Below are positions 1 to 64,000 of a stretch of DNA of 64,000 nt, one piece after another; position 1 is the first letter of the stretch; each line of letters opens with the position of its first letter. The translations under genes and the position numbers were made by a program. Below the pieces are notes generated by a model. That model was not told the DNA's origin. It searched no databases and was given only the letters and a program-made list of their open reading frames with translations. Source of the stretch: Candidatus Anstonellaceae archaeon (GTDB lineage Archaea > Micrarchaeota > Micrarchaeia > Anstonellales > Anstonellaceae); assembly GCA_038891055.1 (NCBI GenBank), contig JAWAEU010000001.1, positions 1,475-65,474 on the forward strand, in the 5' to 3' direction.

Positions 1-1414
1 TTGCTAGTATTTCTTCAGGTGCTCCTTTAAAATATGCTATAATATTTTTATTTGATTTTCTTATAAAACACGAGTAGCGACGCTTAAAATCAAATGGAAA
101 TTCTGCTATTGCTAGGTTTTCTTTAAAAATATTTTTATTTGTTTGAGTTAGCTTAAAATAAAACTCCGCAATCGCTATTTCCAAGGGATCTCCTAAAGTT
201 GGATTTAAAGTTAGATTTTGACCCTCGTTATTAGAATTTTTTAGATAAACAGAATGATTCTTATCTAAAAAAATATTACAAGAGAGTAAAGCATATTTTA
301 TAATAAATATTAATCTTTCTTTTTGCTCTAAATTTTTGAGGTTTAAGTTTAGGCACTCAAAATCTTTAAACCCACTGAACACTCTAACTAATTTTAATTT
401 GTTTAGAGTTAAGGTTCCTGTTTTATCTGCACAAATTACTGAGACTTTTGCTATAGTTGAGAGTGCAGAAAGTTTTCTCACAATTGCATTTTCTTTTGCC
501 AATCTTCTTACCCCATAAGCCAGTGTAATAGCTAAAACGGTTGGAAGGCCTTCTGGAACAGCAGCTACAAACAATAAAACAGAGGTTATTAAAAGGTCTA
601 TTAATTCTGTTTTTCTGATTATTCCTAAGATAAAAATTAAGCTAACAAAAAAAAGAGAAGATCTAACTAGAAATGAACCGAGCCTCTCTAAATCTTGAGC
701 TAATTGAGAGGACTGCTGTTCTATTGAGGTGAGAGAATTGGCTATTTTTCCAAACTCGCTATATTTACCAGTTGCAATAACTATTGCTTTTGCATCTCCC
801 TTTAGCAAAAAACAACCTGCATAAAGAATATTCGATCTCTCTGCTATATCTATATCTTTTTGGATTATTTGAGTTGAAACTTTTTCTACTGCCTCTGATT
901 CGCCTGTTAGTACAGCTTGATTTACTAATAGGTTATCGCCTTCAATAATTTTACAGTCTGCAGGAATAAGCTCGCCACCTGTAAGTAAGACTATATCTCC
1001 AACCACTATTTCTTCAGCATCAATAATTTGAATTTTTCCATCTCTCAATACTTTAGCTTTTGGCTTTGTGAGACTATAGAGAAATTTTAGTTGTTCTTCT
1101 GCCTTGTACTCTTGAATAAAACCAAAAAACATAGCCAAAATTGCCGCTAGGGTTATTCCAATAGCATCTAAAGAATGCCCGATCAAAAATGCAATTAGAG
1201 CAGCAAGTAACAATATAAAAGTCATTTTATTAAATTGTCTTAAAAATATGAAAAATGCAGAAGGTGTTTTTAGTTCGAAAATTTTGTTTTTATATTTTTC
1301 GCGTTTTTTTACTTCTTCATCACTTAAACCTTTTGGAGAAGAATTTAGTAATTTAAAAAGAGTTTTATTTTCTATAAAGTGAGCTGAGTTTTTTATTTGC
1401 TCTATATCAAACAT
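1..1414 (-). CDS. Cation-transporting P-type ATPase, N-terminal ~470 aa; the C-terminus runs off the window edge
   Basis: Reverse-strand translation gives the TGES actuator motif (…VLTGESEAV…) and the phosphorylation motif ICADKTGTLT. The ATG is at 1414 and there is no stop before position 1. Confidence 0.8.
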   Translation of the reverse strand, partial: MFDIEQIKNSAHFIENKTLFKLLNSSPKGLSDEEVKKREKYKNKIFELKTPSAFFIFLRQFNKMTFILLLAALIAFLIGHSLDAIGITLAAILAMFFGFIQEYKAEEQLKFLYSLTKPKAKVLRDGKIQIIDAEEIVVGDIVLLTGGELIPADCKIIEGDNLLVNQAVLTGESEAVEKVSTQIIQKDIDIAERSNILYAGCFLLKGDAKAIVIATGKYSEFGKIANSLTSIEQQSSQLAQDLERLGSFLVRSSLFFVSLIFILGIIRKTELIDLLITSVLLFVAAVPEGLPTVLAITLAYGVRRLAKENAIVRKLSALSTIAKVSVICADKTGTLTLNKLKLVRVFSGFKDFECLNLNLKNLEQKERLIFIIKYALLSCNIFLDKNHSVYLKNSNNEGQNLTLNPTLGDPLEIAIAEFYFKLTQTNKNIFKENLAIAEFPFDFKRRYSCFIRKSNKNIIAYFKGAPEEILA

Positions 1415-1437
1415 AAAAAGAAATAGGAGGAAGAATT

Positions 1438-2418
1438 TTATAAATTGTTTGGATTGAACTTTTCTGGGTCTAACAAAATTGGAGAAGGCACCCCAGTAAA
1501 TATTACTAAAGCTTCAATAAAATCCTCTCTTGTTTCATCGATTCTAGCTCCCCAACAAACAGATGAGGATTGAGGTAATTTCTCTGTAATTTTTTCACAA
1601 ATTTGCGTAGCATCACCTAATCTAAGTTTAGTGTCACCAGTTAGATGAATTAATGCTCCGCTAGCTTTAGAATAGTCGACATCTAAAAGTGGATTGTTTA
1701 AAACTCTTTCTGGAAGGTCATGAGTTTTTAGAGGTCCAAATTCTGAGGCATAAGAAATCATTCCCAGACCTTTGCCTTTTGTGATAGAGGAGAGATCTGC
1801 AAAATCCAAGTTTATCAAAGAAGGTTCTAATAGGGTGTGTAAAATTCCTTCAACTGCTTTTGCTGCAACATCATCAGCTAATTTAAAAGCTTGGTTTATT
1901 GGGACGTTTTCAGCCCAGTTTACCAATTTATCATTCTCTATTAGAATTAGACTATCAGAATAATCAGACAATTTTGAAACTGCAGTTTGGGCTTTTTTAA
2001 TTCTAGCTCTTTCTAATTTGAAAGGAAAATAACAAAAACTTATTATCAATGCCTCAGTGTTTTCTTTTGCTATTTGCGCAATTATCGGAGAAGCCCCAGA
2101 GCCAGTTCCTCCGCCAACTCCAGTAATTAAAAATATTAGATCTGCATTGCTGAGCTCTTTTTTTATTTCTTTTTCTGATGCAAGTGCAGCTTTTTCTCCA
2201 ATTAGAGGATCTCCTCCTGCCCCAAGCCCCTTTGTGATAGCCTTACCTATTAGTACCTTTTTTGCATTATTAATTAGGTCTAATTGTTTTTTATCAGTAT
2301 TAAAGGCAACAAAAGAAGTCTGCTTAAAATTAACACTCCCTAATCTCAGAATGCTATTACAACCTGCCCCACCTACTCCTGCAATTACAAATTTTAAATT
2401 TCCCTGCTCGTCAACCAT
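1438..2418 (-). CDS. ftsZ: Cell division GTPase FtsZ (tubulin/FtsZ family)
   Basis: Shows IAGVGGAGCN and the tubulin signature GVGGGTGSGASPIIAQIAKE. The track start at 2445 is TTG; the in-frame ATG (MVDEQG…) is at 2418. Confidence 0.8.
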   Translation of the reverse strand: MVDEQGNLKFVIAGVGGAGCNSILRLGSVNFKQTSFVAFNTDKKQLDLINNAKKVLIGKAITKGLGAGGDPLIGEKAALASEKEIKKELSNADLIFLITGVGGGTGSGASPIIAQIAKENTEALIISFCYFPFKLERARIKKAQTAVSKLSDYSDSLILIENDKLVNWAENVPINQAFKLADDVAAKAVEGILHTLLEPSLINLDFADLSSITKGKGLGMISYASEFGPLKTHDLPERVLNNPLLDVDYSKASGALIHLTGDTKLRLGDATQICEKITEKLPQSSSVCWGARIDETREDFIEALVIFTGVPSPILLDPEKFNPNNL

Positions 2419-2580
2419 CACCACACCATTAAATAATAAGAACAAGATTATTTTTATTTTTAACTAAACAACAAAATAAGGAAAAAGATGTACAAAAATC
2501 AAAAAAAGTAGTGGAAAAAACCTCTTACATAAAATTTATTTAAAAGTAATAAATAATAAATTGTATAGGAAAAGCACAGG

Positions 2581-2868
2581 GTGAATAGAATGGTAGAACA
2601 GCAAAGAATTGAAATAGAAGAAAATATTGAAGAGAGTGGCGAGCCTACTGAGAATGTAGAGGGAGTTGAAATTGAAGGAAGTGAAACCACTGGCAGCAGG
2701 CAACCAGAATTTAGAATACTGCAACAAGAATATAACCAAAAAGAAGGGAGAACCACATTAAAAGAAGTGGGAGTTGCATGGAAAAACATTTCTCAAAATG
2801 GCAAGGAATTTTATACTATTAAAATTGGAAATCTTAGGCTTTTGATGTTTAAAAATGAAAGAAAATAA
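2581..2868 (+). CDS. Hypothetical small protein with an acidic N-terminal half and a C-terminal GVAWKN…GKEFYTIKIG motif
   Basis: 95-aa ORF directly upstream of radA with protein-like composition. No homology assignable. Confidence 0.35.
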   Translation: MNRMVEQQRIEIEENIEESGEPTENVEGVEIEGSETTGSRQPEFRILQQEYNQKEGRTTLKEVGVAWKNISQNGKEFYTIKIGNLRLLMFKNERK

Positions 2869-2903
2869 GAAGATAGAAAATCAAGAGAGAAAGGGGGAAT
2901 GCT

Positions 2904-3926
2904 ATGGCTAAAAAAAATGAGGAGGAAATCGAAGAAGAAAAAGAAGGGGAAGAAAAAGTTAACTTTTCTTCTGAAAAAAAATCTAAAATAACAGATTTAG
3001 AGGATTTGCCTGGAATTGGCCCAGTAAGTGCGGAAAAACTAAAAAAAGCAGGCTACACAGATATTGAAAAAATTGCTGCTTCTTCACCTTATGAATTAGA
3101 AGAAATTGCTGAAATTGGAATAGAAACTGCAAAAAAAATAATTGCTGCTGCAAGAGATGCCTTAGAGATGGGCTATGAGACAGCAGATATAATATATCAA
3201 AAAAGAAAAGAGATAAAAAAAATAACTACGGGGTCAAAAAATTTAGATGCACTAATAGGGGGAGGAATTGAAACAATGGCAATTACTGAAGCATATGGAA
3301 AATTCTCTTCTGGGAAATCTCAACTTGGATTTCAGTTGGCAGTAAATGTACAAAAACCAATAGAAGAAGGTGGACTTGGAGAAAACTCAGGAGTACTTTT
3401 CATAGATACTGAGAGTACTTTTAGGCCAGAGAGAATAATGCAAATAGCTCAAGCAAATAAGATGGACCCACAAAAAGTACTAAAAAATATTTATGTTGCA
3501 AAGGCAATAAACTCTGACCATCAGATAATTCTAATTGAGAAAGCAGAGGAGATGATAAAGAAACATAACATAAAATTGATTATTGTAGATTCTCTTACTA
3601 GTCATTTTCGCTCAGATTATGTAGGAAGAGGTTCGTTGGGAGAAAGACAGCAAAAACTAAACAAACATGTTCACTACCTACAAAAACTTGCAGATCAATA
3701 TAATATTGCAGTTTATGTTACAAACCAGGTGATGGATAATCCAGGGATGTTGTTTGGAGATCCAACTACTCCTGTAGGTGGGCATGTATTAGCTCATGCT
3801 GCTACTTATAGGCTCTATTTGAGAAAAAGCAAAGATGAAAAGAGAATAGCAAGATTAATAGATTCTCCATATCTGCCAGAAGGAGAGTGTGTATTTAAAA
3901 TAACTGCTGAAGGAATAAAAGATTAA
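2904..3926 (+). CDS. radA: DNA repair and recombination protein RadA
   Basis: N-terminal HhH region ([20 protein letters not shown]), Walker [10 protein letters not shown] and a RecA-fold core, 340 aa. A GGGGG RBS-like run precedes the ATG. Confidence 0.9.
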
Positions 3927-3985
3927 GTTATAACAAGTAATTAAAAGTGGAAAGATATAAAAATCTTTGCTTCTAAATAATATTT

Positions 3986-5224
3986 ATGTTAGACAGGATT
4001 TCAAGTAGGACTAGCTGGTACTATGAATTACGAAAAGACAAACAACTAGATGTATTTACTAGGATAAAACCAAAAATAGATGAAAAACTAATAAAACAAT
4101 ACGAATATTTTCCAATAAATCTAGCAAAGATAATGTATTTAACAAAAAATGAATTAAGGGCTATAAATTACCTAATAGATTATTGGGAAATAAAGCGAGA
4201 TATAAAAGCATTGAGATTTGCTGCATTATTAACATTCCTCTATTGTGTAAAAACAAAAAAAAGAGAAGAACTAGAGCTTATAAATGAGATAAGAAGAGGG
4301 TTGGAAGAACAACTTCAAATGATAAAGGGGGGCTTTAGAGAAAAAATTTTGTTTTTGATTTATGACTCAGTAAAATATAAAAGAAACATTGTAGATCTTC
4401 AAGAGCAAATAGTGAAGATAAACCCAACAAATATATATGCAAAATATTTAAAAGGAGATATTTACTTTCAGTCTCAATTATTAGAATTAGCCAAAGAGAC
4501 ATTTTTTGAGGCACAAAAAATTTTTGAGAAAAAATACCCTCTTTATTTAAGACATCTTAAAAAAGAAATTATAAAAATGCATTGGACTGCAGATTTAACA
4601 ATAAAAGAAGCTATTGAAATGATTAAAAGTTATACCCAGATCAAAAAAGAACTTGAAAATTGCGGCTTTTGCTTTAGCAAGCCCTATTTCCTAGAAGCTT
4701 TAGATTTAGCAGTAATTTATTTTAAAATTGGAAAATACAAAAAAGCATTGAAACATGCTATTTATGCATATAAGCATAGTAAAAAAGGAAAAAACAAAGA
4801 CTTAGAAGTTCAAAATAATGCCTTTTTAATAATTTTATGGATAATACTCAAGAGCAAATTTCCAAAAAGAAGTTTAGTATATGAAAGATTATATGATATA
4901 ATCTCTGACTATGAAAATATTTTAGAAAAACATGGCAGCACAAATATATTGCTAAACTTTTTTTCTCAGTTGATATTAGCTAAAGCCTCCTGTCTAAAAG
5001 TAAAGGAAAATGAAGAAAAACTTGACGAAAATTCTATTAAAATGCTTAGATTCTATCAAAATGAAATTGAAAACTATATAAATAAGGCATTTGAATACTA
5101 CCCATTCCCACAATTTTTTTATATGGATTTAGAATATACTGTTCATTCTAATTACAAAATTCTTGAAATAATTAAAATACAACAAGATTTGAGTAGTAAA
5201 AATGTATCCTCTGAATTTAGCTAG
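3986..5224 (+). CDS. Hypothetical helical-repeat (TPR-like) protein
   Basis: 412-aa ORF, K/E/L-rich with alpha-helical repeat character. No catalytic motif recognised. Confidence 0.45.
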   Translation: MLDRISSRTSWYYELRKDKQLDVFTRIKPKIDEKLIKQYEYFPINLAKIMYLTKNELRAINYLIDYWEIKRDIKALRFAALLTFLYCVKTKKREELELINEIRRGLEEQLQMIKGGFREKILFLIYDSVKYKRNIVDLQEQIVKINPTNIYAKYLKGDIYFQSQLLELAKETFFEAQKIFEKKYPLYLRHLKKEIIKMHWTADLTIKEAIEMIKSYTQIKKELENCGFCFSKPYFLEALDLAVIYFKIGKYKKALKHAIYAYKHSKKGKNKDLEVQNNAFLIILWIILKSKFPKRSLVYERLYDIISDYENILEKHGSTNILLNFFSQLILAKASCLKVKENEEKLDENSIKMLRFYQNEIENYINKAFEYYPFPQFFYMDLEYTVHSNYKILEIIKIQQDLSSKNVSSEFS

Positions 5225-5624
5225 ACAATTTTTCTAAAAATTCCATTGCTTTTTTTAGGGCTTCTTTTGGATGCGGATAAGTTAAAAGCTTTAGGGCATT
5301 TTCAAATTCCTCCCATCTCCAATCAACATGTTCATCTGATAGTTTAACTGATTTTTGAGTAGTTTTTGCTAAAAATAAGGTTACTTTTTTGTGCCTATTG
5401 TCTGAAAAATCATACTCGTAGCTATAACTAAAACCATCCAAAATTTTTATACTTGAAATAGAAGTTTCTTCTTCTAATTCTCTCAGGGCAGCTTGGAGCT
5501 CATCTTCATTTTGCTCTACATGTCCTCGAGGAAAATCCCAATGCCCTGCCCTATATTTTAAAATTAAAAAATAAAATTTTGAATTTTCTTTTCTAAACAA
5601 AATAAAACCTCTAGATTGCTCCAT
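5217..5624 (-). CDS. Nudix hydrolase
   Basis: Nudix box GHWDFPRGHVEQNEDELQAALRELEEETS (GX5EX7REUXEEXGU). The track start at 5642 is TTG; the ATG (MEQSRG…) is at 5624. Confidence 0.75.
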   Translation of the reverse strand: MEQSRGFILFRKENSKFYFLILKYRAGHWDFPRGHVEQNEDELQAALRELEEETSISSIKILDGFSYSYEYDFSDNRHKKVTLFLAKTTQKSVKLSDEHVDWRWEEFENALKLLTYPHPKEALKKAMEFLEKLSS

Positions 5625-5668
5625 AATAGCTATTTTAGGCAAAAAAAATATAAAATGCTATTTGAAAA

Positions 5669-6130
5669 TTAGTCGTAGAGGCACCTACCAGCTATTGGTC
5701 TTACTCCTACTTGAGAAAGATTAGAAATTTCAGCACTATCATAATAGAGAACAATATTATAGCTAAAATAATCATAGTTTGGGCTGCATTGAGTCAAACC
5801 AGAGATTGAAATAGTCTTTTCTGCCCCTGGGCCAAATGTCCAGCCAGAGCCAAGAGAGGCAGAAAAATTTCCAGCCTTTAGGGATTTTAAAATTAAGCGC
5901 TTAGTATCAGTATTTTTTATTTTTAAATACAGGGTAGAATTTGATTGCACCCACTCTACAATAGCAAATGGCCTTGTGGAACTCCAATAAGTTTTTGATT
6001 CAGATTCCATAGCTGTAGCTGATGAATCTGAAAACCCACTTAAAAGCACAATTCCAATTAAGGAAATGATTAGTACAATTGCTATTAAAATTAAGTATTC
6101 CGCAGCTGCTTGCCCTCTAATATAAATCAC
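5669..6130 (-). CDS. Archaeal type IV pilin-like protein with class III signal peptide (DUF361-like)
   Basis: MIYIRG|QAAAEYLILIAIVLII places a prepilin cleavage motif (R/K-G-Q) before a hydrophobic helix. The C-terminus has two conserved Cys (…TQCSP…GRCLYD). GTG start directly after an in-frame stop. Paralogous to 34772-36285. Confidence 0.6.
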   Translation of the reverse strand: MIYIRGQAAAEYLILIAIVLIISLIGIVLLSGFSDSSATAMESESKTYWSSTRPFAIVEWVQSNSTLYLKIKNTDTKRLILKSLKAGNFSASLGSGWTFGPGAEKTISISGLTQCSPNYDYFSYNIVLYYDSAEISNLSQVGVRPIAGRCLYD

Positions 6131-6193
6131 CTAAAAAGTATTAATAAAAAAAATAAAGAGAAAATTAATAAATTCTTCTGTAAAAATTTAGAT

Positions 6194-7525
6194 ATGGCTC
6201 TTTTTGGTACCTCGGGGATTAGGGACATTTGCCCAAGAAATTTGGACGTTTGGAGTGCTTTTGAATTAGGACAAACAGCTGCCAAATTTTCAAAAAAAAT
6301 AGTGGTTGGATATGATGGCAGGCCAACCGGACAGATGTTATTGGATGCGCTTATAGCTGGAATTACCCAACAAAAGAGCAATTGCTTGAACATAGGAATT
6401 TGTACTACCCCTACTTTGTGTTGGTATACAAAAATAACAAAATCTCTTGGAATTATGATTACTGCCTCCCACAATCCCCTAGAATACAATGGTTTTAAAA
6501 TTTTTCAAAACGGACTTGAAGCCTCAGCTGAGCTTGAAAAGAAAATAGAAAAATCGCTAAAAAATACAAAAAAAAGACCAAAATATTTTGAGGTTGGAGA
6601 AATTAAAATAGAGGATACACAAGCCATCCAGCGACATTTTGAAATATTAAAAAGAAATTTTGATTTTGCAAAAATAAAAAAAGAAAACTTAAAAATATTG
6701 ATAGATTGTGCAAATTTAGCGGCTAGTATAACAAGCGTCTCAATACTTGAGAAATTTGGGATAACATTAATTAAAAAAAATTGCGAAATAGGAAAAAAAC
6801 CTGACAGAAAAATAGAGCCAAATGAGGAGAGCTTAAAAGATTTGACTAAAATCAAAGAAAAATTTGATTTTGCTATAGCTCATGATGGAGATGCTGACAG
6901 GGCAATAATTTTAGACCAAAATGCAAATATGATAGGATTGGATGTCCAACTAGCCATAGCCTCCGAATATTTTTTAAAAAATTTTAGTGAAAAAAAAATA
7001 GTCTCAACTATAGAATCATCTCTAATTTTAAAAGAAGTAGTAAAAAAATACAATGCTCAGCTATATTTAAGTGCTGTTGGAAGTAGGGCAGTTGCACAAT
7101 TGATGAGAAAAACTTCTGCTCCTTTTGGAGGAGAGCCTTGTGGAGAGTACATATTTAAAAACTCTGTTGGATGCCCCGATGGAATTGCTACTGCATTACT
7201 TTTTTGTCAGATATATATAAACGAAGGCAAGCTAAGTAAAATAAAGGAAAAATATAAAGTTTACCCAATAAAAAGAATTAAAATAAAAGTAGAAAAAGAA
7301 GAGAAAAAAATTTTTATGCAAAAAATAGAAAAACTCTGGCCATTTAGCACAAAAATAAAAATAGATGGGCTGAGGGCAGAAGAAGAGTGGGGTTGGATTC
7401 TGGTTAGGCCTTCTGGGACAGAAGATTATATTAGAATTACAATAGAAGCATATAAAGAAAAAGATTTAGAGGAAAACTTGGAGAGAATATTACAAGTGAT
7501 AAGAGATGTTATTAGAAGGAGATAA
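6194..7525 (+). CDS. Phosphohexomutase (phosphoglucosamine/phosphomannomutase family)
   Basis: FGTSGIRD, active-site ITASHNPLEYNGFK and metal-binding DGDADR. The ATG at 6194 (MALFGTSG…) is preferred over the upstream track start. Confidence 0.8.
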   Translation: MALFGTSGIRDICPRNLDVWSAFELGQTAAKFSKKIVVGYDGRPTGQMLLDALIAGITQQKSNCLNIGICTTPTLCWYTKITKSLGIMITASHNPLEYNGFKIFQNGLEASAELEKKIEKSLKNTKKRPKYFEVGEIKIEDTQAIQRHFEILKRNFDFAKIKKENLKILIDCANLAASITSVSILEKFGITLIKKNCEIGKKPDRKIEPNEESLKDLTKIKEKFDFAIAHDGDADRAIILDQNANMIGLDVQLAIASEYFLKNFSEKKIVSTIESSLILKEVVKKYNAQLYLSAVGSRAVAQLMRKTSAPFGGEPCGEYIFKNSVGCPDGIATALLFCQIYINEGKLSKIKEKYKVYPIKRIKIKVEKEEKKIFMQKIEKLWPFSTKIKIDGLRAEEEWGWILVRPSGTEDYIRITIEAYKEKDLEENLERILQVIRDVIRRR

Positions 7526-8252
7526 GGAAAAAAAATTAGAAAAAGGAGAAAAAGAGAGCGATAAAATCTCTCTTACTCCAGGACTTTTAAGTTTTATTAA
7601 ACAAGTTGGATTAAGCCCACAAGAAGCTAAAAGAATACTACGAACAAATTCACAAAGAATAGAAAACCTAGTAGAAGAGCTTGAAAAAAATAAAGGAAAA
7701 ATTATAAAAAACAATAAAAGAGAATTGGGGTTTGTAAATAAAGAGGTGCCAAAAGAAAAAATTGTGGGGTATGTTAAAATTGTAGTTCTTGTAGAAAGTG
7801 TTTTTGGAATTGAAGCAGAATATTTACTTGCGATTGCAACTCAAGAATCTAATCTTAAAAATCCAAAAAATGGGGATGGGTTTTACCAAATAAATCAAAT
7901 AACTATTAAAGAACTAAAAAATAAAAAAAGGTTTGACCAAATAAAAAATAGAATATGTGAAGACAGAAAAGATAACCCCCACTTAAAAGAAATTTTGGAA
8001 AATATATATAGTAAAATTATTATTGGTTTTGAGCCTTCAGCTAACTTTGGAACACAAACTATTTTAGCTATCTTAGTGTTGTACTTAAAACACTTGGAAA
8101 AAAATATACCAATAAGCGATAAAAAAAATTTGGCAAAGGAATACAACGGAAGTAAAAGAAAAGACGAATATGCAGAAGAAGTTATGGAAAGATATTTATA
8201 TTTAAAAAAGATTAGCTTTACAGAAAAAAGAAAAAAAAGTGATGAAAGATGA
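7506..8252 (+). CDS. Lytic transglycosylase (SLT domain, GH23 lysozyme-like) protein
   Basis: AIATQESNL…GDGFYQINQ…EYNGS matches the SLT ES / GLMQ / AYNxG motif triad. No N-terminal signal peptide. Overlaps the upstream gene by 20 nt. Confidence 0.5.
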   Translation: MLLEGDKEKKLEKGEKESDKISLTPGLLSFIKQVGLSPQEAKRILRTNSQRIENLVEELEKNKGKIIKNNKRELGFVNKEVPKEKIVGYVKIVVLVESVFGIEAEYLLAIATQESNLKNPKNGDGFYQINQITIKELKNKKRFDQIKNRICEDRKDNPHLKEILENIYSKIIIGFEPSANFGTQTILAILVLYLKHLEKNIPISDKKNLAKEYNGSKRKDEYAEEVMERYLYLKKISFTEKRKKSDER

Positions 8253-9190
8253 AAAAAATTTTAATAACTGGCTCAAATGGGCAAATTGGCTCTGAACTCA
8301 TAGAAGAACTTGTCAAGCTTTATGGAAAAGAAAATGTTATTGGATTAGACATAACAGAACCAAAAGAAGAAAAATATCAATTTGTAAAATTAGATGCTAC
8401 TGATTTTGAAGGACTAAAAAAAGTGATTGAAAAATATGATGTTGGAGAGATATATCACTTAGTTAGTTTACTCTCTGCAACTGGAGAAAAAAACCCAGAC
8501 CTTGCCTGGCATATTAATATGAGCTCTCTAAAAAATGTATTAGATATTGCAAGAGAGAGAAAAATAAAAGTTTTTTGGCCTTCTTCTATTGCTGCTTTTG
8601 GACCTACCACACCAAAAGAAAATACGCCCCAAAGAACTATATTAGAACCAAATACAATGTATGGAGTTACAAAAGTTGCAGGAGAACTTTTATGCAATTA
8701 TTATTTTTACAAATACCAAGTGGATGTAAGATCAGTTAGATTTCCTGGAATTATTTCTTGGAAAACACCACCTGGAGGTGGCACAACAGATTATGCGGTT
8801 GCTATTTTTTACGAGGCAATACAAAATAAATATTATAAATGCTTTGTTAGAGAGGACACTGTTTTGCCTATGATGTATATGCCAGATGCAATAAGAGCAA
8901 TTATAGAGATTATGAAAGCTGAGAGAGAAAAAATAAAAATTAGAACAAGTTATAATTTGGCTGCAATTTCATTTAAAGCTAAAGATTTAGAATTAGAGTT
9001 AAAAAAATATATTGATTTTGAAATTGAATATTCTCCTGATTATAGGCAACAGATAGCAGATTCCTGGCCAAAAACTATTGATGACAGCCAAGCAAGAAAG
9101 GATTGGGGCTGGAAACACAAATATGATTTGGCTGCTATGACAAAAGACATGTATACAAATTTAACTAAAAAATTAAAATCAAAAAAATAG
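8249..9190 (+). CDS. NAD-dependent epimerase/dehydratase (L-threonine 3-dehydrogenase / UDP-sugar epimerase-like SDR)
   Basis: N-terminal Rossmann motif KILITGSNGQIGSEL and YGVTK (YxxxK), 313 aa. ATGA overlap with the upstream gene. Confidence 0.6.
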   Translation: MKKILITGSNGQIGSELIEELVKLYGKENVIGLDITEPKEEKYQFVKLDATDFEGLKKVIEKYDVGEIYHLVSLLSATGEKNPDLAWHINMSSLKNVLDIARERKIKVFWPSSIAAFGPTTPKENTPQRTILEPNTMYGVTKVAGELLCNYYFYKYQVDVRSVRFPGIISWKTPPGGGTTDYAVAIFYEAIQNKYYKCFVREDTVLPMMYMPDAIRAIIEIMKAEREKIKIRTSYNLAAISFKAKDLELELKKYIDFEIEYSPDYRQQIADSWPKTIDDSQARKDWGWKHKYDLAAMTKDMYTNLTKKLKSKK

Positions 9191-9197
9191 GCAAAAA

Positions 9198-10415
9198 TTA
9201 TAAGTCCTCTAAAGTTTTTTGTTTTTTTGAAAATAATTTAGAAAGAAAAGATTGCTCTTTTTTAGAGTTTTTAGCATTAAAGCAAGATGCTTTTTTGCAA
9301 AGGAAAATAAAAACAAATTTGAATAATGCATAAAAAACTATAGCTGCTGCAACTATAGTTAATAACATATCGATTTGACTAAAAAGATTTGTATTATTTT
9401 CTATCTTTTGAGATAAAGCTGGCTTAGAATCATTTTCCAAAAATTCATTTTGGATTGTTTTGTTATTTATTTCAGAATTATTTTCTTCTAAAGACTTAAA
9501 TATAAACACTGGATTTTCTTCTGAACTATAAATTACAGAAGTATTTGATTGGGTCTTTTTAAATAGTTCAGAATTTTGCTTTATTTTTTCTATTCCCTCT
9601 CTAAATTTTTTATTTTTTATAAAATTTTCGTAGTATTCTTTTAATTTAGAGTAAGAATCAGCCAATACTTCTGAAGAGAAATTTAAATCTCCTGCATAAA
9701 TAATAGAATCTTTTGATTGTATTTTTAGAGAAGAATAGGCAGTAGAATAATGATTTAATTTTTCAAAAAAATTTAAGTAATAATCTAAAATTTCTTGGTC
9801 GGTATAATTATTTAGTCTTTGTCTAAACAATTTTTCTGAATCAATTAAACTTGAAAAAGCCTTTTTTATTTCTGAAAATTCTAACATACCATCTATTATT
9901 TCTGAAGATTTGTACTTATAAGCCTCATAACAAAATAAAGAAGAAAAACAAATTTCTCTACACTCTGAGACAGAGGTGCAATAAGAGTTATTCAAACCTA
10001 ACAAAAAGGAGTACTTTAATTCCTTAAATTTCACATCCTCCAAATACTTATCTATAAGTGGTAGAAGTTTAGCAATAAAATCAGCAGTATTTTCCATAGC
10101 AGTAGGACTAAAAGCAGATCTTTTATATAAGACATTTTCAATTGTTTGATTATCTACTAATGCATCCACTTTAATTGAATTATTATCTATGTTTAAAACT
10201 AATAGTGCAAAGGGCTCAGCATAAGAATAAACCAAAACATATTCTCGCCCATCATAACCAACAAAATGATCCAATCTATCTGAAGAGATGTTATAAGAAT
10301 TCAAAAATTCAAAAGTAGCTTGCTGCTTATCATAAACTGTTATGCCAAAGAAAAATTTAAAACAACACAGAAAATAAACTAAAAACAAAAAAAAATTTTT
10401 ATTATGCCAGTTCAT
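9198..10415 (-). CDS. Hypothetical membrane-anchored protein (N-terminal signal/TM and C-terminal TM)
   Basis: 405-aa ORF with hydrophobic N-terminus (FFLFLVYFLCCFKFFFG), many N-x-S/T sequons and a C-terminal TM (LLTIVAAAIVFYALF). ATG at 10415; the track start is TTG. Confidence 0.5.
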   Translation of the reverse strand: MNWHNKNFFLFLVYFLCCFKFFFGITVYDKQQATFEFLNSYNISSDRLDHFVGYDGREYVLVYSYAEPFALLVLNIDNNSIKVDALVDNQTIENVLYKRSAFSPTAMENTADFIAKLLPLIDKYLEDVKFKELKYSFLLGLNNSYCTSVSECREICFSSLFCYEAYKYKSSEIIDGMLEFSEIKKAFSSLIDSEKLFRQRLNNYTDQEILDYYLNFFEKLNHYSTAYSSLKIQSKDSIIYAGDLNFSSEVLADSYSKLKEYYENFIKNKKFREGIEKIKQNSELFKKTQSNTSVIYSSEENPVFIFKSLEENNSEINNKTIQNEFLENDSKPALSQKIENNTNLFSQIDMLLTIVAAAIVFYALFKFVFIFLCKKASCFNAKNSKKEQSFLSKLFSKKQKTLEDL

Positions 10416-10468
10416 CAAAAATAAATACTCAATAAAATTTTTAAATTATTAACAAGCAACTAAATAAT

Positions 10469-11062
10469 ATGAGAAGGTACAGCTATGATTATAGCTCCTC
10501 GGCTTCCTATTTAGTTGGAATAATTTTTATCGTCTTTTTATTACAAATTGTACTACCAGGATTTACAAAAGAGTTTATGTTAGTTCCTACAAATTTAAAA
10601 CCTTGGCAATTAATTAGCTCGATATTTTTGCATGGGGGATTTATGCATTTATTTTTGAACCTCTATGCCTTATATTTTTTTGGTCAATATTTGGAATATC
10701 AAATAGGTACAAAAAAATTTTTATTTTTGTTTTTTTCTTGCGGACTGGCTGGAAACCTTCTCTATCTATTTACAATTTATCTTAATATTATTCCACCAAT
10801 TCCTGCACTTGGAGCATCTGGAGCTATATATGGAATATTAGGAGCATTGGCAGTTTTAAATCCAAACCTACAAATTTTATTGTTTGGTTTTATACCACTT
10901 AGAATGAAGGAGGCTGCTATCTTATGGTTTGTAATGGAATTTGTTGGTTCATTTGATGTAAGCTCTGGGATTGGTTCTGCTGCCCATTTGGGAGGTTTAG
11001 TTTTAGGCTATTTGATTGCAAAAACTAACTTTTTTAAACTACAAATGGAAAATATGTGGTAA
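10469..11062 (+). CDS. Rhomboid family intramembrane serine protease
   Basis: HGGFMHLFLN, GASGAIYG (GxSG catalytic Ser) and AAHLGGLV (catalytic His), with multiple TM segments. Confidence 0.75.
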   Translation: MRRYSYDYSSSASYLVGIIFIVFLLQIVLPGFTKEFMLVPTNLKPWQLISSIFLHGGFMHLFLNLYALYFFGQYLEYQIGTKKFLFLFFSCGLAGNLLYLFTIYLNIIPPIPALGASGAIYGILGALAVLNPNLQILLFGFIPLRMKEAAILWFVMEFVGSFDVSSGIGSAAHLGGLVLGYLIAKTNFFKLQMENMW

Positions 11063-11111
11063 AAAGTAAAAAGTAGTAAAATTTATAAATTAAAAAAAAA
11101 TAATTATAATT

Positions 11112-12284
11112 ATGAACATTAAAATAGAAAGAGTTAAGCTAAACCCTTCAGATGCAAATTGGTTTTTCAAAACAAAAATAGATTTTAAAAAAGATAAGAC
11201 AATAAGAGCAAGGTTTGATAAAAAGGAAGTTAGACCAGATGATTGGGATGAAACAAAAATTTTAGCTCAAAAATATGTATTGGTGGGAAAAAATTTAGAA
11301 AGCTTTAAGATAATTTCAAATTATGTAGAAAAAAATGAAGAAAATCCAGAAGCATTATATTATTTTTTATTATTTATTTTTCCTTTTATTAAAAATCTAA
11401 AAAGAGATTATTATCACACGATTGAGGAAATAATTGAAAGAGCCATAGAAATAGACCCTTCAAATTATAACCTTTATTTATTGAAAGCTTATTTTTATAA
11501 AAAAATTGGGGAGCGAAAAAAAATAAGAAGGATCTTTGAAGAGATTGAATCAAAGTTTTTATTAGAACCACGCGCTAATATAAAAAAAGCCCTAGAGAAG
11601 ATAGATGAAGGAAAAAAAGAGGAAGCATTAAAATATGTTTATAATATTGAGAAGCTTTATCAGCTACTTTTTTCTCAGATTTTTTGTCTTCTGAAAGATA
11701 CAATAACAAGTACAAATACTTATTCTTGGTATGACCCAAAAATAGTTATAGAAATAATGGAAGAAGAAATAAACGACAAACAACATTTTTTTATAAAAGG
11801 AATAAAATCTTCTGGATTAAATGCTGAAGATTACACAGATTTAGCAATTCAGTATATCAGAATAGATAATTATAAAAAAGCTCAAGAATATGCCCAAAGG
11901 GCTTTGGAAATTAGTGACCCAGCTAGATATGAATATAGGGCTGAAATGATAAATGTGCTAATAAGTATGGCAACTTGTAAAAATTTGCACCAATGCACTA
12001 CAGAGGATTATCTGAAAAACGTTGAAATTTTAAATAAAATAAAAATTCATCTGATGAGTAACAAAGAGATAGATTATGGAGTAGTACTTGCAAGTTTGAT
12101 AAATTCATTAAATGCAATTATAATCGGCGGGGAAAAAGATAAAAAATTAATCAAATTTTTTTTAGACTCGGCTATGGAAGATTTTTATGTTTCTCTTAAA
12201 ATTTATCCTTTTTTTGATAACTTCAATTCGATAACTAAAGCGATTACTGAAGCCCTAACAATAAAGTATGTACTTTTAGAGTGA
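11112..12284 (+). CDS. Hypothetical TPR-like protein
   Basis: 390-aa ORF with helical repeat character (…YNLYLLKAYFYKKIG…AQEYAQRALEISDP…). Confidence 0.45.
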   Translation: MNIKIERVKLNPSDANWFFKTKIDFKKDKTIRARFDKKEVRPDDWDETKILAQKYVLVGKNLESFKIISNYVEKNEENPEALYYFLLFIFPFIKNLKRDYYHTIEEIIERAIEIDPSNYNLYLLKAYFYKKIGERKKIRRIFEEIESKFLLEPRANIKKALEKIDEGKKEEALKYVYNIEKLYQLLFSQIFCLLKDTITSTNTYSWYDPKIVIEIMEEEINDKQHFFIKGIKSSGLNAEDYTDLAIQYIRIDNYKKAQEYAQRALEISDPARYEYRAEMINVLISMATCKNLHQCTTEDYLKNVEILNKIKIHLMSNKEIDYGVVLASLINSLNAIIIGGEKDKKLIKFFLDSAMEDFYVSLKIYPFFDNFNSITKAITEALTIKYVLLE

Positions 12285-12318
12285 TTTGTTTTTTAAACTT
12301 TAGAGCAGAATAACAACT

Positions 12319-13329
12319 ATGACAATTAATATAGTGGTTGGCGGGCAATATGGAGATGAGGGCAAAGGAAAAATTATCTCTTACTTGGCACTAGAAGATA
12401 GACCAGAAGTTGTTGCAAGAGGAGGTGGTGGCCCAAATGCAGGGCATACTGTTGAATATAAATCAAAAAAATACAAAATTAGATTAGTGCCATCTGGGTT
12501 TGTATATAAAAAAGCTACTTTAGTTATTGGACCAGGTGTTTTAATAGATCCAGAGATTTTCTTAGAGGAGATAGAAAATTTTGATGTAAAAGATAGATGT
12601 TTTTTAGATAGAGCAGCTACAATAATAGATCCAAAATACAAAGAAGAAGATGCAAATTCTCAAATTTCAAAAATGATTGGCACTACAAAAAGTGGGATAG
12701 GGCCTGCAACTGCTCATAGAGCATTAAGAGATGCAAAATTAGCTGAAGAAGATGAAAGGCTAAAACCATACTTAGCAGATTGCTGGAAGATTGTAAATTC
12801 TACTAAAAACTTACTTGTAGAAGGAAGTCAAGGATTTATGCTTTCTAATTTGCATGGAACATATCCATATTGTACTGCTAAGGATGTAAGCGCCTGTGCT
12901 ATTTGCTCAGAAATTGGCCTAGGACCAAAAAAAGTAGATAATGTAATTATGGTGATAAAATCATATACTACAAGAGTAGGCCAAGGTCCACTTCAAGGTG
13001 AAATAAGTCCTCAAAAAGCCAAAGAACTTGGGATGGACGAATATGGCACAGTAACTGGAAGACAGAGAAGAGTTAATCCTAACTTAATTTGGGAAGAATT
13101 ACAAAAAGCATCTATAGTAAATAGTGCAACTTGTATCGCCCTTACAAAACTGGATATAAAATATCCACAAGCAAAAGGAATAGTGGAATTTGAAAAATTA
13201 CCTCCAGAGGCAAAAGAGTTTGTTTTTGAAATAGAAAAAAAATTGGAGGTGCCAGTTGGACTTATAGGCACAGGCCCAGATGCTATGGATATAATTGATA
13301 GAAGAGAAGAAGTTGGGATAAAAAAATAG
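12319..13329 (+). CDS. purA: Adenylosuccinate synthetase (short archaeal type)
   Basis: GGQYGDEGKGK and GGGPNAGHTV, 336 aa. Confidence 0.9.
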   Translation: MTINIVVGGQYGDEGKGKIISYLALEDRPEVVARGGGGPNAGHTVEYKSKKYKIRLVPSGFVYKKATLVIGPGVLIDPEIFLEEIENFDVKDRCFLDRAATIIDPKYKEEDANSQISKMIGTTKSGIGPATAHRALRDAKLAEEDERLKPYLADCWKIVNSTKNLLVEGSQGFMLSNLHGTYPYCTAKDVSACAICSEIGLGPKKVDNVIMVIKSYTTRVGQGPLQGEISPQKAKELGMDEYGTVTGRQRRVNPNLIWEELQKASIVNSATCIALTKLDIKYPQAKGIVEFEKLPPEAKEFVFEIEKKLEVPVGLIGTGPDAMDIIDRREEVGIKK

Positions 13330-13347
13330 GAAAATCAAAGAAATTTA

Positions 13348-13755
13348 CTAATCGCCTACACTGTTGCTTTTCTCTTCAAATTCTTTGGCTAAAAAAAATT
13401 CCTTTTCTCTAAAGCCAAACAAGTTGGCTACTAAAATTGATGGAAATTCCTGGAGTTTTACATTATACAAGCTAACTCTTTTATTATATACTTTTCTTTC
13501 ATGAACTAGCTCGTTTTCTATTTGCTTAAGATTATTTTGAAGCATTATAAAGCTTTTATTAGCTTTAAGTTCTGGATATCTTTCTTGAATAATTAGTAGT
13601 TTAGAAAGAGCTGCCTCAAGCATATTTGCATTTTTTATTCTTTCATCTTGTCCTTTACTTTGGCCCCACTGGGATCTGAGTCTAACTACTTCTTCTAAGG
13701 TTCTTTTTTCGTGTTTGGCATATCCCTCCACACATTTCACAAGAGCTGGAATCAA
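13348..13755 (-). pseudogene. LemA family protein, N-terminally truncated fragment
   Basis: IPALVKCVEGYAKHEKRTLEEV…YPELKAN…FPSILVANLFGF matches the LemA core. The ~50-aa N-terminal TM/start region is missing: an in-frame TAG lies 4 codons upstream of the TTG, and the upstream gene ends only 72 nt away. Confidence 0.55.
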
Positions 13756-13827
13756 ATCAAAACTCTACCTACTAAATTTTTTACTCTGATAAATACCAAA
13801 ATGTCAAAATGCTTTAATATTAATTTT

Positions 13828-16800
13828 TTATAAATCAATTAAACCTCTTTTCTTTTTAAGGCCAAACAAAAATACTGCTACCCCACCTCCAATAATAACT
13901 ACAACCAACAGAGCAAAAATCATCCACTCTAAATTCTCTGAAGTTTTTTGAGGAGATGATTGTACTTGCTGCTCTTGAATTGTCTGTCCATAACTTTGTT
14001 CAGCGGGGTAGGATGACTGAGACCTTGATGATTGCTGCCCTTGCTCTTTTTTACTTTCAGGTTGCTGAGGTGGTGTTGGTAAATTAGTAGGTAGCTGAAG
14101 CTGTTCTTTTGATTGCTGGGGTGGTGTTTCTAGAGGTGGTTGTGTTATTTCTTGGCTAAGAGTAGGAGTATTTGTTGATCTTTGAACTATTCCTCCTCCA
14201 GAATAAATTGATGAAGTTGAGGAAGAAGTGGAAGAAGAGCTAGAAGATTGAGATGAAGAAGGTGTATTATCATACAGCCCTAAAACTGAAAAACTATCAA
14301 TACTTACATTTATTGTCTTGGTGGTTGTGTTATAAGAAATAATTGGTACTGAGATACAATTTGAACCATCATCTTGGCATTTTTTAATTATTAGATTGCC
14401 TGCATCTAATAAATTTTCTATTTGCTGTTGCAAAGTTGAATTTAGAGCTGAATAATTAAACTGCACAGTAATATTTGGGCTAAATCTCAATCCAGCAGGA
14501 CCTAATAAAATAGTTAACTCAGAAAAGTTAGAAGCTCTTGAATTGTTAACTGCTAAATCTCCACTGGATAGAGATACATTATGAATGAAAATTAAACCTG
14601 GCGTGTAGTATGAAGAAAAGTTACTAATTGAAGTATTGTTTGCGATGTGGATAGATACAGATGCATTGTTTGATGGGTTATTATAGTGTAGGGCAAATGT
14701 CTGGTTGGTTCTATTCTCTTCATTTAATGACGAATAATTTCCAGCTCCTTCTAAAATAGTTATAGAGATATTTTGTTGTTGGCTAAATAGGTCAAACTCA
14801 TCACTAACCTTTACTTCGCAAGTTATATTATCTAAAGCAGAAAAGTTTTGGCTACTTAAAGTAGCATTGTTATAATCAGAATAAAGAGAGGAGATTAATT
14901 CTCCATTCTTATACCACTTATAGCTATAATTTTTAATAGTGTCATTATCTGGGTCAGATACTTCTATAATACAAGTTAAATTTGTAAAACTAAAAGCTTT
15001 TGGTGGCATTAGATTTAGTGAAGAAATATTTGGAGCAAAATTTGGTAGAGAGGCTGTAGTGGTAGAAGTATTAACAGAGGCCTCAAGATTATCCCTAAAA
15101 GTAACATTGATAGAAAAGTTTTGTGAATTATATATTGTTTCTGGGGGAATCCTACAGAGAAAACTGACATTAAATAAATTATTTGAAGTAGAATTAGAAA
15201 TCTGGGTACAAAATGCTATGGAAGGATCGGAAATTTCCATACTTACATCCACTATATCTATTGCTCCATCCTCATCACTTACCAAGGCATAAAAAATGGC
15301 TTTATGTCCTGGTTGATTTTGAACTAATGTTAGATCATTCACTAAAACAGGTGCACTGTTATTGATACCAAAAAGCACAGAGGTATTTACAAGATTGCCA
15401 CTCTGACCTCCAAAATCTTTAGCATATACCTCTAATTTGTATATACCTCTACCTAATGAAAGATCGGACAATATGCAATTAATTTCATCCCATCCTGGAG
15501 TGGAATTTGTACAATTGGCACTATTGGTAGAATTAAAAAGATAAACAAAAGTATTAAGTGTGGAGCCATTTAGAGCCTTTAGAATAATAGTAAGATTTGA
15601 AATAGCGCTGGAAGTGCCGTTTGCAGTTATATTAATTATAGGAGTAGAAGAATAATTGCTTTTGGATGGGGAGGAAATAGTTATAGAAGGTTCTACTAAG
15701 TCAGAAATATTATAACCTGAGAATTTATTTATATTAATAGTTAAATTTCCTGTGAAGAACCCATAGTCCTGATTAAATGTCCCCTGAGACCACTGGATAG
15801 TACCATCAAATTCTCCTTCATCATAAATAACATTAGGAGTAGAAGAAAAAGGTAAATCATACAAAACTACTCTTGCAGAAGTATTCAAATAAGATGCAGC
15901 TGTAGAATTCACAAATATCCTTGAGGGTTCAAATGAAAATGGCCTACCTATATTAACATGTATTAGATTTCCAATTGCATTAGCTACTGCAGCTGCTTTT
16001 TGAGGAGTGCTTATATCAACAGAACTAAAATTAAACATAGCTACTTTTTTGAAAGTATTGCCCCAAGGTAGAGATTGATTTAATGGACTACAAGAAGCAG
16101 AGCCATTTAATTCAATCACCTTTACTAAATTCACATTTTTAAAATCTAATACTTCTGACAAGTTTGTAGTTTCTTCACCTTCTCTAAAACATAAAGAAAA
16201 TTCTTCTGGTGGTCCTTGAATTGCACCTAAGTTATGTAAAATAAAAGGTATTGAAATGTTGCTCGAATGGCCTGCAGCATCAGTTGCATTTACTACTGCT
16301 AAAGCTACTGTTGGAATGGTAATATTATGAGATTGTATAAAGTCACCTACATTACAGCCATCCTCATTATACCAAAATTCCCCAGAAGCAGCTAAATCAA
16401 TAGGACCACAAATTTGAGTGCCATTTTCAAGCATAAAGATTACTGTGGCATTTGAAATATATGATACATTGTCATTAGCTCCAATTTTTATATGGACTAG
16501 ATTATTATTTTGTGCAGGAGAATAAAAAATATCTTGTTCTAATAGATTGGTAGAAGAATAATTAAAAAAATATGGTGGAGAATAATCTACAAAAAGGTCA
16601 GCTAAATATTCTTCATATGAGCCTCCACTATCAAAATAGGCTGTAATATAAAGGTTATATCTTCCCTCTTGTTGAGGTACAACCAAAGTACAGTTTGTGG
16701 ACCAATTAACTTCACCAACAACTAATTCAGATGTGTTGGTAAAGTTAGCGCCAACAGAGCAGTTTGGTAAACTTATATTATTTACTAGATAAGAAGAGTT

Positions 16801-16962
16801 AGTAGTGATATTTATAGACACTTGCAGTGAAGATTGTGAAGGGTTAGATGCAACCAAAGGAACCATACTAAAACTGCTACCATCTATAATGAAATATTCA
16901 TGTATCGAAAACAAAATATTTATAAAAAAAATAGATAGCAAAAAGAAAAAGTAATTTTTCAT
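13828..16962 (-). CDS. Large cell-surface glycoprotein with signal peptide, >50 N-x-S/T sequons, Ser-rich then Pro/Gln-rich stalk and C-terminal TM anchor
   Basis: Signal peptide MKNYFFFLLSIFFINILFS, poly-Ser (SSSQSSSSSSTSSSTSS), a PPQQ…PTPPQQP stalk and a terminal TM (IFALLVVVIIGGGVAVFLFGL) followed by KKKR. The track start at 17070 lies inside tRNA-Thr; the ATG at 16962 is used. Confidence 0.65.
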   Translation of the reverse strand: MKNYFFFLLSIFFINILFSIHEYFIIDGSSFSMVPLVASNPSQSSLQVSINITTNSSYLVNNISLPNCSVGANFTNTSELVVGEVNWSTNCTLVVPQQEGRYNLYITAYFDSGGSYEEYLADLFVDYSPPYFFNYSSTNLLEQDIFYSPAQNNNLVHIKIGANDNVSYISNATVIFMLENGTQICGPIDLAASGEFWYNEDGCNVGDFIQSHNITIPTVALAVVNATDAAGHSSNISIPFILHNLGAIQGPPEEFSLCFREGEETTNLSEVLDFKNVNLVKVIELNGSASCSPLNQSLPWGNTFKKVAMFNFSSVDISTPQKAAAVANAIGNLIHVNIGRPFSFEPSRIFVNSTAASYLNTSARVVLYDLPFSSTPNVIYDEGEFDGTIQWSQGTFNQDYGFFTGNLTININKFSGYNISDLVEPSITISSPSKSNYSSTPIINITANGTSSAISNLTIILKALNGSTLNTFVYLFNSTNSANCTNSTPGWDEINCILSDLSLGRGIYKLEVYAKDFGGQSGNLVNTSVLFGINNSAPVLVNDLTLVQNQPGHKAIFYALVSDEDGAIDIVDVSMEISDPSIAFCTQISNSTSNNLFNVSFLCRIPPETIYNSQNFSINVTFRDNLEASVNTSTTTASLPNFAPNISSLNLMPPKAFSFTNLTCIIEVSDPDNDTIKNYSYKWYKNGELISSLYSDYNNATLSSQNFSALDNITCEVKVSDEFDLFSQQQNISITILEGAGNYSSLNEENRTNQTFALHYNNPSNNASVSIHIANNTSISNFSSYYTPGLIFIHNVSLSSGDLAVNNSRASNFSELTILLGPAGLRFSPNITVQFNYSALNSTLQQQIENLLDAGNLIIKKCQDDGSNCISVPIISYNTTTKTINVSIDSFSVLGLYDNTPSSSQSSSSSSTSSSTSSIYSGGGIVQRSTNTPTLSQEITQPPLETPPQQSKEQLQLPTNLPTPPQQPESKKEQGQQSSRSQSSYPAEQSYGQTIQEQQVQSSPQKTSENLEWMIFALLVVVIIGGGVAVFLFGLKKKRGLIDL

Positions 16963-17028
16963 ATAAAACAACCCCTTGAGTGTAAAAATTAATAAATAAA
17001 GGCTTTTAAAACTTTCCAAAAGCAAAAA

Positions 17029-17100
17029 AGCCCCCGGCGAGGATTGAACTCGCGACCTCTTGCTTACCATGCAAGCGCTCTACCACTGAGCTACGAGGGC
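17029..17100 (-). tRNA. tRNA-Thr (anticodon GGT)
   Basis: Reverse strand GCCCTCGTAGCTCAGTGGTAGAGCGCTTGCATGGTAAGCAAGAGGTCGCGAGTTCAATCCTCGCCGGGGGCT folds as a cloverleaf with T-loop TTCAATC and anticodon loop AUGGUAA. GC-rich island in AT-rich DNA. Confidence 0.8.
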
Positions 17101-17138
17101 TCAAAACTAAAAAAATAATATGTAAACAAAATTATAAA

Positions 17139-17399
17139 TTAATTTGCTTTTTTAGCCAAATTTTCTTTTAAGTGTATATCTTGATATTTGAAAAAAAGAA
17201 TCTCTCGGAGTTGTAAAAATACCACTAAAAAAATTGCAGCAATAAGCCTAATGCTTCTATCTGGCAAGGCAATTAATAAAAATAAAAAAAAGGCAATAAA
17301 AAATGTGATTGCCCACCTAATAGCAAATAAACTAAGGATTTTCATAAAAATCAATCTTTTTTTGGCTAAGGGTTTATTATCTGTCTGTTGGATAATCAA
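17139..17399 (-). CDS. Hypothetical small membrane protein (2 TM)
   Basis: 86-aa ORF with two hydrophobic helices. An overlapping plus-strand ORF is less protein-like. Confidence 0.3.
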   Translation of the reverse strand: MIIQQTDNKPLAKKRLIFMKILSLFAIRWAITFFIAFFLFLLIALPDRSIRLIAAIFLVVFLQLREILFFKYQDIHLKENLAKKAN

Positions 17400-17468
17400 T
17401 ATATTTTAAAATTTAAAATTGTTTGCCTCAACAAAAATATTTTATAACTTAGGTGTAAAATTCAACAT

Positions 17469-18389
17469 ATGGCCAAAGGCAGCAAAAATAAGTCGATTTT
17501 ATGCGCTGGACATTTGGTATATGATATAAGAGATTATGTTGAGCAAATGCCCCAATTAGATAAAACAACTTTTATGTATATGCCACCACAAGTTGGAGCT
17601 GGAGGTAGTGCTGCAAATGTTGCTCTAAACTGTATTAAATTGGGGCATCAAGCCTCATTAATTTCTAATGTTGGTGACGACAGACATGGAAAATTTTTAT
17701 TAGACGAACTAAAAAAAAGAGGATTAGATACTGATCAAATAAAAATAATAAAGGGCGGAAGAACAGCACTTTCTGTAATTTTAATAGATAAAAGTGGTCA
17801 GGTAATGGTTATAGAAGACAAGGGATGTGTAGAAGATAAACGGGATTTTGACGAAAAGAAAATCGCACAAAGCTCGTGGGTTCATCTGACAGGAACTTCT
17901 CAACAATGGTTAGAAAAAATTTCAAAAATAGCATATAAAAATGGAATAATAATATCCTTTGATCCTGGAAGAGCTGCCTCAAGATTAGGGATAGAAAAAT
18001 TATCCAAAATACTTGAAAGGACAGAATATTTGATAGTAAATAGAAAAGAGTTAGAGGCTCTAACTGGTTCGGCTTCTGAAGAAAGTGCTAAAGAGCTTTC
18101 AAAAGAATTTAATCTTTTTACAATTGTAAAAAATGGGAGCAAACCAGTATTTGTTTGTACAACAATAAACAAAATATTTTATGTTGAGCCTTTTAGAGTA
18201 CCTTATGTAGTCGATACATTAGGGGCAGGAGATGCATTTGCTGCTGGGCTAATATGTGGAAAAATAGAAGGTATGTCTTTTTATGAAGCAATAAAATTTG
18301 CACATGCTGCTGCTGCAGCAAAAGTAATGCACCCCGGAGCTCAAGGTATGCCGGAGAGAAAAATAGTTCTAAAGCAATTCAAGTTTTAG
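17469..18389 (+). CDS. PfkB-family carbohydrate/nucleoside kinase (ribokinase-like)
   Basis: GAGGSAANVA and C-terminal DTLGAGDAFAAGLI (PfkB signature 2). Confidence 0.75.
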   Translation: MAKGSKNKSILCAGHLVYDIRDYVEQMPQLDKTTFMYMPPQVGAGGSAANVALNCIKLGHQASLISNVGDDRHGKFLLDELKKRGLDTDQIKIIKGGRTALSVILIDKSGQVMVIEDKGCVEDKRDFDEKKIAQSSWVHLTGTSQQWLEKISKIAYKNGIIISFDPGRAASRLGIEKLSKILERTEYLIVNRKELEALTGSASEESAKELSKEFNLFTIVKNGSKPVFVCTTINKIFYVEPFRVPYVVDTLGAGDAFAAGLICGKIEGMSFYEAIKFAHAAAAAKVMHPGAQGMPERKIVLKQFKF

Positions 18390-18583
18390 CCTGAACCTTC
18401 TCCTTTTGAAAATGCTCTAAATAAAAACAATAACAATAAAAAGCTTAAAATTCCTACAACATAGGGATAGTAGTATGGATCATAAGGCCTTAGTGTCTTC
18501 CACTCATAATACATACCAAAGCCAAATATAACTGAAATCAAAAATCTTGTTATATCTAATAAAGCCTTTGTTTTAGAAGCCAT
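18386..18583 (-). CDS. Hypothetical small membrane protein
   Basis: 65-aa ORF with two hydrophobic segments. Confidence 0.3.
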   Translation of the reverse strand: MASKTKALLDITRFLISVIFGFGMYYEWKTLRPYDPYYYPYVVGILSFLLLLFLFRAFSKGEGSG

Positions 18584-18696
18584 AATATCATATTAATAGA
18601 AATCTTTAAAAATATTTATCTCCATGATAATTTTAAATATGAAAATTCTAAAAATTTAGAATATTTAAAATTTTTTGATTAATTAGGTGGAGCTAG

Positions 18697-19182
18697 ATGA
18701 GTCTAACAAGAATAGAGCAAGAAGTGCTAAATGCATTAAAAGAGATGAGCCATTGTATTTATTTTGATGAGCCTGCAGCTAAGATATTGACAATTATTTT
18801 TCTTTCATCCAAACCTGTTAGTATGAGCCACATAGTCAAAAAATCCTCTATAAGCAAGACAAATGTATTTTTAAAATTAAAAAAAATTGAAGAAGCTGCA
18901 ATTATTAAAAAAATGAAGCAGCCCGGTACAAAGGAATTTTTATATTATATAGATCGAGATTTAAACAACCTCATAATTGAGCATATGAAAAAAAAGTATG
19001 AAGAATTTATGCTTTCTAGTCAATTGAAAATCCAAGATATTTTACTCAAATACAAAAAAATAAAAGATCTAAGCAAAGAGGAAAAAAACCAAATAAAAAT
19101 CTTAGATAACTATTACAAAAAAAATGTAAAGCTTTTAAAAATTCTTAGAAAATTTTTTGCACAATTGAGTGATAGAATATGA
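18697..19182 (+). CDS. Putative winged-helix transcriptional regulator
   Basis: 161-aa ORF with an AGGTGG RBS-like element upstream. The N-terminal ~80 aa is wHTH-like. The stop overlaps the start of the ABC ATPase (ATATGA). Confidence 0.4.
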   Translation: MSLTRIEQEVLNALKEMSHCIYFDEPAAKILTIIFLSSKPVSMSHIVKKSSISKTNVFLKLKKIEEAAIIKKMKQPGTKEFLYYIDRDLNNLIIEHMKKKYEEFMLSSQLKIQDILLKYKKIKDLSKEEKNQIKILDNYYKKNVKLLKILRKFFAQLSDRI

Positions 19183-19871
19183 AGAAAGAAATACTTACAA
19201 TGGAAAATGTCACAAAGAAATACCAAATGGGACTTCAAGAAATTAGTGCAGTTGAGAATATAAATTTAAAAGTAACAGAAGGTGAGAGAATCTCCATAAT
19301 TGGACCATCAGGCTCTGGAAAAACCACTCTACTCAATTTATTAGGTTTGCTAGATAGACCCACTAGTGGAAAAATCTATATTGACCAAACAGATACTACT
19401 ACACTAGATGATGATGAACTTTCTTATTTTCGTGGAAAAAAAATAGGGTTTGTATTTCAAAACTTTAATTTGATCCCCTCTCTAACTGCCTTAGAGAATG
19501 CATTTTTACCTCTGATGTTTTATAACGTACCATATGAACAAAGGATAAAAAGAGCAACTGAATTATTAGAGAGACTTGGATTAGGAAATAGACTTGAGTA
19601 TTACCCTTCTCAACTTTCAGGAGGACAGAGACAGAGAGTTGCTATAGCAAGGGCATTAATAAATAATCCAACTATTTTATTAGCTGATGAACCTACTGGA
19701 AATTTGGACAGTAAATCTGGAGAAGAAGTTTTAGAGATATTTGATGAATTGCATAAAGAGGGAAGGACTATTATAGTAGTTACTCATGATATTAATGTGG
19801 CTAAAAAAAGTCCACGAATAATTAAAATAAAAGATGGAAAAATAGAAGCTGACCAAAAGGTGAGAAAATGA
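19179..19871 (+). CDS. ABC transporter ATP-binding protein (MacB/LolD-like)
   Basis: Walker A GPSGSGKTT, ABC signature LSGGQRQRVAIARAL and Walker B ILLADEPTGNLD. Confidence 0.9.
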   Translation: MKKEILTMENVTKKYQMGLQEISAVENINLKVTEGERISIIGPSGSGKTTLLNLLGLLDRPTSGKIYIDQTDTTTLDDDELSYFRGKKIGFVFQNFNLIPSLTALENAFLPLMFYNVPYEQRIKRATELLERLGLGNRLEYYPSQLSGGQRQRVAIARALINNPTILLADEPTGNLDSKSGEEVLEIFDELHKEGRTIIVVTHDINVAKKSPRIIKIKDGKIEADQKVRK

Positions 19872-21346
19872 AGAAATTTTTTGTAATATTAGCACTATTG
19901 ATTGGAATAGTAGTTGCAGACATCTCTGTTTCCAATATAGTTACTAACCCAACTACAATTAGGCCCGGGACTATAGGCCTAATAACAATGACAATTACAA
20001 ATACGGATAATTCTGGAATAAATTCTGTTACTGCAGAACCTTCTCCACAATTCCCTCTAAAGGCAGGGCAGAAGTACTACTTAGGAGATTTTAAACCATC
20101 CAGTACCTCTACTTTTTCTTTTCCATTCTCGGTGGAACAGAATACAGATGGTGGAGTATTTTATATAAGCGTTAGGTTTACATGGGTTAATGGCAGTGGA
20201 GCTTTTGTAAAAACAATTCAAATTCCAATAGTTGTTAAAAACGAACCAATATTTTTGGTTGAGTCGAGTATGGAAAAGATAACTACGGAAGGAGAGTTTA
20301 CATTTCCTATTAAAATAACAAACAAGGGAGGAAAGGCAAAAAATATAAGAGTAGAAGTAAGCAGCCCTGATGTTTATGAAATTGGAAAAAACAAAAATAT
20401 TATCGAAAAATTAGAAAAAGATGAGCAAAAGGAAATAAAATTTTTACTATCAATGCTGGAAGATAGGGGTTCTGGTACTTACAACATTCCAATTAAAATT
20501 ACATATATAGATAGTACTGAAAAAGAAAATGAAGTTTTAGAACAAATAAAATTAATTATAATAAAAAAATCTCCAGAATTAAAAATAGAACTTCAACCTG
20601 GTCAGGTTTTAGAACCTGGTTCCAAAAAACCTCTAAGATTTTTAGTAAAAAATACTGGTGAAAAAACAGCATACTTTGTAAGAATAGGAATAGAAAACCA
20701 AACAGTATTGACTGTTTTGGAAGGAAATTATTTGGAGATTGGAGATCTTGAACCGAATTCTCAAAAAGAAATAGTTTTTAATGTTGGAATAAAGGACGTA
20801 ACTCCAGGATACTACACACAGCCATTTTACATAAAAACAAAGGACGAGAAAGGAAATGAAAAAATTCCTCAAATATATAACCTTGGCTTAGACATTTATG
20901 CAAAACCAAAGTTAAATGTATTTGTTTCTGGAAAACCAAGCCCTATGGAAACCAATCAGGATCATGTCCTAACAGTAATAGTTTCAAATGTGGGAATAAC
21001 TCCAATAAAATCATTAGTAGTTCAACTTCAATCGGAGGATTTTATATTGCAAGAAATTCAAAACGAGCAATATATTGGTTCATTAGCCGAAGATGATTTT
21101 TCTTCTGTACAATTTAAAATAAAGGCACCTGCAGAAGAAGGCAAAAAAACCCTTAATGTAAAACTAAAATTCTTAGATAATTATAATAATGAGCAAGTAA
21201 TAGAAAAACAAATAAATATAATGGTATATAAAAAGAAAGAGAATGGATTTAATCCACTTATTGGCCTTGCAGTGTTTATTGTCGCAGTTGTTTTAATTTG
21301 GTATTTCAAGCTAAGAAAAAGGAAAGATAAACATGCTGCCAAATGA
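19868..21346 (+). CDS. Secreted, C-terminally TM-anchored multi-domain (CARDB/Ig-like) protein encoded inside the ABC operon
   Basis: Signal peptide MKKFFVILALLIGIVVA, beta-rich repeated domains (…ITMTITNTDNSG…, …RFLVKNTGEKTAYFVRIG…, …TVIVSNVGITPIKS…) and a C-terminal TM plus basic tail. Translationally coupled to both flanking genes. Confidence 0.55.
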   Translation: MKKFFVILALLIGIVVADISVSNIVTNPTTIRPGTIGLITMTITNTDNSGINSVTAEPSPQFPLKAGQKYYLGDFKPSSTSTFSFPFSVEQNTDGGVFYISVRFTWVNGSGAFVKTIQIPIVVKNEPIFLVESSMEKITTEGEFTFPIKITNKGGKAKNIRVEVSSPDVYEIGKNKNIIEKLEKDEQKEIKFLLSMLEDRGSGTYNIPIKITYIDSTEKENEVLEQIKLIIIKKSPELKIELQPGQVLEPGSKKPLRFLVKNTGEKTAYFVRIGIENQTVLTVLEGNYLEIGDLEPNSQKEIVFNVGIKDVTPGYYTQPFYIKTKDEKGNEKIPQIYNLGLDIYAKPKLNVFVSGKPSPMETNQDHVLTVIVSNVGITPIKSLVVQLQSEDFILQEIQNEQYIGSLAEDDFSSVQFKIKAPAEEGKKTLNVKLKFLDNYNNEQVIEKQINIMVYKKKENGFNPLIGLAVFIVAVVLIWYFKLRKRKDKHAAK

Positions 21347-22562
21347 TATAATTCAATACGTTATAAAGTCTTTTAAGTATAGAAAATTGAGATCTTATCT
21401 GACACTTCTAGCAATTTTAATTGGAGTAGTGGCAGTAGTAGTCATAATTTCCATAAGTGATGGACTTATTGCTCAAATAAACGATCAGCTTCAGGCATTT
21501 GGCCCTAAAAATGGAGTTTTAGTAGCTGGAGATATTAGCAGGGGACCTACAATTCAGTCACAAAATTTTAGAGCTCCTCTAGAAGGAAAGATAACCACTA
21601 AAGATTATGAGACCATAAAAACCCATCCTGCAATAAAATATATAACAAAAAGAATAAATCTAAACACACAATTAGAATATAAAAAAAGAAATTTAACTGC
21701 AAGTGTTTGGGGAATAGAACCAGAGCAATTTTTTACAATGATGAATCTCTCTGTCCAAAAAGGTAGGATTATCTTACCTGGAGAAAAAAGTGTTGCTGTT
21801 GTTGGAGAAGCATTTACAGATAATACTATTTTTAAGGATAATCCCATCGAGATAGGTTCATTTATTTATTTAGGAAAAAACAAAAAAAAATTTAAAGTAG
21901 TAGGAGTGTTAGATCCAACAAACGTAGTAGCAAGAAATGGAATTTTAATAGCATTCGAAGATGCTAGAGATTTGGGGTTAGAAGAAGAAAAAATAATGAA
22001 AGACGAATTAAGTGCGGTTGCCTTTCAGGTTGCAGATGGTTATGAATTAAATGAAGTAGTTAGAGAATTAGAAGAAAAACTAAAAAGTTCAAGAAAGCTT
22101 CCACTAAATAAAAAAGATTTTACTATAGTTACTGCCGAATTTATCCTAAACCAGGTAATAACAATAATTGGGGCAGTAACTTTATTTTTGAGTTTTGTAT
22201 CTGGTTTGGCATTTTTTATAGGTAGCATAGGAATAGCAAATACACTATATATGGGAGTAGTAGAAAAAACAAAAGATATTGGGATCATGAGAGCAATTGG
22301 CGCTAGTAAAAAAGATATTGCAAAATTAGTAATTGTAGAGGGAGCAACATTTGGACTGATTGGAGGAATTTTAGGACTATTGGTTGGCTTTACAATAGCT
22401 CAAATAATAAATCAGTTTGGATTTAAAACAACTCTTGGTTTGCATGTTGCCTTTGCTGCTATCGCAGTAAGCACCTTGGTTGGTATTATTGCAAGTTACT
22501 ATCCTGCTAAAATAGCTGCAGAATTAGATCCAATAAAAGCTATATCTACCAATGTAAGATAA
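21333..22562 (+). CDS. ABC transporter permease, FtsX/MacB family
   Basis: N-terminal TM, large extracytoplasmic domain and a C-terminal FtsX-type 3-TM bundle (…FLSFVSGLAFFIGSIGIANTLYM…). Confidence 0.8.
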   Translation: MLPNDIIQYVIKSFKYRKLRSYLTLLAILIGVVAVVVIISISDGLIAQINDQLQAFGPKNGVLVAGDISRGPTIQSQNFRAPLEGKITTKDYETIKTHPAIKYITKRINLNTQLEYKKRNLTASVWGIEPEQFFTMMNLSVQKGRIILPGEKSVAVVGEAFTDNTIFKDNPIEIGSFIYLGKNKKKFKVVGVLDPTNVVARNGILIAFEDARDLGLEEEKIMKDELSAVAFQVADGYELNEVVRELEEKLKSSRKLPLNKKDFTIVTAEFILNQVITIIGAVTLFLSFVSGLAFFIGSIGIANTLYMGVVEKTKDIGIMRAIGASKKDIAKLVIVEGATFGLIGGILGLLVGFTIAQIINQFGFKTTLGLHVAFAAIAVSTLVGIIASYYPAKIAAELDPIKAISTNVR

Positions 22563-22563
22563 G

Positions 22564-23796
22564 GTGAAAAAATTGAAAATTGAAGATTATTTTTATTACA
22601 ATATAAAGACACTAAAACATTCTAAGATTTTAACTATTTTAACAATTTTTGGAATAATGATAGGTGTTTGGGCAATAATTTCTTTAATAGGGATTAGTGA
22701 AGGTCTAAAAAAAACTGTTGATGAACTAATAGAAGTATTTGGGCCAAACAACATTATAATAACACCAGGAAATACTTTTAGCCAAATAAGCTTTGGACCT
22801 ACAGTTAGGGCGAGTAGAGGAAAATTATTTGAAAAAGATATTCAAGCTATTTCCTCCATTGTCGGAATAAAAAAAATAGTGCCATTCTTGATTTCCCCTC
22901 TAGAAGTAAAATACAAAGATAAAGAAGTTAAAATAACAATTATAGGTTCTTACCCAGAAGAGCTTGACGAGATATATAAAGATTATTATGAAATTGAGGA
23001 GGGAAGAAAACTAAAAAATAATGACAAAAAAGTTGCTGTATTGGGAAGTAATATTGCTAAAGAAGTTTTTGATAAAGAAATCCTAGTTGGTCAAAAGATA
23101 TATATAGGAAGTCAAAAAGAGGAATTTTTTGTTGTAGGTATTTTTAAGAAAAAAGGTGGGCTGGAAGGAGTAGATGTAGATAATTCTATTTTTATAACTT
23201 ACGATGATGCAAAAAAACTTTTTAAATCAATAAAATTACAAAATGAGGTTGACAGTATTTTAGTAAATGTAGAAGAAGGGTTCGATGTAGAGAGCATCGC
23301 ACAGTTAATAGAATACAAATTAGCCTCATTACACAAAGTTAGTTTAGATGAAAAAGACTTTCTGGTCTCTACATCTAAAAATATAAAGGAAAGAATAGAT
23401 ACTATTAGTAATTTGCTATCAACTTTTTTAATAGGAATTGCTTCTATTTCTATTCTAGTTGGTGGAATTGGAATTACAAATACGATGTATTCTTCTATTT
23501 TGCAAAGAACATATGAGATAGGAGTATTGAGAGCTACAGGTGCTACAAAAAGAGACATATTGATTATTTTTCTACTAAATAGTGCAATCATAGGCCTGGC
23601 TGGAGGATTAGCTGCTTTGATAGGTTCTTGGATCTTATTTTTTATACTTGGATTTTTTGGTATTAAAGCGATTCTTTCCCTTCCATTAGCTCTTTTTTCC
23701 ATTCTATTTGGATTTATAATTGGTTTGGTCGCTGGTTATCCCCCAGCAAGGAAGGCGGCTGAAGTAGATCCTATCGAAAGTCTAAGATATGAATAA
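22564..23796 (+). CDS. ABC transporter permease, FtsX/MacB family (second copy)
   Basis: Same architecture as the upstream permease (…ILVGGIGITNTMYSSILQRTYEIGVLRATGATKRDI…). Confidence 0.8.
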   Translation: MKKLKIEDYFYYNIKTLKHSKILTILTIFGIMIGVWAIISLIGISEGLKKTVDELIEVFGPNNIIITPGNTFSQISFGPTVRASRGKLFEKDIQAISSIVGIKKIVPFLISPLEVKYKDKEVKITIIGSYPEELDEIYKDYYEIEEGRKLKNNDKKVAVLGSNIAKEVFDKEILVGQKIYIGSQKEEFFVVGIFKKKGGLEGVDVDNSIFITYDDAKKLFKSIKLQNEVDSILVNVEEGFDVESIAQLIEYKLASLHKVSLDEKDFLVSTSKNIKERIDTISNLLSTFLIGIASISILVGGIGITNTMYSSILQRTYEIGVLRATGATKRDILIIFLLNSAIIGLAGGLAALIGSWILFFILGFFGIKAILSLPLALFSILFGFIIGLVAGYPPARKAAEVDPIESLRYE

Positions 23797-24309
23797 TTAT
23801 TTTTTTAAAAGCTTTTTTAATATTTTTTTAGCAAATTCTTTATTTTTTTTGTTAATATCTAAAAATACTATTCCTCTATTTGGCTGTCCATAAAAAACAA
23901 AATCTTTTTTAGAACAAAAAATTAAAACCACCAAAGTCGCTAAATCCTCTTCTCCATCTACTTCTATAAAAATCTTTTTCTTTTTTTTCAAAGAGTCTTT
24001 TATTGCTCTAAATAGTTCTGGAGAAATAGAACCGGCAACGTTCCTAACTTTGATTAAATTTGTTGAATTAGAATAGATTAGCTCTAAATATTTTTTTGGG
24101 GTTGGTTTTCTTTTTATTTTTCTATCAAATATTGCCAAAGAAGGCACATGGCCCAAAGAGATAATGGAATAAGTAGATTCATCCCCAATAGTTATCAATT
24201 TTTTGTGTGGTTTTGATAAAAGCTTAAGCAACAAAGATTTGCTTTTATAAACTTTCCCATAGGGTTTAGATAATTTTTTTCTCAAAACTCTATCCATAAA
24301 AACCATCAT
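23797..24309 (-). CDS. GTP-dependent dephospho-CoA kinase (archaeal DUF359 family)
   Basis: ITIGDEST…AIFDRKIKRK…VDGEEDLATLVVL…YGQPNRGIV matches the DUF359 conserved blocks. 170 aa. Confidence 0.6.
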   Translation of the reverse strand: MMVFMDRVLRKKLSKPYGKVYKSKSLLLKLLSKPHKKLITIGDESTYSIISLGHVPSLAIFDRKIKRKPTPKKYLELIYSNSTNLIKVRNVAGSISPELFRAIKDSLKKKKKIFIEVDGEEDLATLVVLIFCSKKDFVFYGQPNRGIVFLDINKKNKEFAKKILKKLLKK

Positions 24310-25667
24310 TGGGGTTCTTTTTTCTTTGGAATTGATTTAAATATATCTGATGGCTTTATGTCCTTACCTTTTTTTAGCTCAGAAGAAACATCAGAAGCTG
24401 AAGGTTGAGGGGTTGAAGAAAACTTGTTTTTATAGAGGTAAAAAGCTACAACCATCACTATTAGAACAACAATAAACGACAGTAAAGAAGAAAAATCAAA
24501 TTTTGAAAAATCAAATAGACCTCTAATTGGCCCCTCCTCCTCTTTTGCTATTCCCTCATTTTTAGATGAACCTTCTAAAACAAAAACATCGGAGCTAATC
24601 AAAGTATTTCCTGCTGAATCAGTTGCCTCGATACTATACTTTATATTTTTAGTGGTAGAGTCAAGTTTTAAGATAGCTTCGTAGGTATTATAGCCCACAG
24701 AATACATTGGTAAAACCCTCTCTACATCTGGTGCAGGGTAGTACCTTACGTTTATTTTTGCTTTTGAGCCTTTAAATGATGAGGGATATTTGCCTGGATC
24801 TACAATTACTGCCCTTAATTGAATTAAATTTCCTTCGAGTTTTGTAGAGATATCCTCAATTTTTGGAGGGTGAGTATCCAAAACATAATTTATTGAATTT
24901 GTTTTAGAAAGATCAAATGTTTCAGAAAAAAGATACTTTTGATATGAAATCTCTGCCACTATTTTTGATTTTGTTAAGTTTTCAAATCGCACCAATCCTT
25001 CTTTATCTGTTCTATAAGAAAAAGGACCTACTGAGACTTTTACATTAGGAATTGGTACTCCATTATCATCAATTACTCTAAAATTGCAAGAATAAAGCTC
25101 AACATCTAAGTCCAATACCATATCTTTATTAACTGAAAATTTTTTTTCTTGATCTAAATCAAAAAATATTGGTCTTACAACATGGTCACCTGATGTTAGT
25201 ATAAATTCAGCAACCCCAGAATTATCAGTATAAAGCTCATAGGTAGAATCTATTAAAAGTTTTATTGAGAGAGGATTACGATCTTTAGTTTTTGTAATGA
25301 ACTTTACTAAATATGCGTCAATCATTACAGTTCTAGGCATAGAGCCAACATTTGCTCTAAATTTCTCCGAATAATTTTTTCCTTGATAGGAAACAAATAC
25401 AACATAATCATAATTAGTTAAATTTTGATTGAATTCAGTATTATATAACTTAAAATAAGCTCTTCCCCTTTCATTTGTAAATTGAATAGTAGTTGTGCCA
25501 TTCCCTTTTGCTCTTGAAATTTCCCAAACTATATAAACTACTGCATTTGGCACTGGTCTGCCCATTTTATCCAATACTCTAACCTCAACCTCTTCGTACC
25601 ATTCTGCGAAAATAGGAAAAATAAAAATATTAAAAAGGATTATTAAAAATAAAATTTTACAATTCAT
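24306..25667 (-). CDS. Cell-surface protein with carboxypeptidase-regulatory-like beta-sandwich repeats and C-terminal TM anchor
   Basis: Signal peptide MNCKILFLIILFNIFIFPIFA, repeats of the form V.V.D..G.PVPNA.V…T…G.A.F, and C-terminal TM SFIVVLIVMVVAFYLY. Confidence 0.5.
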   Translation of the reverse strand: MNCKILFLIILFNIFIFPIFAEWYEEVEVRVLDKMGRPVPNAVVYIVWEISRAKGNGTTTIQFTNERGRAYFKLYNTEFNQNLTNYDYVVFVSYQGKNYSEKFRANVGSMPRTVMIDAYLVKFITKTKDRNPLSIKLLIDSTYELYTDNSGVAEFILTSGDHVVRPIFFDLDQEKKFSVNKDMVLDLDVELYSCNFRVIDDNGVPIPNVKVSVGPFSYRTDKEGLVRFENLTKSKIVAEISYQKYLFSETFDLSKTNSINYVLDTHPPKIEDISTKLEGNLIQLRAVIVDPGKYPSSFKGSKAKINVRYYPAPDVERVLPMYSVGYNTYEAILKLDSTTKNIKYSIEATDSAGNTLISSDVFVLEGSSKNEGIAKEEEGPIRGLFDFSKFDFSSLLSFIVVLIVMVVAFYLYKNKFSSTPQPSASDVSSELKKGKDIKPSDIFKSIPKKKEPQ

Positions 25668-25838
25668 AAAATTTTAAAGAAGAAAAATTTTAAAAATAGA
25701 TAATGCTGCTAAATTATCCTGTTAATTTTCTTCTAATAATTTTTAGCATTTTTTGAACTTATTGAATATTGACTAATTTGCTAAAAAAAATATTAAATTA
25801 GAATCATAAAATTAGTGTAGAATAAAAAAATTTAATAT

Positions 25839-25950
25839 GTCAGCAACAACTGGCTTTCCCGCCAGATGGCAGTAACGGCCAGTCACAAGCAGGCTTAACT
25901 TCCGAGTTCGAAATGGGATCGGGTGTTACCCTGCTCTTATGGTCGCTGAC
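25839..25950 (-). rRNA. 5S ribosomal RNA
   Basis: Reverse strand GTCAGCGACCATAAGAGCAGGGTAACACCCGATCCCATTTCGAACTCGGAAGTTAAGCCTGCTTGTGACTGG…GTTGCTGAC contains the conserved CCGAUCCCAUUUCGAACUCGGAAGUUAAGC block, with terminal helix GUCAGC/GCUGAC. GC-rich island. A TATA-like element (TTTATATAA) lies ~25 nt upstream. Confidence 0.8.
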
Positions 25951-25985
25951 AAATATTATTATATAAAAAAAGATTTTTAAATATT

Positions 25986-26450
25986 TTATTTTTCATCTTC
26001 ACTAAAAGTAAATTCTTCCACTATCCTTTTCCAGTGGAAAATTTCATTTTCACTAAAAAATCTTTTTATTTCCTTTTTTGCAGTTTCAATACTATCTGAT
26101 GCATGAATAACATTAAATTGTGTAGAAATAGAAAAATCTCCTCTAATAGTGCCAGCAGGAGCCTTTTTTCCATCTGTTGGACCACAAAGTTGCCTGACGA
26201 TTTCAACTGCGGCTGGTCCCTCCACAACCATTGCAATAATTGGGCCTGACGTCATAAATTTCTCTAATGAAGGATAAAATGGTTTTGTTAGTAGATGTGA
26301 ATAATGCTCTCTGCATAGTTCTTTTGAAAGTTTTAACATTTTTAATCCGATCAATTTTAAGCCCTTTTGCTCTATTCTCTGTATTATGTTACCCAAAATT
26401 GCTCTTTGAAATGCATCTGGTTTTAATAAAACTAAAGTTTGTTCAATCAT
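25986..26450 (-). CDS. ndk: Nucleoside diphosphate kinase
   Basis: TLVLLKPDA and the active-site His motif NVIHASD. 154 aa. Confidence 0.9.
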   Translation of the reverse strand: MIEQTLVLLKPDAFQRAILGNIIQRIEQKGLKLIGLKMLKLSKELCREHYSHLLTKPFYPSLEKFMTSGPIIAMVVEGPAAVEIVRQLCGPTDGKKAPAGTIRGDFSISTQFNVIHASDSIETAKKEIKRFFSENEIFHWKRIVEEFTFSEDEK

Positions 26451-26518
26451 ACCTTCCCCTCACTCTATTTTATCAATAAAAGAATATAAAAACTCTTTTT
26501 TTGCCTACTTTTGTGTTT

Positions 26519-26803
26519 CTACTTTTGTTTTTGTTCTTTTGCTGCTTTCTGCATCTCTTTCTCTTTTAGTTTTTGTTCTATTTCTTTTGCTAATTCAGAT
26601 TCCTTTTTTTCTTTTTCTTTTTGTTTTTTTTCTAAGACGACTGTCTTTTTAGTCCATTTTACTAATCTACCATCTCTTCTTAATTTTATCATATTTTTTA
26701 AGGTTTTTGAATTCTTAAAATAAAAAATAGTTCCGTCCTTTTTTACATACATAATTCCCTTACCGCTGGGAATAAGTTCATTAGAAAATGAATCGTAAGG
26801 CAT
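26519..26803 (-). CDS. Ribosomal protein L24e-like (TRASH fold) with all four Zn-ligand Cys replaced and a long K/E-rich C-terminal tail
   Basis: IPSGKGIMYVKKDGTIFYFKNSK aligns to L24e IEPGTG.MFV.KDG…FCSSKC. Sits in the conserved L7Ae-S28e-L24e-ndk neighbourhood. Confidence 0.6.
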   Translation of the reverse strand: MPYDSFSNELIPSGKGIMYVKKDGTIFYFKNSKTLKNMIKLRRDGRLVKWTKKTVVLEKKQKEKEKKESELAKEIEQKLKEKEMQKAAKEQKQK

Positions 26804-26813
26804 TTTCTCTCAC

Positions 26814-27038
26814 CTATCTTGCCTTTATTTCTTTAGCTTCTCTTTCAGTTTCCATTAGTAAAATGATGTCCCCTACCCTAATTGGACCTTTTACGTTTCT
26901 TCTAATAACCCTTCCTTTGTCTTTTCCCTCTAATATCTTGCACATCACTTGATAAACTTCTCCATGAATACCTGTTTTTGTTTTCTTAACTTCGGTGATT
27001 TCTACTGCAACTGCTTCATCTACCATAAACACAAACAC
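26814..27038 (-). CDS. Ribosomal protein S28e
   Basis: [47 protein letters not shown] matches the S28e consensus. Confidence 0.85.
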
Positions 27039-27053
27039 CTTCTAATAAAATAA

Positions 27054-27509
27054 CTACTTTTTCTTTTTGCTCTCTTTTGGAGCCTTTTGTGCTGATTGCT
27101 CTTTTTTCTCTTCTTTAGTTTCCTCTTTTGATTTTTGTAAATTAACTCCACAAAGAGGAGCAACTCTATTTATTATTGAATCTAAGAGTTCCTGGGCATT
27201 TCCCCCAGATTCAACAGAAGCTGCAGAACAAGGAACTGCCAATCCAAGAGCCCCACCTAAATCTTTTTTTGTAGGTACATATAAAAATGGAACATTGTAT
27301 TCTTTGCACAATGCTGGCAAGTGCATCACTACTTCTTGTGGCTCTACATCAGAAGCTATGACTACCAATAAAGACCTCTTTGCCTCAATTGATTTTGTGG
27401 TCTCATTTGCTCCTTTTTTTACTCTCCCTGATTCAGAAGCTATTGTAAGAGCTTCTAGTGTTTTTGCAACTATTTCTTTTGGGGTTTCATACAAAATATA
27501 GCTTGCCAT
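27054..27509 (-). CDS. Ribosomal protein L7Ae (K-turn binding protein) with Lys-rich C-terminal extension
   Basis: KKGANETTKSIE…LVVIASDVEPQEVVMHLPALCKEYNVPFLYVPTKKDLG matches the L7Ae/L30e core. Confidence 0.85.
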   Translation of the reverse strand: MASYILYETPKEIVAKTLEALTIASESGRVKKGANETTKSIEAKRSLLVVIASDVEPQEVVMHLPALCKEYNVPFLYVPTKKDLGGALGLAVPCSAASVESGGNAQELLDSIINRVAPLCGVNLQKSKEETKEEKKEQSAQKAPKESKKKK

Positions 27510-27577
27510 TTATGGCTCACCTCATTTTATTAGGCTCATAGCTAGAAATGAGCAATAATATTTAGATATATATTTGT

Positions 27578-28057
27578 TTAAAAATCTATCGTGTTGCAGT
27601 ATTTGAGTTTTTCTTTTAGATAATCTTTTACCTCGCTGGAAAAATTCCTATTTTTATCTACTAAGAGTAAATTATTTGAGTCTAGCAATTCTAAAGTGTC
27701 TATAGCTTTTTTAGAAAGTGCAATGTCTAAATCAAAATAAATAAGCCTTTTGATAAAAAATACCAACTTATCTTTTTGGATATCTCCAACAAAATTTTTA
27801 CCATTTTGTTTGAATTCTTTTGCAATATCCTCTAAAGCAGCATTTGCTAAAGAAATATCTGCCTTCCTGGCTGAAAATTTCAAAATAATCATATAGTTTT
27901 CAAATTTTTTAGTTATGCATTCTTCTAATCTGGTTTGCTCTAACAGTGCTTTGTGATAAAAGTAACTCTTAAGAGAAACGGTGTGAGGATTTTTTGGCCA
28001 AACTCCTCTTTTAAAAAGTGCTCTAAAAGAATTTCGATTTGGCCTATACTCGTTCAT
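27578..28057 (-). CDS. Hypothetical protein
   Basis: ORF on the same strand as the r-protein cluster. The track start at 28153 overlaps tRNA-Met; the internal ATG at 28057 (MNEYRPN…) is used. Confidence 0.4.
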   Translation of the reverse strand: MNEYRPNRNSFRALFKRGVWPKNPHTVSLKSYFYHKALLEQTRLEECITKKFENYMIILKFSARKADISLANAALEDIAKEFKQNGKNFVGDIQKDKLVFFIKRLIYFDLDIALSKKAIDTLELLDSNNLLLVDKNRNFSSEVKDYLKEKLKYCNTIDF

Positions 28058-28091
28058 AACACCACCACTTAAATATTTTTGTTTTAACTTA

Positions 28092-28224
28092 TGCCAAGGG
28101 GGGGATTTGAACCCCCGACTTCCAGATTTCTCAACGTGCCAAAAATATATCATTGCAAAAGCTCAACACTCATAAATAAAAATTTATGAGTCTGGCACTC
28201 TAAACCAGGCTGAGTTACCTTGGC
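28092..28224 (-). tRNA. tRNA-Met or tRNA-Ile2 (anticodon CAT), elongator type, with a ~57-nt intron at the canonical 37/38 position
   Basis: Reverse strand reads GCCAAGG-TA-ACTC…GAGT-G-CCAGA-CTCATA[A-intron…GAGAAA]TCTGG-AAGTC-GGGGGTTCAAATCCCCC-CCTTGGC-A. The intron segment TTTATGAGT can pair with the anticodon loop ACTCATAAA, as expected for a BHB splice structure. 133 nt total. Confidence 0.75.
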
Positions 28225-28280
28225 ATATAATTATATATTATCCATTTGGTTTTTTATTTTATCTATTTATAAATTTTAAT

Positions 28281-29759
28281 ATGGATCTTTATCAAAGAAT
28301 TTTTGAAATAGGAATACAGCGGGGATTTTTTTGCCCCTCTGCTGAAATATATGGCTCAATTTCTGGATTTTATGATTATGGCCCAGTTGGCCTTAGAATA
28401 ATTAATAAGATGAAAAACAAATGGAGAGAAAAATTCATAGAAGAACCAGGATTTTTTGAAATTAAAACTTCTTTGATTTTACCAAAGAAAGTTTTAGAGG
28501 CATCTGGGCATATAAAAAATTTTGCAGATCCGATAGTTTTTTGTAAAAAAGAAAAAAAGGCTTTTAGGGCAGATAAACTACTCGAAGAGCAAGAGGAGTT
28601 TCATCATGCAGTAAGCTTAAAAGAAATAAGGGAAAAATTTAGAGAATTAAAAATAACTTGCCCTGATTGTAAAGGAGAATTAAGCGAACCTACTACTTTT
28701 AATTTGATGTTCCAAACTTCCATAGGCTCTATTGATCCACAAGAGGCTTATTTGAGACCAGAAACTGCTCAGGGGATTTTTCTAAATTTTAAAAGAATTT
28801 TTCTTCAAAGCGGTGGAAAACTCCCTATTGGTATTGGACAAATGGGTACGTCGTTTAGAAATGAAATTTCACCTCGAAAGGGCTTAGTGAGATTGAGAGA
28901 ATTTGAACAAATGGAATTAGAATATTTTTTTAGTCCTCAATTCCCCCATATAGAGGGATTTGAAAAAATTGCAAATAAAAAACTTCTTTTTAAGATAAAT
29001 CAAGAGAAAAAACTAATTTCACTCCAAGAAGCACTAGAACAAAAAATTATACCAAATGAAATATTTGCAACCTTTTTGTTTTGGCAACAAGAATTATTTT
29101 TATCTTGGGGAATTGACAAATCTAAATTGTGGTTTAAAGTTATTGATAAAAATGATTTGCCACACTACTCTTTGTGCAATGTAGATGCAGAAGTACAAAC
29201 CTCTTATGGAGAAATAGAGATCTCTGGAACTTCTTATAGAACAGATTTTGATTTGTCTTCTCATCAAAAATATTCATCTGAAAATCTAGAAGTTTTAGAT
29301 CAAAAAACAAATAAAAAAATTATCCCGCATGTAATCGAACCTTCGATAGGATTAGATCGCTCTTTTTATACATTGTTAGAACATTGTTATAGGGGAAAAA
29401 CCAAAGAAAAAGATTGGGAGTGGTTTGCTTTTCCTCCAGCCACTGCGCCATATACTGCCGCTGTTTTTCCATTAATGAAAAAGGATGATTTAGACAATTT
29501 AGCAAAAGAAGTTTATGAGATTTTAAAAACAAATAAAGTTGATTGTTATTATTCTGAAACAGGATCTATTGGAAAGAGATATGCAAAAGCAGATGAAATT
29601 GGAGTGCCTTATTGTATTACAATAGACTACCAATCAAAAGAAGATAAGGATGTTACTATTAGATTTAGAGATGATGGAAAACAAATTAGGGTCAAAATTG
29701 AACAACTACCAAAAACTCTATTTGAATTAAAAGAAAAAAACCTAACTTTTTTAAATTAG
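28281..29759 (+). CDS. glyS: Glycyl-tRNA synthetase (archaeal/eukaryotic-type class II, alpha2)
   Basis: RGFFCPSAEIYGSISGFYDYGPVG, class II motif 2 YLRPETAQGIF and motif 3-like GIGQMGTSFRNEISPRKGLVRLREFEQMELEYF. Confidence 0.9.
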   Translation: MDLYQRIFEIGIQRGFFCPSAEIYGSISGFYDYGPVGLRIINKMKNKWREKFIEEPGFFEIKTSLILPKKVLEASGHIKNFADPIVFCKKEKKAFRADKLLEEQEEFHHAVSLKEIREKFRELKITCPDCKGELSEPTTFNLMFQTSIGSIDPQEAYLRPETAQGIFLNFKRIFLQSGGKLPIGIGQMGTSFRNEISPRKGLVRLREFEQMELEYFFSPQFPHIEGFEKIANKKLLFKINQEKKLISLQEALEQKIIPNEIFATFLFWQQELFLSWGIDKSKLWFKVIDKNDLPHYSLCNVDAEVQTSYGEIEISGTSYRTDFDLSSHQKYSSENLEVLDQKTNKKIIPHVIEPSIGLDRSFYTLLEHCYRGKTKEKDWEWFAFPPATAPYTAAVFPLMKKDDLDNLAKEVYEILKTNKVDCYYSETGSIGKRYAKADEIGVPYCITIDYQSKEDKDVTIRFRDDGKQIRVKIEQLPKTLFELKEKNLTFLN

Positions 29760-29830
29760 AACAAGTTTTTGCAAAATTTGATTTAGTGCGATAAATTTTT
29801 ATTTTATAAATTAGATATAAAATTTGTAAA

Positions 29831-30046
29831 TGGCCCTCGAGCCACTTTCGCTGCCTATTTGGAGGCAGTGAGGAAGCTCTACCCACCAGGTTTTATTAGC
29901 CAACCACATAAAGTGGGGGCATCTTGAGCAGAAACGCTACCCATTTTGGGATGAAACGGCAGGATGCCCTGGCTAGCTGGTGCAAGGCCAGTTTTGGCCG
30001 CTAAGTCAAATGTGGCTTAAAACAGAAGGTAGACTATTGAGGGCCA
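29831..30046 (+). ncRNA. rnpB: RNase P RNA candidate (minimal, ~216 nt)
   Basis: GC-rich island with terminal helix GGCCCUCGA…UUGAGGGCC (P1). The P4 strands UCUACC (after AGGAAG) and GGUAGA (after ACAGAA) match CR-I/CR-V context, and GGGAUGAAACGGCAGG is CR-II-like (GGGUGAAANGGUG). A TATA-like TTTATAAAT lies ~30 nt upstream. Confidence 0.55.
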
Positions 30047-30055
30047 TTTTATAAA

Positions 30056-31726
30056 TTATTTTTTGATTACTTTTAAAAACTCTTTTAGTTCTTTGATTTG
30101 ATTCTCCACATATTCTTCAACTTTGTTTATATCTTCTTGTGAAATAATATCTAATTTACTTAATAATCTGAAGCCCTCTTTGTCTTTTTTCAATAAATCT
30201 AAAAGGAAAGCCGTTCTTTCTTTTTCTGCTATGACTGAATATAAGTTTTTTAGTATTTGTTTTAGTTTTTCTTTTTCAGCTATTAGATCTTGTTCTTGAC
30301 TAACAGCCACAGTTTGGGGGTTTAGTTGTGCGCTTTCAGAAAGTTTTTCTACAGTTTGAGTAGGTTGCTCTTCAATCAGATTAACTAAAGACTGCTTTTC
30401 TTTTTCTCCAAGACCCCCATATTTAAGAATTTTTTGAATTATGTTTTTTGGAATAGAATCAAAAAATCTTGTTTTTTTTACGGGTTTGCCTTCCTTTTCC
30501 AATATTTTTATAATTTTTTCCTTTGCTTTGGAATTTTTTAGGATAGTAGTATCTTTTTTACACTCTTCTAAAATTTCTTTTTTTATTTGTTTGTCTTTTA
30601 TTTTTGAAACTAGGAGTAGTTTAGAATTGAGCCCAAAATCTTCTCTGAAAAATAATTTTTTGTAAAATTCATCATCTGCAGAGATACTTTGTATAATATA
30701 CGATTTTTCTTTTTCTTTTAATTCAACAAAGTTTAGTAGAACTTTTTTTAGAATTTCATTTAAATTTGAGAATTCTGGGGTTTTTTGTGCAGATAATAAG
30801 CTTTCTGAATTCACTTGTTTTTTTGAGCTACTTTTTACTCCTAAGTGGTGCATTATATAACTTGGGACTTTTAAATTTTGTTCTTCTATTTTTTTTAAAA
30901 TCTCATTTTTAATACTTTTTGCTGCAGAAGCAGCTATGTAGGATCTAGTCCAATTTCTTGCATTTGGGTAAAGAAACAAATCCACAAGAATCTTGTCATC
31001 TTTTGGTATTTGTTTTATTTTCTTGATCAAATCAATCTGTTTTTTGTTAGATAGAAAAAACTCATTTAGTTTTTCTTTATCAATTTCTTCTTTTTTGCAA
31101 TTATCCAAGAGTTCAATTATTTTTTTAATATTTTGTTCTACATTAGCTTTAGTTGTATCATCTATAATCTTGTCTGCGAGTTTTGTAATATCAGAATTTT
31201 CAGCTTTTGACTCTAAAACCATCAAAATCCATTGAATGGTTTCTTTTGTCTTTTGATCCAATAATTCTATTTTTTTAGCACTAAGAAGAGATCCCATCAC
31301 TTCGATTATCTTTTTACAATCCTCCAGACTATAGTCTCTGCCGTATCCGATCGCTCTTATTACTGCACCCTTATAATCTGTTTTCAATTCTTTTATTAGT
31401 GTGTTGGCACAAAAGTTAGCTATTTTAGAAGGCTCCTCGCCATTTGCAACCAATTCCAAATAAGAGCGATTAGAGGGAAGAATATGAATATTTTTTTCTA
31501 AAATTTCTTTTGCATTTTCAGATTTTTCTATAGTGTATACTAAGATCGTTTCAACGCATTTGCTCCATCTTTGTGACTCTAAAAGTTCTTTTGCCTTTTC
31601 TTCATTTTTTTGTTCATTAATTTTAATAGCAGTACTCGTTTCTTCTGGTATTATTTCCTTATATTTATCAAAGTTTTCTTTACTTACTTTTAGTTGTTCT
31701 TGCTTTTTTATAATATTGCGTTCCAT
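30056..31726 (-). CDS. Hypothetical K/E-rich soluble protein
   Basis: 556-aa ORF with no TM segment and no recognisable motif. Confidence 0.45.
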   Translation of the reverse strand: MERNIIKKQEQLKVSKENFDKYKEIIPEETSTAIKINEQKNEEKAKELLESQRWSKCVETILVYTIEKSENAKEILEKNIHILPSNRSYLELVANGEEPSKIANFCANTLIKELKTDYKGAVIRAIGYGRDYSLEDCKKIIEVMGSLLSAKKIELLDQKTKETIQWILMVLESKAENSDITKLADKIIDDTTKANVEQNIKKIIELLDNCKKEEIDKEKLNEFFLSNKKQIDLIKKIKQIPKDDKILVDLFLYPNARNWTRSYIAASAAKSIKNEILKKIEEQNLKVPSYIMHHLGVKSSSKKQVNSESLLSAQKTPEFSNLNEILKKVLLNFVELKEKEKSYIIQSISADDEFYKKLFFREDFGLNSKLLLVSKIKDKQIKKEILEECKKDTTILKNSKAKEKIIKILEKEGKPVKKTRFFDSIPKNIIQKILKYGGLGEKEKQSLVNLIEEQPTQTVEKLSESAQLNPQTVAVSQEQDLIAEKEKLKQILKNLYSVIAEKERTAFLLDLLKKDKEGFRLLSKLDIISQEDINKVEEYVENQIKELKEFLKVIKK

Positions 31727-31905
31727 TTAAATCCACCTATTAAAACTTTTGAAATAATATATTAATAAATGGTAAAATTTATAAATTTATGTTTATATTT
31801 TTGATTAACTTGTTGAAAACCATCCTAAGCCTAAGTGATTTTTTACTTTAAAAACCTCTAAAATCAAAAATAAAAAAAAGAAATTAAAAAAAGAAAAAAG
31901 AAATT

Positions 31906-32121
31906 TTAGGCGTTTTTCATCTTTGCCTCATACACATAGCCGTCTTTTCCGATGTAGTACATAAAGCCTGGCTTTTTTTGTATTTTTTCAGTGCCAACTT
32001 TTTTCTTTTTTCCTTTTTTGTTGTGTTTCATCGGAGAGGCCCAAACATAGCCGTCCTTTCCTACATAGTATATATATCCCTCTTCTCTTTGAATTTTCTC
32101 ATTTCCAACTTTCTTTCCCAT
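31906..32121 (-). CDS. Hypothetical mini-protein made of two tandem ~33-aa repeats
   Basis: KKVGNEKIQREEGYIYYVGKDGYVWASPMK and KKVGTEKIQKKPGFMYYIGKDGYVYEAKMK are internal duplicates within 71 aa. Confidence 0.4.
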   Translation of the reverse strand: MGKKVGNEKIQREEGYIYYVGKDGYVWASPMKHNKKGKKKKVGTEKIQKKPGFMYYIGKDGYVYEAKMKNA

Positions 32122-32243
32122 TTCAACAACCTCCTGTTGTCTGTCTTTTAAATGTAGTTATAATTTTTAAAATTTACGCCTAAATTTTTTTATTGACTTA
32201 ACTAGTTTTGTTATTTAAAAATAGGAAAAATTTTTAAACATTT

Positions 32244-34598
32244 CTAATGAAGCAATCCGATTTTCCAACTTGCTGCAATAACAAATTCTCTACAAATAAG
32301 TCCAAAATAATTCGAAGAATAAGAAGCCACTATATCAAAATTTCTTATCAAAAAGTTGTTATAACCAACCTCAACTCCAAAAGTATAATTTGGAGTGATT
32401 CCTCCTTTATTTATATATCTATTAAATTTTGGTTCTAATATATTTTTTTCAATTCCTATAAAACAATTGACAAAAAAATTTTTCTTTTCTGCTTTAGCTC
32501 TAAATTCGCATTTTGGATTTGCATTTAAAAAATTGAAGAAAGAACTAAAACTTAACTTATTTTCAAACCCATAGAGTTGGAAGTAGTTTTCAATACTCAA
32601 CCCAATTTCCATTACAGAATTTTTTTCTAAAAATTTTTCTACTGAAATTCTAAGGCTAGGTTCGACTGTTGTATTTTCCAAAAAGTTTTCAACAAACTTG
32701 AAATAAAAATCAAGATAATAGAGAATATCTTCATTTAGAAAGTCTTGAGGCACTACAAAATTTGTTATGTTTAGATCACCGTATTCAATTTTTTTATTTC
32801 CTCCAATTAAGTACAAAATTCCAAATTCTTCTCTTAGTATTATTTTGTTATTTTCTATCTTCTTTTCATCGGTTCTTTTAAAATTTAGCCCTAATAAATG
32901 GGTATTGTTAATTTCAAAAGTTAAGTTAGAATTCTCTATTTTTCCAAAAGCATAAGGTAAATAGTATGCGCCTATTTTTGTTTTGTCTAATTCTAAGTTT
33001 AAACCTATTGAATTAAAGTATGAAAATAAATTTTTTATAGAGCCAGTTTCATCAACTTTAATTGGGGCAATTACACTTTCTTTTTTGTTTTGAATTAAAG
33101 GATTTTGTGACTTACCAACTAAGTATAAAAATGGTTTTTTATTTTCTTTATAACTCCTTCTTGTTGGAGGGTTAATTTGCGTCTGTAAACCTTCATTTTG
33201 ACTTATAGAATTACTATTTTGAACTTCTTTTATTTTTCTTGAATATTTTTTAATCTCTTCGTTTTTATATATTTCTACTTTAGTGGGAGTATTTAATATA
33301 AAATAGGCTGGAAATAAAATTCTGAAATTAGGATCCAGTATTTCTTTTTTTTCTATTTCTCTATGTAAAAGAAAGATAACGTTAGAGCCTAGATCTCTAA
33401 TTTTAAAAATTTTGAAATCTTCTAACTGGTCACTTTTTTTTAAAACGAGTTCTTTGACTGCCTTTGAGGAGAGGAAAATTCCATTTTCTTCATAATGAGC
33501 TATTAAGACATCTAAAAACATATTTACTTTGTTTTGTGCGTCAAAAAAATTTATATTTTGTGAAGGTAGAGTTACATTGATTTTAATTCTTATTTCTGGC
33601 AATATCAACCCATACCAATGATATATTTTTGCTATTTTTCTTATAGATTTACTTCTTTCTATTTTTTGCCTTAAGTTTTCTTTAAATTTATAAACCTCCT
33701 CTTTTGAAGGATGAATTTTTAATTTATCTAAAAGATTTTTTACCTCTTTTGCATATTCTTGGGCTTCAAAATCTTTCGAGTTTTGAAGTTCTCTTAAAAA
33801 ATTTTCAATTTCTAAAATAATTTTTTCTAAGGGTTTATCTTCCTCTAAGTATAGCACAATTGCCGTTTTTTTTATTTTTATTATTTTAGCCAAACTATCT
33901 GCAATCTCTGTAGCTAATTTGCTATTGTGATATTTTCTCCATTTATTGTATAACCCCAATTCAGAAGCAGAGGCTACGGAGATTATGTTGTCTAGATATT
34001 TACAGTAATTTATATAGATCATATCCTTTTCATCTTTTTCTAATTGTGTTTTGTAGAGAACCTCTCTTACAGCTCTTTTTGAATGAAACAGAAAATCCTT
34101 AGATTCTTTTTTTAATCTATTATAAATCTCTTGCTTTATTTTTCCATACTCCAGCTTTTTATCTTCTAAATCCAATAGAGTTACTCTAGCGACTTTTTCA
34201 AATGCGACAAGCACTGCATCTAAACAAAGCTCTTTCACATTTTCTTCCATTTTTTTTATATTTTCCTCAGATAAAGTATATTTTTTTTCGATCTCTCTAA
34301 ATATTTTAATAGTATCTGCATCAAAACTAATTTTTTCTTCAAATTGTAAAAATGGACTTTCGCCTTCTACAACATAAAAATCTTTTTGATTTTCCACGAC
34401 AAATTTCTTCTTTTCTTTATAACTTTGGACATCCAGCCAACCCTTTTGAGAAGATATTTTATTTTCTTTAGATTTAATGAATTCATTTTCTTTTGAAATT
34501 AGATTTTGATTTGTATTAAAAAAATTAAAAAAAATAGTAAACGCTACTGCTGTTTTTTTAAATTTATTAAATTTCTCTCTAAGCCTTAAGAAATGCAT
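32244..34598 (-). CDS. Hypothetical large protein (N-terminal hydrophobic segment, beta-rich C-terminal region)
   Basis: 784-aa ORF. N-terminal TAVAFTIFFNFF; the C-terminal ~250 aa show an alternating hydrophobic pattern. Confidence 0.45.
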   Translation of the reverse strand: MHFLRLREKFNKFKKTAVAFTIFFNFFNTNQNLISKENEFIKSKENKISSQKGWLDVQSYKEKKKFVVENQKDFYVVEGESPFLQFEEKISFDADTIKIFREIEKKYTLSEENIKKMEENVKELCLDAVLVAFEKVARVTLLDLEDKKLEYGKIKQEIYNRLKKESKDFLFHSKRAVREVLYKTQLEKDEKDMIYINYCKYLDNIISVASASELGLYNKWRKYHNSKLATEIADSLAKIIKIKKTAIVLYLEEDKPLEKIILEIENFLRELQNSKDFEAQEYAKEVKNLLDKLKIHPSKEEVYKFKENLRQKIERSKSIRKIAKIYHWYGLILPEIRIKINVTLPSQNINFFDAQNKVNMFLDVLIAHYEENGIFLSSKAVKELVLKKSDQLEDFKIFKIRDLGSNVIFLLHREIEKKEILDPNFRILFPAYFILNTPTKVEIYKNEEIKKYSRKIKEVQNSNSISQNEGLQTQINPPTRRSYKENKKPFLYLVGKSQNPLIQNKKESVIAPIKVDETGSIKNLFSYFNSIGLNLELDKTKIGAYYLPYAFGKIENSNLTFEINNTHLLGLNFKRTDEKKIENNKIILREEFGILYLIGGNKKIEYGDLNITNFVVPQDFLNEDILYYLDFYFKFVENFLENTTVEPSLRISVEKFLEKNSVMEIGLSIENYFQLYGFENKLSFSSFFNFLNANPKCEFRAKAEKKNFFVNCFIGIEKNILEPKFNRYINKGGITPNYTFGVEVGYNNFLIRNFDIVASYSSNYFGLICREFVIAASWKIGLLH

Positions 34599-34771
34599 AA
34601 AATTTATATTTGAAACTTCTTATATATATAACTTTACATTTTAAGACTATTTTATTAATACTTGTCATCTTGTTATAACATGGAGTTTATACTTATTTGG
34701 GATTGAACTTGAAAAAAGAAAGATTTATATTTTTTATCCTTTTTATCTCTATTAACTAAGGAGGGAAAATT

Positions 34772-35251
34772 ATGGCTTTCAAAAAAGGACAAGGTGCAAC
34801 TGAGTATTTGGTTTTGTTAGCAGTTGTTTTAATAGTGGCAATGGTAGCTATAGCATTATTGGGATTCTTCCCAGGCATGGCATCAGATGCCAAAATTACT
34901 CAATCTGATGCTTATTGGAGAGGACAAGCAACACCATTTGCAGTAGCAGAACATGCCAGAAGCTCATCTGATCAAAACCTAATATTAGTATTAGAAAACA
35001 ATGCAGGAGAACAAAAGCAACTTACAAATATTACAATTTCAGGATCTGGAATTTCTATGACATATAACACCACAACGTCAGAGAGATTCTTCTCTGCCGG
35101 GGAAAGAAAAAAGATTACTGTGAACTTAGGATCCAATTGTACTGCTGGAACAACTTATGAATATAATTTAGTATTTACATACACAAATCCAGATGGCTCT
35201 ATTACAAAGAAACAATTTGGTGAAAAACCACTTGTAGGAAAATGCTCCTAA
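34772..35251 (+). CDS. Archaeal type IV pilin-like protein (class III signal peptide), tandem copy 1
   Basis: MAFKKG|QGATEYLVLLAVVLIVAMVAIALLG, conserved YW(R/K)G and two C-terminal Cys (GSNCTAG…GKCS). GGAGGG RBS upstream. Confidence 0.6.
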   Translation: MAFKKGQGATEYLVLLAVVLIVAMVAIALLGFFPGMASDAKITQSDAYWRGQATPFAVAEHARSSSDQNLILVLENNAGEQKQLTNITISGSGISMTYNTTTSERFFSAGERKKITVNLGSNCTAGTTYEYNLVFTYTNPDGSITKKQFGEKPLVGKCS

Positions 35252-35300
35252 AGAAGGAGCCTCTTTTCCTTTTATTTTTTTAAATTTTTGAGGTGAGTTT

Positions 35301-35771
35301 TTGTTAGGCTATAAAAAAGGCCAAGGTGCGAGTGAATATCTAATTTTGTTAGCAGTTGTTTTAATAATCGGAATTATTGCGATTGCTCTTTTAGGTGGAT
35401 TTACAGAAATGGGAGGAGGAGCAAAAGAAACAGAATCTCGACAATATTGGAAGGGAGTAATAAGGCCATTTACAATCCAAGATTGGGCACAGAGAGGTAC
35501 TAATGTCTATCTTACTATTAAAAATATGGAGCCCACAAAATTAGTAATTAATAACATAACAATAGGAAATGTAACTTATAGCCCACCTGGGGGAATTTCA
35601 TTTGGCGGTGGAGCCTCAAAAACAATTACAATTGGAGGATTTACAGCATGTAATGCAAGTTCTTATGATTATTTTGAATACCCAATAACTATAGTGTATT
35701 CTTCTTCAGATATTTCTGGAAGAATACAAAAGGGAGAAAAACCAATAGTTGGCCCTTGCCAAGTAGAATAA
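35301..35771 (+). CDS. Archaeal type IV pilin-like protein (class III signal peptide), tandem copy 2
   Basis: MLGYKKG|QGASEYLILLAVVLIIGIIAIALLG and C-terminal Cys pair (TACNASS…GPCQVE). Clearly paralogous to copy 1. Confidence 0.6.
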   Translation: MLGYKKGQGASEYLILLAVVLIIGIIAIALLGGFTEMGGGAKETESRQYWKGVIRPFTIQDWAQRGTNVYLTIKNMEPTKLVINNITIGNVTYSPPGGISFGGGASKTITIGGFTACNASSYDYFEYPITIVYSSSDISGRIQKGEKPIVGPCQVE

Positions 35772-35832
35772 AGATAGGACTCCACTAATCTATACTACCT
35801 AATTTTTATATTTTCTTTTTTTAATTTGTTAT

Positions 35833-36285
35833 ATGAAAAAAGCCCAAACTTCTGTAGAGTATATAATTTTAGTAGCAATTATTTTAGTTATTGGTTTGGT
35901 GGTTTTGACATTAAGTGGACTTTTTCCATCTTTTTCTTTTTCTACTGAAGCTTATAGTTCCAAAAGTTATTGGGATAGCGCAATGCCAATTTCAATAGTA
36001 GACAGTTACCAAAGCAACTCCACACTCTATCTTGTTTTAAAAAATAGAGCTAACACCATCATCAACATAAGTTCAATTAAATTGGTTTATGGCTTAAATG
36101 AAATTTATAGCTATTCTCAAAATATTATTTTATTTCCAGCTCAAACTCAAAACATTTCAATTTCAGCAAAAAGTTGCCAAAAATCACAAACAGTTTTTTA
36201 TGATATTACCTTTGTTTATTCTACTACTTCTACAGAAAATCTAACTTATAGAGGTATAAAACCTCTATATATCCTCTGCCAATAA
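35833..36285 (+). CDS. Archaeal type IV pilin-like protein (divergent), tandem copy 3
   Basis: MKKAQTSVEYIILVAIILVIGLVVLTLSG, SKSYWDS and C-terminal Cys pair (KSCQKSQ…YILCQ). Confidence 0.5.
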   Translation: MKKAQTSVEYIILVAIILVIGLVVLTLSGLFPSFSFSTEAYSSKSYWDSAMPISIVDSYQSNSTLYLVLKNRANTIINISSIKLVYGLNEIYSYSQNIILFPAQTQNISISAKSCQKSQTVFYDITFVYSTTSTENLTYRGIKPLYILCQ

Positions 36286-36289
36286 TGGT

Positions 36290-36784
36290 TCAGTCCTTAT
36301 TTTCGTTTTGATATATCCCACAATAAATTGAGGTTGCCTCTTTTTCCAATCTAATAAAAATTAATTGAATAACTTTTGCATTTTTATATAAAATTAAACC
36401 ATTTGGGTTAAATACTACTAAAAGCCCCTCACTTCTTCCACTATAGCCAGGGTCCCATATTGCATTTATAGCGGCTGCCCCTGCTCTAAGAAGAGAAGAG
36501 CGAGACTGTGCAATAGCAATTGCATTCTTTGGTACATTTATTATCTCGTTAAATATTATTTTATATGCTCCTGGTAACAATTTTATTTTATCTTCTTCGT
36601 CCCACTCTATTTTTTTTGTTTTTGGCAATAATCTTTTTTTGTTCTCTCCGTCAATCTGGCCAATGTCCTCAAAAGTATGAATCTCTCTTATAGTTAGATC
36701 AAAACCAGCAGGTTGTTGTTGATGTGAATAAACATAATTTTCTATTAATTTTTCTTGAAGTATTTTTGATCCTTCTATGATCAT
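36290..36784 (-). CDS. dUTPase/dCTP deaminase superfamily protein (dUTPase-like)
   Basis: PAGFDLT, SRSSLLRAGAAAINAIWDPGYSG follows the dUTPase/Dcd motif pattern (S-x-x-R-x-G, xDPGYxG). 164 aa. Confidence 0.6.
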   Translation of the reverse strand: MIIEGSKILQEKLIENYVYSHQQQPAGFDLTIREIHTFEDIGQIDGENKKRLLPKTKKIEWDEEDKIKLLPGAYKIIFNEIINVPKNAIAIAQSRSSLLRAGAAAINAIWDPGYSGRSEGLLVVFNPNGLILYKNAKVIQLIFIRLEKEATSIYCGIYQNENKD

Positions 36785-36871
36785 GTTTCCACCATAGATA
36801 TTTATTTATACTTCAATATAATATTATAATACGCTTAAAAGACAACATTTTAAATTTTTTTGGTGTTTTAG

Positions 36872-38632
36872 ATGTCAATTCGCTCTCCTATTGTATGTAT
36901 TTTAGCTCATGTAGACCATGGGAAAACCTCTTTGTTAGATTATATTAGAGGTAGTGCGATTGCAAAAAAAGAACCAGGAGCTATTACCCAAATGATTGGT
37001 GCTTATTATCTACCTAGAAATACAATTATAAAACTAAGTGGTGAACTTGGTCAGAAAGTAGAAAACACTCTAAAAGTGCCAGGTATTTTATTTATCGATA
37101 CTCCTGGCCATGAGGCTTTTACTTCTATGCGACAGAGGGGAGGTTCAATCTCAGATATTGCTATTTTAGTTATTGATATTACCCAAGGGATACAAAAACA
37201 GACAATTGAATCTGTGCAAATATTACTTAGATCTAAAGTGCCCTTTTTAGTAGCATTAAATAAAGTAGATCTAATTTATGGATGGAAGCCACAGCCGACT
37301 ACATCGATTTTAAAATCTATTGAAAAGCAATCTCAAAAAACTATCGAGTATTTAGAAGAAAAAACTTATTCGATTTTAGGAGAATTGACTAATTTTAATA
37401 TAAAGGTGGAGAGGTTCGACAGAGTTAAAGACTTTACAAAAGAAATAGTAGCGATCCCTTGCTCTGCAAAAACAGGCGAGGGAACTGCGGAACTACTACT
37501 CTATCTCTCCGGGCTAACTCAAAAATATCTTGCCTCCTCTCTTTCTCTAAAAACAGATGGGCCTGCAAAAGGCTCAATATTAGAGGTAAAGGAGGAAAAA
37601 GGTTTAGGGACCACAATAGATGTAATAATCTACGAAGGCAAACTCAAAAAAAATAGTTTAATTGCTTTTGCCTCTCTCTCTGGCCCACTAAAAACAAAGA
37701 TTAGGGGTATTTTTAGACCTCCAACTAACCAAGAAAAAATAGAATCTCAAAAATTAGTTTCTGTAGATGAGGTTGTTGCTGCTGCAGGAGTAAAAATTTA
37801 TGCACAAAATTTAGAAGGTGCATTAGCAGGATCCCCACTATACTCAATAGAAAATGAAAGGGATTTTGAGGAGATTTCTAAAGAGATTTCTAAAACCATT
37901 AGCGATATCTTAATAAAAAAGTCTGACTTTTTAGGAGTTATTGTAAAAACAGATACCCTGGGTTCTGCAGAAGCTTTTTTAAATCTTTTAAATTCAAAAA
38001 ATATAGCTGTTAGAGAAGTTGGAATTGGACCGATCACAAAAAAGGATATAATAGAGGCTGCAGCTGTTTCTAACTTAGACAGATATTTGGGAGTTATTCT
38101 AGCATTTAATGTTGACCTTCCAAAAGAGGTAGAAGAAGAGGCTAAAAGGCGTTCAATAAAAATCTTTAATTCAAAAGTTATTTTTGAATCTTTTGAAAAC
38201 TATCTTTCTTGGCTAGAGGAGGAAAAAGAAAAGCAAAAATTGCAGATTCTCTGCTCTGTCTCTTATCCTGTAAAATTAAAAATTTTACCTCAATGTTTTT
38301 TTAGATTGTGCAAACCAGCAATCTTTGGAGTGGAGGTTTTAGCTGGAAAACTAAAACCAAAGTCTGTTTTAGTTAAAGCAGATGGTACCATCATTGGAGA
38401 GGTAAAAAGTATTCAAAATCAAGGCCAGAGTGTTTTGGAGGCAAAGGCAGGAGAAAAAGTTGCTATAGCAATAGATGATTGTTATTGTGGAAGGACTATA
38501 AAAGAATTAGATATTCTCTTTAGCTACATTAGCCCAGCACAACAAGAGGAAATAAAGAAGCATTGTTTAGATATGCTCACAAAGGAAGAACTTTTAGTTT
38601 TAGAAGAAATAGAAAAAATTATAAAAAAATAA
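36872..38632 (+). CDS. infB: Translation initiation factor aIF5B (IF-2 homologue)
   Basis: G1 AHVDHGKTSLLD, G3 DTPGHEAF and G4 NKVD, followed by beta-barrel domains. 586 aa, no intein. Confidence 0.9.
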   Translation: MSIRSPIVCILAHVDHGKTSLLDYIRGSAIAKKEPGAITQMIGAYYLPRNTIIKLSGELGQKVENTLKVPGILFIDTPGHEAFTSMRQRGGSISDIAILVIDITQGIQKQTIESVQILLRSKVPFLVALNKVDLIYGWKPQPTTSILKSIEKQSQKTIEYLEEKTYSILGELTNFNIKVERFDRVKDFTKEIVAIPCSAKTGEGTAELLLYLSGLTQKYLASSLSLKTDGPAKGSILEVKEEKGLGTTIDVIIYEGKLKKNSLIAFASLSGPLKTKIRGIFRPPTNQEKIESQKLVSVDEVVAAAGVKIYAQNLEGALAGSPLYSIENERDFEEISKEISKTISDILIKKSDFLGVIVKTDTLGSAEAFLNLLNSKNIAVREVGIGPITKKDIIEAAAVSNLDRYLGVILAFNVDLPKEVEEEAKRRSIKIFNSKVIFESFENYLSWLEEEKEKQKLQILCSVSYPVKLKILPQCFFRLCKPAIFGVEVLAGKLKPKSVLVKADGTIIGEVKSIQNQGQSVLEAKAGEKVAIAIDDCYCGRTIKELDILFSYISPAQQEEIKKHCLDMLTKEELLVLEEIEKIIKK

Positions 38633-38634
38633 TT

Positions 38635-39153
38635 TTATTGGTTTTTTGCGATTTTTCCAAATTTTTTATATGGTTTTTGAGTAGGCTGTGCGGTGTAAGA
38701 AAGACAGATTTGACTAATTCGCATTCCGCTGTACAATTTAATAGAATAAGGTGCAAAATTTACTATCTCTAATACTTGCCTGTTAGAACATCCTGGCTGA
38801 ACTAAAGAAGAAGTAACATGTACTGCTAATCCAATTCGAGCATATCTACTTCTGCCCTCCAACCTGCCCATTATATTTGGAGCTAGAGTTATCTTCTCTT
38901 TTGTCACTCCAAGACAAAGTTGGCTTGGTGCAAGGACTACTGAATTAGCAGTTATTTTTTGAAAAATGTCTTTTGACTCTATTTTCTTTAAATCTACTAA
39001 CTTGTTTTCAAATTCTTTTTTTATAAACCAAAATTCATTGGATAGGGTTAGATCGATAGAGCCTGATCCTATCTGATCCTTTTTAAGTCTTGGCTCTATT
39101 TTAATATTGCCATTTTTTATTTCTTTTAGTATGTCTTTGTCTGAAAGTTGCAC
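38635..39153 (-). CDS. dcd: dCTP deaminase
   Basis: LSDKDILKEIKNGNIKIEP…GSGSIDLTLSNEFWF…GRSRYARIGLAVHVTSSLVQPGC aligns to E. coli Dcd MRLCDRDIEAWLDEGRLSI…VDVRLGNKF… Probable GTG start at 39153; the track's upstream ATG at 39288 would overlap the divergent gene. Confidence 0.7.
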   Translation of the reverse strand: MQLSDKDILKEIKNGNIKIEPRLKKDQIGSGSIDLTLSNEFWFIKKEFENKLVDLKKIESKDIFQKITANSVVLAPSQLCLGVTKEKITLAPNIMGRLEGRSRYARIGLAVHVTSSLVQPGCSNRQVLEIVNFAPYSIKLYSGMRISQICLSYTAQPTQKPYKKFGKIAKNQ

Positions 39154-39234
39154 AAATAACTTATAATAAATACTTTTAAATAACTTATCCAAAGTTATAA
39201 AATCTTTTTTTACTATAATTATAATAGTGATTGA

Positions 39235-40026
39235 ATGGTAAAGTTTGATAGAAAAAAATTTCTCAAAAAAGCAGAAGAGGGAGTGCAAAAAGAACTATCT
39301 TCTCCTGACCACCTAATTATTCAAACAGTTAATGCCTTGGATGAGCTAAATAAGATATTCAACCTATGCTTTGAGAGGGTGAGTGAATGGTATGCCATTC
39401 ACTTTCCAGAATTGAAATTAAAAGAACCTAAAAAATATCTACTTGTAGCAAGTTTTTTTAACAGAAAAAATCCAAGTAAAGAAAAATTAGAAGAAATTTT
39501 AGGGCAGCAGGCAAGCAGTGTTTTACAACTTTCAAAAAATTCAGTTGGAGTTATTTTAGATGACGAGGACTTTGAACCTATTAAAGAATATGCTCTTTTA
39601 GGTTTAGAGATCTATGATAAAAAAGAAAAATTAGAAAACTATCTAAAAAAACTTACAAAGAGAGTTGCACCAAACTTGGCTTATTTGTGTGGAGAAATTT
39701 TAGCTGCAAGATTAATAGAAAAAGCAGGTGGATTGAATAAATTGGCAACTTTTCCATCTTCTACTATCCAAGTTTTAGGGGCAGAAAAAGCTTTGTTCAA
39801 ACATTTAAAGTCAGGATCTCCCCCTCCAAAACATGGTATCATATTTCAACACCCCTCTATTAGTGGAACTTCTAAAAAACTTAGAGGAAAAATAGCTAGG
39901 ACCTTAGCCTCTAAAATAGCAATAGCTGCAAAGGCAGATGCTTTCTCAAAGCAATTTATTGCTCAAAAACTCAAAGAAAAATTTGACCAAAGGATAAAAA
40001 ATATTTTAAATAAAGGTGGTGGATGA
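39235..40026 (+). CDS. Nop-domain protein (Nop5/Nop56/58 family), short form lacking the usual N-terminal domain
   Basis: LCGEILAARLIEKAGGLNKLATFPSSTIQVLGAEKALFKHLKSGSPPPKHGIIFQHPSISGTSKKLRGKIARTLASKIAIAAKADAF is a clear Nop (snoRNP) domain. Only 263 aa. Confidence 0.65.
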   Translation: MVKFDRKKFLKKAEEGVQKELSSPDHLIIQTVNALDELNKIFNLCFERVSEWYAIHFPELKLKEPKKYLLVASFFNRKNPSKEKLEEILGQQASSVLQLSKNSVGVILDDEDFEPIKEYALLGLEIYDKKEKLENYLKKLTKRVAPNLAYLCGEILAARLIEKAGGLNKLATFPSSTIQVLGAEKALFKHLKSGSPPPKHGIIFQHPSISGTSKKLRGKIARTLASKIAIAAKADAFSKQFIAQKLKEKFDQRIKNILNKGGG

Positions 40027-40029
40027 GGT

Positions 40030-40665
40030 ATGTATAAATTTTTAGCTTTTTCAGACATCCATGCTAGCGAGGAGGCTTTAGACGCACTAAGAAGAATTAG
40101 TGCTAGAGAGAATTTTGATGCTGTGCTTTGTGTTGGAGATATTACCAACAGAGGACCAGTAGCATATGCACGTGAACTTATTGGGTTATTTGAAAATTTT
40201 TATTTTGTGCATGGAAATATGGATAGTCCAAATGTAATAGACGAAATCCGCAATCATCCAGGATATATTCATGGCAAGAAAGTAAAATTTAATGAATGGA
40301 ATTTTGTTGGATTAGGTGGCTCTAATCCAACTCCATTTTCAACTCCTTCTGAATACTCAGAACGACAAATAGAAGATATTTTAAACATAACAGAAGCTGA
40401 CTATAACTCTATTGTGTTGAGCCATCCCCCTCCAAAAGGAATTTTTGATTTGGTTGGTGAGGGGCAACATGTAGGTAGTGCTGCGGTGCTCAATTTTATA
40501 AAAAAAGTAAAACCACTAATGCTTATTTGCGGGCATATTCATGAAAATGTAGGTCAAAAAATAGTAGATGAAACATTAGTTGTAAAACTTCCAGCTGCAG
40601 AGAATCTAAAGGCTGCAAAAATAACTATTTCAAATAATATAAAGGTAGAATTTTTTTCACTATAA
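40030..40665 (+). CDS. Metallophosphoesterase (calcineurin-like, YfcE/MJ0936-type)
   Basis: FSDIHAS, CVGDITNRG, VHGNMD and ICGHIHEN match the phosphoesterase motifs D-x-H / GD / GNH(D/E) / GHxH. Confidence 0.7.
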   Translation: MYKFLAFSDIHASEEALDALRRISARENFDAVLCVGDITNRGPVAYARELIGLFENFYFVHGNMDSPNVIDEIRNHPGYIHGKKVKFNEWNFVGLGGSNPTPFSTPSEYSERQIEDILNITEADYNSIVLSHPPPKGIFDLVGEGQHVGSAAVLNFIKKVKPLMLICGHIHENVGQKIVDETLVVKLPAAENLKAAKITISNNIKVEFFSL

Positions 40666-40668
40666 TTT

Positions 40669-41226
40669 TTATTTAAGCTCTTTTATAGCAATTCCAATAG
40701 CAATTAGATTTACCATTGAGCCAATTATAGCTTCAATAAGTGCAGCTATCTGAGAGTATGGTTTTGTTGGTATTATATCGCCATACCCAATTGTAAAATA
40801 AGTAACCCCACTAAAATAAAAAACATCTCTTTCAAGGTCTTTGTTTTTTTCCCAAACTTTATATAACGCCCATTCTTTTTCTATTATCTTTTCGTCGATA
40901 TAATAGAATAGGCCAAAACACAATATGATTGAAATAGTTAAAAACAAATAATTTTCTATTAATACAAAAATGCTTTTTTGTTTTTGTCCTATTAATTCTA
41001 TGAATAATAGGATTGCTAATGACATGATAAAAAAAATAATAAAAACAACTGCAAACAAATTTCCCAAAAGGTCTTTAAGAAAATTTGGGGCCAAAAGTAT
41101 CCCGATCAAAATCAATCCTATAGATATTTTTGCTACTAAATAAATTAAAGAAGTATTTTTTTGAAGAAGATCTAAAAACATGAAAAAAGTATTTTCTTTT
41201 CTTTCTTTCTCATCAATTGCTTTCAC
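40669..41226 (-). CDS. Small ion-channel protein with K+ channel selectivity-filter motif
   Basis: VTYFTIGYGDIIPT (TxGYGD) flanked by TM helices. 185 aa. Confidence 0.55.
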   Translation of the reverse strand: MKAIDEKERKENTFFMFLDLLQKNTSLIYLVAKISIGLILIGILLAPNFLKDLLGNLFAVVFIIFFIMSLAILLFIELIGQKQKSIFVLIENYLFLTISIILCFGLFYYIDEKIIEKEWALYKVWEKNKDLERDVFYFSGVTYFTIGYGDIIPTKPYSQIAALIEAIIGSMVNLIAIGIAIKELK

Positions 41227-41276
41227 ATAAAATTTATTTTAAAAATGTTTTTAAATATCACTCTTTTTATTTTTTT

Positions 41277-42233
41277 ATGAACTTATTTTTACTTTTAGGA
41301 TTTTTTTTAGGGTTTGTATTGTTAATTAAGGGGGCTGACTTTCTTATAAGAGGAGGAGTAAGTTTAGCTAAAAAATTAAGAGTTTCAGATATGTTTATTG
41401 GCTTAACCTTGATATCAATAGGCACCTCCCTCCCTGAATTATTTGTTTCGGTTTCTGCTAATAATCATTCTAACTTTGACATATTATTAGGAAACATATT
41501 AGGCAGCAATATAGCAAATATTTTATTAGTTTTAGGTTTGGGGGCTTTTTTTAGAAAAATAATTTTAGAACATAACACTGTTTGGAAAGAAATACCATTT
41601 TCTTTAATTGCAACATTAGTACTTTTTATAATAGCAAACGACATTATATTCAATAATGATCGGTTGAACAGAATTACTTTTTCAGATGGATTGATATTGA
41701 TTTTTTTTTATGTGGTTTTTGTTTATTATCTTTTAAGTGAAAAACACTATAAAGAAGTAGATAACCTTCCAACAGACTTAGTAGAATGGAAAGTGGCTAT
41801 ATTTTTAGTGATAGTTGGTATTTTGATGCTAAACTTAGGGGGAGAATTAGTAGTGAACGGTGCTATTTATATAGCTAACATTTTAGGAGTTTCTCAAGCT
41901 TTTGTTGGACTCACCATAATTGCTATAGGTACTTCTATCCCAGAACTTGTAACAAGTTTGGTAGCCTTAATAAAGAGAAATCAATCTATAGCTGTAGGAA
42001 ATGCAGTTGGCTCATGTATTGTAAATATATTTTTAGTTTTAGGATTATCTGCTCTAAAAAGAGAGATTATATACTCTTCACTTAGAAATGCAGATTTGTT
42101 CATGGCGTTTGTTTCCTCTTTTGTCCTTCTTATAGCTTCTCTAATAAAAAAAGACAAAATGGTTTTAGACAGATTTGAAGGATTTTTCTTTTTGGTTTTG
42201 TATGTTTTATATATAATCTTCCTTATTTATTGA
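41277..42233 (+). CDS. Na+/Ca2+ exchanger family (CaCA, YrbG-like) membrane protein
   Basis: Two alpha-repeats: GADFLIRGGVSLAKKLRVSDMFIGLTLISIGTSLPELFVS and GLTIIAIGTSIPELVTS. ATG at 41277 preferred; the track start at 41217 is TTG. Confidence 0.75.
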   Translation: MNLFLLLGFFLGFVLLIKGADFLIRGGVSLAKKLRVSDMFIGLTLISIGTSLPELFVSVSANNHSNFDILLGNILGSNIANILLVLGLGAFFRKIILEHNTVWKEIPFSLIATLVLFIIANDIIFNNDRLNRITFSDGLILIFFYVVFVYYLLSEKHYKEVDNLPTDLVEWKVAIFLVIVGILMLNLGGELVVNGAIYIANILGVSQAFVGLTIIAIGTSIPELVTSLVALIKRNQSIAVGNAVGSCIVNIFLVLGLSALKREIIYSSLRNADLFMAFVSSFVLLIASLIKKDKMVLDRFEGFFFLVLYVLYIIFLIY

Positions 42234-42248
42234 ATCAAAAATTTGAAG

Positions 42249-42321
42249 TGGGGGGACCGAGATTTGAACTCGGATCGCCAGCTCCCAAAGCTGGTATCAT
42301 ACCAGGTTAGACCATCCCCCC
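42249..42321 (-). tRNA. tRNA-Pro (anticodon TGG)
   Basis: Reverse strand GGGGGGA-TG-GTCT…CCAGC-TTTGGGA-GCTGG-CGATC-CGAGTTCAAATCTCGG-TCCCCCC-A shows the T-loop and acceptor stem. The D-stem has one G-U and one U•U. Confidence 0.7.
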
Positions 42322-42391
42322 TTTTTGCTTGCCTATTTTGAGTTTTAATAGAAATTAAAAATTAAAATCAATAAATATATAAATATTTATT

Positions 42392-43339
42392 ATGCCACTG
42401 GATTTAAAAACTGGTAGTCTTGCCCTTGCCCCAATGGCAGGATATACTAACTATGCATTTAGATTTTTAGAGGGCAGATATGGAGCAGATGTAACTTTTA
42501 GTGAATTTATATCGGCTGAAGAGCTTATTAGGTTAAAAGAGGAAAACAAAATACTAGATCTTTTAAAAGTACCAGCGAACTCTATTAGTGGAATCCAATT
42601 ATTTGGTTCAAATTCAGATACATTTAGAGAAGTTTTAAAACTTATAGAAGAATATAATTCTTCTTATTGTTTAGGGATAAAATTTATAGATCTCAATTTA
42701 GGTTGTCCCGCACAAAAAATTTTAAAAACAGGTGCAGGTGCCTCTCTTTTATATAATAAAACAAAACTTCAAGAAATAGCAAAAGTTTTTTGTAAGTACT
42801 CCTCTATTCCACACAGTGCAAAATTAAGAATTTTGGAAAATGAAGATAAATTTTTTGAAATTTGTGAATTGCTTATAAAAAACAACTTTTCATTTTTATC
42901 AGTGCACTGTAGAACTAAAAATCAAAAATTTTCACAACCCCCAAAATGGGAGATTTGCAAAAAAATAAAGGAAAAACTAGACATTTTTGTTTTTGCAAAT
43001 GGATCTATTTCTTCTGCTCAAGATGTCAATTTTATTTTAAAAAATTTTTCAGATGGAGTTATGATAGGGAGAAAAGCCCTATTAAACCCATTTATTTTTT
43101 TAGAGGCAAAGGGTTATCCTAAAGCTGAGAATATCAATAACTTAAAAAATAAGATAAAATTCTTAAAAGAATATATAAACTTGATAGATGAGAGCCAATT
43201 TTTGTATGCAAAAAATTTAAGTCTAAAACTTTTTAGGAATTTTAAAAAAGCCACTATTATAAGACAAAAAATAACTCTTGCAGCAAATCTCAAGGACCTT
43301 ATAGATATTATTGAGGCTGGTCATGAGGCTTTTGAATAG
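42392..43339 (+). CDS. tRNA-dihydrouridine synthase (Dus family)
   Basis: LAPMAGYTNYAFRFL, FIDLNLGCPAQKILKTGAGASLL (DxNxGCP) and the catalytic-Cys region SVHCRT. Confidence 0.8.
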   Translation: MPLDLKTGSLALAPMAGYTNYAFRFLEGRYGADVTFSEFISAEELIRLKEENKILDLLKVPANSISGIQLFGSNSDTFREVLKLIEEYNSSYCLGIKFIDLNLGCPAQKILKTGAGASLLYNKTKLQEIAKVFCKYSSIPHSAKLRILENEDKFFEICELLIKNNFSFLSVHCRTKNQKFSQPPKWEICKKIKEKLDIFVFANGSISSAQDVNFILKNFSDGVMIGRKALLNPFIFLEAKGYPKAENINNLKNKIKFLKEYINLIDESQFLYAKNLSLKLFRNFKKATIIRQKITLAANLKDLIDIIEAGHEAFE

Positions 43340-43979
43340 GTGGGGGTCTTTGTTTAGTTTCTTCAATTTGTTCTTTTATGATCTCCAAATCAAAAAACTT
43401 AAAGTCACATTTTTTCATTTTCTTAAAAAAAGAAATTTTTTCATCTTCCTCCTTTTTTTGATTTAAAAAATAATCTAAACTTACCCAAATGCTAAACCAA
43501 CCAAGTGGAAGTATGAGATTTGCACCGATAACTATTAGGCTATCTTGTTGATATTCTATATTTAGGTAAGTAGACAAAAACAATATAACAAGCCCGCTAA
43601 CTAAATATAAGAGGTGTCTATTGTCTTTGTGTTTTATTTTATTTTCTAATTGTTTTAATTCTGAATCAAAATATTCCCTTATTCTTTTTTTTATGTTTGC
43701 TTCTATTTTCAAATTTCTTTTCTCTTTTGGTAGATAAAACGCCACTTCAAATTCTCCTTTTGGGGTCTCTCGTATTCTCTTTTTTAGCTCTACTATAAAG
43801 TCATCAGAAACCTGCCTTTTTATATAAGGCCTTGGATCAAAATCAGAAAAAATATCACCATAGTCATCCAACCACAGCCCAAATTGATAAATTTGTCTTT
43901 CGGTTGGATTTTGAACTAATTCTTCTTGATTTTTTTGCTCTTTTTCTATTTTCTCCTTTTGCATCATTTTTAATTTCAA
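43308..43979 (-). CDS. Hypothetical membrane protein (cytoplasmic N-domain + 2 TM)
   Basis: 223-aa ORF. Overlaps the upstream 571-aa ORF by ~116 nt and the Dus gene by 32 nt, so the start is uncertain. Confidence 0.4.
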   Translation of the reverse strand: MKLKMMQKEKIEKEQKNQEELVQNPTERQIYQFGLWLDDYGDIFSDFDPRPYIKRQVSDDFIVELKKRIRETPKGEFEVAFYLPKEKRNLKIEANIKKRIREYFDSELKQLENKIKHKDNRHLLYLVSGLVILFLSTYLNIEYQQDSLIVIGANLILPLGWFSIWVSLDYFLNQKKEEDEKISFFKKMKKCDFKFFDLEIIKEQIEETKQRPPPIQKPHDQPQ

Positions 43980-45579
43980 CCTCTCTTTGCTTATATATCT
44001 TTCTATTTGAAAATCTTAACATTATTTTTGTTTTTTCTACTTTTTTATAATTTAGTGTATATTTAAGAGGCACTATTATAGTGTAGTTATTAGAAAAAAA
44101 TTTTATTCTATTTCTCTCTATTTTCGACGTTTTTGTTATTTTTTTATTTTCTTTTCTTTTTTTGAGTGAAATTATTTTTAAATTTAAAAAATTTTTATTA
44201 ACATCACTTAGAATGCTAGAGGTATTTTTAATTTTTTTATTACTATCTTTTTTTGATAAGCGTGTGATTTTTTGGCTGCTTTTAAATTCTTTTTTTGTTT
44301 TTTTAAGAGGTACTTTTTTTTCTTTTATTTCTATTTCTTTTCTATTTTCTAAGTTATTTATAAAATCCAACTTTTGTTTTTTAAATACTGCAAGATTATT
44401 TTGTTTAATATAGTAGGTTTGGCCAATAGAGCTTTTTAGTTCACAGTTTTTTAATTTAAATTCATTCTCTGTGTTTGTTTTATTATTTGCCTCTATTTTA
44501 TCATTATTAAAACTTAGATTTTTAGCTATAATTTGCTGTGAGTTTATTTTATGATTATAGAAGTGGGATATAGCAGTATAAAATTCGAGGTTGCTTTGAG
44601 TAGAGTTTTTAGTTGAGGAGGTAATTTCAAATTTATTATAATCGGCTTTGTTATAATTAATTTTAGGTTGAAATGTTTTATTAATAAAACTTTTTTCCAG
44701 AGAAGTGTTTTGTTTTTTTGGCCCTATATAATTTTTATTATTTTTAAATGGAGAGGATAGTGGGTGAGAATATAAAATTTTTGGGAATATTGAAACATTT
44801 AGTAAATAGAGATACTTTTTGATGTTTTTTATAGTGTTAAAAAAAATGAGTTCGGGGGTGTCTTTGTCTAAATGAAATCTGTTTTTGTTATATGGTAAAA
44901 AAGTCCCTCTGTTGTTTTTTATTCCAAAATTTTGTAAATAAGTTGTTATTTGCTCATTTATAGTAGTTTGAAATTTTTTGTCATTTAAAATATAGCTTAG
45001 TTTTACATCTGGAAGCTTGACAATACTAATTAGAGATGAATCGATTTTATAGCTATTTTTTACATCCTCTTTGTAATTAGTATATTTTACAATTAGTTTT
45101 AATTCTTTTTTGAAAATAAGATCCACTATTATGTTCTCTAATCCTGGCCTATACTCTAAATTACCATAATTGCAGGTTATAAAATGTGCTTTGTTTCCAT
45201 TCAACAAATAAACTTCAAAACCACAACCACTCTCCCCATCTCTATAATCCTGAAAATACTCCATTTTATAATTTTTATATTTCAGCTCGTTTTCAAAGGA
45301 AGCCTTTCCTTCATACAATTTTATAAATTCATTTTCATATCCTTGCAGCATTGCCCCATAATTTGTCTGCCCAACTTTAAATTTTTGGTGATTTTTGAAT
45401 CCTTCAATTAGTTTTTGCCCCATCTGCAACTCAAGCCGTTCTATTCCAACTAACTCATTGTTCAAACCTCTCACTTCTACTAAGACTTCAATTTTTTTAA
45501 AATCATTAATCCTTTTTTCTATACTACCAAAAGCGTTTTTGATTAACCTAGGTATTCCTCCCATTCGCACACCATGCAA
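43864..45579 (-). CDS. Hypothetical protein with a Cys-containing globular N-terminal region and a long K/N-rich C-terminal tail
   Basis: 571-aa ORF. The first ~250 aa (…DGESGCGFEVYLLNGNKAHFITCNYGNLEYRPG…) look like a folded domain; the remainder is low-complexity. Confidence 0.45.
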   Translation of the reverse strand: MHGVRMGGIPRLIKNAFGSIEKRINDFKKIEVLVEVRGLNNELVGIERLELQMGQKLIEGFKNHQKFKVGQTNYGAMLQGYENEFIKLYEGKASFENELKYKNYKMEYFQDYRDGESGCGFEVYLLNGNKAHFITCNYGNLEYRPGLENIIVDLIFKKELKLIVKYTNYKEDVKNSYKIDSSLISIVKLPDVKLSYILNDKKFQTTINEQITTYLQNFGIKNNRGTFLPYNKNRFHLDKDTPELIFFNTIKNIKKYLYLLNVSIFPKILYSHPLSSPFKNNKNYIGPKKQNTSLEKSFINKTFQPKINYNKADYNKFEITSSTKNSTQSNLEFYTAISHFYNHKINSQQIIAKNLSFNNDKIEANNKTNTENEFKLKNCELKSSIGQTYYIKQNNLAVFKKQKLDFINNLENRKEIEIKEKKVPLKKTKKEFKSSQKITRLSKKDSNKKIKNTSSILSDVNKNFLNLKIISLKKRKENKKITKTSKIERNRIKFFSNNYTIIVPLKYTLNYKKVEKTKIMLRFSNRKIYKQREVEIKNDAKGENRKRAKKSRRISSKSNRKTNLSIWAVVG

Positions 45580-45642
45580 AAATTTTAGGAAAGATAAATT
45601 TAAAATTAATTGCCTTTTATATAATTTTGTAAAGGTGTTGGA

Positions 45643-48600
45643 TTGAAGAAATTAGTCTTTTTTTTATTTTTGTTTATTTTTTTAAATTTTGTTTTTAGTG
45701 AAGCTGTAGAAGATATAAAAATATCCTCACTTAATATAAATGCCACATGTAAAGAATTTTGGAAAAAAGACTTGCCGCCCAAACTTTTTGTGAGTAATCT
45801 TTTAGATGGTAAAAAAATCTACTCCCCATATTTGTTTTATACTTTAGAATCACTAAATCTAATTAATTGGTCAATAGATGAGGCAGATCCTACTACACTG
45901 GATGTTAACATTCCTTCTTCGTTTAACAGAGAAAAGCAATTATTAAAAGACTCATATTCTTTAGCAAAAGAAGCTAAAAATTACTATGAGTTAGCATATT
46001 TAAAATATAAAGAAATTGCACTTACTCTTAAATTTTTTAAATTACTCATGCCCATAGTTTTTCCACCATTACTATTTTTAGGAATTCAAAATGAAATCGA
46101 ATTATTGATTGATTTTTTAAACCAACCATATTCCCTAGATCTAGAGGACGATATTTTAATTTACAATATTTTTCTATTAGAAGACTATTCTTTTTATTGG
46201 GAAAAATCAATTAGTGCTGCAACTTCTTCATTGAAATATTGCACTTCTGCGCTCAACTCTTTTTTTATTTCTGTAGAAAAAAAAGCAATTTTACTTTATG
46301 AAAATGGTATTGAGGACCAAGCTTATTATGGAAAGCCAAAAGAAATTTATAATGAGTGGAAGGAGTTTGTGCAACTATCTAAAAATTATTCTATTAATAA
46401 AATAAGAAGTTCAACTGAACCTGCCATGTATGCTTGGATCTACTTTTTAGCTAACTCTGTCCAACAAACTTGTAATTTAGAAAAAATTTTTCCCTATTTT
46501 TATCCCATGGACTATTTGTTTAATAATGCATGCATCTTAAAAAATGGAAATCTGTTAGACTTTGTAATCAAAATGGATAAAAAAATGTCCATGGCTTTAG
46601 AAAGCCTGCAAGCAGAAGGAGAAGCTGCTTTCAATTCTACGTCTGCTCTAAAAACAAAAGTGGAAGAAAAAATAAAAAAGATCAATTTAGAAGAACCAAT
46701 GAGATTTAGCGGGGATGAAATATTTTCTATTCAACTCTCTGGTATTAAAATCTCAAATATAAGCGGATCTATAGAGGAGCTTTACGATTCTATGAATTCT
46801 TATTTTGCAGAAGGACAATCTTATTTCAACTCTGCTAGCAAATCTAAAAAATTGGTAGAAAAAATCTTACTTTATAAAAAATCATATTCCAGTTATGAAT
46901 TAGCAATGGAAGCAGCAGAACAACTAGAAGAGCTCTTAGCTCAAAAATCAAATATTTCTTGCTCTTATGCAGAGTCTGAATTAAACTCCCTTTCTGCTAA
47001 AATTAAAAAAGTTCAAACACAAAAAGACCATTCTCTTTTGGCAAATTTACTTGAGACTTATAACTCTGCCTCACTATTAATTGACAAAGCAAAAAATTCT
47101 AAAAAGCTTTCTGAGAAATTTTTAAACTGTAAAAAAGCTTATTTGATTATTAGCAACAGTTATAGTTCTGATGCCTCCCTTTCTATTTCTGAAGCTCTGT
47201 TAAAGAAATTTTTAGAATACATCACAGCTGGAGAAAAGATGGGGGCAGATGTTTCATTATACAAAAAAAATTATGAGCAATTTAAAAAATTACTTAGCTT
47301 AAATTATTCCTCTTTGTCTGAAGATATAGAAGCAAATATTCTCTCGATTAAAAGTTATCTTAATAATTTCATGGAAGAAGAAAACTCTCTCCACCAATCC
47401 ATTTTATATTTAGTAGAAAATTCTAAAGATACTCAAAAAGAATTTTTCAATTCCTATAATAAAAAACTAAGCCAATATAGAGAAAATAACCAGTGGAATT
47501 TATACGCTTTTAAAAATAGAAATGCTCTTATTAGTTTTTTAAGATCTTCTTTGAAACAATTGCAACAGAATATTGAGAATTATCTAAAGGATGCGATTTG
47601 TAAAAATGCCAACCTACACAAAACAACTCAAGAGGCAATAACTGTTGATCAATTATTAAAAATTTCAGGTAGTTGGGAAAGTTCAAATCCATTTAATATT
47701 GCATTCCCAAATGGACTTCAGTTTTCTTGTAAGGTAGATTTGGATATATCAAATAATGCTATAAAGTCAAAATCCTCAAACATTGAAAAAGTGATTATAT
47801 CAAATAAAACCCTTCAGATAGTTTTGTCTTCATTAGCTCCGCTTGAAAATATCTACATTAATTTTTCAGAAGATAAAAAACCGTTTTCTTCTTCACTACA
47901 AAATTGCCTTTTGACAATTAGTCCAAACAATAGGATCTCTTTAGACTCAAATTATACTATAAATGGCCTCTATTCTTCAGAAATTGTCCAATTTTTTGTG
48001 CCTTGGGATGTTGTGCTAGATAATACTCAAGCTAAATTATACAATGGATTTTCTTTTTATGATGGTGTTCTGAGCGTCAACAACAATAACTCTCCCGCGA
48101 TAAAATTTATGTTTCCACTAAATTCTCCAAAAAACCAAATTGGGGTTGCAATAAGATCTAACCTTCCAAGAAATTTAGAGAGTAGTGAAGAAAAAATAGA
48201 AGCCCAAAAAGATGGAAAATATCTCAATTCTTATAAATTAAAATTAAATTTCCCACAGTGCAAGAATATTTTTCTACAAAGAACAGAAAAATTTTCCAAC
48301 ATCTCGAATCTAAAGGTAGTATCTTCAGAAGCTAGTGTAAAAAACCTAAAACATTATTCGCTGGGAGAATCTGTTTATTGGGAGGCTTTATTAAATTCTA
48401 AATCAGATGGAAGTATAACAGTAGTTGTATCTTTTGAATTTGCAGATTTAGAGAGGTGGTTTAATTCTTCTTACAGCGAACTTTTGGCTAAGGCTAAAAA
48501 GTACAATGATGAGTATTGTATAAAATTGTTAGAAAGTGCACTTCAATCGTTTAGATCAAAAGATTATAATACAACAACAAAGAAATTAAATGAGGTTAAA

Positions 48601-49752
48601 AAACGCTTAGATTTACTTGAATTAAAAAAAGAAAAAGTGGAACTAGCACAGCAAAAAATAAAACTCATGGGGGAAAGAGTAGAGGCTCTTGAATCGCTTA
48701 TTTCCCAGGACACTAAAAAAATTTCAACCATTAGAAGTTTTGCAAATAATTTAAAAAATGCAATCGAATCTGCAAATAGAACACTGCTTGCAGACCCTGA
48801 TAATTCTATAGCTACTATAGAAAAAGCTAATGCTAAATTAAATTCAGAAATTTTAAAGCAAATAAACACCATACAACCAAAAGCACAAAAAAAGCTTGAT
48901 AATTTAATTTCAATCTACCTAGATGTTGGGTTAGATCAAGAAAATTTATCCTCAATTGCAGATGATATGGCAAAAGTAAGAGAGTTAATTATATCTGATG
49001 ATTTAATAGCCTCCCTAAAACTCCTCTATGCTGTAGAAGATAAAATAGAAGTAGAGGAAAAACTAGCAAATGATCTACTTGTCCAACAATTAGCTGAGAT
49101 GAATACTAAAAAAATCAATTTAGAGAAAATGGCGCAAGAATTAGTATTAAAATTAGATAAATATTTCTTAGAAGCAAAAACATTGGAGGAGGCAAAAACA
49201 CTATTTAAACCCCCCCTAGCAACTAAAGACGTTCAAAACTATAAAAAACCTCTTTTAAATTTATTTAAAGGCTGGGGGGAAGAAAAAACCAATTCCACAG
49301 AAATTTTAGTAAAAAATTTGAAGAAAAACCAAATAATGTTAAAAACTGCCCAAGAAGTAATAAATTCAACTTCCCAATCCTACTCTAAGGCACAAGATAA
49401 GCTGGTCAATAAAGCAAATTCTCTTCTGGCAACTGCAAAGATTCTTCTAAATTCTCCTTCTGCCAAACAAACAGAGTTAGAGGAAAAAATTTCCAAAGCT
49501 CAAGAGCTTATAAATTCTGCTGAATACTCCCAAGCAATAGTTTTATTAGAAAAATTAATGAGGTCTTTTGAACCTAATTCTACATCTTCTGACTTAGAAA
49601 AAGAAAACCTACCATTATTTGAAATAGTAGTATCTGTTGTATTTGTTTTAGCAATAGCATATATTTTGCTTAAGAGTTATAAACCAAAACCACTCCAACA
49701 AAAAAAAGAAATTAAAACCCTAAAAAAATCTCAAGAAGAACAAAACCCTTAA
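45643..49752 (+). CDS. Giant (1369 aa) secreted coiled-coil-rich surface protein with C-terminal TM anchor
   Basis: Signal peptide MKKLVFFLFLFIFLNFVFSEA, long heptad-like K/E/L segments, NxS/T sequons and a C-terminal TM (FEIVVSVVFVLAIAYILL). Confidence 0.6.
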   Translation: MKKLVFFLFLFIFLNFVFSEAVEDIKISSLNINATCKEFWKKDLPPKLFVSNLLDGKKIYSPYLFYTLESLNLINWSIDEADPTTLDVNIPSSFNREKQLLKDSYSLAKEAKNYYELAYLKYKEIALTLKFFKLLMPIVFPPLLFLGIQNEIELLIDFLNQPYSLDLEDDILIYNIFLLEDYSFYWEKSISAATSSLKYCTSALNSFFISVEKKAILLYENGIEDQAYYGKPKEIYNEWKEFVQLSKNYSINKIRSSTEPAMYAWIYFLANSVQQTCNLEKIFPYFYPMDYLFNNACILKNGNLLDFVIKMDKKMSMALESLQAEGEAAFNSTSALKTKVEEKIKKINLEEPMRFSGDEIFSIQLSGIKISNISGSIEELYDSMNSYFAEGQSYFNSASKSKKLVEKILLYKKSYSSYELAMEAAEQLEELLAQKSNISCSYAESELNSLSAKIKKVQTQKDHSLLANLLETYNSASLLIDKAKNSKKLSEKFLNCKKAYLIISNSYSSDASLSISEALLKKFLEYITAGEKMGADVSLYKKNYEQFKKLLSLNYSSLSEDIEANILSIKSYLNNFMEEENSLHQSILYLVENSKDTQKEFFNSYNKKLSQYRENNQWNLYAFKNRNALISFLRSSLKQLQQNIENYLKDAICKNANLHKTTQEAITVDQLLKISGSWESSNPFNIAFPNGLQFSCKVDLDISNNAIKSKSSNIEKVIISNKTLQIVLSSLAPLENIYINFSEDKKPFSSSLQNCLLTISPNNRISLDSNYTINGLYSSEIVQFFVPWDVVLDNTQAKLYNGFSFYDGVLSVNNNNSPAIKFMFPLNSPKNQIGVAIRSNLPRNLESSEEKIEAQKDGKYLNSYKLKLNFPQCKNIFLQRTEKFSNISNLKVVSSEASVKNLKHYSLGESVYWEALLNSKSDGSITVVVSFEFADLERWFNSSYSELLAKAKKYNDEYCIKLLESALQSFRSKDYNTTTKKLNEVKKRLDLLELKKEKVELAQQKIKLMGERVEALESLISQDTKKISTIRSFANNLKNAIESANRTLLADPDNSIATIEKANAKLNSEILKQINTIQPKAQKKLDNLISIYLDVGLDQENLSSIADDMAKVRELIISDDLIASLKLLYAVEDKIEVEEKLANDLLVQQLAEMNTKKINLEKMAQELVLKLDKYFLEAKTLEEAKTLFKPPLATKDVQNYKKPLLNLFKGWGEEKTNSTEILVKNLKKNQIMLKTAQEVINSTSQSYSKAQDKLVNKANSLLATAKILLNSPSAKQTELEEKISKAQELINSAEYSQAIVLLEKLMRSFEPNSTSSDLEKENLPLFEIVVSVVFVLAIAYILLKSYKPKPLQQKKEIKTLKKSQEEQNP

Positions 49753-49849
49753 ATTTAAAAAAGTACCAAAAAATCGACAAAATCTATTTGAAAAGATAGA
49801 ATTTGGGTGAAGATATTCCGACAAACTAGATTTTAGCTAGGTGTGGTAT

Positions 49850-52740
49850 TTTGGTTTAGTAGCAGCAGGCTACACCGCTCGCTTTTGGCTTGCGGCTTAC
49901 ACCTCTGCCCTATCAAACGGATCTGCTATCCGCCCATTAGCCTGACTCGTTTTGAGAGCTGCTTCGACCTTAGATGCTTTCAGGTCTTATCAGCTAGCGC
50001 GTAGCTGCCCGGCGATGCTATTACACAACCGGTACACCAGAGGCGCCGTACCCGTGTTCCTCTCGTACTCATGGGTACTTACTCTCAGTCAGGCAGCACT
50101 TCCAGGAGATACTACCGTACTGTCTCGCGACGTACTGAACCCAGCTCATGTAGGACTTTAATGGATGAACAACCCAACCCTTGGTGGCTCCTACACCACC
50201 AGGATGTCCTAAGCCGACAGCGATGTACCAAACCGCGGGGTCGATGTGTACTCTCGCCCGCGACGAGCCTGTTACCCCCGGGGTAGCTTGTCTGACAGCT
50301 TGGAGCCCCATCAAAAGGCTACCAAGGTTCGTTAAGCCCGGCTTTCGCCTCTGCTCTCCACGCTGTTAGGAGAACAGTCAGCCCAGCATATGTCTTTAAC
50401 CCTTAACAGTGCATTTCTGACGCACCTAAGCTGAGCATTGGGCACCCTTGTTTATTTATCGAGGGTGTACCGCCCCAGCCAAACTATCCACCTGATGCTG
50501 TCTACCCTCTAGGAGTATAAGCAGTACAAGGCAACTAAAATGGTGTTACATCGTCGCCTATCTAATGCCCGAAAGCATTAGCTTAGCGGCTCCCATTTAC
50601 TCTATGTTAGCCACCCTATACCACAACATCAGGCTATAGTAAAGCTCCACGGGGTCTTCGTTTCCCCCTGGAAGTCCACTGCATACTCACAGTGTAGTAG
50701 GTTCACCAGGTCCTGGCATGGGACAGTGGGAGAGTCGTTACGCCCTTCATGCAAGCCACCAATTAAGCGGCGAGGTATTACGCTACCTCAAGAGGGTCAG
50801 AGTTACCCCCGCTCTTTGCCGGCGCTTAGGCCCGTTGTAACAGGCTTTCACGTACCGGTAGTGAGCAGGCGTCACCCGCAATACTAACCGTTTCCGGTTT
50901 GCTGCGAGTTGTGTTTTTGATAAACAGTCGCTCTCCCCTTGTCACTGCGACCTGCTGATGCTTAAAACAACAGCAGGCACCGCTTCTCCCTAAGTTACGC
51001 GGCGAATTTGCCGAGTTCCCTATGCCAAGTTATCCTGCCACGCCTTGGCTTGTTCAGCCAGCAGCACCTGTATTAGTTCTAGGTACGGTTAGCCAAGATC
51101 GCTTTTTACTCTCTTTTCATGGGACCCAGGAATTGGGCAACTTGCGCATTCCTAAGGTTATACCATTTCTCCTGACAATCAGACTCCATGGTATTGCCTT
51201 AGTTAGACAGCCGAAGCTGCTTGCCCTATCCCAAGCCGTCGAGAGTAAAACTTGCGTTACCGCATCTACTTGGCTAGGACCGGAATATTAACCGGTTTCC
51301 CTTTCGCATAGTGGGAATTACCCCTATGCTTAGGACCGCCTAACTCTAGGCTGACGAACATCTCCTAGAAAACCGTGTGCTATGCGGCGTCCAGGATTTT
51401 CACCTGGATATGCTGTTACTAATACCAGGATATTCATAACTGGTCGGTCCATAGGAGCTTACGCCCCTACTTCTATCCAACCAGCTCGCCCCCCTACCAG
51501 CCTTGCACCCATAGAGGTGCAAGCTCTAGGGTATCGGTACTGGGCTTAGTCCCGAGCCTCTTTGAAGATTATACTCTAGACTGGTCCGCTATTACGCGTT
51601 GTTTAAAGGATGGCTGCTTCTAAGCCTACCTTCCAGCTGTTTTTGAGTATAACCTTCTTTGCGATTGACACTTAGCCCAGATTTAGGGACCTTAACCCTA
51701 GGTACGGTCGTTCCCGTAACGGCCTGCTAGCTTACCCAGCAGAACCCGACTCCCTGCTTCTTCGGCGAGTATAGATTCGAGGTTTGACGATCAGGTGAGG
51801 CCTTTCGACCCCGTTCCTGATAATCAGTGCCCTACCCTACACTCTACCTCCGCAGAGGCTATACTGAGATATACTTCGAGGGGAACCCGCTATTGCCGAG
51901 TTCGATTGGACTATCACCCCTACCCGTGGGTCACCCAAGCAGAATATACTAGCACTGGTTGCGGTCCTCCATCCACCTTCAGGTGGACTTCGACCTGCCC
52001 ACGCGTAGATCACATCGGCTTCGGGTCTGAAGGGAGTGACTGCTCGCCATTTCTGACGAGGGGGTAAACCCAACTTGCTTTCGCTTCGGCTCTCGCCTTG
52101 CCACGCCCTTCAACTCCCTGGCCCTTGCTTCGAGAAGGACGATATGACAGTGGGACTGTTCTATCGCGCTTAGCTTCACAGCTAAGCACTTTTAGAACAG
52201 TTATCCTTTCCTGCCATATCAAACTGTAGCCACTTAGTTTCAAGTTCTTTTCACCCCCCGTTTTGGGGAACTTTTCAGCTTTCCCTCGCGGTACTAGTGC
52301 GCTATCGGTCTTGGGTTATATTTAGCATTGGAAGTTGATACTCCCAAATTCACGCCACATACTCAAGTGACGCTACTCTTAAATGGCCTCTTGCCATATT
52401 CTGTCCGCACACGGGGCTATCACCCTCTATGGCTCAGCTTTCCAGCTGATTGTGCTCCAGAACATGGCTAAGTAGCCCCCTACATCTCCAGTCAGTTACC
52501 TGACTTGGATTTAGGGACGTGCTCTTTGGCTTTCACTCACCGTTACTCACCAAATCCCATTTTGGTTTCTCTTCCTGCCGGTACTAAAATGTTTTAATTC
52601 CCGGCGTGAGTTGCCCATCACAGGGACAAGGCCAGACCCCAGGATCGCAGGATTCATGCTCCTCCCCTGGGCTTATCCCAGCTTGACAGGTGGCCATTTC
52701 TACCCAAGCCAAGCTATCCACTAAGTGGCATAACAGCATA
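49850..52740 (-). rRNA. 23S ribosomal RNA (about 2.87 kb; ends approximate)
   Basis: Sharp GC-rich island. The reverse strand contains the sarcin-ricin loop AGUACGAGAGGAAC, domain V GGGGAUAACAGGCU and the 5' domain …CACUUAGUGGAUAGCUUGGCUUGG…GAUAAGCCCAGGGGAGG. It is flanked by a long inverted repeat (49805-49829 vs 52758-52798) typical of archaeal pre-rRNA processing stems. The track ORFs inside it are artefacts. Confidence 0.85.
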
Positions 52741-53030
52741 CCACACCTATTTGCTCTCTAGTTTGTCACTGCAAATGCAATTGGAACTATCTTCACCCAA
52801 TGCCATTGCCAAAAATTGGCAATGGTGAGGCAAAGCCTCTTGCTCTTGGCAGCTGCCAAGATGCAAAAAATACACTAATCTATATGTAAGATAAAATGCA
52901 TCGCAACCAACTTTTTAACAAGCATAGTTGGTGCTGATGTCAGCCTAAAATGGCTGAATTTTAAGTAGAAATAAATATATACCAACAAATATATAAATCT
53001 TTTGGTTGAAAATCTAAACTAATCTATAAA

Positions 53031-54050
53031 CTAATTCGATTTGATGGAAAATTGGTAGCTAATTTGCTCATCAGAAGGAGCAACATAAGAATAGGTTATA
53101 TTTTTTAAAATTCCACTATAATGCATACAGGGATAAAAGAAAGGCGATTCGCAAGAACTCGAACCAAATGAAAGCCAACCTCCAGAATTTGAATAAGTAG
53201 AAATACTATTTACCTCTTCTTCCAAAATTTTTTCTCCATCGAAGAAGAATTTTATAATATTTGCTTTTTTTACAAATACCAAGCTGTGAAAGTTGGTGGT
53301 ATCTACCAAATAAACTTTTTCAATAGAATTCTCACCATCACTAATTGAGATGAATAATTCGTTATCCCCATTAACATATGCCCCAATTTTACTTTGCCCA
53401 TATGGCTCAAAATAGCAAAATATTGTACCTAAATCGTTTGTATCTACAATATTTGGCTTGAAAAATAAACTTAAAAAAAATTCTTCTGAATTTAGTGAAA
53501 AATCAGAATAAAATACTGCCATATCTTTTTCAAATTTTGGATAAGAAAAAAACCACCAATTAAAGGTGTTTTTAACATTTTTTATATTTTTAGGAGTAAA
53601 GGTAGTAGTAGTTTTCTGATGAGCAAGAATAGACTGCTGGAGAGATTTAGAAGAATTTTGCTCCACGGTCAAATTAGATTGATTAGTGGTATTTTCTTGG
53701 AATTGGTTGGCACTTGAATTCAAAATCTCATTAGTATTATTAGTAAACTCAGTAGTATTATTAGTAAAATTAGAAATATTTGAATCAGAGGCCGAGGTAG
53801 AATTTTGGGTCGAATTTTCTAAAATTTGATTATCGGATAGAGAGGTAGAATTTAGATCTTCAGAATCATTTGCTAAATTTTCTTCATTACTTTCAGTAGT
53901 AAAATTAGCAACACTTTGATTAGTTTGATTAGAATTATCACTCAAATTAAAGTCTTGAGTAGTGTTTATTTCTTGCATAAAACAAATAGGAATAACTAAA
54001 ACAAAAATGAACAGCAAAAAAAAATTATTCATACAAAATATTAAAAACAA
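53031..54050 (-). CDS. Secreted surface protein with N/S/T-rich glycosylation region and C-terminal lectin-like (ConA/LamG-like) beta domain
   Basis: Signal/TM MFLIFCMNNFFLLFIFVLVIPICF, ~150 aa of Asn/Ser/Thr low-complexity sequence dense in NxT/S, then a beta-rich C-terminal domain. Confidence 0.5.
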   Translation of the reverse strand: MFLIFCMNNFFLLFIFVLVIPICFMQEINTTQDFNLSDNSNQTNQSVANFTTESNEENLANDSEDLNSTSLSDNQILENSTQNSTSASDSNISNFTNNTTEFTNNTNEILNSSANQFQENTTNQSNLTVEQNSSKSLQQSILAHQKTTTTFTPKNIKNVKNTFNWWFFSYPKFEKDMAVFYSDFSLNSEEFFLSLFFKPNIVDTNDLGTIFCYFEPYGQSKIGAYVNGDNELFISISDGENSIEKVYLVDTTNFHSLVFVKKANIIKFFFDGEKILEEEVNSISTYSNSGGWLSFGSSSCESPFFYPCMHYSGILKNITYSYVAPSDEQISYQFSIKSN

Positions 54051-54056
54051 AAAATT

Positions 54057-54860
54057 TTAAAACCCGATATATTTAAAAATTTTATCAAAGATAGACCTAA
54101 AATCTGGCCTTTTGAATGAAAATAAATTTCCCTGTAATTTACAGCCACCTATTTTTGCTGCAAATTTTTTTAATTGCACTGAAGATTTGGAATTTGGATA
54201 TGCTAATAAAACTGGCATTTTCTCTGCAATCGCTCGTGGAATATTTTGGTCTTCTGGAATTTGTGCGATTATCTTGTCTTCTAAAATTTGCTCTATTTCT
54301 GGGGTTTTTAACTCATAGGATTGGCCTGAAACTCTATTTAGCACATATAAAATTTGCTGGTCTTTTACTTTAAGTTTTTTGATAATCGAAGCAATTTTTA
54401 GAGCAGCGGACACAGATGGGATATCTGGAGTCATTACAACAACTACTATGTTGGAAGCTTCTAGAGCTTCTCTTACTTCTCTTGGAAGGCCTGGGGGGCA
54501 ATCCAAAAAACAACAATTATAGCTCTGAGAGTGAAGAACTCTAAATAATTTTGATAGGGAGGGAAGTTTTAGTTTTTTACTCAAACCATCTTCGGTAATG
54601 GATGGGAATAAACATCTCAAACCAGTAGGAGGATGAATTATTAAAGATTCTTCTAATGTCGCCTTGTTTTTTAAAAAAGAGGAGAGGCCAACATAACTGT
54701 GGGTTAAACCCAGATGAAAGGCTACTGAAGGATTATAAAAATCTAAATCAGCAATTAAACATTGGTTTTTTGCTAGAGCAGCATATATTGCTAAATTAGT
54801 TGCAATAGTTGTTTTTCCAACACCACCCTTACCAGAAACAAAGGAGATCATATGCTTCAT
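54057..54860 (-). CDS. MinD/ParA-family P-loop ATPase
   Basis: Deviant Walker A SGKGGVGKTTIATNLA and Walker B-region LIADLDF. 267 aa. Confidence 0.8.
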   Translation of the reverse strand: MKHMISFVSGKGGVGKTTIATNLAIYAALAKNQCLIADLDFYNPSVAFHLGLTHSYVGLSSFLKNKATLEESLIIHPPTGLRCLFPSITEDGLSKKLKLPSLSKLFRVLHSQSYNCCFLDCPPGLPREVREALEASNIVVVVMTPDIPSVSAALKIASIIKKLKVKDQQILYVLNRVSGQSYELKTPEIEQILEDKIIAQIPEDQNIPRAIAEKMPVLLAYPNSKSSVQLKKFAAKIGGCKLQGNLFSFKRPDFRSIFDKIFKYIGF

Positions 54861-54925
54861 AAAATAAATAACAAAAAAGATTATTTAAAACTTTCATTTT
54901 TAAATTTTTTGTTAAAAAATATATA

Positions 54926-55249
54926 TTGAAAAATTTATTGATGGAGAATATGAAAAAAATACTTGTGATATTTTTGATTTTGTTTATAAATGGGTGTATA
55001 ACTCCCTATAAAAATCCAGATTATATATGCGCTTGTATAGTTAAGCATGAAAATCCAGCCACTCAACAAATTGATGAGTCTTATGCAGGCACTATAGGTG
55101 GAAAAACTCCGCAGGAGGTTTTACAAAAGTGTAATGAAACTGCAAAAAACTCCTATTCTCAAATTTTAGAAATTAAATGCGATACTTTGAGCTGGAGCGA
55201 GTGGAATAAAAAAATTGAAAAAGAAAGGGAGATTAGAAAGGGTTCTTAA
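54926..55249 (+). CDS. Hypothetical small secreted/lipoprotein-like protein
   Basis: Signal peptide with lipobox-like FINGC; 6 Cys in 107 aa. Confidence 0.4.
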   Translation: MKNLLMENMKKILVIFLILFINGCITPYKNPDYICACIVKHENPATQQIDESYAGTIGGKTPQEVLQKCNETAKNSYSQILEIKCDTLSWSEWNKKIEKEREIRKGS

Positions 55250-55317
55250 AATTTTAAGCCTAAATTTTGAGTATATTTAAAAAATAACTTAATAAATTTA
55301 AAGAAGATAAAATATTT

Positions 55318-55950
55318 ATGAATATTTTAAATAGGCTGTTTTTATTGAGTTTTATTTTGTTAAGTGGAATTAGCTTTTCTCAACTAAAGGTTGAACTAAT
55401 AACTCCACAAAATGGACTTTATACAAACCCTGGCCCAATTAGTTTTATTTTCAATACTACAAATACCACTAGTTTAGAAGAATTGGAAGATAAAATTGAT
55501 CCAAAAAATTTAACTTGTTATTTAGTATTACAAATTGGAAATAGATATTTAAAGCAAGGCCCACTAAATTTGCCCTTAGGAGAAAAAGGAGAATTTGAAT
55601 ACAAAAGTTTTCCTCCAAATACATATATTTGGTCAGTGCAGTGCAATGGATTTTCTTCCGAATATAGAGTTTTAATAGTCCAAAACCAAAGTTTTGAGGA
55701 ATTTGTGGAACAACTAAAAACAAATAAAACAAATACTACAGCTAACAAATCAGAGAGAGAGGTAGAAAATAAAGCTCAAACAGAAAATAAAACAAACGAC
55801 CAAGACTACTCAACCCTAAGACAAAATCAAAATCAGCTGATTTTTTATTTTTTAGTTGGTTTAATTTTTTTAATAGTGTTAATTTACTTTATTGTAAACT
55901 CTCGACAAAAGCAAAAAAATCAACAAAAAAATGACAAAGAAAAAAATTAG
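55318..55950 (+). CDS. Hypothetical surface protein (signal peptide, C-terminal TM)
   Basis: MNILNRLFLLSFILLSGISFS, sequon-rich, with C-terminal TM LIFYFLVGLIFLIVLIYFIV. Confidence 0.45.
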   Translation: MNILNRLFLLSFILLSGISFSQLKVELITPQNGLYTNPGPISFIFNTTNTTSLEELEDKIDPKNLTCYLVLQIGNRYLKQGPLNLPLGEKGEFEYKSFPPNTYIWSVQCNGFSSEYRVLIVQNQSFEEFVEQLKTNKTNTTANKSEREVENKAQTENKTNDQDYSTLRQNQNQLIFYFLVGLIFLIVLIYFIVNSRQKQKNQQKNDKEKN

Positions 55951-56006
55951 ACATACAAAAATCTTTTTTAGGCAAATTAATATAAAATTTATATTAAAAT
56001 TAAATA

Positions 56007-58142
56007 TTGATGAGAAAATTATTCGTCTTAATTTTTTTTATTTTAATTATTGAAAATTTTTTTTCTTATTATAGTGTAGGAGATCCAGTAGTTGTTTATG
56101 CATCCACTAGTGGTACTTGTGGAATAAATTGCCCAAAGATAAGATTTTGGAATAGCACATCTAACACTTGGGGCCAAGAAATTGAGCTTGGGCCAGATTT
56201 GGAATTACAGAGTACTGGGGCAGCTATAAGAGAAGCCAGAGTATATATTTCTCCAAATAATCAAAAAATTTTAGTAGTCACTCAAAATGATAATGGGGAA
56301 ATAGATCTCTATGCCAGTTGGGACGCTATTAAATGGTTTCAGACCAGAAATCTAACAAAGCTTTGGACAAGTTCGCCTACCGTTCATTATAGAGGCTTTG
56401 ATTTGGCTTATGAATATAAAACAAATAATGCTATTTTGGCTTTTAGTGTAGTAAATACCTCTACTACTTGCGATGTTGGATATTATATAATACCAGCATC
56501 CAGCCTTGAAGTTAATGGTAGTTATGGCTGTATTGATGACACTACCGTATCAACTGATATTACTTCCAGGTTTGTAAGAGCAGAGGCAAAACCAAATTAC
56601 TCTTCTAGAGAAATAGTAATTGCAACAACAGAAACATCTGAAGATGACGTTAATGCATGGGTTTGGAATGGAAGTGCATGGGGAAATCAAATGGAAGTAG
56701 CAAATTCAGCAACTGCTACAGGAGACTATGAAGCGATGGATATTAAATATTCTGCAGATAATGGCAGTATTTTGATGTTTGTGGCAGGAGATGGGACTGC
56801 TGGAAATGTAAATTATGCTATTTGGAATGGAAGTAGCTGGAGCACTCCTGGTAGTTTTGATATTGACACCTCGGATTTAAATGATGTAAGATGGTTGAGA
56901 CTTGCCCCCAAACCACTCACAGCTAACTTTAGCCTAATCTCAATAGATTCTGGGTCTGATTTGGCTTATTGGTATTGGAATGGCTCTGCTTGGGGGAATA
57001 ATGTTTCAAATGTAGATGCTGCAATAGATATTGCAACCACAAGATGTGGAGATATTGCTTGGGTAAATAACTCTGTTGGCTACTTGATATGGGATACTGA
57101 TACTACAGGAACTACACTTAGTAGAAGAAATATGAGTTCAACTGGAGCACTATCTGCTGCAAGTACATTTTCAACATATGCTGGGACAGGTGCATGGCTA
57201 GATCTCTATCCAAATCCAAATCAGACACATAGGATTAAAATTTTAGGGATTAGAATGAATAACGCCTTTTCTTTAGGAAGTTTTTATTTTAATGGTACTC
57301 CTCAAACCTTTATTAATTTAGGAGATAGCTCTCTAACTACCAATACCACTGCCTCAACTACTGGCAAAAGATTTGGGGCTGATTTTTTTAAAGTTATAGA
57401 TACAGTAGGGCCAACAATAGGAACTACACAGGTAAATACGACTTCTGTCCCTGCTAATCAAAATATTTGTGTTTATGTAAATGCTACAGATCAACTGAGC
57501 GTACCTGTTAGAATAATCGAAGTTTATGTGATTTATCCAAATGGAACAGGGAGGTGGGAAACTCTCTCAGATCTTGGATGTAATGCTGGATCTTATGATG
57601 ATGGTTGGTTTGGGGCTACAATAAACGTAGGTTCAGTTCCAGGAAATCTAACTATTAATACAACCAGAGCATATGATGCCTTTTGGAATTCAAATTCTAC
57701 ATATCCCGACATAAGAGTAGAGGTTACACTTAATTTAATAGTAGACATTTCAATCTCTGCATCTACTCTTAGTTTTGGTTCCCTTGATCCTGGAACAAAC
57801 GACAATCCTGCCTCAGAAAATCCAATAACTCTAACAAACACTCCAAACAGCAATACTGCTGTGGATGTGTACTTTAGTAATACAAATATGACTACTGGAG
57901 TATATTATATGCCTGCTAATGCTCTATCAATAAACACAGTAAATAATGCTGCAACATCTACAAATTTCAATGGTTCAACTTATATCAATGGAACAGGAGC
58001 AAACCAAGGTTATATTGAAAATTTAGCAATAAATAATAATGTAAATCTTTATTTCTGGCATGATGTGCCAAGTGGGCAGAATGCAGGAACATATACTGCC
58101 ACTGTGACAATTCATGCAGTAGCAGATGGAATAACTCCATAA
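56007..58142 (+). CDS. Secreted 711-aa repeat protein (recurring W-N-G-S-(A/S)-W motif; possible beta-propeller)
   Basis: Signal peptide MMRKLFVLIFFILIIENFFS. Repeats WVWNGSAWGNQ / AIWNGSSWSTPG / YWYWNGSAWGNN. No TM anchor. Confidence 0.5.
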   Translation: MMRKLFVLIFFILIIENFFSYYSVGDPVVVYASTSGTCGINCPKIRFWNSTSNTWGQEIELGPDLELQSTGAAIREARVYISPNNQKILVVTQNDNGEIDLYASWDAIKWFQTRNLTKLWTSSPTVHYRGFDLAYEYKTNNAILAFSVVNTSTTCDVGYYIIPASSLEVNGSYGCIDDTTVSTDITSRFVRAEAKPNYSSREIVIATTETSEDDVNAWVWNGSAWGNQMEVANSATATGDYEAMDIKYSADNGSILMFVAGDGTAGNVNYAIWNGSSWSTPGSFDIDTSDLNDVRWLRLAPKPLTANFSLISIDSGSDLAYWYWNGSAWGNNVSNVDAAIDIATTRCGDIAWVNNSVGYLIWDTDTTGTTLSRRNMSSTGALSAASTFSTYAGTGAWLDLYPNPNQTHRIKILGIRMNNAFSLGSFYFNGTPQTFINLGDSSLTTNTTASTTGKRFGADFFKVIDTVGPTIGTTQVNTTSVPANQNICVYVNATDQLSVPVRIIEVYVIYPNGTGRWETLSDLGCNAGSYDDGWFGATINVGSVPGNLTINTTRAYDAFWNSNSTYPDIRVEVTLNLIVDISISASTLSFGSLDPGTNDNPASENPITLTNTPNSNTAVDVYFSNTNMTTGVYYMPANALSINTVNNAATSTNFNGSTYINGTGANQGYIENLAINNNVNLYFWHDVPSGQNAGTYTATVTIHAVADGITP

Positions 58143-58183
58143 GTTCCAAAACATTTAAAAATATAAAATTCTAAGTTAAGGAT

Positions 58184-58987
58184 ATGACCAGCATAAAGTA
58201 CAAATTAAATTTAAGCACTTTTTTTTTATTTTTTTTATTATTTTTTTATCAGTTTTATCAGGCTTTTGCCCAAAGTCCTAGGCCAATGTATGACTTTGGA
58301 TCGATGCAACAAGGAAAAACTTTTAGTGCTGAGCCTGGGGAAACCATAAATCTAAGCTTGTTTTTTTTCGTAGATAAGGAATATGGAAATAGAATAACTC
58401 ATGTTAGTTTAGATGTAAGCGAAAAACCAGAAGGATGGGATATACAACTAATCCCCCCTAAACATAAAGAATTGGTAAATGTAAGTGGAATTTTGGTTGA
58501 ATCTGAAGAAAATATTTATGTAGAACCAAGAGAGATTCTGCCTCAAAAACCACAAGTAGCTGAAGAAGGAATAAGCTATATTTTATCTCCCTCAGGTAAG
58601 GGATATTTGCAAGCAAAAGAAGTTAAGATAGTGGTAAAGGTACCACCAAATGCAAAACTTGGACAGACATATCCACTAAAAATTTCTGCTGAGGCATTTT
58701 GGTTTGGATCTGAAGGAAATATAGCTCTAAGACAGAGCAGAACATTTAGATATGAGATAAAAGTAGTTAGAAAAGAATTTAGTGAAGAGATTGTAAAACA
58801 AAAACCGCCAGTAGAGCAAGAGGAAAAACAAACCTCACCACAGTTTGATTACTACCTAATAGCAACAGTAGTTATTGTAATAGTTCTGTTAGTGTTTGCT
58901 GCATATAAAATATTTTTCTCAAAAAGCAGCAAAGAGAAAAAAACAACAACAATACAAAAAACTAAGAAGAAAAATAAGAAAAAATAA
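58184..58987 (+). CDS. Surface protein (signal peptide, beta domain, C-terminal TM + K-rich tail)
   Basis: Hydrophobic N-terminus (LSTFFLFFLLFFYQFYQAFA) and C-terminal TM YYLIATVVIVIVLLVFAAY followed by KKTTTIQKTKKKNKKK. Confidence 0.5.
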   Translation: MTSIKYKLNLSTFFLFFLLFFYQFYQAFAQSPRPMYDFGSMQQGKTFSAEPGETINLSLFFFVDKEYGNRITHVSLDVSEKPEGWDIQLIPPKHKELVNVSGILVESEENIYVEPREILPQKPQVAEEGISYILSPSGKGYLQAKEVKIVVKVPPNAKLGQTYPLKISAEAFWFGSEGNIALRQSRTFRYEIKVVRKEFSEEIVKQKPPVEQEEKQTSPQFDYYLIATVVIVIVLLVFAAYKIFFSKSSKEKKTTTIQKTKKKNKKK

Positions 58988-59028
58988 AAGGTAGTAAAAG
59001 TGGATAAAAAAAATTTAGGTGAAAAATC

Positions 59029-60816
59029 TTGCAAAAAACCTTTTTATTTATTTTTTTATTTGTTTTTTTTAGTTTTATTCATTTAACTTTTTGCCCACCA
59101 GTAGAACAACAAAATTTTGTTTTGAATGCTTTTTTAGAAGTTTTGGAAAAATCAAATATTATAATTAAAAATTTTTCTCTCAGTCAAACTAAAATTTATA
59201 TTGATAGCCAAGAGCCAGTTGAATTTTATATTCAAATTCAAAATATTGGAAATAAAATAGAAACTATTTCGTCTAAAATCGACATTTATTATTATTACAA
59301 CCATAGCTATGTAAAAACCATAGAGATAGAAAACAGTAGTTTGATAGGCGGAGAAGAAGAAATAAAAGTAGTTAATTTTGAGTATGGAGATTTGCAAGAA
59401 GCAAAATATAGTGCTACTTTAACTATAACTTATGGGGGAACAACAAAAAACTCTACCATAGATTTTGAAGCTGTTAGAAGGCAACAGCAAAACATACAAA
59501 GAGAGGAGGTAAGCGGAGGAAGTGGAGGCGGAGAAATAAAGGTGAGATATAGCCCAACCGTCCCAAAAATAGAGCAAAAAAGTACTATTTTTACACAAGG
59601 TATTGGTCTTTTAAAAAATACTTATTTTAGCCAAGTATACCAAAACGAAAGAGGCTACTTTATACTTACAATAGAAAACCAAAACTTAGAAGAAAAAATA
59701 ATTAAAATAAAATACCCCCAAACTGATGAATTTATTTTTAGTGGTCCAAAAGAAATTGTAGTTGAACCTAAAAGTAATTTGACTATTTTAGTAGGGTTTG
59801 AACCAAAGGAAGCAAAAAAAGAAGGTTATTATGTATTTGATATTGGCTTAGAAGTTGAAAATAGTAGTACAATACAAACATATGCTATAAATTTACTTAA
59901 GGCAGAACAAAAACCAATTTTAATAAAAAGAAATATTGTCATAGATAGGGCAACAAATCAAACAATAGTTTATTTAGAGCTAAAAAATCAACTAAATACA
60001 AAGATTTCTTATTTGGAAATATACGAAAGAGTACCAACTAAATTGTTTGAAAAAATCGAACAGGGGGGTTATAGTGGAAAAAATAGTGTTTTTCCAGCCA
60101 CTCTGTGGTTTGGAATAAAAGATATCTATCCACAAGAATCTCAAATAATAAGTTATAAAATAAATACACTTCTAAGCGATTTGGAGGATTGCACTAAATT
60201 TTCTGTGATGCAAGTTTCCATCTATCAGCCTTCTCAAAAAACTTCTATTTATAGTAGTTTGGAAAAAATAATTTTTAGTCAAACAAAAAATTTGATATTT
60301 AGAGAGGCTGGTAGCCAAACTCTAACTTTTGAACTTCTTAACAACGATTTAAAACAAAAATTAATAGAAATAACAATTAAACTTCCTACTGGTTGGACAA
60401 CAAACAACCCAAAATTAAAAATTTTTCTAGAGCCAAGAAAAAAAACTACTCTGGAAGTGCTGATTTTTAGCCCACAAAAATTAGAGACAGGACAGTATAT
60501 AGGTAATATAGAGATAAGCAGCGAGGATGAAAAAAAAGAAAAAGAATTTGTGATAAATGTAGAGAGCGGATTGTCTGGTCAACAAGTTATTCAATACATC
60601 TACATTCAAAAGCCCCTTGAGCTATACTTAGAGGAAATAAAGGAAAAAATAGTTATTATGAAAGACGCAATATTTTTCCTCACTACCATTAGCTTATTTG
60701 TTTTAATTTATATAATATTGCACAAAAAACAAAAAGAAACAGAATTTGCTGCTATTTCGTACAGTGAGCTTGAAAAATTAAAAGAGAGTATAAAAAGAGA
60801 GATAAGACTACCATAA
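59029..60816 (+). CDS. Surface protein, 595 aa (signal peptide, repeated beta domains, C-terminal TM)
   Basis: MQKTFLFIFLFVFFSFIHLTFC and a C-terminal TM (FFLTTISLFVLIYIIL). Domain style resembles 58184-58987 and 19868-21346. Confidence 0.5.
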   Translation: MQKTFLFIFLFVFFSFIHLTFCPPVEQQNFVLNAFLEVLEKSNIIIKNFSLSQTKIYIDSQEPVEFYIQIQNIGNKIETISSKIDIYYYYNHSYVKTIEIENSSLIGGEEEIKVVNFEYGDLQEAKYSATLTITYGGTTKNSTIDFEAVRRQQQNIQREEVSGGSGGGEIKVRYSPTVPKIEQKSTIFTQGIGLLKNTYFSQVYQNERGYFILTIENQNLEEKIIKIKYPQTDEFIFSGPKEIVVEPKSNLTILVGFEPKEAKKEGYYVFDIGLEVENSSTIQTYAINLLKAEQKPILIKRNIVIDRATNQTIVYLELKNQLNTKISYLEIYERVPTKLFEKIEQGGYSGKNSVFPATLWFGIKDIYPQESQIISYKINTLLSDLEDCTKFSVMQVSIYQPSQKTSIYSSLEKIIFSQTKNLIFREAGSQTLTFELLNNDLKQKLIEITIKLPTGWTTNNPKLKIFLEPRKKTTLEVLIFSPQKLETGQYIGNIEISSEDEKKEKEFVINVESGLSGQQVIQYIYIQKPLELYLEEIKEKIVIMKDAIFFLTTISLFVLIYIILHKKQKETEFAAISYSELEKLKESIKREIRLP

Positions 60817-61001
60817 AAATAATACCAAAAAATTTAAATATCTTTGTATACAAAATATAATGCACTAATACTTAGAATATTTTTTCTAAGATGGGATTTG
60901 GGCTTCTGCTCAAATCGACTTAGAGCACTCTTTGGAGTTCAAATGGGGACAGAAAAGAGTGGTGCAAAACCAAATCTTAGTCGGCCAAAATACCAGCAGT
61001 G

Positions 61002-62528
<1,527 letters not shown>

Positions 62529-62717
62529 AAGCTTTGGAGATGTTTGTGCAAGGCCTTTTTCTGTCCTTGGAATAAATCCAAAGAGTGCTCTGCTTTATCT
62601 ATTTTTGATAAAAAGTCGCGCATCTCCCCTGAACCATGCCAAAAAATCGATGAGTTGCAATTTTTTAAGATAACTTTAAATACTTTTCCGTCGTAAATAA
62701 TATGTAAAAAATTCACG

Positions 62718-63093
62718 GTTAAAAAAGACCTATAGTAGGATTGTGACTTGGGGGGTATATTCTACACCCTCACGGTACCAACCGTTAAAAAAGACCTATA
62801 GTAGGATTGTGACCTCAGAAATGATAGCATAATACTTCAAATATTGAAATAAGTTAAAAAAGACCTATAGTAGGATTGTGACTATGGCCTATACTGGAAG
62901 GCTACAAGATCCCGATACCAAGTTAAAAAAGACCTATAGTAGGATTGTGACCCCAATATCCTCCACCCCCTGTTAGTTTCATTTTTTTCAGTTAAAAAAG
63001 ACCTATAGTAGGATTGTGACGCTAAGAAATTGTGATGCATGGTTATATTTTTTCATAAATTCAGTTAAAAAAGACCTATAGTAGGATTGTTAG
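62718..63093 (+). CRISPR. CRISPR array with 6 repeats and 5 spacers; 30-nt repeat GTTAAAAAAGACCTATAGTAGGATTGTGAC
   Basis: Repeats begin at 62718, 62784, 62853, 62922, 62991 and 63064. Spacers are 36, 39, 39, 39 and 43 nt, all unique. The last repeat is degenerate at its 3' end (…GATTGTTAG), so the AT-rich leader is on the 16S-proximal side (62591-62717). Confidence 0.9.
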
Positions 63094-63150
63094 CTAGAGG
63101 ATAGGCTAAGGCTTTTTCAATAAAAAACTCTGAATTAAGAAAAAGTTAAT

Positions 63151-63759
63151 TTATAAAGCAGCTAATTTTCCAGCATCTGTTAGTTTTACACCATCATCTA
63201 AAACTAAAAAATCTCTTTTTTTTAGTTCATCGATTATTTTGTATAACATTGGGGTTGAGAGGTTTAATTTTTTTGCTAAATCTTTTACTGAAACTTCCTT
63301 TCCTTCTAATTTAGATAGTTCTACTAATGTTTGTTTTTCAGAAGTAGAGAGATAAAAAGAGAGTTTTGGTAAATATAAAATAGAATTATCCTCTTCTTTT
63401 ACATACAAAATCTTTTTTATCCTCTCAATTCTTGCATAACAACCAAATAAAAGACCAAGTGCTTTTGTTTTTCTTGCTGCACTTACATTTGCATAAATTT
63501 CCCAATCCTTTGGCTGAGAATCTATTACTTCTACTACTTTTTTAGCAGTATCAACTACATCATATTGTTTTACAAAATATTCCTCAATTTTTATAACTGA
63601 AGAAAGAACACTTTTTAGTGTTTTTAGAGAGTCTTTTAATTTTGCATCTGGTGTTTCATCTATTAATAAAATTAGTTTATCTGGACCAAGCTTAGTTACA
63701 CTAACCATAACTGGTTCATATTTATATAAGGTGGCAATTAGAACTTTTTTTCTGTCCAT
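63151..63759 (-). CDS. Csa3-like CRISPR-associated regulator (CARF domain + C-terminal winged HTH)
   Basis: N-terminus KVLIATLYKYEPVMVSVTKLGPDKLILLIDETP resembles the Csa3/CARF Rossmann start (…VTLGFDEKF…). C-terminus …LVELSKLEGKEVSVKDLAKKLNLSTPMLYKIIDELKKRDFLVLDDG is a MarR-like wHTH. Lies 57 nt from the distal end of the array. Confidence 0.45.
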   Translation of the reverse strand: MDRKKVLIATLYKYEPVMVSVTKLGPDKLILLIDETPDAKLKDSLKTLKSVLSSVIKIEEYFVKQYDVVDTAKKVVEVIDSQPKDWEIYANVSAARKTKALGLLFGCYARIERIKKILYVKEEDNSILYLPKLSFYLSTSEKQTLVELSKLEGKEVSVKDLAKKLNLSTPMLYKIIDELKKRDFLVLDDGVKLTDAGKLAAL

Positions 63760-64000
63760 ATAAAAAACTCACTTTTTTCAATATAAATTATACAAAAAAA
63801 TATTTAAATGATTTGGATAAATTTTGTTTTTATAAAAATATAAAAAAATTAAATAAAAAGTAGAAAAGTAAAAATTGATATAAAAGCTTACGAAAAAATA
63901 GATTTATAAATTTTTTTGATAAAATTATAAATAAATAGAATGAAACAAAAAAAATAAGGATTGAAAAAAATGTTTGTAAGGTATAAATTAATGTTCAAGA

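Follow-up and report, generated by a model that had tools for sequence, protein, structure and literature searches.

The gene block lying between the 23S and 16S rRNA genes of a low-GC archaeon of the family Anstonellaceae (Micrarchaeota, DPANN) is a conserved and hitherto undescribed set of genes encoding a cell-surface complex coated with sugars, so far found only in DPANN archaea. Five of its seven genes, encoding a MinD-type ATPase (MinD), a laminin-G-like protein (LamG339) and the proteins p711, p267 and p595, form a recurring module present at about 17 independent DPANN loci. The archaeon itself is tiny and probably host-dependent. In the reading developed here, to which we give roughly an even chance, the module would encode a complex for adhesion at the cell surface, with the cytoplasmic tail of p595 linking it to a membrane-binding MinD ATPase.

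Layout of the gene block

The window, which is the whole 64,000-nucleotide stretch of DNA that was analyzed, contains the features collected in Table 1. Between the two rRNA genes lie seven ORFs of 60 aa or more, with the coordinates and reading frames reported in a preliminary description of this DNA that had counted eight genes; the intergenic gaps within the block measure 6 to 68 bp, leaving no space for an eighth. The same description had the block wedged between the rRNA genes, and these flanks are confirmed, but the arrangement is lineage-specific and differs in a 71%-identical relative. LamG339, which had been listed among genes running divergently from MinD and also called co-oriented with it, is encoded 6 bp downstream of MinD on the same strand, and the two genes are predicted to be co-transcribed. 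The AT-rich region separating MinD from the five plus-strand genes, as read directly from the sequence, is probably a bidirectional promoter region.

Table 1. Coordinates of the block, its flanks and the protein segments discussed (positions in the window)
Feature	Position	Strand	Remark
Archaeal 23S rRNA	49837-52745	-	Block flank
LamG339, 339 aa	53031-54050	-	ORF
MinD-type ATPase, 267 aa	54057-54860	-	ORF
MinD C-terminal amphipathic helix (…RSIFDKIFKYIGF)	54060-54101	-	Putative membrane-targeting sequence
Divergent intergenic region, 65 bp	54861-54925	.	Between MinD (-) and five plus-strand genes
lipo107, 107 aa	54926-55249	+	ORF
p210, 210 aa	55318-55950	+	ORF
p711, 711 aa	56007-58142	+	ORF
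p711 leader, residues 1-25	within 56007-58142	+	Leader of the large secreted glycoprotein
p711 7-8-bladed beta-propeller, W-N-G-S-A-W repeats, residues ~26-460	56082-57386	+	
p711 Ig-like domain, residues ~470-575	57414-57731	+	
p711 CT domain, residues ~577-711 (~145 aa)	57735-58139	+	
p267, 267 aa	58184-58987	+	ORF
p595, 595 aa	59029-60816	+	ORF
p595 cytoplasmic tail, 29 residues, charged (KQKETEFAAISYSELEKLKESIKREIRLP)	60727-60813	+	Proposed MinD docking/regulatory peptide
Archaeal 16S rRNA	61002-62529	+	Block flank

An N-terminal hydrophobic segment is found in all six non-MinD products of the block, and p210, p267 and p595 possess a second, C-terminal membrane-spanning segment, so that the leaders and anchors expected of secreted or anchored proteins are present. 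The preliminary description had also seen the domain style of the block recur at 19868-21346 and 24306-25667; the common fold class (membrane-anchored CARDB/NEW3 or Big_1) stands, but there is no sequence similarity and these genes belong to other systems. COG1470-type CARDB/NEW3 proteins have the same topology (leader, sandwiches, C-terminal membrane-spanning helix and basic tail) and fold class as p267 and p595, and the COG1470-type protein at 19868-21346 has no detectable sequence similarity to either. The partners there are an ABC ATPase and FtsX/MacB permeases, whereas those in the module are MinD, LamG and the propeller protein. The gene at 19868-21346 lies inside a MacB-type ABC transporter operon.

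A MinD-type ATPase linked to surface genes

The block ATPase carries the signature of the ParA/MinD superfamily (x-K-G-G-x-x-K-[ST], with the signature lysine and the switch/Walker B aspartates), comprising a deviant Walker A motif GKGGVGKT at residues 10-17, DLD at 38 and DCPPG at 120. Its assignment to the MinD family, already made in the preliminary description, is corroborated by Pfam matches that all exceed the gathering scores (CbiA 65.6, ParA 56.1 and AAA_31 53.4 bits), and an identical protein is annotated as a MinD/ParA family protein of Candidatus Anstonellaceae archaeon. The best NCBIfam match is archaeal MinD (minD_arch, TIGR01969) with 149.1 bits, ahead of minD_bact (88 bits) and BcsQ (72 bits); since the curated cut-off of 201.75 bits is not reached, the protein is related to the curated TIGR01969 subfamily but divergent from it, and not a certified member. 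Archaeal MinDs provide the best structural matches (E 4e-28 to 3e-19; A. fulgidus 1HYQ, Pyrococcus 1G3Q/1ION), the nearest being A. fulgidus MinD-1 (1HYQ, E 4e-28). In a neighbor-joining tree without bootstrap, the block MinD groups with other module-linked copies in a Micrarchaeota clade separate from canonical Methanobacterium MinD. Neither MinC nor MinE was matched when the block and selected large ORFs of the window were scanned against Pfam. A 2020 survey found MinD-like genes in Euryarchaeota only (bioRxiv 10.1101/2020.04.03.021790), whereas the block MinD is encoded in Micrarchaeota.

The peak 11-residue hydrophobic moment of the whole MinD protein (0.74, 100th percentile) falls at its C-terminus, in RSIFDKIFKYI, and 12 of the 13 module-linked MinDs end in a similar basic amphipathic stretch. 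Bacterial MinD and H. volcanii MinD4 carry membrane-targeting sequences (bioRxiv 10.1101/2020.04.03.021790), and this helix may, by analogy, bind the membrane as well.

All five module families co-occur at L001, L002/L088, L003, L006, L008, L087 and L094, in L006 in the collinear order MinD-LamG-p711-p267-p595. Identity of p711 among module loci ranges from 71% down to 35%, and the linkage to MinD is kept down to 35%. Of 13 module loci, 11 have a MinD-like gene no more than 10 kb away on either side, vs 2 of 70 propeller-only loci (Fisher p 3.6e-10; because the module loci are phylogenetically related, the Fisher tests here and below overstate independence). In the reverse search, the MinD relatives P0090, P0095 and P0096 (34-38% identity) were each found directly after a gene for a membrane-anchored protein of 550-690 aa; those at L084 and L085 match the p595 family by BLAST, and the one at L086 matches that of L085. 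Linkage of MinD to the surface genes is therefore non-random, as these counts indicate. A propeller paralog without the module (L018) is present in the same MAG as L005.

That the ATPase is an ordinary division or partition enzyme, next to surface genes by chance in a compact genome, is very improbable. DPANN genomes are indeed dense, the best family match is the archaeal "cell division ATPase MinD" with A. fulgidus MinD-1 as nearest structure, and L086 has an FtsZ gene 5 kb upstream of its module. Against this, the linkage survives rearrangements and the sequence divergence given above at a frequency far from that of the control loci, the score stays under the NCBIfam MinD cut-off, and L085 carries three MinD paralogs at one module-type locus, unlike a single housekeeping gene; the p595 tail, moreover, co-varies with MinD presence, as detailed below.

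Surface proteins and their counterparts in known envelope systems

LamG339 consists of a hydrophobic leader, a low-complexity, sequon-rich stalk of ~150 residues and a Laminin-G/concanavalin-A-like lectin domain (residues ~155-339). The sequence of LamG339 alone gives no Pfam hit above thresholds, and its LamG membership is therefore transitive: it has a BLAST match (E 2e-8) to L001_9477, which has PF13385/PF02210, PF13385 is present in its positional homologs, and the family profile A3, of which it forms the first row, matches neurexin and laminin LG domains with E 5e-24. These comparisons of sequence establish LamG homology at the family level. The heavy decoration with N-X-S/T sequons noted in the preliminary description was borne out against shuffled sequences for LamG339 (20 vs 9.3 expected, p~0.001) and p711 (25 vs 14.5 expected, p~0.002); p210 has 8 sequons vs 3.1 expected.

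The N-terminal part of p711 folds as a beta-propeller that resembles the fucose-binding lectins PLL and BP39L. The model of its CT domain has pLDDT <50, so the fold assigned to CT depends on weak profile matches, in which a complete GH123_N/NEW3-type sandwich is matched (E 1.3e-3). p267 marks the module most specifically. Its leader is followed by an Ig-like beta-sandwich of ~160 residues (NEW3/NPCBM_assoc-like, of PapD-like type), which an E/Q/K/P linker joins to a membrane-spanning helix with a lysine-rich tail; the p267 family is rare (about 288 clusters). In p595, a leader is followed by several Ig-like domains with weak Pfam matches only (ASH, Cep192_D3/D4/D6, TRAPPC13_M, NPCBM_assoc), a membrane-spanning helix (residues ~540-567) and the cytoplasmic tail, and its homologs in module loci are often encoded directly upstream of MinD. 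The two remaining genes lie outside the conserved core. In p210, a signal-like leader and a domain of ~110 residues are joined by an N/Q/K-rich linker to a C-terminal membrane-spanning helix with a basic tail; its homologs were found only in the close relatives L001 (42%) and L005 (98%). The small protein lipo107 contains five cysteines and combines a hydrophobic leader with a lipobox-like F-I-N-G-C; a homolog was found in none of the related loci.

Related loci also encode a small protein made up of the CT domain only. The domain is common to the large protein and this stand-alone small one in L003, L007, L087, L088, L090, L092, L094, L096 and L097, and the truncated locus L089 holds the small copy only; the small protein is absent from the window, and its gene from L001 and L006 as well. 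[quoted passage not shown] The WxL-type layout occurs in L007, L087, L088, L090, L094, L096 and L097. Searches with the module proteins found neither WxL nor DUF916 nor DUF3324, apart from a single "faint" WxLIP_HBD flag on a neighboring protein in L003; neither p711 nor any CT-only protein matches the WxL domain even at E<=10, and W-x-L motifs are absent from the CT alignment. WxL clusters, for their part, have neither a MinD ATPase nor a p595-like protein bearing a cytoplasmic tail, whereas the module has both.

The two lectin-type heads (LamG and the PLL/BP39L-like propeller) and the WxL-like layout (PMC10599100; PMC1534035) would also suit a lectin assembly that scavenges nutrients by binding polysaccharide or glycans of a host, with no cell-cell attachment, a role first proposed for the csc/WxL clusters of Lactobacillus plantarum, which are homologous in layout. 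We regard this as improbable: no glycoside hydrolase or transporter genes are found in the block or the related loci, and the coupling to MinD would be left unexplained.

Chaperone-usher pili and the threads of Sulfolobus (PMC9715654) share with the module a PapD-like Ig sandwich and a domain common to a large and a small protein. A non-type-IV filament can be envisaged on this model, in which the small CT-only protein polymerizes by strand exchange, p711 is a tip adhesin joined via CT, p267 and p595 act as PapD-like chaperones or make up a platform for assembly in the membrane, and MinD localizes or licenses assembly. It is unlikely, though somewhat less so than glycan scavenging. With no small subunit gene in the window, L001 or L006, no shaft could be built by the window's system; the CT profile is that of a complete GH123_N/NEW3-type sandwich and not of a pilin, the Ig-fold matches are generic, the low pLDDT of CT may reflect merely a shallow alignment, and the thread operon of Sulfolobus, unlike the block, has no MinD. 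Chaperone-usher pili of the Csu/Fim kind depend on an usher, an outer membrane and an incomplete pilin fold, whereas the system of the block has neither usher nor outer membrane and no demonstrated incomplete fold of the pilin type; we do not place it among chaperone-usher/donor-strand pili. An archaeal type IV pilus was likewise ruled out, as none of the seven proteins matches T2SSE, T2SSF or Class_IIIsignal in Pfam.

The stalks might alternatively span a pseudo-periplasm of 20-25 nm or associate with the S-layer, as an envelope scaffold and no adhesion device, with MinD tying protein insertion to cell growth or division. The S-layer protein of Micrarchaeota is defined by the S-layer domain PF05123 (bioRxiv 10.1101/2021.04.28.441871), which none of the seven proteins matches (E<=1), and the heads of the complex are lectin-type domains. 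The family is also rare, and some genomes have propeller paralogs without the module (L018, in the L005 MAG), so an accessory system fits better than a core one. A scaffold is, on this evidence, about as unlikely as a filament.

The p595 tail and a proposed mode of positioning

In addition to what the preliminary description had noted, the cytoplasmic tail of p595 co-varies with MinD. In all 12 scored loci with MinD, the p595-family tail is 24-39 aa long and of mixed charge, with 2-6 acidic residues, while in all four loci without MinD it is a lysine-rich stretch of 5-15 aa with 0-1 acidic residues (Fisher p 5.5e-4 for tail length vs MinD presence), although these four may stand for few losses and their MinD may lie beyond the fetched range, L096 and L007 being cut 2-3 kb from the contig end. 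The pattern was noticed first and was then matched by four loci fetched later (L094-L097). The p595 candidate of L003, which BLAST did not find similar to p595, was omitted from the test; tails are divergent in L003 and L028.

We infer from the co-variation that the p595 tail binds MinD directly. In the adhesion complex that we favor, p711 would display its lectin-like propeller on an Ig stalk outside the cell, and the LamG protein would raise its concanavalin-A-like lectin domain on a stalk with heavy N-glycosylation. The CT domain (a NEW3/CARDB-like beta-sandwich) would dock onto the anchored p267 and p595 and so hold p711 at the membrane, much as WxLIP retains Gram-positive WxL domains. Inside, the charged 29-residue tail of p595 would touch the MinD-type ATPase, whose ATP-bound dimer, binding the membrane via its C-terminal amphipathic helix, might recruit or cluster the complex or give it a position, such as one pole or a contact site. 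Its likely role would be to attach the cell to a partner or to glycans. Neither of the two observations that, by the preliminary description, would overturn its idea was made: the surface proteins have leaders and anchors, and MinD is tied to these genes by a strongly conserved linkage. Its proposals of adhesion, host interaction and MinD-dependent positioning are ones that we likewise infer, from the kinds of domain present (LamG and a lectin-like propeller) and from the way other ParA/MinD ATPases work.

More tentatively, and with clearly less confidence than in the adhesion complex as such, the module may represent a hitherto unrecognized inside-out positioning system of DPANN archaea, in which a single-pass Ig-stalk protein exposes a short cytoplasmic peptide that is read by a MinD-type ATPase, and the ATPase so sites a lectin-headed attachment complex. 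If so, MinD would in effect set the host-contact pole of an episymbiont, and the apparent p595-MinD connection suggests how such cells could site an attachment structure. The module would also hold a WxL-like anchoring principle, independent or very anciently shared, in cells lacking peptidoglycan; in an archaeon, a WxL-type domain would find no peptidoglycan as its ligand.

Other envelope machines are placed by TadZ, FlhG, BcsQ and haloarchaeal MinD4. The deviant Walker A motif and MinD-like fold of MinD2/MinD4, TadZ/CpaE, FlhG and BcsQ are found in the block MinD, as is the C-terminal amphipathic membrane-targeting helix of MinD, MinD4 and FlhG. The presumed cargo here is a single-pass adhesin anchor and not a pilus, flagellar, archaellar or synthase machine, and would be the first of its kind for a ParA/MinD protein. 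Membership in TadZ/CpaE was ruled out: these proteins have an N-terminal receiver-like domain (CpaE matches to the block MinD are ~400 aa long, with 26-31% identity), whereas the block MinD is ATPase only, and the block has no T2SSE or pilin genes. The MinD4 gene, unlike the block MinD, is not adjacent to its cargo genes; tadZ and bcsQ are encoded with the apparatus they serve, as is the block MinD with its presumed surface apparatus.

Gene content and domain architecture of the block

The block between the 23S and 16S rRNA genes lies in archaeal, AT-rich DNA (G+C ~30% outside the rRNA genes) from Anstonellaceae, within Micrarchaeia of the DPANN lineage, and contains seven ORFs (Table), one fewer than the eight genes of the preliminary description. 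Its intergenic spacers are 6-68 bp, and it therefore reads as two divergent transcription units with a 65-bp AT-rich spacer common to both. Only the MinD-type ATPase, MinD267, was significant against Pfam and NCBIfam; none of the other six proteins scored above threshold. All six nevertheless carry an N-terminal hydrophobic segment, in agreement with the earlier proposal that they are secreted or anchored, and the three proteins described as membrane anchored, p210, p267 and p595, have a membrane-spanning segment and then a basic tail at the C terminus. The sequon decoration ascribed to the lectin-type glycoprotein LamG339 was borne out by 20 N-glycosylation sequons versus 9.3 in shuffled sequences, and sequons also exceeded the shuffled expectation in p711 (25 vs. 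14.5) and p210 (8 vs. 3.1).

Table. Block and rRNA genes in the window
Feature	Position	Strand	Size or remark
LamG339	53031-54050	-	339 aa
MinD267	54057-54860	-	267 aa
lipo107	54926-55249	+	107 aa
p210	55318-55950	+	210 aa
p711	56007-58142	+	711 aa
p267	58184-58987	+	267 aa
p595	59029-60816	+	595 aa
23S rRNA	49837-52745	-	complete, archaeal; Rfam
16S rRNA	61002-62529	+	Rfam
5S rRNA	25838-25950		24 kb from the 23S gene

The repeats reported in p711, a protein with a propeller, an Ig domain and a C-terminal (CT) domain, were located as W-N-G-S-[AS]-W at residues 220, 273, and 324, and in looser form at 48. A structure model of p711 built from a 17-sequence alignment was confident at residues 30-575, with pLDDT below 50 at 577-711. 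The CT domain comprises the last ~145 residues and is found in related loci as a stand-alone secreted protein of 167-217 aa (smallCT). Its profile weakly matched the N-terminal beta-sandwich of GH123 enzymes (E 1.3e-3), and weak Pfam matches were obtained to CARDB and GH123_N/GH123_N_2; thus, its conserved ending '…VP.GQ.AG.Y…' is the last strand common to NEW3/CARDB domains. A relationship to spore-coat-U, DUF4402, and type-1 pilin proteins, prompted by the motif '…VPAGQ.AG.Y…V.I', yielded one weak DUF4402 match only (E 0.005), and because the motif is so common a strand, the specific pilin assignment was dropped. LamG339 alone scored under Pfam thresholds, but its homologs at the corresponding position in related loci bear Laminin_G_3, and the family profile including it matched neurexin and laminin LG domains (E 5e-24).

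The confident model of p267 (mean pLDDT 86.5) predicts an Ig-like sandwich and a linker, then a membrane helix. Foldseek returned only generic Ig folds, so the likeness is at the level of fold class. At 50% identity, the p267 family accounts for ~288 clusters in a set of 1.84 billion representatives, and a metagenome scan with p267 gave seven loci; no curated family model exists for it. The p595 protein had weak Pfam matches to ASH, Cep192, TRAPPC13, and NEW3-type Ig domains. No homology was detected between the p267 and p595 domains (hhalign probability 0.9%), and both profiles returned noise only from the PDB, e.g., JmjC and GH123 at E>0.03. The families of p267, p595, the CT domain, and the p711 propeller are newly defined here and have no current Pfam or NCBIfam model.

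Linkage of the module to MinD and co-variation of the p595 tail

Approximately 17 independent loci were assembled from p711 homologs and their contigs, then from p267 and MinD homologs. The module order MinD-LamG-p711-p267-p595 is collinear in L006, and L094 has the same order with smallCT between p711 and p267. Other loci are rearranged: LamG-p711 … smallCT-p267-p595-MinD in L087; smallCT, p711, LamG, and p595 on one strand and p267-MinD on the other in L088, which is from the same organism as locus L002; and p267-p595-MinD in L095. L003, a Nanoarchaeia locus whose p711 is 35% identical, carries MinD-LamG-p711 with two smallCT and two p267 paralogs opposite. In L087, three unrelated minus-strand genes (3134-5291) separate p711 from the smallCT-p267-p595-MinD part, and the module therefore tolerates splitting. 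Directly downstream of the p711 ortholog in L003 is a gene (12315-22184 and beyond) called as a 12,055-residue protein, for which no Pfam matches are on record.

The preliminary description had suggested that the surface module may depend on the ATPase for its positioning, and the linkage itself proved to be conserved. Without the rest of the module, the propeller domain occurs widely (Methanosarcinales, Nitrosotenuis, Saccharibacteria, and further groups), in fusion with other C-terminal domains, and a MinD-like gene lies within 10 kb of 11/13 module loci versus 2/70 propeller-only loci (Fisher p 3.6e-10). Three MinD relatives, P0090, P0095, and P0096 (34-38% identical), are each encoded immediately after a membrane-anchored protein of 550-690 aa; by BLAST, two of these proteins match the p595 family, and the third matches one of the two. 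In a neighbor-joining tree calculated without bootstrap, the Micrarchaeota module MinDs cluster apart from a Methanobacterium 'cell division ATPase MinD'. The preliminary description would have been refuted by a canonical MinD with no conserved association; linkage and tree instead favor a dedicated MinD.

MinD267 has an intact deviant Walker A motif and switch aspartates. Its nearest family is archaeal MinD (149 bits, under the cut-off of 201.75), and its nearest structure is 1HYQ (E 4e-28). MinD-type ATPases dimerize on ATP and bind the membrane via an amphipathic C terminus; in MinD267, no other stretch is as amphipathic as the C terminus. An identical protein (P0082, 100% over 267 aa) is on record from Candidatus Anstonellaceae archaeon. 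The related locus L085 encodes three MinD-like paralogs within 3.6 kb (7193-10777; mutual identity 37-45%), two of them in tandem directly after a p595-like gene. At one locus only, L086 (2311-8813), an FtsZ gene precedes a smallCT-p267like-p595like-MinD set by 5 kb on the same strand.

The cytoplasmic tail of p595 differs between loci with and without a MinD gene. At loci with MinD, the p595-family protein ends in a long, helix-like tail of mixed charge, as in the window (YSELEKLKESIKREIRLP) and in L006 (YSEERMDYMKMVRRMFK). L007, the first locus known to lack MinD, encodes a p595-family protein with a short lysine tail, and L090 is alike. Four further loci (L094-L097) were fetched to test this pattern: the MinD-bearing L094 and L095 encode long tails, …YDKERVEDIKQLERMFKRSK and …YSRERIGSLKMMERMFEQ…, respectively, and L096 and L097, without MinD, encode short basic ones. 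A strict regular expression missed most true tails and was replaced by scoring of length and acidic-residue count. Tails at the 12 MinD-bearing loci have 24-39 residues, 2-6 of them acidic, versus 5-15 residues, 0-1 acidic, at the four loci scored as lacking MinD, of which L007 and L096 were scored within the fetched range, just outside which a MinD could lie. The two classes show zero overlap (Fisher p 5.5e-4, although the loci are related, so their independence is overstated). The L003 candidate, with no BLAST similarity to p595, was left out of the scoring. That MinD is a coincidental housekeeping neighbor is disfavored by the linkage statistics, by the co-variation of the p595 tail with MinD, and by the presence of three MinD paralogs at a single such locus, L085.

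A candidate positioned surface complex

In the WxL clusters of Gram-positive bacteria, the two-Ig-domain membrane protein WxLIP holds a large and a small protein at the surface by their WxL domains (PMC10599100). The module is similar in encoding a large and, in most relatives, a small protein with a common C-terminal domain, and in the position of these genes next to those of membrane-anchored Ig proteins. ParA/MinD ATPases that place envelope machines include TadZ, FlhG, and BcsQ in bacteria and MinD4 and MinD2 in Haloferax (bioRxiv 10.1101/2020.04.03.021790; PMC11588486). By analogy, the module may function in the manner of a WxL/WxLIP surface complex coupled to a MinD/TadZ-style positioning ATPase. 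It belongs to neither system. A sequence signal for WxL, DUF916, or DUF3324 is lacking, and MinD267, besides scoring under the curated cut-off for archaeal MinD, has no receiver domain. In the literature searched, no description of the module was found, and we rate it as a putative ParA/MinD-positioned envelope structure and domain-docked surface adhesin complex in one.

We propose, by analogy with the WxL/WxLIP case, that p711 docks through its CT domain onto p267 and/or p595, and the propeller and LamG lectin domain would then be displayed beyond the membrane. The cytoplasmic tail of p595 is predicted to contact the MinD-type ATPase, which, as a dimer on ATP bound to the membrane through its amphipathic C terminus, would recruit, cluster, or position the surface complex. 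These steps, like adhesion itself, are inferred; gene content, folds, conservation, and co-variation have been demonstrated. A strand-exchange filament, with smallCT as shaft, p711 as tip, and p267 as chaperone, is possible for loci encoding smallCT but a weak explanation for the window, which has no small CT protein; the CT domain also resembles a complete sandwich. The Sulfolobus thread operon (Saci_0405-0408) was rejected as a precedent, having no ParA/MinD gene.

Thermoplasmatales are the hosts to which Micrarchaeota live attached, and expansions of LamG in Micrarchaeota have been tied to contact with the host (PMC5498576). The module therefore most likely serves in attachment to a partner cell. 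An envelope or S-layer scaffold is possible because S-layer anchoring in Micrarchaeota is not settled (bioRxiv 10.1101/2021.04.28.441871), but the module is rare and accessory, and no block protein matched the S-layer domain PF05123, so the module proteins were rejected as the Micrarchaeota S-layer protein. Scavenging of glycans would fit the lectin heads but leaves MinD unexplained, and no hydrolase or transporter partner was found. The module bears on how DPANN archaea recognize and grip their hosts; most surface proteins of these archaea are unannotated. As a partner-cell attachment system, the module is a concrete, testable candidate, in which five genes provide lectin-type heads, membrane anchors, and a cytoplasmic ATPase, and it offers a specific predicted contact, MinD bound by the p595 tail, that can be checked without culturing the organism. 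Such a contact would add single-pass surface anchors to the cargoes of ParA/MinD ATPases. The module also extends the occurrence of MinD-like proteins beyond Euryarchaeota.

The rRNA setting and other features of the window

The 23S and 16S rRNA genes are divergently transcribed, lie 8.3 kb from each other, and, like the 5S gene, are unlinked. L005, a hot-spring Micrarchaeia contig, carries p210-p711-p267-p595-16S at 96-98% identity to the window, which excludes an assembly artefact as the source of the arrangement; rRNA adjacency in L005 is on the 16S side only. In L001, a 71%-identical relative, convergent 23S (5119-8022, +) and 16S (12387-13914, -) genes enclose MinD-LamG-p711 only, and p595 and p267 lie past the 16S gene; this different interleaving indicates inversions that broke at the rRNA genes. 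No rRNA was found near the module in L006, L087, or L088. The block does sit between the two rRNA genes, as originally noted, but adjacency is confined to close relatives with varying order and orientation, and a functional meaning was rejected: the wedge reflects a rearrangement specific to this lineage, around rRNA genes that are themselves unlinked, and is no feature of the system. The L001 record (GCA_023819445.1, JAMWBN010000001.1) names its proteins as Candidatus Omnitrophica bacterium; it holds archaeal 16S and 23S rRNA and the 71%-identical module copy, and the bin label thus appears wrong.

Two further genes had been likened to the block, 19868-21346 and 24306-25667. Both encode membrane-anchored Ig-type proteins, as the comparison implied, but show no sequence similarity to the block. 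The former, a CARDB/NEW3 anchored protein, is a member of a MacB-type ABC transporter operon (19179-23796, +) with an ABC ATPase and two MacB/FtsX-type permeases. The cut end of L095 has an ABC ATPase, then a weakly CARDB-like protein, resembling the start of this operon, so Ig-stalk proteins and MacB-type transporters may form a recurrent pair. Five large ORFs of 556-1369 aa (13828-17070, 30056-31726, 32244-34598, 43864-45579, and 45643-49752) had no Pfam match at E<=1e-4, and much of the window is unannotatable 'dark matter'. An Rfam tRNA match at 28092-28224(-) spans 133 nt for a 71-position model, with no ARAGORN call, and probably represents an archaeal tRNA with an intron. The match to archaeal RNase P RNA at 29829-30048(+) covers model positions 1-288 in 220 nt, scores 95 bits (gathering score 84), and looks like a reduced form.

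Follow-up and report, generated by a model that had tools for sequence, protein, structure and literature searches.

The stretch of DNA analysed here (the window) is 64,000 nucleotides long, and near its end it carries a complete archaeal 16S rRNA gene (61002-62529, + strand), which scored 1431.6 bits against Rfam SSU_rRNA_archaea in a scan of the 64-kb window. The gene is followed on the same strand by a CRISPR array and then, on the opposite strand, by a gene for a Csa3-like regulator. A sequence-only reading of this DNA had proposed an array of 6 repeats downstream of a stand-alone 16S gene in the same orientation, and this was confirmed, with the array at 62718-63093. The features of the region are listed below; loci from other contigs that were compared with the window carry L numbers.

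60833-60840, + strand: TATA-like octamer TTTAAATA before the 16S gene, the presumed 16S promoter
60922-60936, + strand: 5′ strand of the 16S processing stem, from co-folding of the flanks
62577-62591, + strand: 3′ strand of the 16S processing stem, from co-folding of the flanks
62602-62606, + strand: T5 tract read from the sequence, the likely terminator of the 16S unit
62610-62717, + strand: CRISPR leader, a 108-nt module that is near-identical in L001, L002 and L004
62661-62666, + strand: T6 tract of the leader, 9 nt ahead of its TATA-like box, a possible insulator against read-through
62675-62682, + strand: leader TATA-like box TTTAAATA, located 35 nt ahead of repeat 1
62718-63093, + strand: CRISPR array with six 30-nt repeats, of which the last is degenerate, and five spacers of 36-43 nt
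63113-63117, + strand: T5 tract of the trailer, where the pre-crRNA probably ends, in a convergent terminator zone with the Csa3-like gene
63151-63759, - strand: Csa3-like regulator (CARF3 group) with CARF and winged-helix domains, 202 aa, from PADLOC and Pfam
63760-63969, no strand assigned: divergent promoter region that separates the Csa3-like gene from the ORF at 63970, within which the identity to sister strains ends
63970-64000, + strand: start of an ORF (MFVRYKLMFK...) that runs off the window, at the position of cas6 in the sister strains

The 23S gene was located with Rfam at 49837-52745 (- strand), 8 kb upstream of the 16S gene and on the opposite strand, and the 5S gene at 25838-25950 (- strand); the RNase P RNA gene was also found within the window by Rfam. 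The 16S, 23S and 5S genes are unlinked and occupy three separate sites in the window. Folding of both flanks of the 16S gene together paired 60922-60936 with 62577-62591 as a processing stem (z = -6.2), in agreement with the end of this stem at 62590 given by the sequence-only reading. TATA-like boxes are located upstream of the 16S and of the 23S gene, and oligo-T tracts are located 3′ of all three rRNA genes (T7 for 5S, two T6 for 23S, and the T5 after the stem for 16S). Termination at oligo-T is established in archaea.

Among DPANN archaea, unlinked rRNA genes prevail, whether or not CRISPR is present (PMC8997704). Because the rRNA genes are unlinked in this lineage, a stand-alone 16S gene is normal and needs no special explanation. 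The window resembles the unlinked layouts of DPANN and Thermoplasmatales in having 16S, 23S and 5S at three separate places, and its sole oddity is a CRISPR array as the downstream neighbour of the 16S gene.

The 16S gene also carries a 32-nt insertion, CATGCTGTGCATGCACCAGCATAGCACGGTAA, at 61485-61516, which is present in L001 as well. The insertion is located in the universally conserved 530-loop, between GTGCCAGCCGC and GCGGTAATAC, the 515F primer site, and has a predicted hairpin fold (z = -5.1). A mini-intron and an expansion segment are both candidate explanations, and the insertion would defeat standard 515F amplicon primers. The region between the 23S and 16S genes (53031-60816) encodes large Asn/Thr-rich proteins of 339, 210, 711, 267 and 595 aa that are predicted to be secreted or membrane proteins; the top Pfam families from the scan of the whole window included none of them. 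These proteins are conserved in sister strains and may be surface proteins of an episymbiont.

The CRISPR array and its spacers

The repeat, GTTAAAAAAGACCTATAGTAGGATTGTGAC, starts at 62718, 62784, 62853, 62922, 62991 and 63064. Repeats 1-5 are identical, and repeat 6 is altered at 2 of its last 3 bases (..TTAG); the five spacers are 36, 39, 39, 39 and 43 nt long, in that order. The locus was assigned as a CRISPR array because it has the near-identical direct repeats (three or more, 23-47 nt long) and the unique, similarly sized spacers that define one. When a 21-nt core of the repeat was searched with up to 3 mismatches, it gave 6 matches in the window and 0 in 100 shuffles, and no second array was found elsewhere in the 64-kb window. 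The repeat is largely unstructured (-1.9 kcal/mol). Classification of the repeat, which the sequence-only reading had put forward as a check, returned no Rfam family above threshold: among the CRISPR-DR families the best match was CRISPR-DR8, at 22.1 bits versus a gathering score of 39 and on the opposite strand, and this sub-threshold match was not used as orientation evidence. The 21-mer of the repeat was found in GTDB representative genomes in L001 only, and had no match in JGI metagenomes or IMG/VR.

The array lies about 125 nt after the 16S stem, in the same orientation. That it is co-linear with the 16S gene had been proposed from its distal degenerate repeat, and this orientation is further supported by the conserved leader at the proximal end and by the 3′ end of the repeat, ATTGTGAC, which resembles the usual ATTGAAAC/G tag.

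The G + C contents of spacers 1-5 are 0.53, 0.23, 0.46, 0.41 and 0.26, which reproduces the 41-53% reported for spacers 1, 3 and 4 by the sequence-only reading. Among the non-rRNA 38-mers of the window (mean 0.30, sd 0.089), the frequency of a G + C content of at least 0.53 is 0.005, of at least 0.46 is 0.04 and of at least 0.41 is 0.12. The earlier suggestion that all three spacers came from a replicon of different G + C content can therefore be kept for spacer 1, which is clearly atypical for the genome (P = 0.005), and mildly for spacer 3 (P = 0.04), but not for spacer 4 (P = 0.12). Sister-strain spacers range from 0.10 to 0.43. The spacers had no self-target in the window or in the loci compared with it. 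A search against viruses had also been advised, and no protospacer emerged: nothing significant was found in INPHARED phages for the window spacers and 17 sister spacers, and exact 22-mers of spacers 1, 3 and 4 were absent from IMG/VR; PLSDB plasmids likewise gave none. The idea that spacer 1 may target a foreign replicon of higher G + C content stands.

The leader and the neighbouring 16S unit

With the TATA-to-start distance that is usual in archaea, the pre-crRNA is predicted to begin near 62704, some 14 nt ahead of repeat 1. The octamer TTTAAATA shows no overall excess in the window (28 copies versus 29 expected), and non-coding DNA, 12% of the window, has 12 of the 28 copies, a concentration of about 3.5-fold; one of them precedes the 16S gene. 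The octamer would thus fit as the TATA box of this organism. A scan for sigma-70 promoters and hairpin terminators was set aside, as it relies on a bacterial consensus and the host is archaeal.

The leader is not confined to the vicinity of the 16S gene. In L010 the same 108-nt leader follows cas2 and runs into the first 19 nt of the repeat, where the contig ends, and the second array (array 2) is known only from this leader and these 19 nt. The 37 nt that follow cas2 in L002 and L003 correspond to the start of the leader, with one base different from leader 1. As both leaders of L002 are located on one 881-kb contig and are one base apart, they represent a true duplication instead of an assembly loop. 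The leader copies after cas2 have no 16S gene nearby. In the window, the duplicated leader unit begins directly after the 16S stem and T5 tract, and the T5 and T6 tracts both lie between this stem and the TATA-like box of the leader. Since the leader module carries its own TATA-like box, the array could be transcribed by itself. Transcripts reading through from the 16S promoter would need to cross both T tracts, and nothing requires such read-through; the two tracts need not terminate fully, however, and some 16S read-through into the array may occur.

Comparison of strains revealed that the window, L001, L002, L004 and L006 share the same repeat and degenerate terminal repeat, with flanks 95-99% identical, while none of the 26 spacers over these five strains is shared. 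The array is thus turning over and evolving, and the complete turnover of spacers argues against a dead or orphan array. The junction of 16S gene, leader and array was found in two independent assemblies, L001 and L002, and is therefore not an assembly artefact. Two sister contigs end inside the array or leader, and three more end within 35 nt past the terminal repeat. The adjacency of 16S gene and array was seen in three near-identical strains (window, L001 and L002). In L009, a Micrarchaeota MAG with a Csa3 that is 73% identical, cas6 and the Csa3-like gene have the same divergent arrangement, and Rpr2 and ribosomal-protein genes follow the Csa3-like gene in place of the array and 16S gene. 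The adjacency is a feature of one species-level group. No paper was found in the literature on a CRISPR array directly downstream of a 16S gene, nor one detailing type III systems in Micrarchaeota.

The sequence-only reading had suggested that the array is driven by the rRNA promoter. Functional coupling of this kind, in which much of the pre-crRNA would come from 16S-promoter read-through and boost the supply of crRNA in a small genome, is compatible with the shared strand, the 125 nt between processing stem and repeat 1, and the retention of the junction in three strains, as well as with the short T5 and T6 being all that lies between, a bacterial-type scan having found no strong hairpin terminator in this archaeal host. 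We nevertheless consider it unlikely: the leader owns a TATA-like box and occurs after cas2 without any 16S gene, the T5 and T6 tracts match those 3′ of the 5S and 23S genes, the adjacency is absent from L009 although its Csa3 is 73% identical, and the three junction strains are so nearly identical that retention says little about selection. Equally doubtful is an adaptive placement of the leader behind the 16S terminator, whereby leaky read-through would give this genome-reduced symbiont a constitutive floor of pre-crRNA on top of a regulated leader promoter. Transcription from the leader's own promoter remains the preferred reading.

The Csa3-like gene and the cas operon of sister strains

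The Csa3-like regulator noted beside the array by the sequence-only reading was supported by both PADLOC and Pfam. Full-length PADLOC matching was strongest to PDLC01849 (CARF3; 5e-64), followed by CasR (1e-21) and Csa3 (3e-10). Pfam identified HFX_2341_N (2.4e-10) at residues 11-121, and several wHTH families at residues 137-190, all of them below Pfam cut-offs. PADLOC and Pfam together place a CARF domain at the N-terminus and a winged helix at the C-terminus of the protein. It is identical to MEM4360575.1 of a Candidatus Anstonellaceae MAG (class Micrarchaeia, DPANN), which NCBI names Csa3, and its sister-strain copies on public contigs are 1-2 residues off the window copy.

The window protein shares its two-domain layout and size with Csa3a and Csa3b of Sulfolobus type I-A systems and, judging from the sister loci, is likewise encoded divergently from the cas operon. 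It differs from them in its weak match to the Csa3 model proper (3e-10, against 5e-64 for the CARF3 model) and in its partner, since Sulfolobus Csa3a/b occur with type I-A and the near-identical sister-strain copies of the window protein with type III-A. Linkage of the Csa3-like gene to CRISPR-cas was present in the sister loci and L009. In contrast, 80 metagenome loci (L014-L093) with homologues 48-57% identical had no array, rRNA gene or match to the ten sister-locus Cas proteins within flanks of up to 10 kb per side; such homologues are abundant on DPANN-type contigs, 29 of the loci are at least 8 kb long, and the survey probes the Csa3 family and not 16S adjacency. Thus the family, although named 'CRISPR-associated Csa3' in databases, seems mostly not to be CRISPR-linked outside Micrarchaeia. 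A 23-nt direct repeat with 83% identity was also found in this region, with one copy at the 3′ end of the Csa3-like gene (63135-63157, TTAAGAAAAAGTTAATTTATAAA) and the other between that gene and the cas6 position (63888-63910, TTACGAAAAAATAGATTTATAAA). It could be a putative regulator binding site or a chance similarity in AT-rich DNA.

No cas gene was detected among the 51 ORFs of at least 90 aa in the window by PADLOC and Pfam, and tblastn of the ten Cas proteins of a sister locus against the window gave no match, as expected from the sequence-only reading, which had seen none and had supposed that cas genes might lie just past position 64000. This supposition was borne out in the sister contigs, with type III-A genes and cas1-cas2; for the window strain it would follow from synteny. 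In L002 (881-kb contig JAVZBV010000001.1, GCA_038874715.1), the 16S gene, leader, same-repeat array and Csa3-like gene are arranged as in the window, and beyond the Csa3-like gene, in divergent orientation, are cas6, a gene for a CARF protein, cas10, csm2, csm3, csm4, csm5, csx1, cas1 and cas2. The full operon through cas2 was present in L002, L003 and L004/L010, and the short contigs L005-L007 (= L011-L013) extend no further than cas6 and one to three ORFs after it. PADLOC identified the sister proteins as Cas6 (8e-54), Cas10 (2e-100), Csm2 (2e-11), Csm3 (1e-45), Csm4 (1e-22), Csm5 (5e-30), Csx1/CARF-HEPN (2e-31), Cas1 (1e-117) and Cas2 (7e-29), and in NCBI these MAGs, some with names suggestive of hot-spring samples, already have proteins annotated as Cas. 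The HD motif of the L010 Cas10 is at residue 13 and its GGDD motif at residue 668. The gene set of Cas10 and Csm2-5 is found beside the array in L002, L003 and L010, and the window ends before this position. Judged by these models and motifs, the sister locus is a complete type III-A system with an adaptation module.

The window is near-identical to all sisters up to 63917 and unrelated to them from 63918 (the last ~82 nt). This break is intergenic, 52 nt before the ORF at 63970, whose ten visible residues bear a loose likeness to Cas6 N-termini (MRLLIKLKSK). Among the best 120 homologues of the sister proteins, none was a Cas6 or Cas1 from the contig bearing MEM4360575.1, the presumed source of the window. 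From synteny, the cas operon of the window strain would start at about 63970-64000, with a cassette that may be divergent or different, and the break suggests a different cas6 allele or a swapped cas cassette. The ~11-kb cassette between the two identical leaders might conceivably be exchanged among strains by recombination, which would explain the abrupt loss of similarity at 63918. In L010 (JAVZXR010000014.1), positions 1-97, comprising leader and repeat start, are identical to 11031-11127; these identical ends are attributed to an assembly cycle, because two identical leaders flank the ~11-kb cassette. The cas1 gene is split into two overlapping ORFs in L010 and intact in L002.

An orphan or trans-served array had also been considered by the sequence-only reading. 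Loss or replacement of the cas cassette in this strain, which would leave the array as a remnant or served in trans, could account for the departure from sister similarity just before the cas6 position and for the missing close Cas6 and Cas1 of the MEM4360575.1-bearing contig among the best 120 homologues, and cas1 is indeed split in a sister, L010. Such decay is nonetheless quite improbable. Five perfect repeats and five strain-unique spacers suggest that spacers were acquired recently, the ORF from 63970 runs in the direction expected, and every sister contig that extends past the Csa3-like gene keeps at least cas6, the long ones having the whole operon; sister synteny and complete spacer turnover both speak against an orphan or trans-served array. 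Insertion of the CRISPR locus into a former 16S-23S operon, which would have unlinked the genes and replaced the internal spacer, a replacement that the sequence-only reading had offered as an alternative, would explain why the array occupies the place of the spacer tRNA and 23S gene of a linked operon but can be dismissed almost entirely. The 23S and 5S genes stand apart from the 16S gene, and the 23S gene, encoded on the other strand 8 kb upstream, is equipped with a TATA-like box and oligo-T tracts. The processing stem of the 16S gene is complete in itself, the array is not between the 16S and 23S genes of one unit, and unlinked rRNA genes prevail across DPANN with or without CRISPR (PMC8997704).

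Comparison with type III-A systems and proposed function of the locus

We conclude with good confidence that 62718-63093 is one array of a type III-A (Csm) locus in an Anstonellaceae genome, that it has a putative leader promoter of its own, and that the 16S gene is an incidental neighbour. The sister loci share with the type III-A Csm systems of Staphylococcus epidermidis, Streptococcus thermophilus and Methanocaldococcus/Thermococcus the genes cas6, cas10 (HD, GGDD), csm2-5, a csx1/csm6-type CARF-HEPN gene, cas1 and cas2. The 30-nt, largely unstructured repeat, ending in ATTGTGAC, near the usual 8-nt tag, and the spacers of 36-43 nt are also similar to those of known systems. The differences are a leader of identical sequence on both sides of the sister cas operon, a Csa3-like CARF-wHTH gene between array 1 and cas6, a sister Cas1 closest to I-B-type models in PADLOC, and an array 1 that abuts a 16S rRNA gene. 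The composition of the locus is familiar for type III-A, and the double leader, the position of the Csa3-like gene and the upstream 16S gene are minor variations.

The following scheme is built on sequence and on knowledge of type III-A systems, and we infer the promoter, the terminator and the Cas6 cleavage site from sequence features. The locus would be ordered as in the sisters: 16S gene, leader 1, array 1, the Csa3-like gene on the opposite strand, cas6 through cas2, leader 2 and the beginning of another array. The 16S unit would end with its processing stem and T5, with the leader module starting directly after it. Firstly, transcription would begin about 14 nt ahead of repeat 1, at the TATA-type promoter that the leader provides. 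Cas6 would then cut 8 nt from the 3′ end of the repeat, giving crRNAs with the 5′ tag AUUGUGAC. These crRNAs would be loaded into the Csm complex, and binding of target RNA would trigger DNA cleavage and cyclic-oligoadenylate synthesis, both of which are proposed for Cas10 because its HD and GGDD motifs are both present. Csx1, a CARF-HEPN protein, and the second CARF protein would sense the signal, and so might the Csa3-like CARF-wHTH regulator. Lastly, Cas1-Cas2 would insert new spacers at the leader end.

The apparent lack of cas genes would thus be due to the position of the window's end, and a 16S gene that stands alone is usual in DPANN. Metagenome assemblies break at arrays and at 16S genes alike, and the layout described here, once known, helps to link cas contigs to the 16S marker in this lineage. 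Micrarchaeia are very small episymbiotic archaea, and what the sister loci show is a complete type III-A system with an adaptation module that is evolving in them, its spacers fully turned over between near-identical strains.
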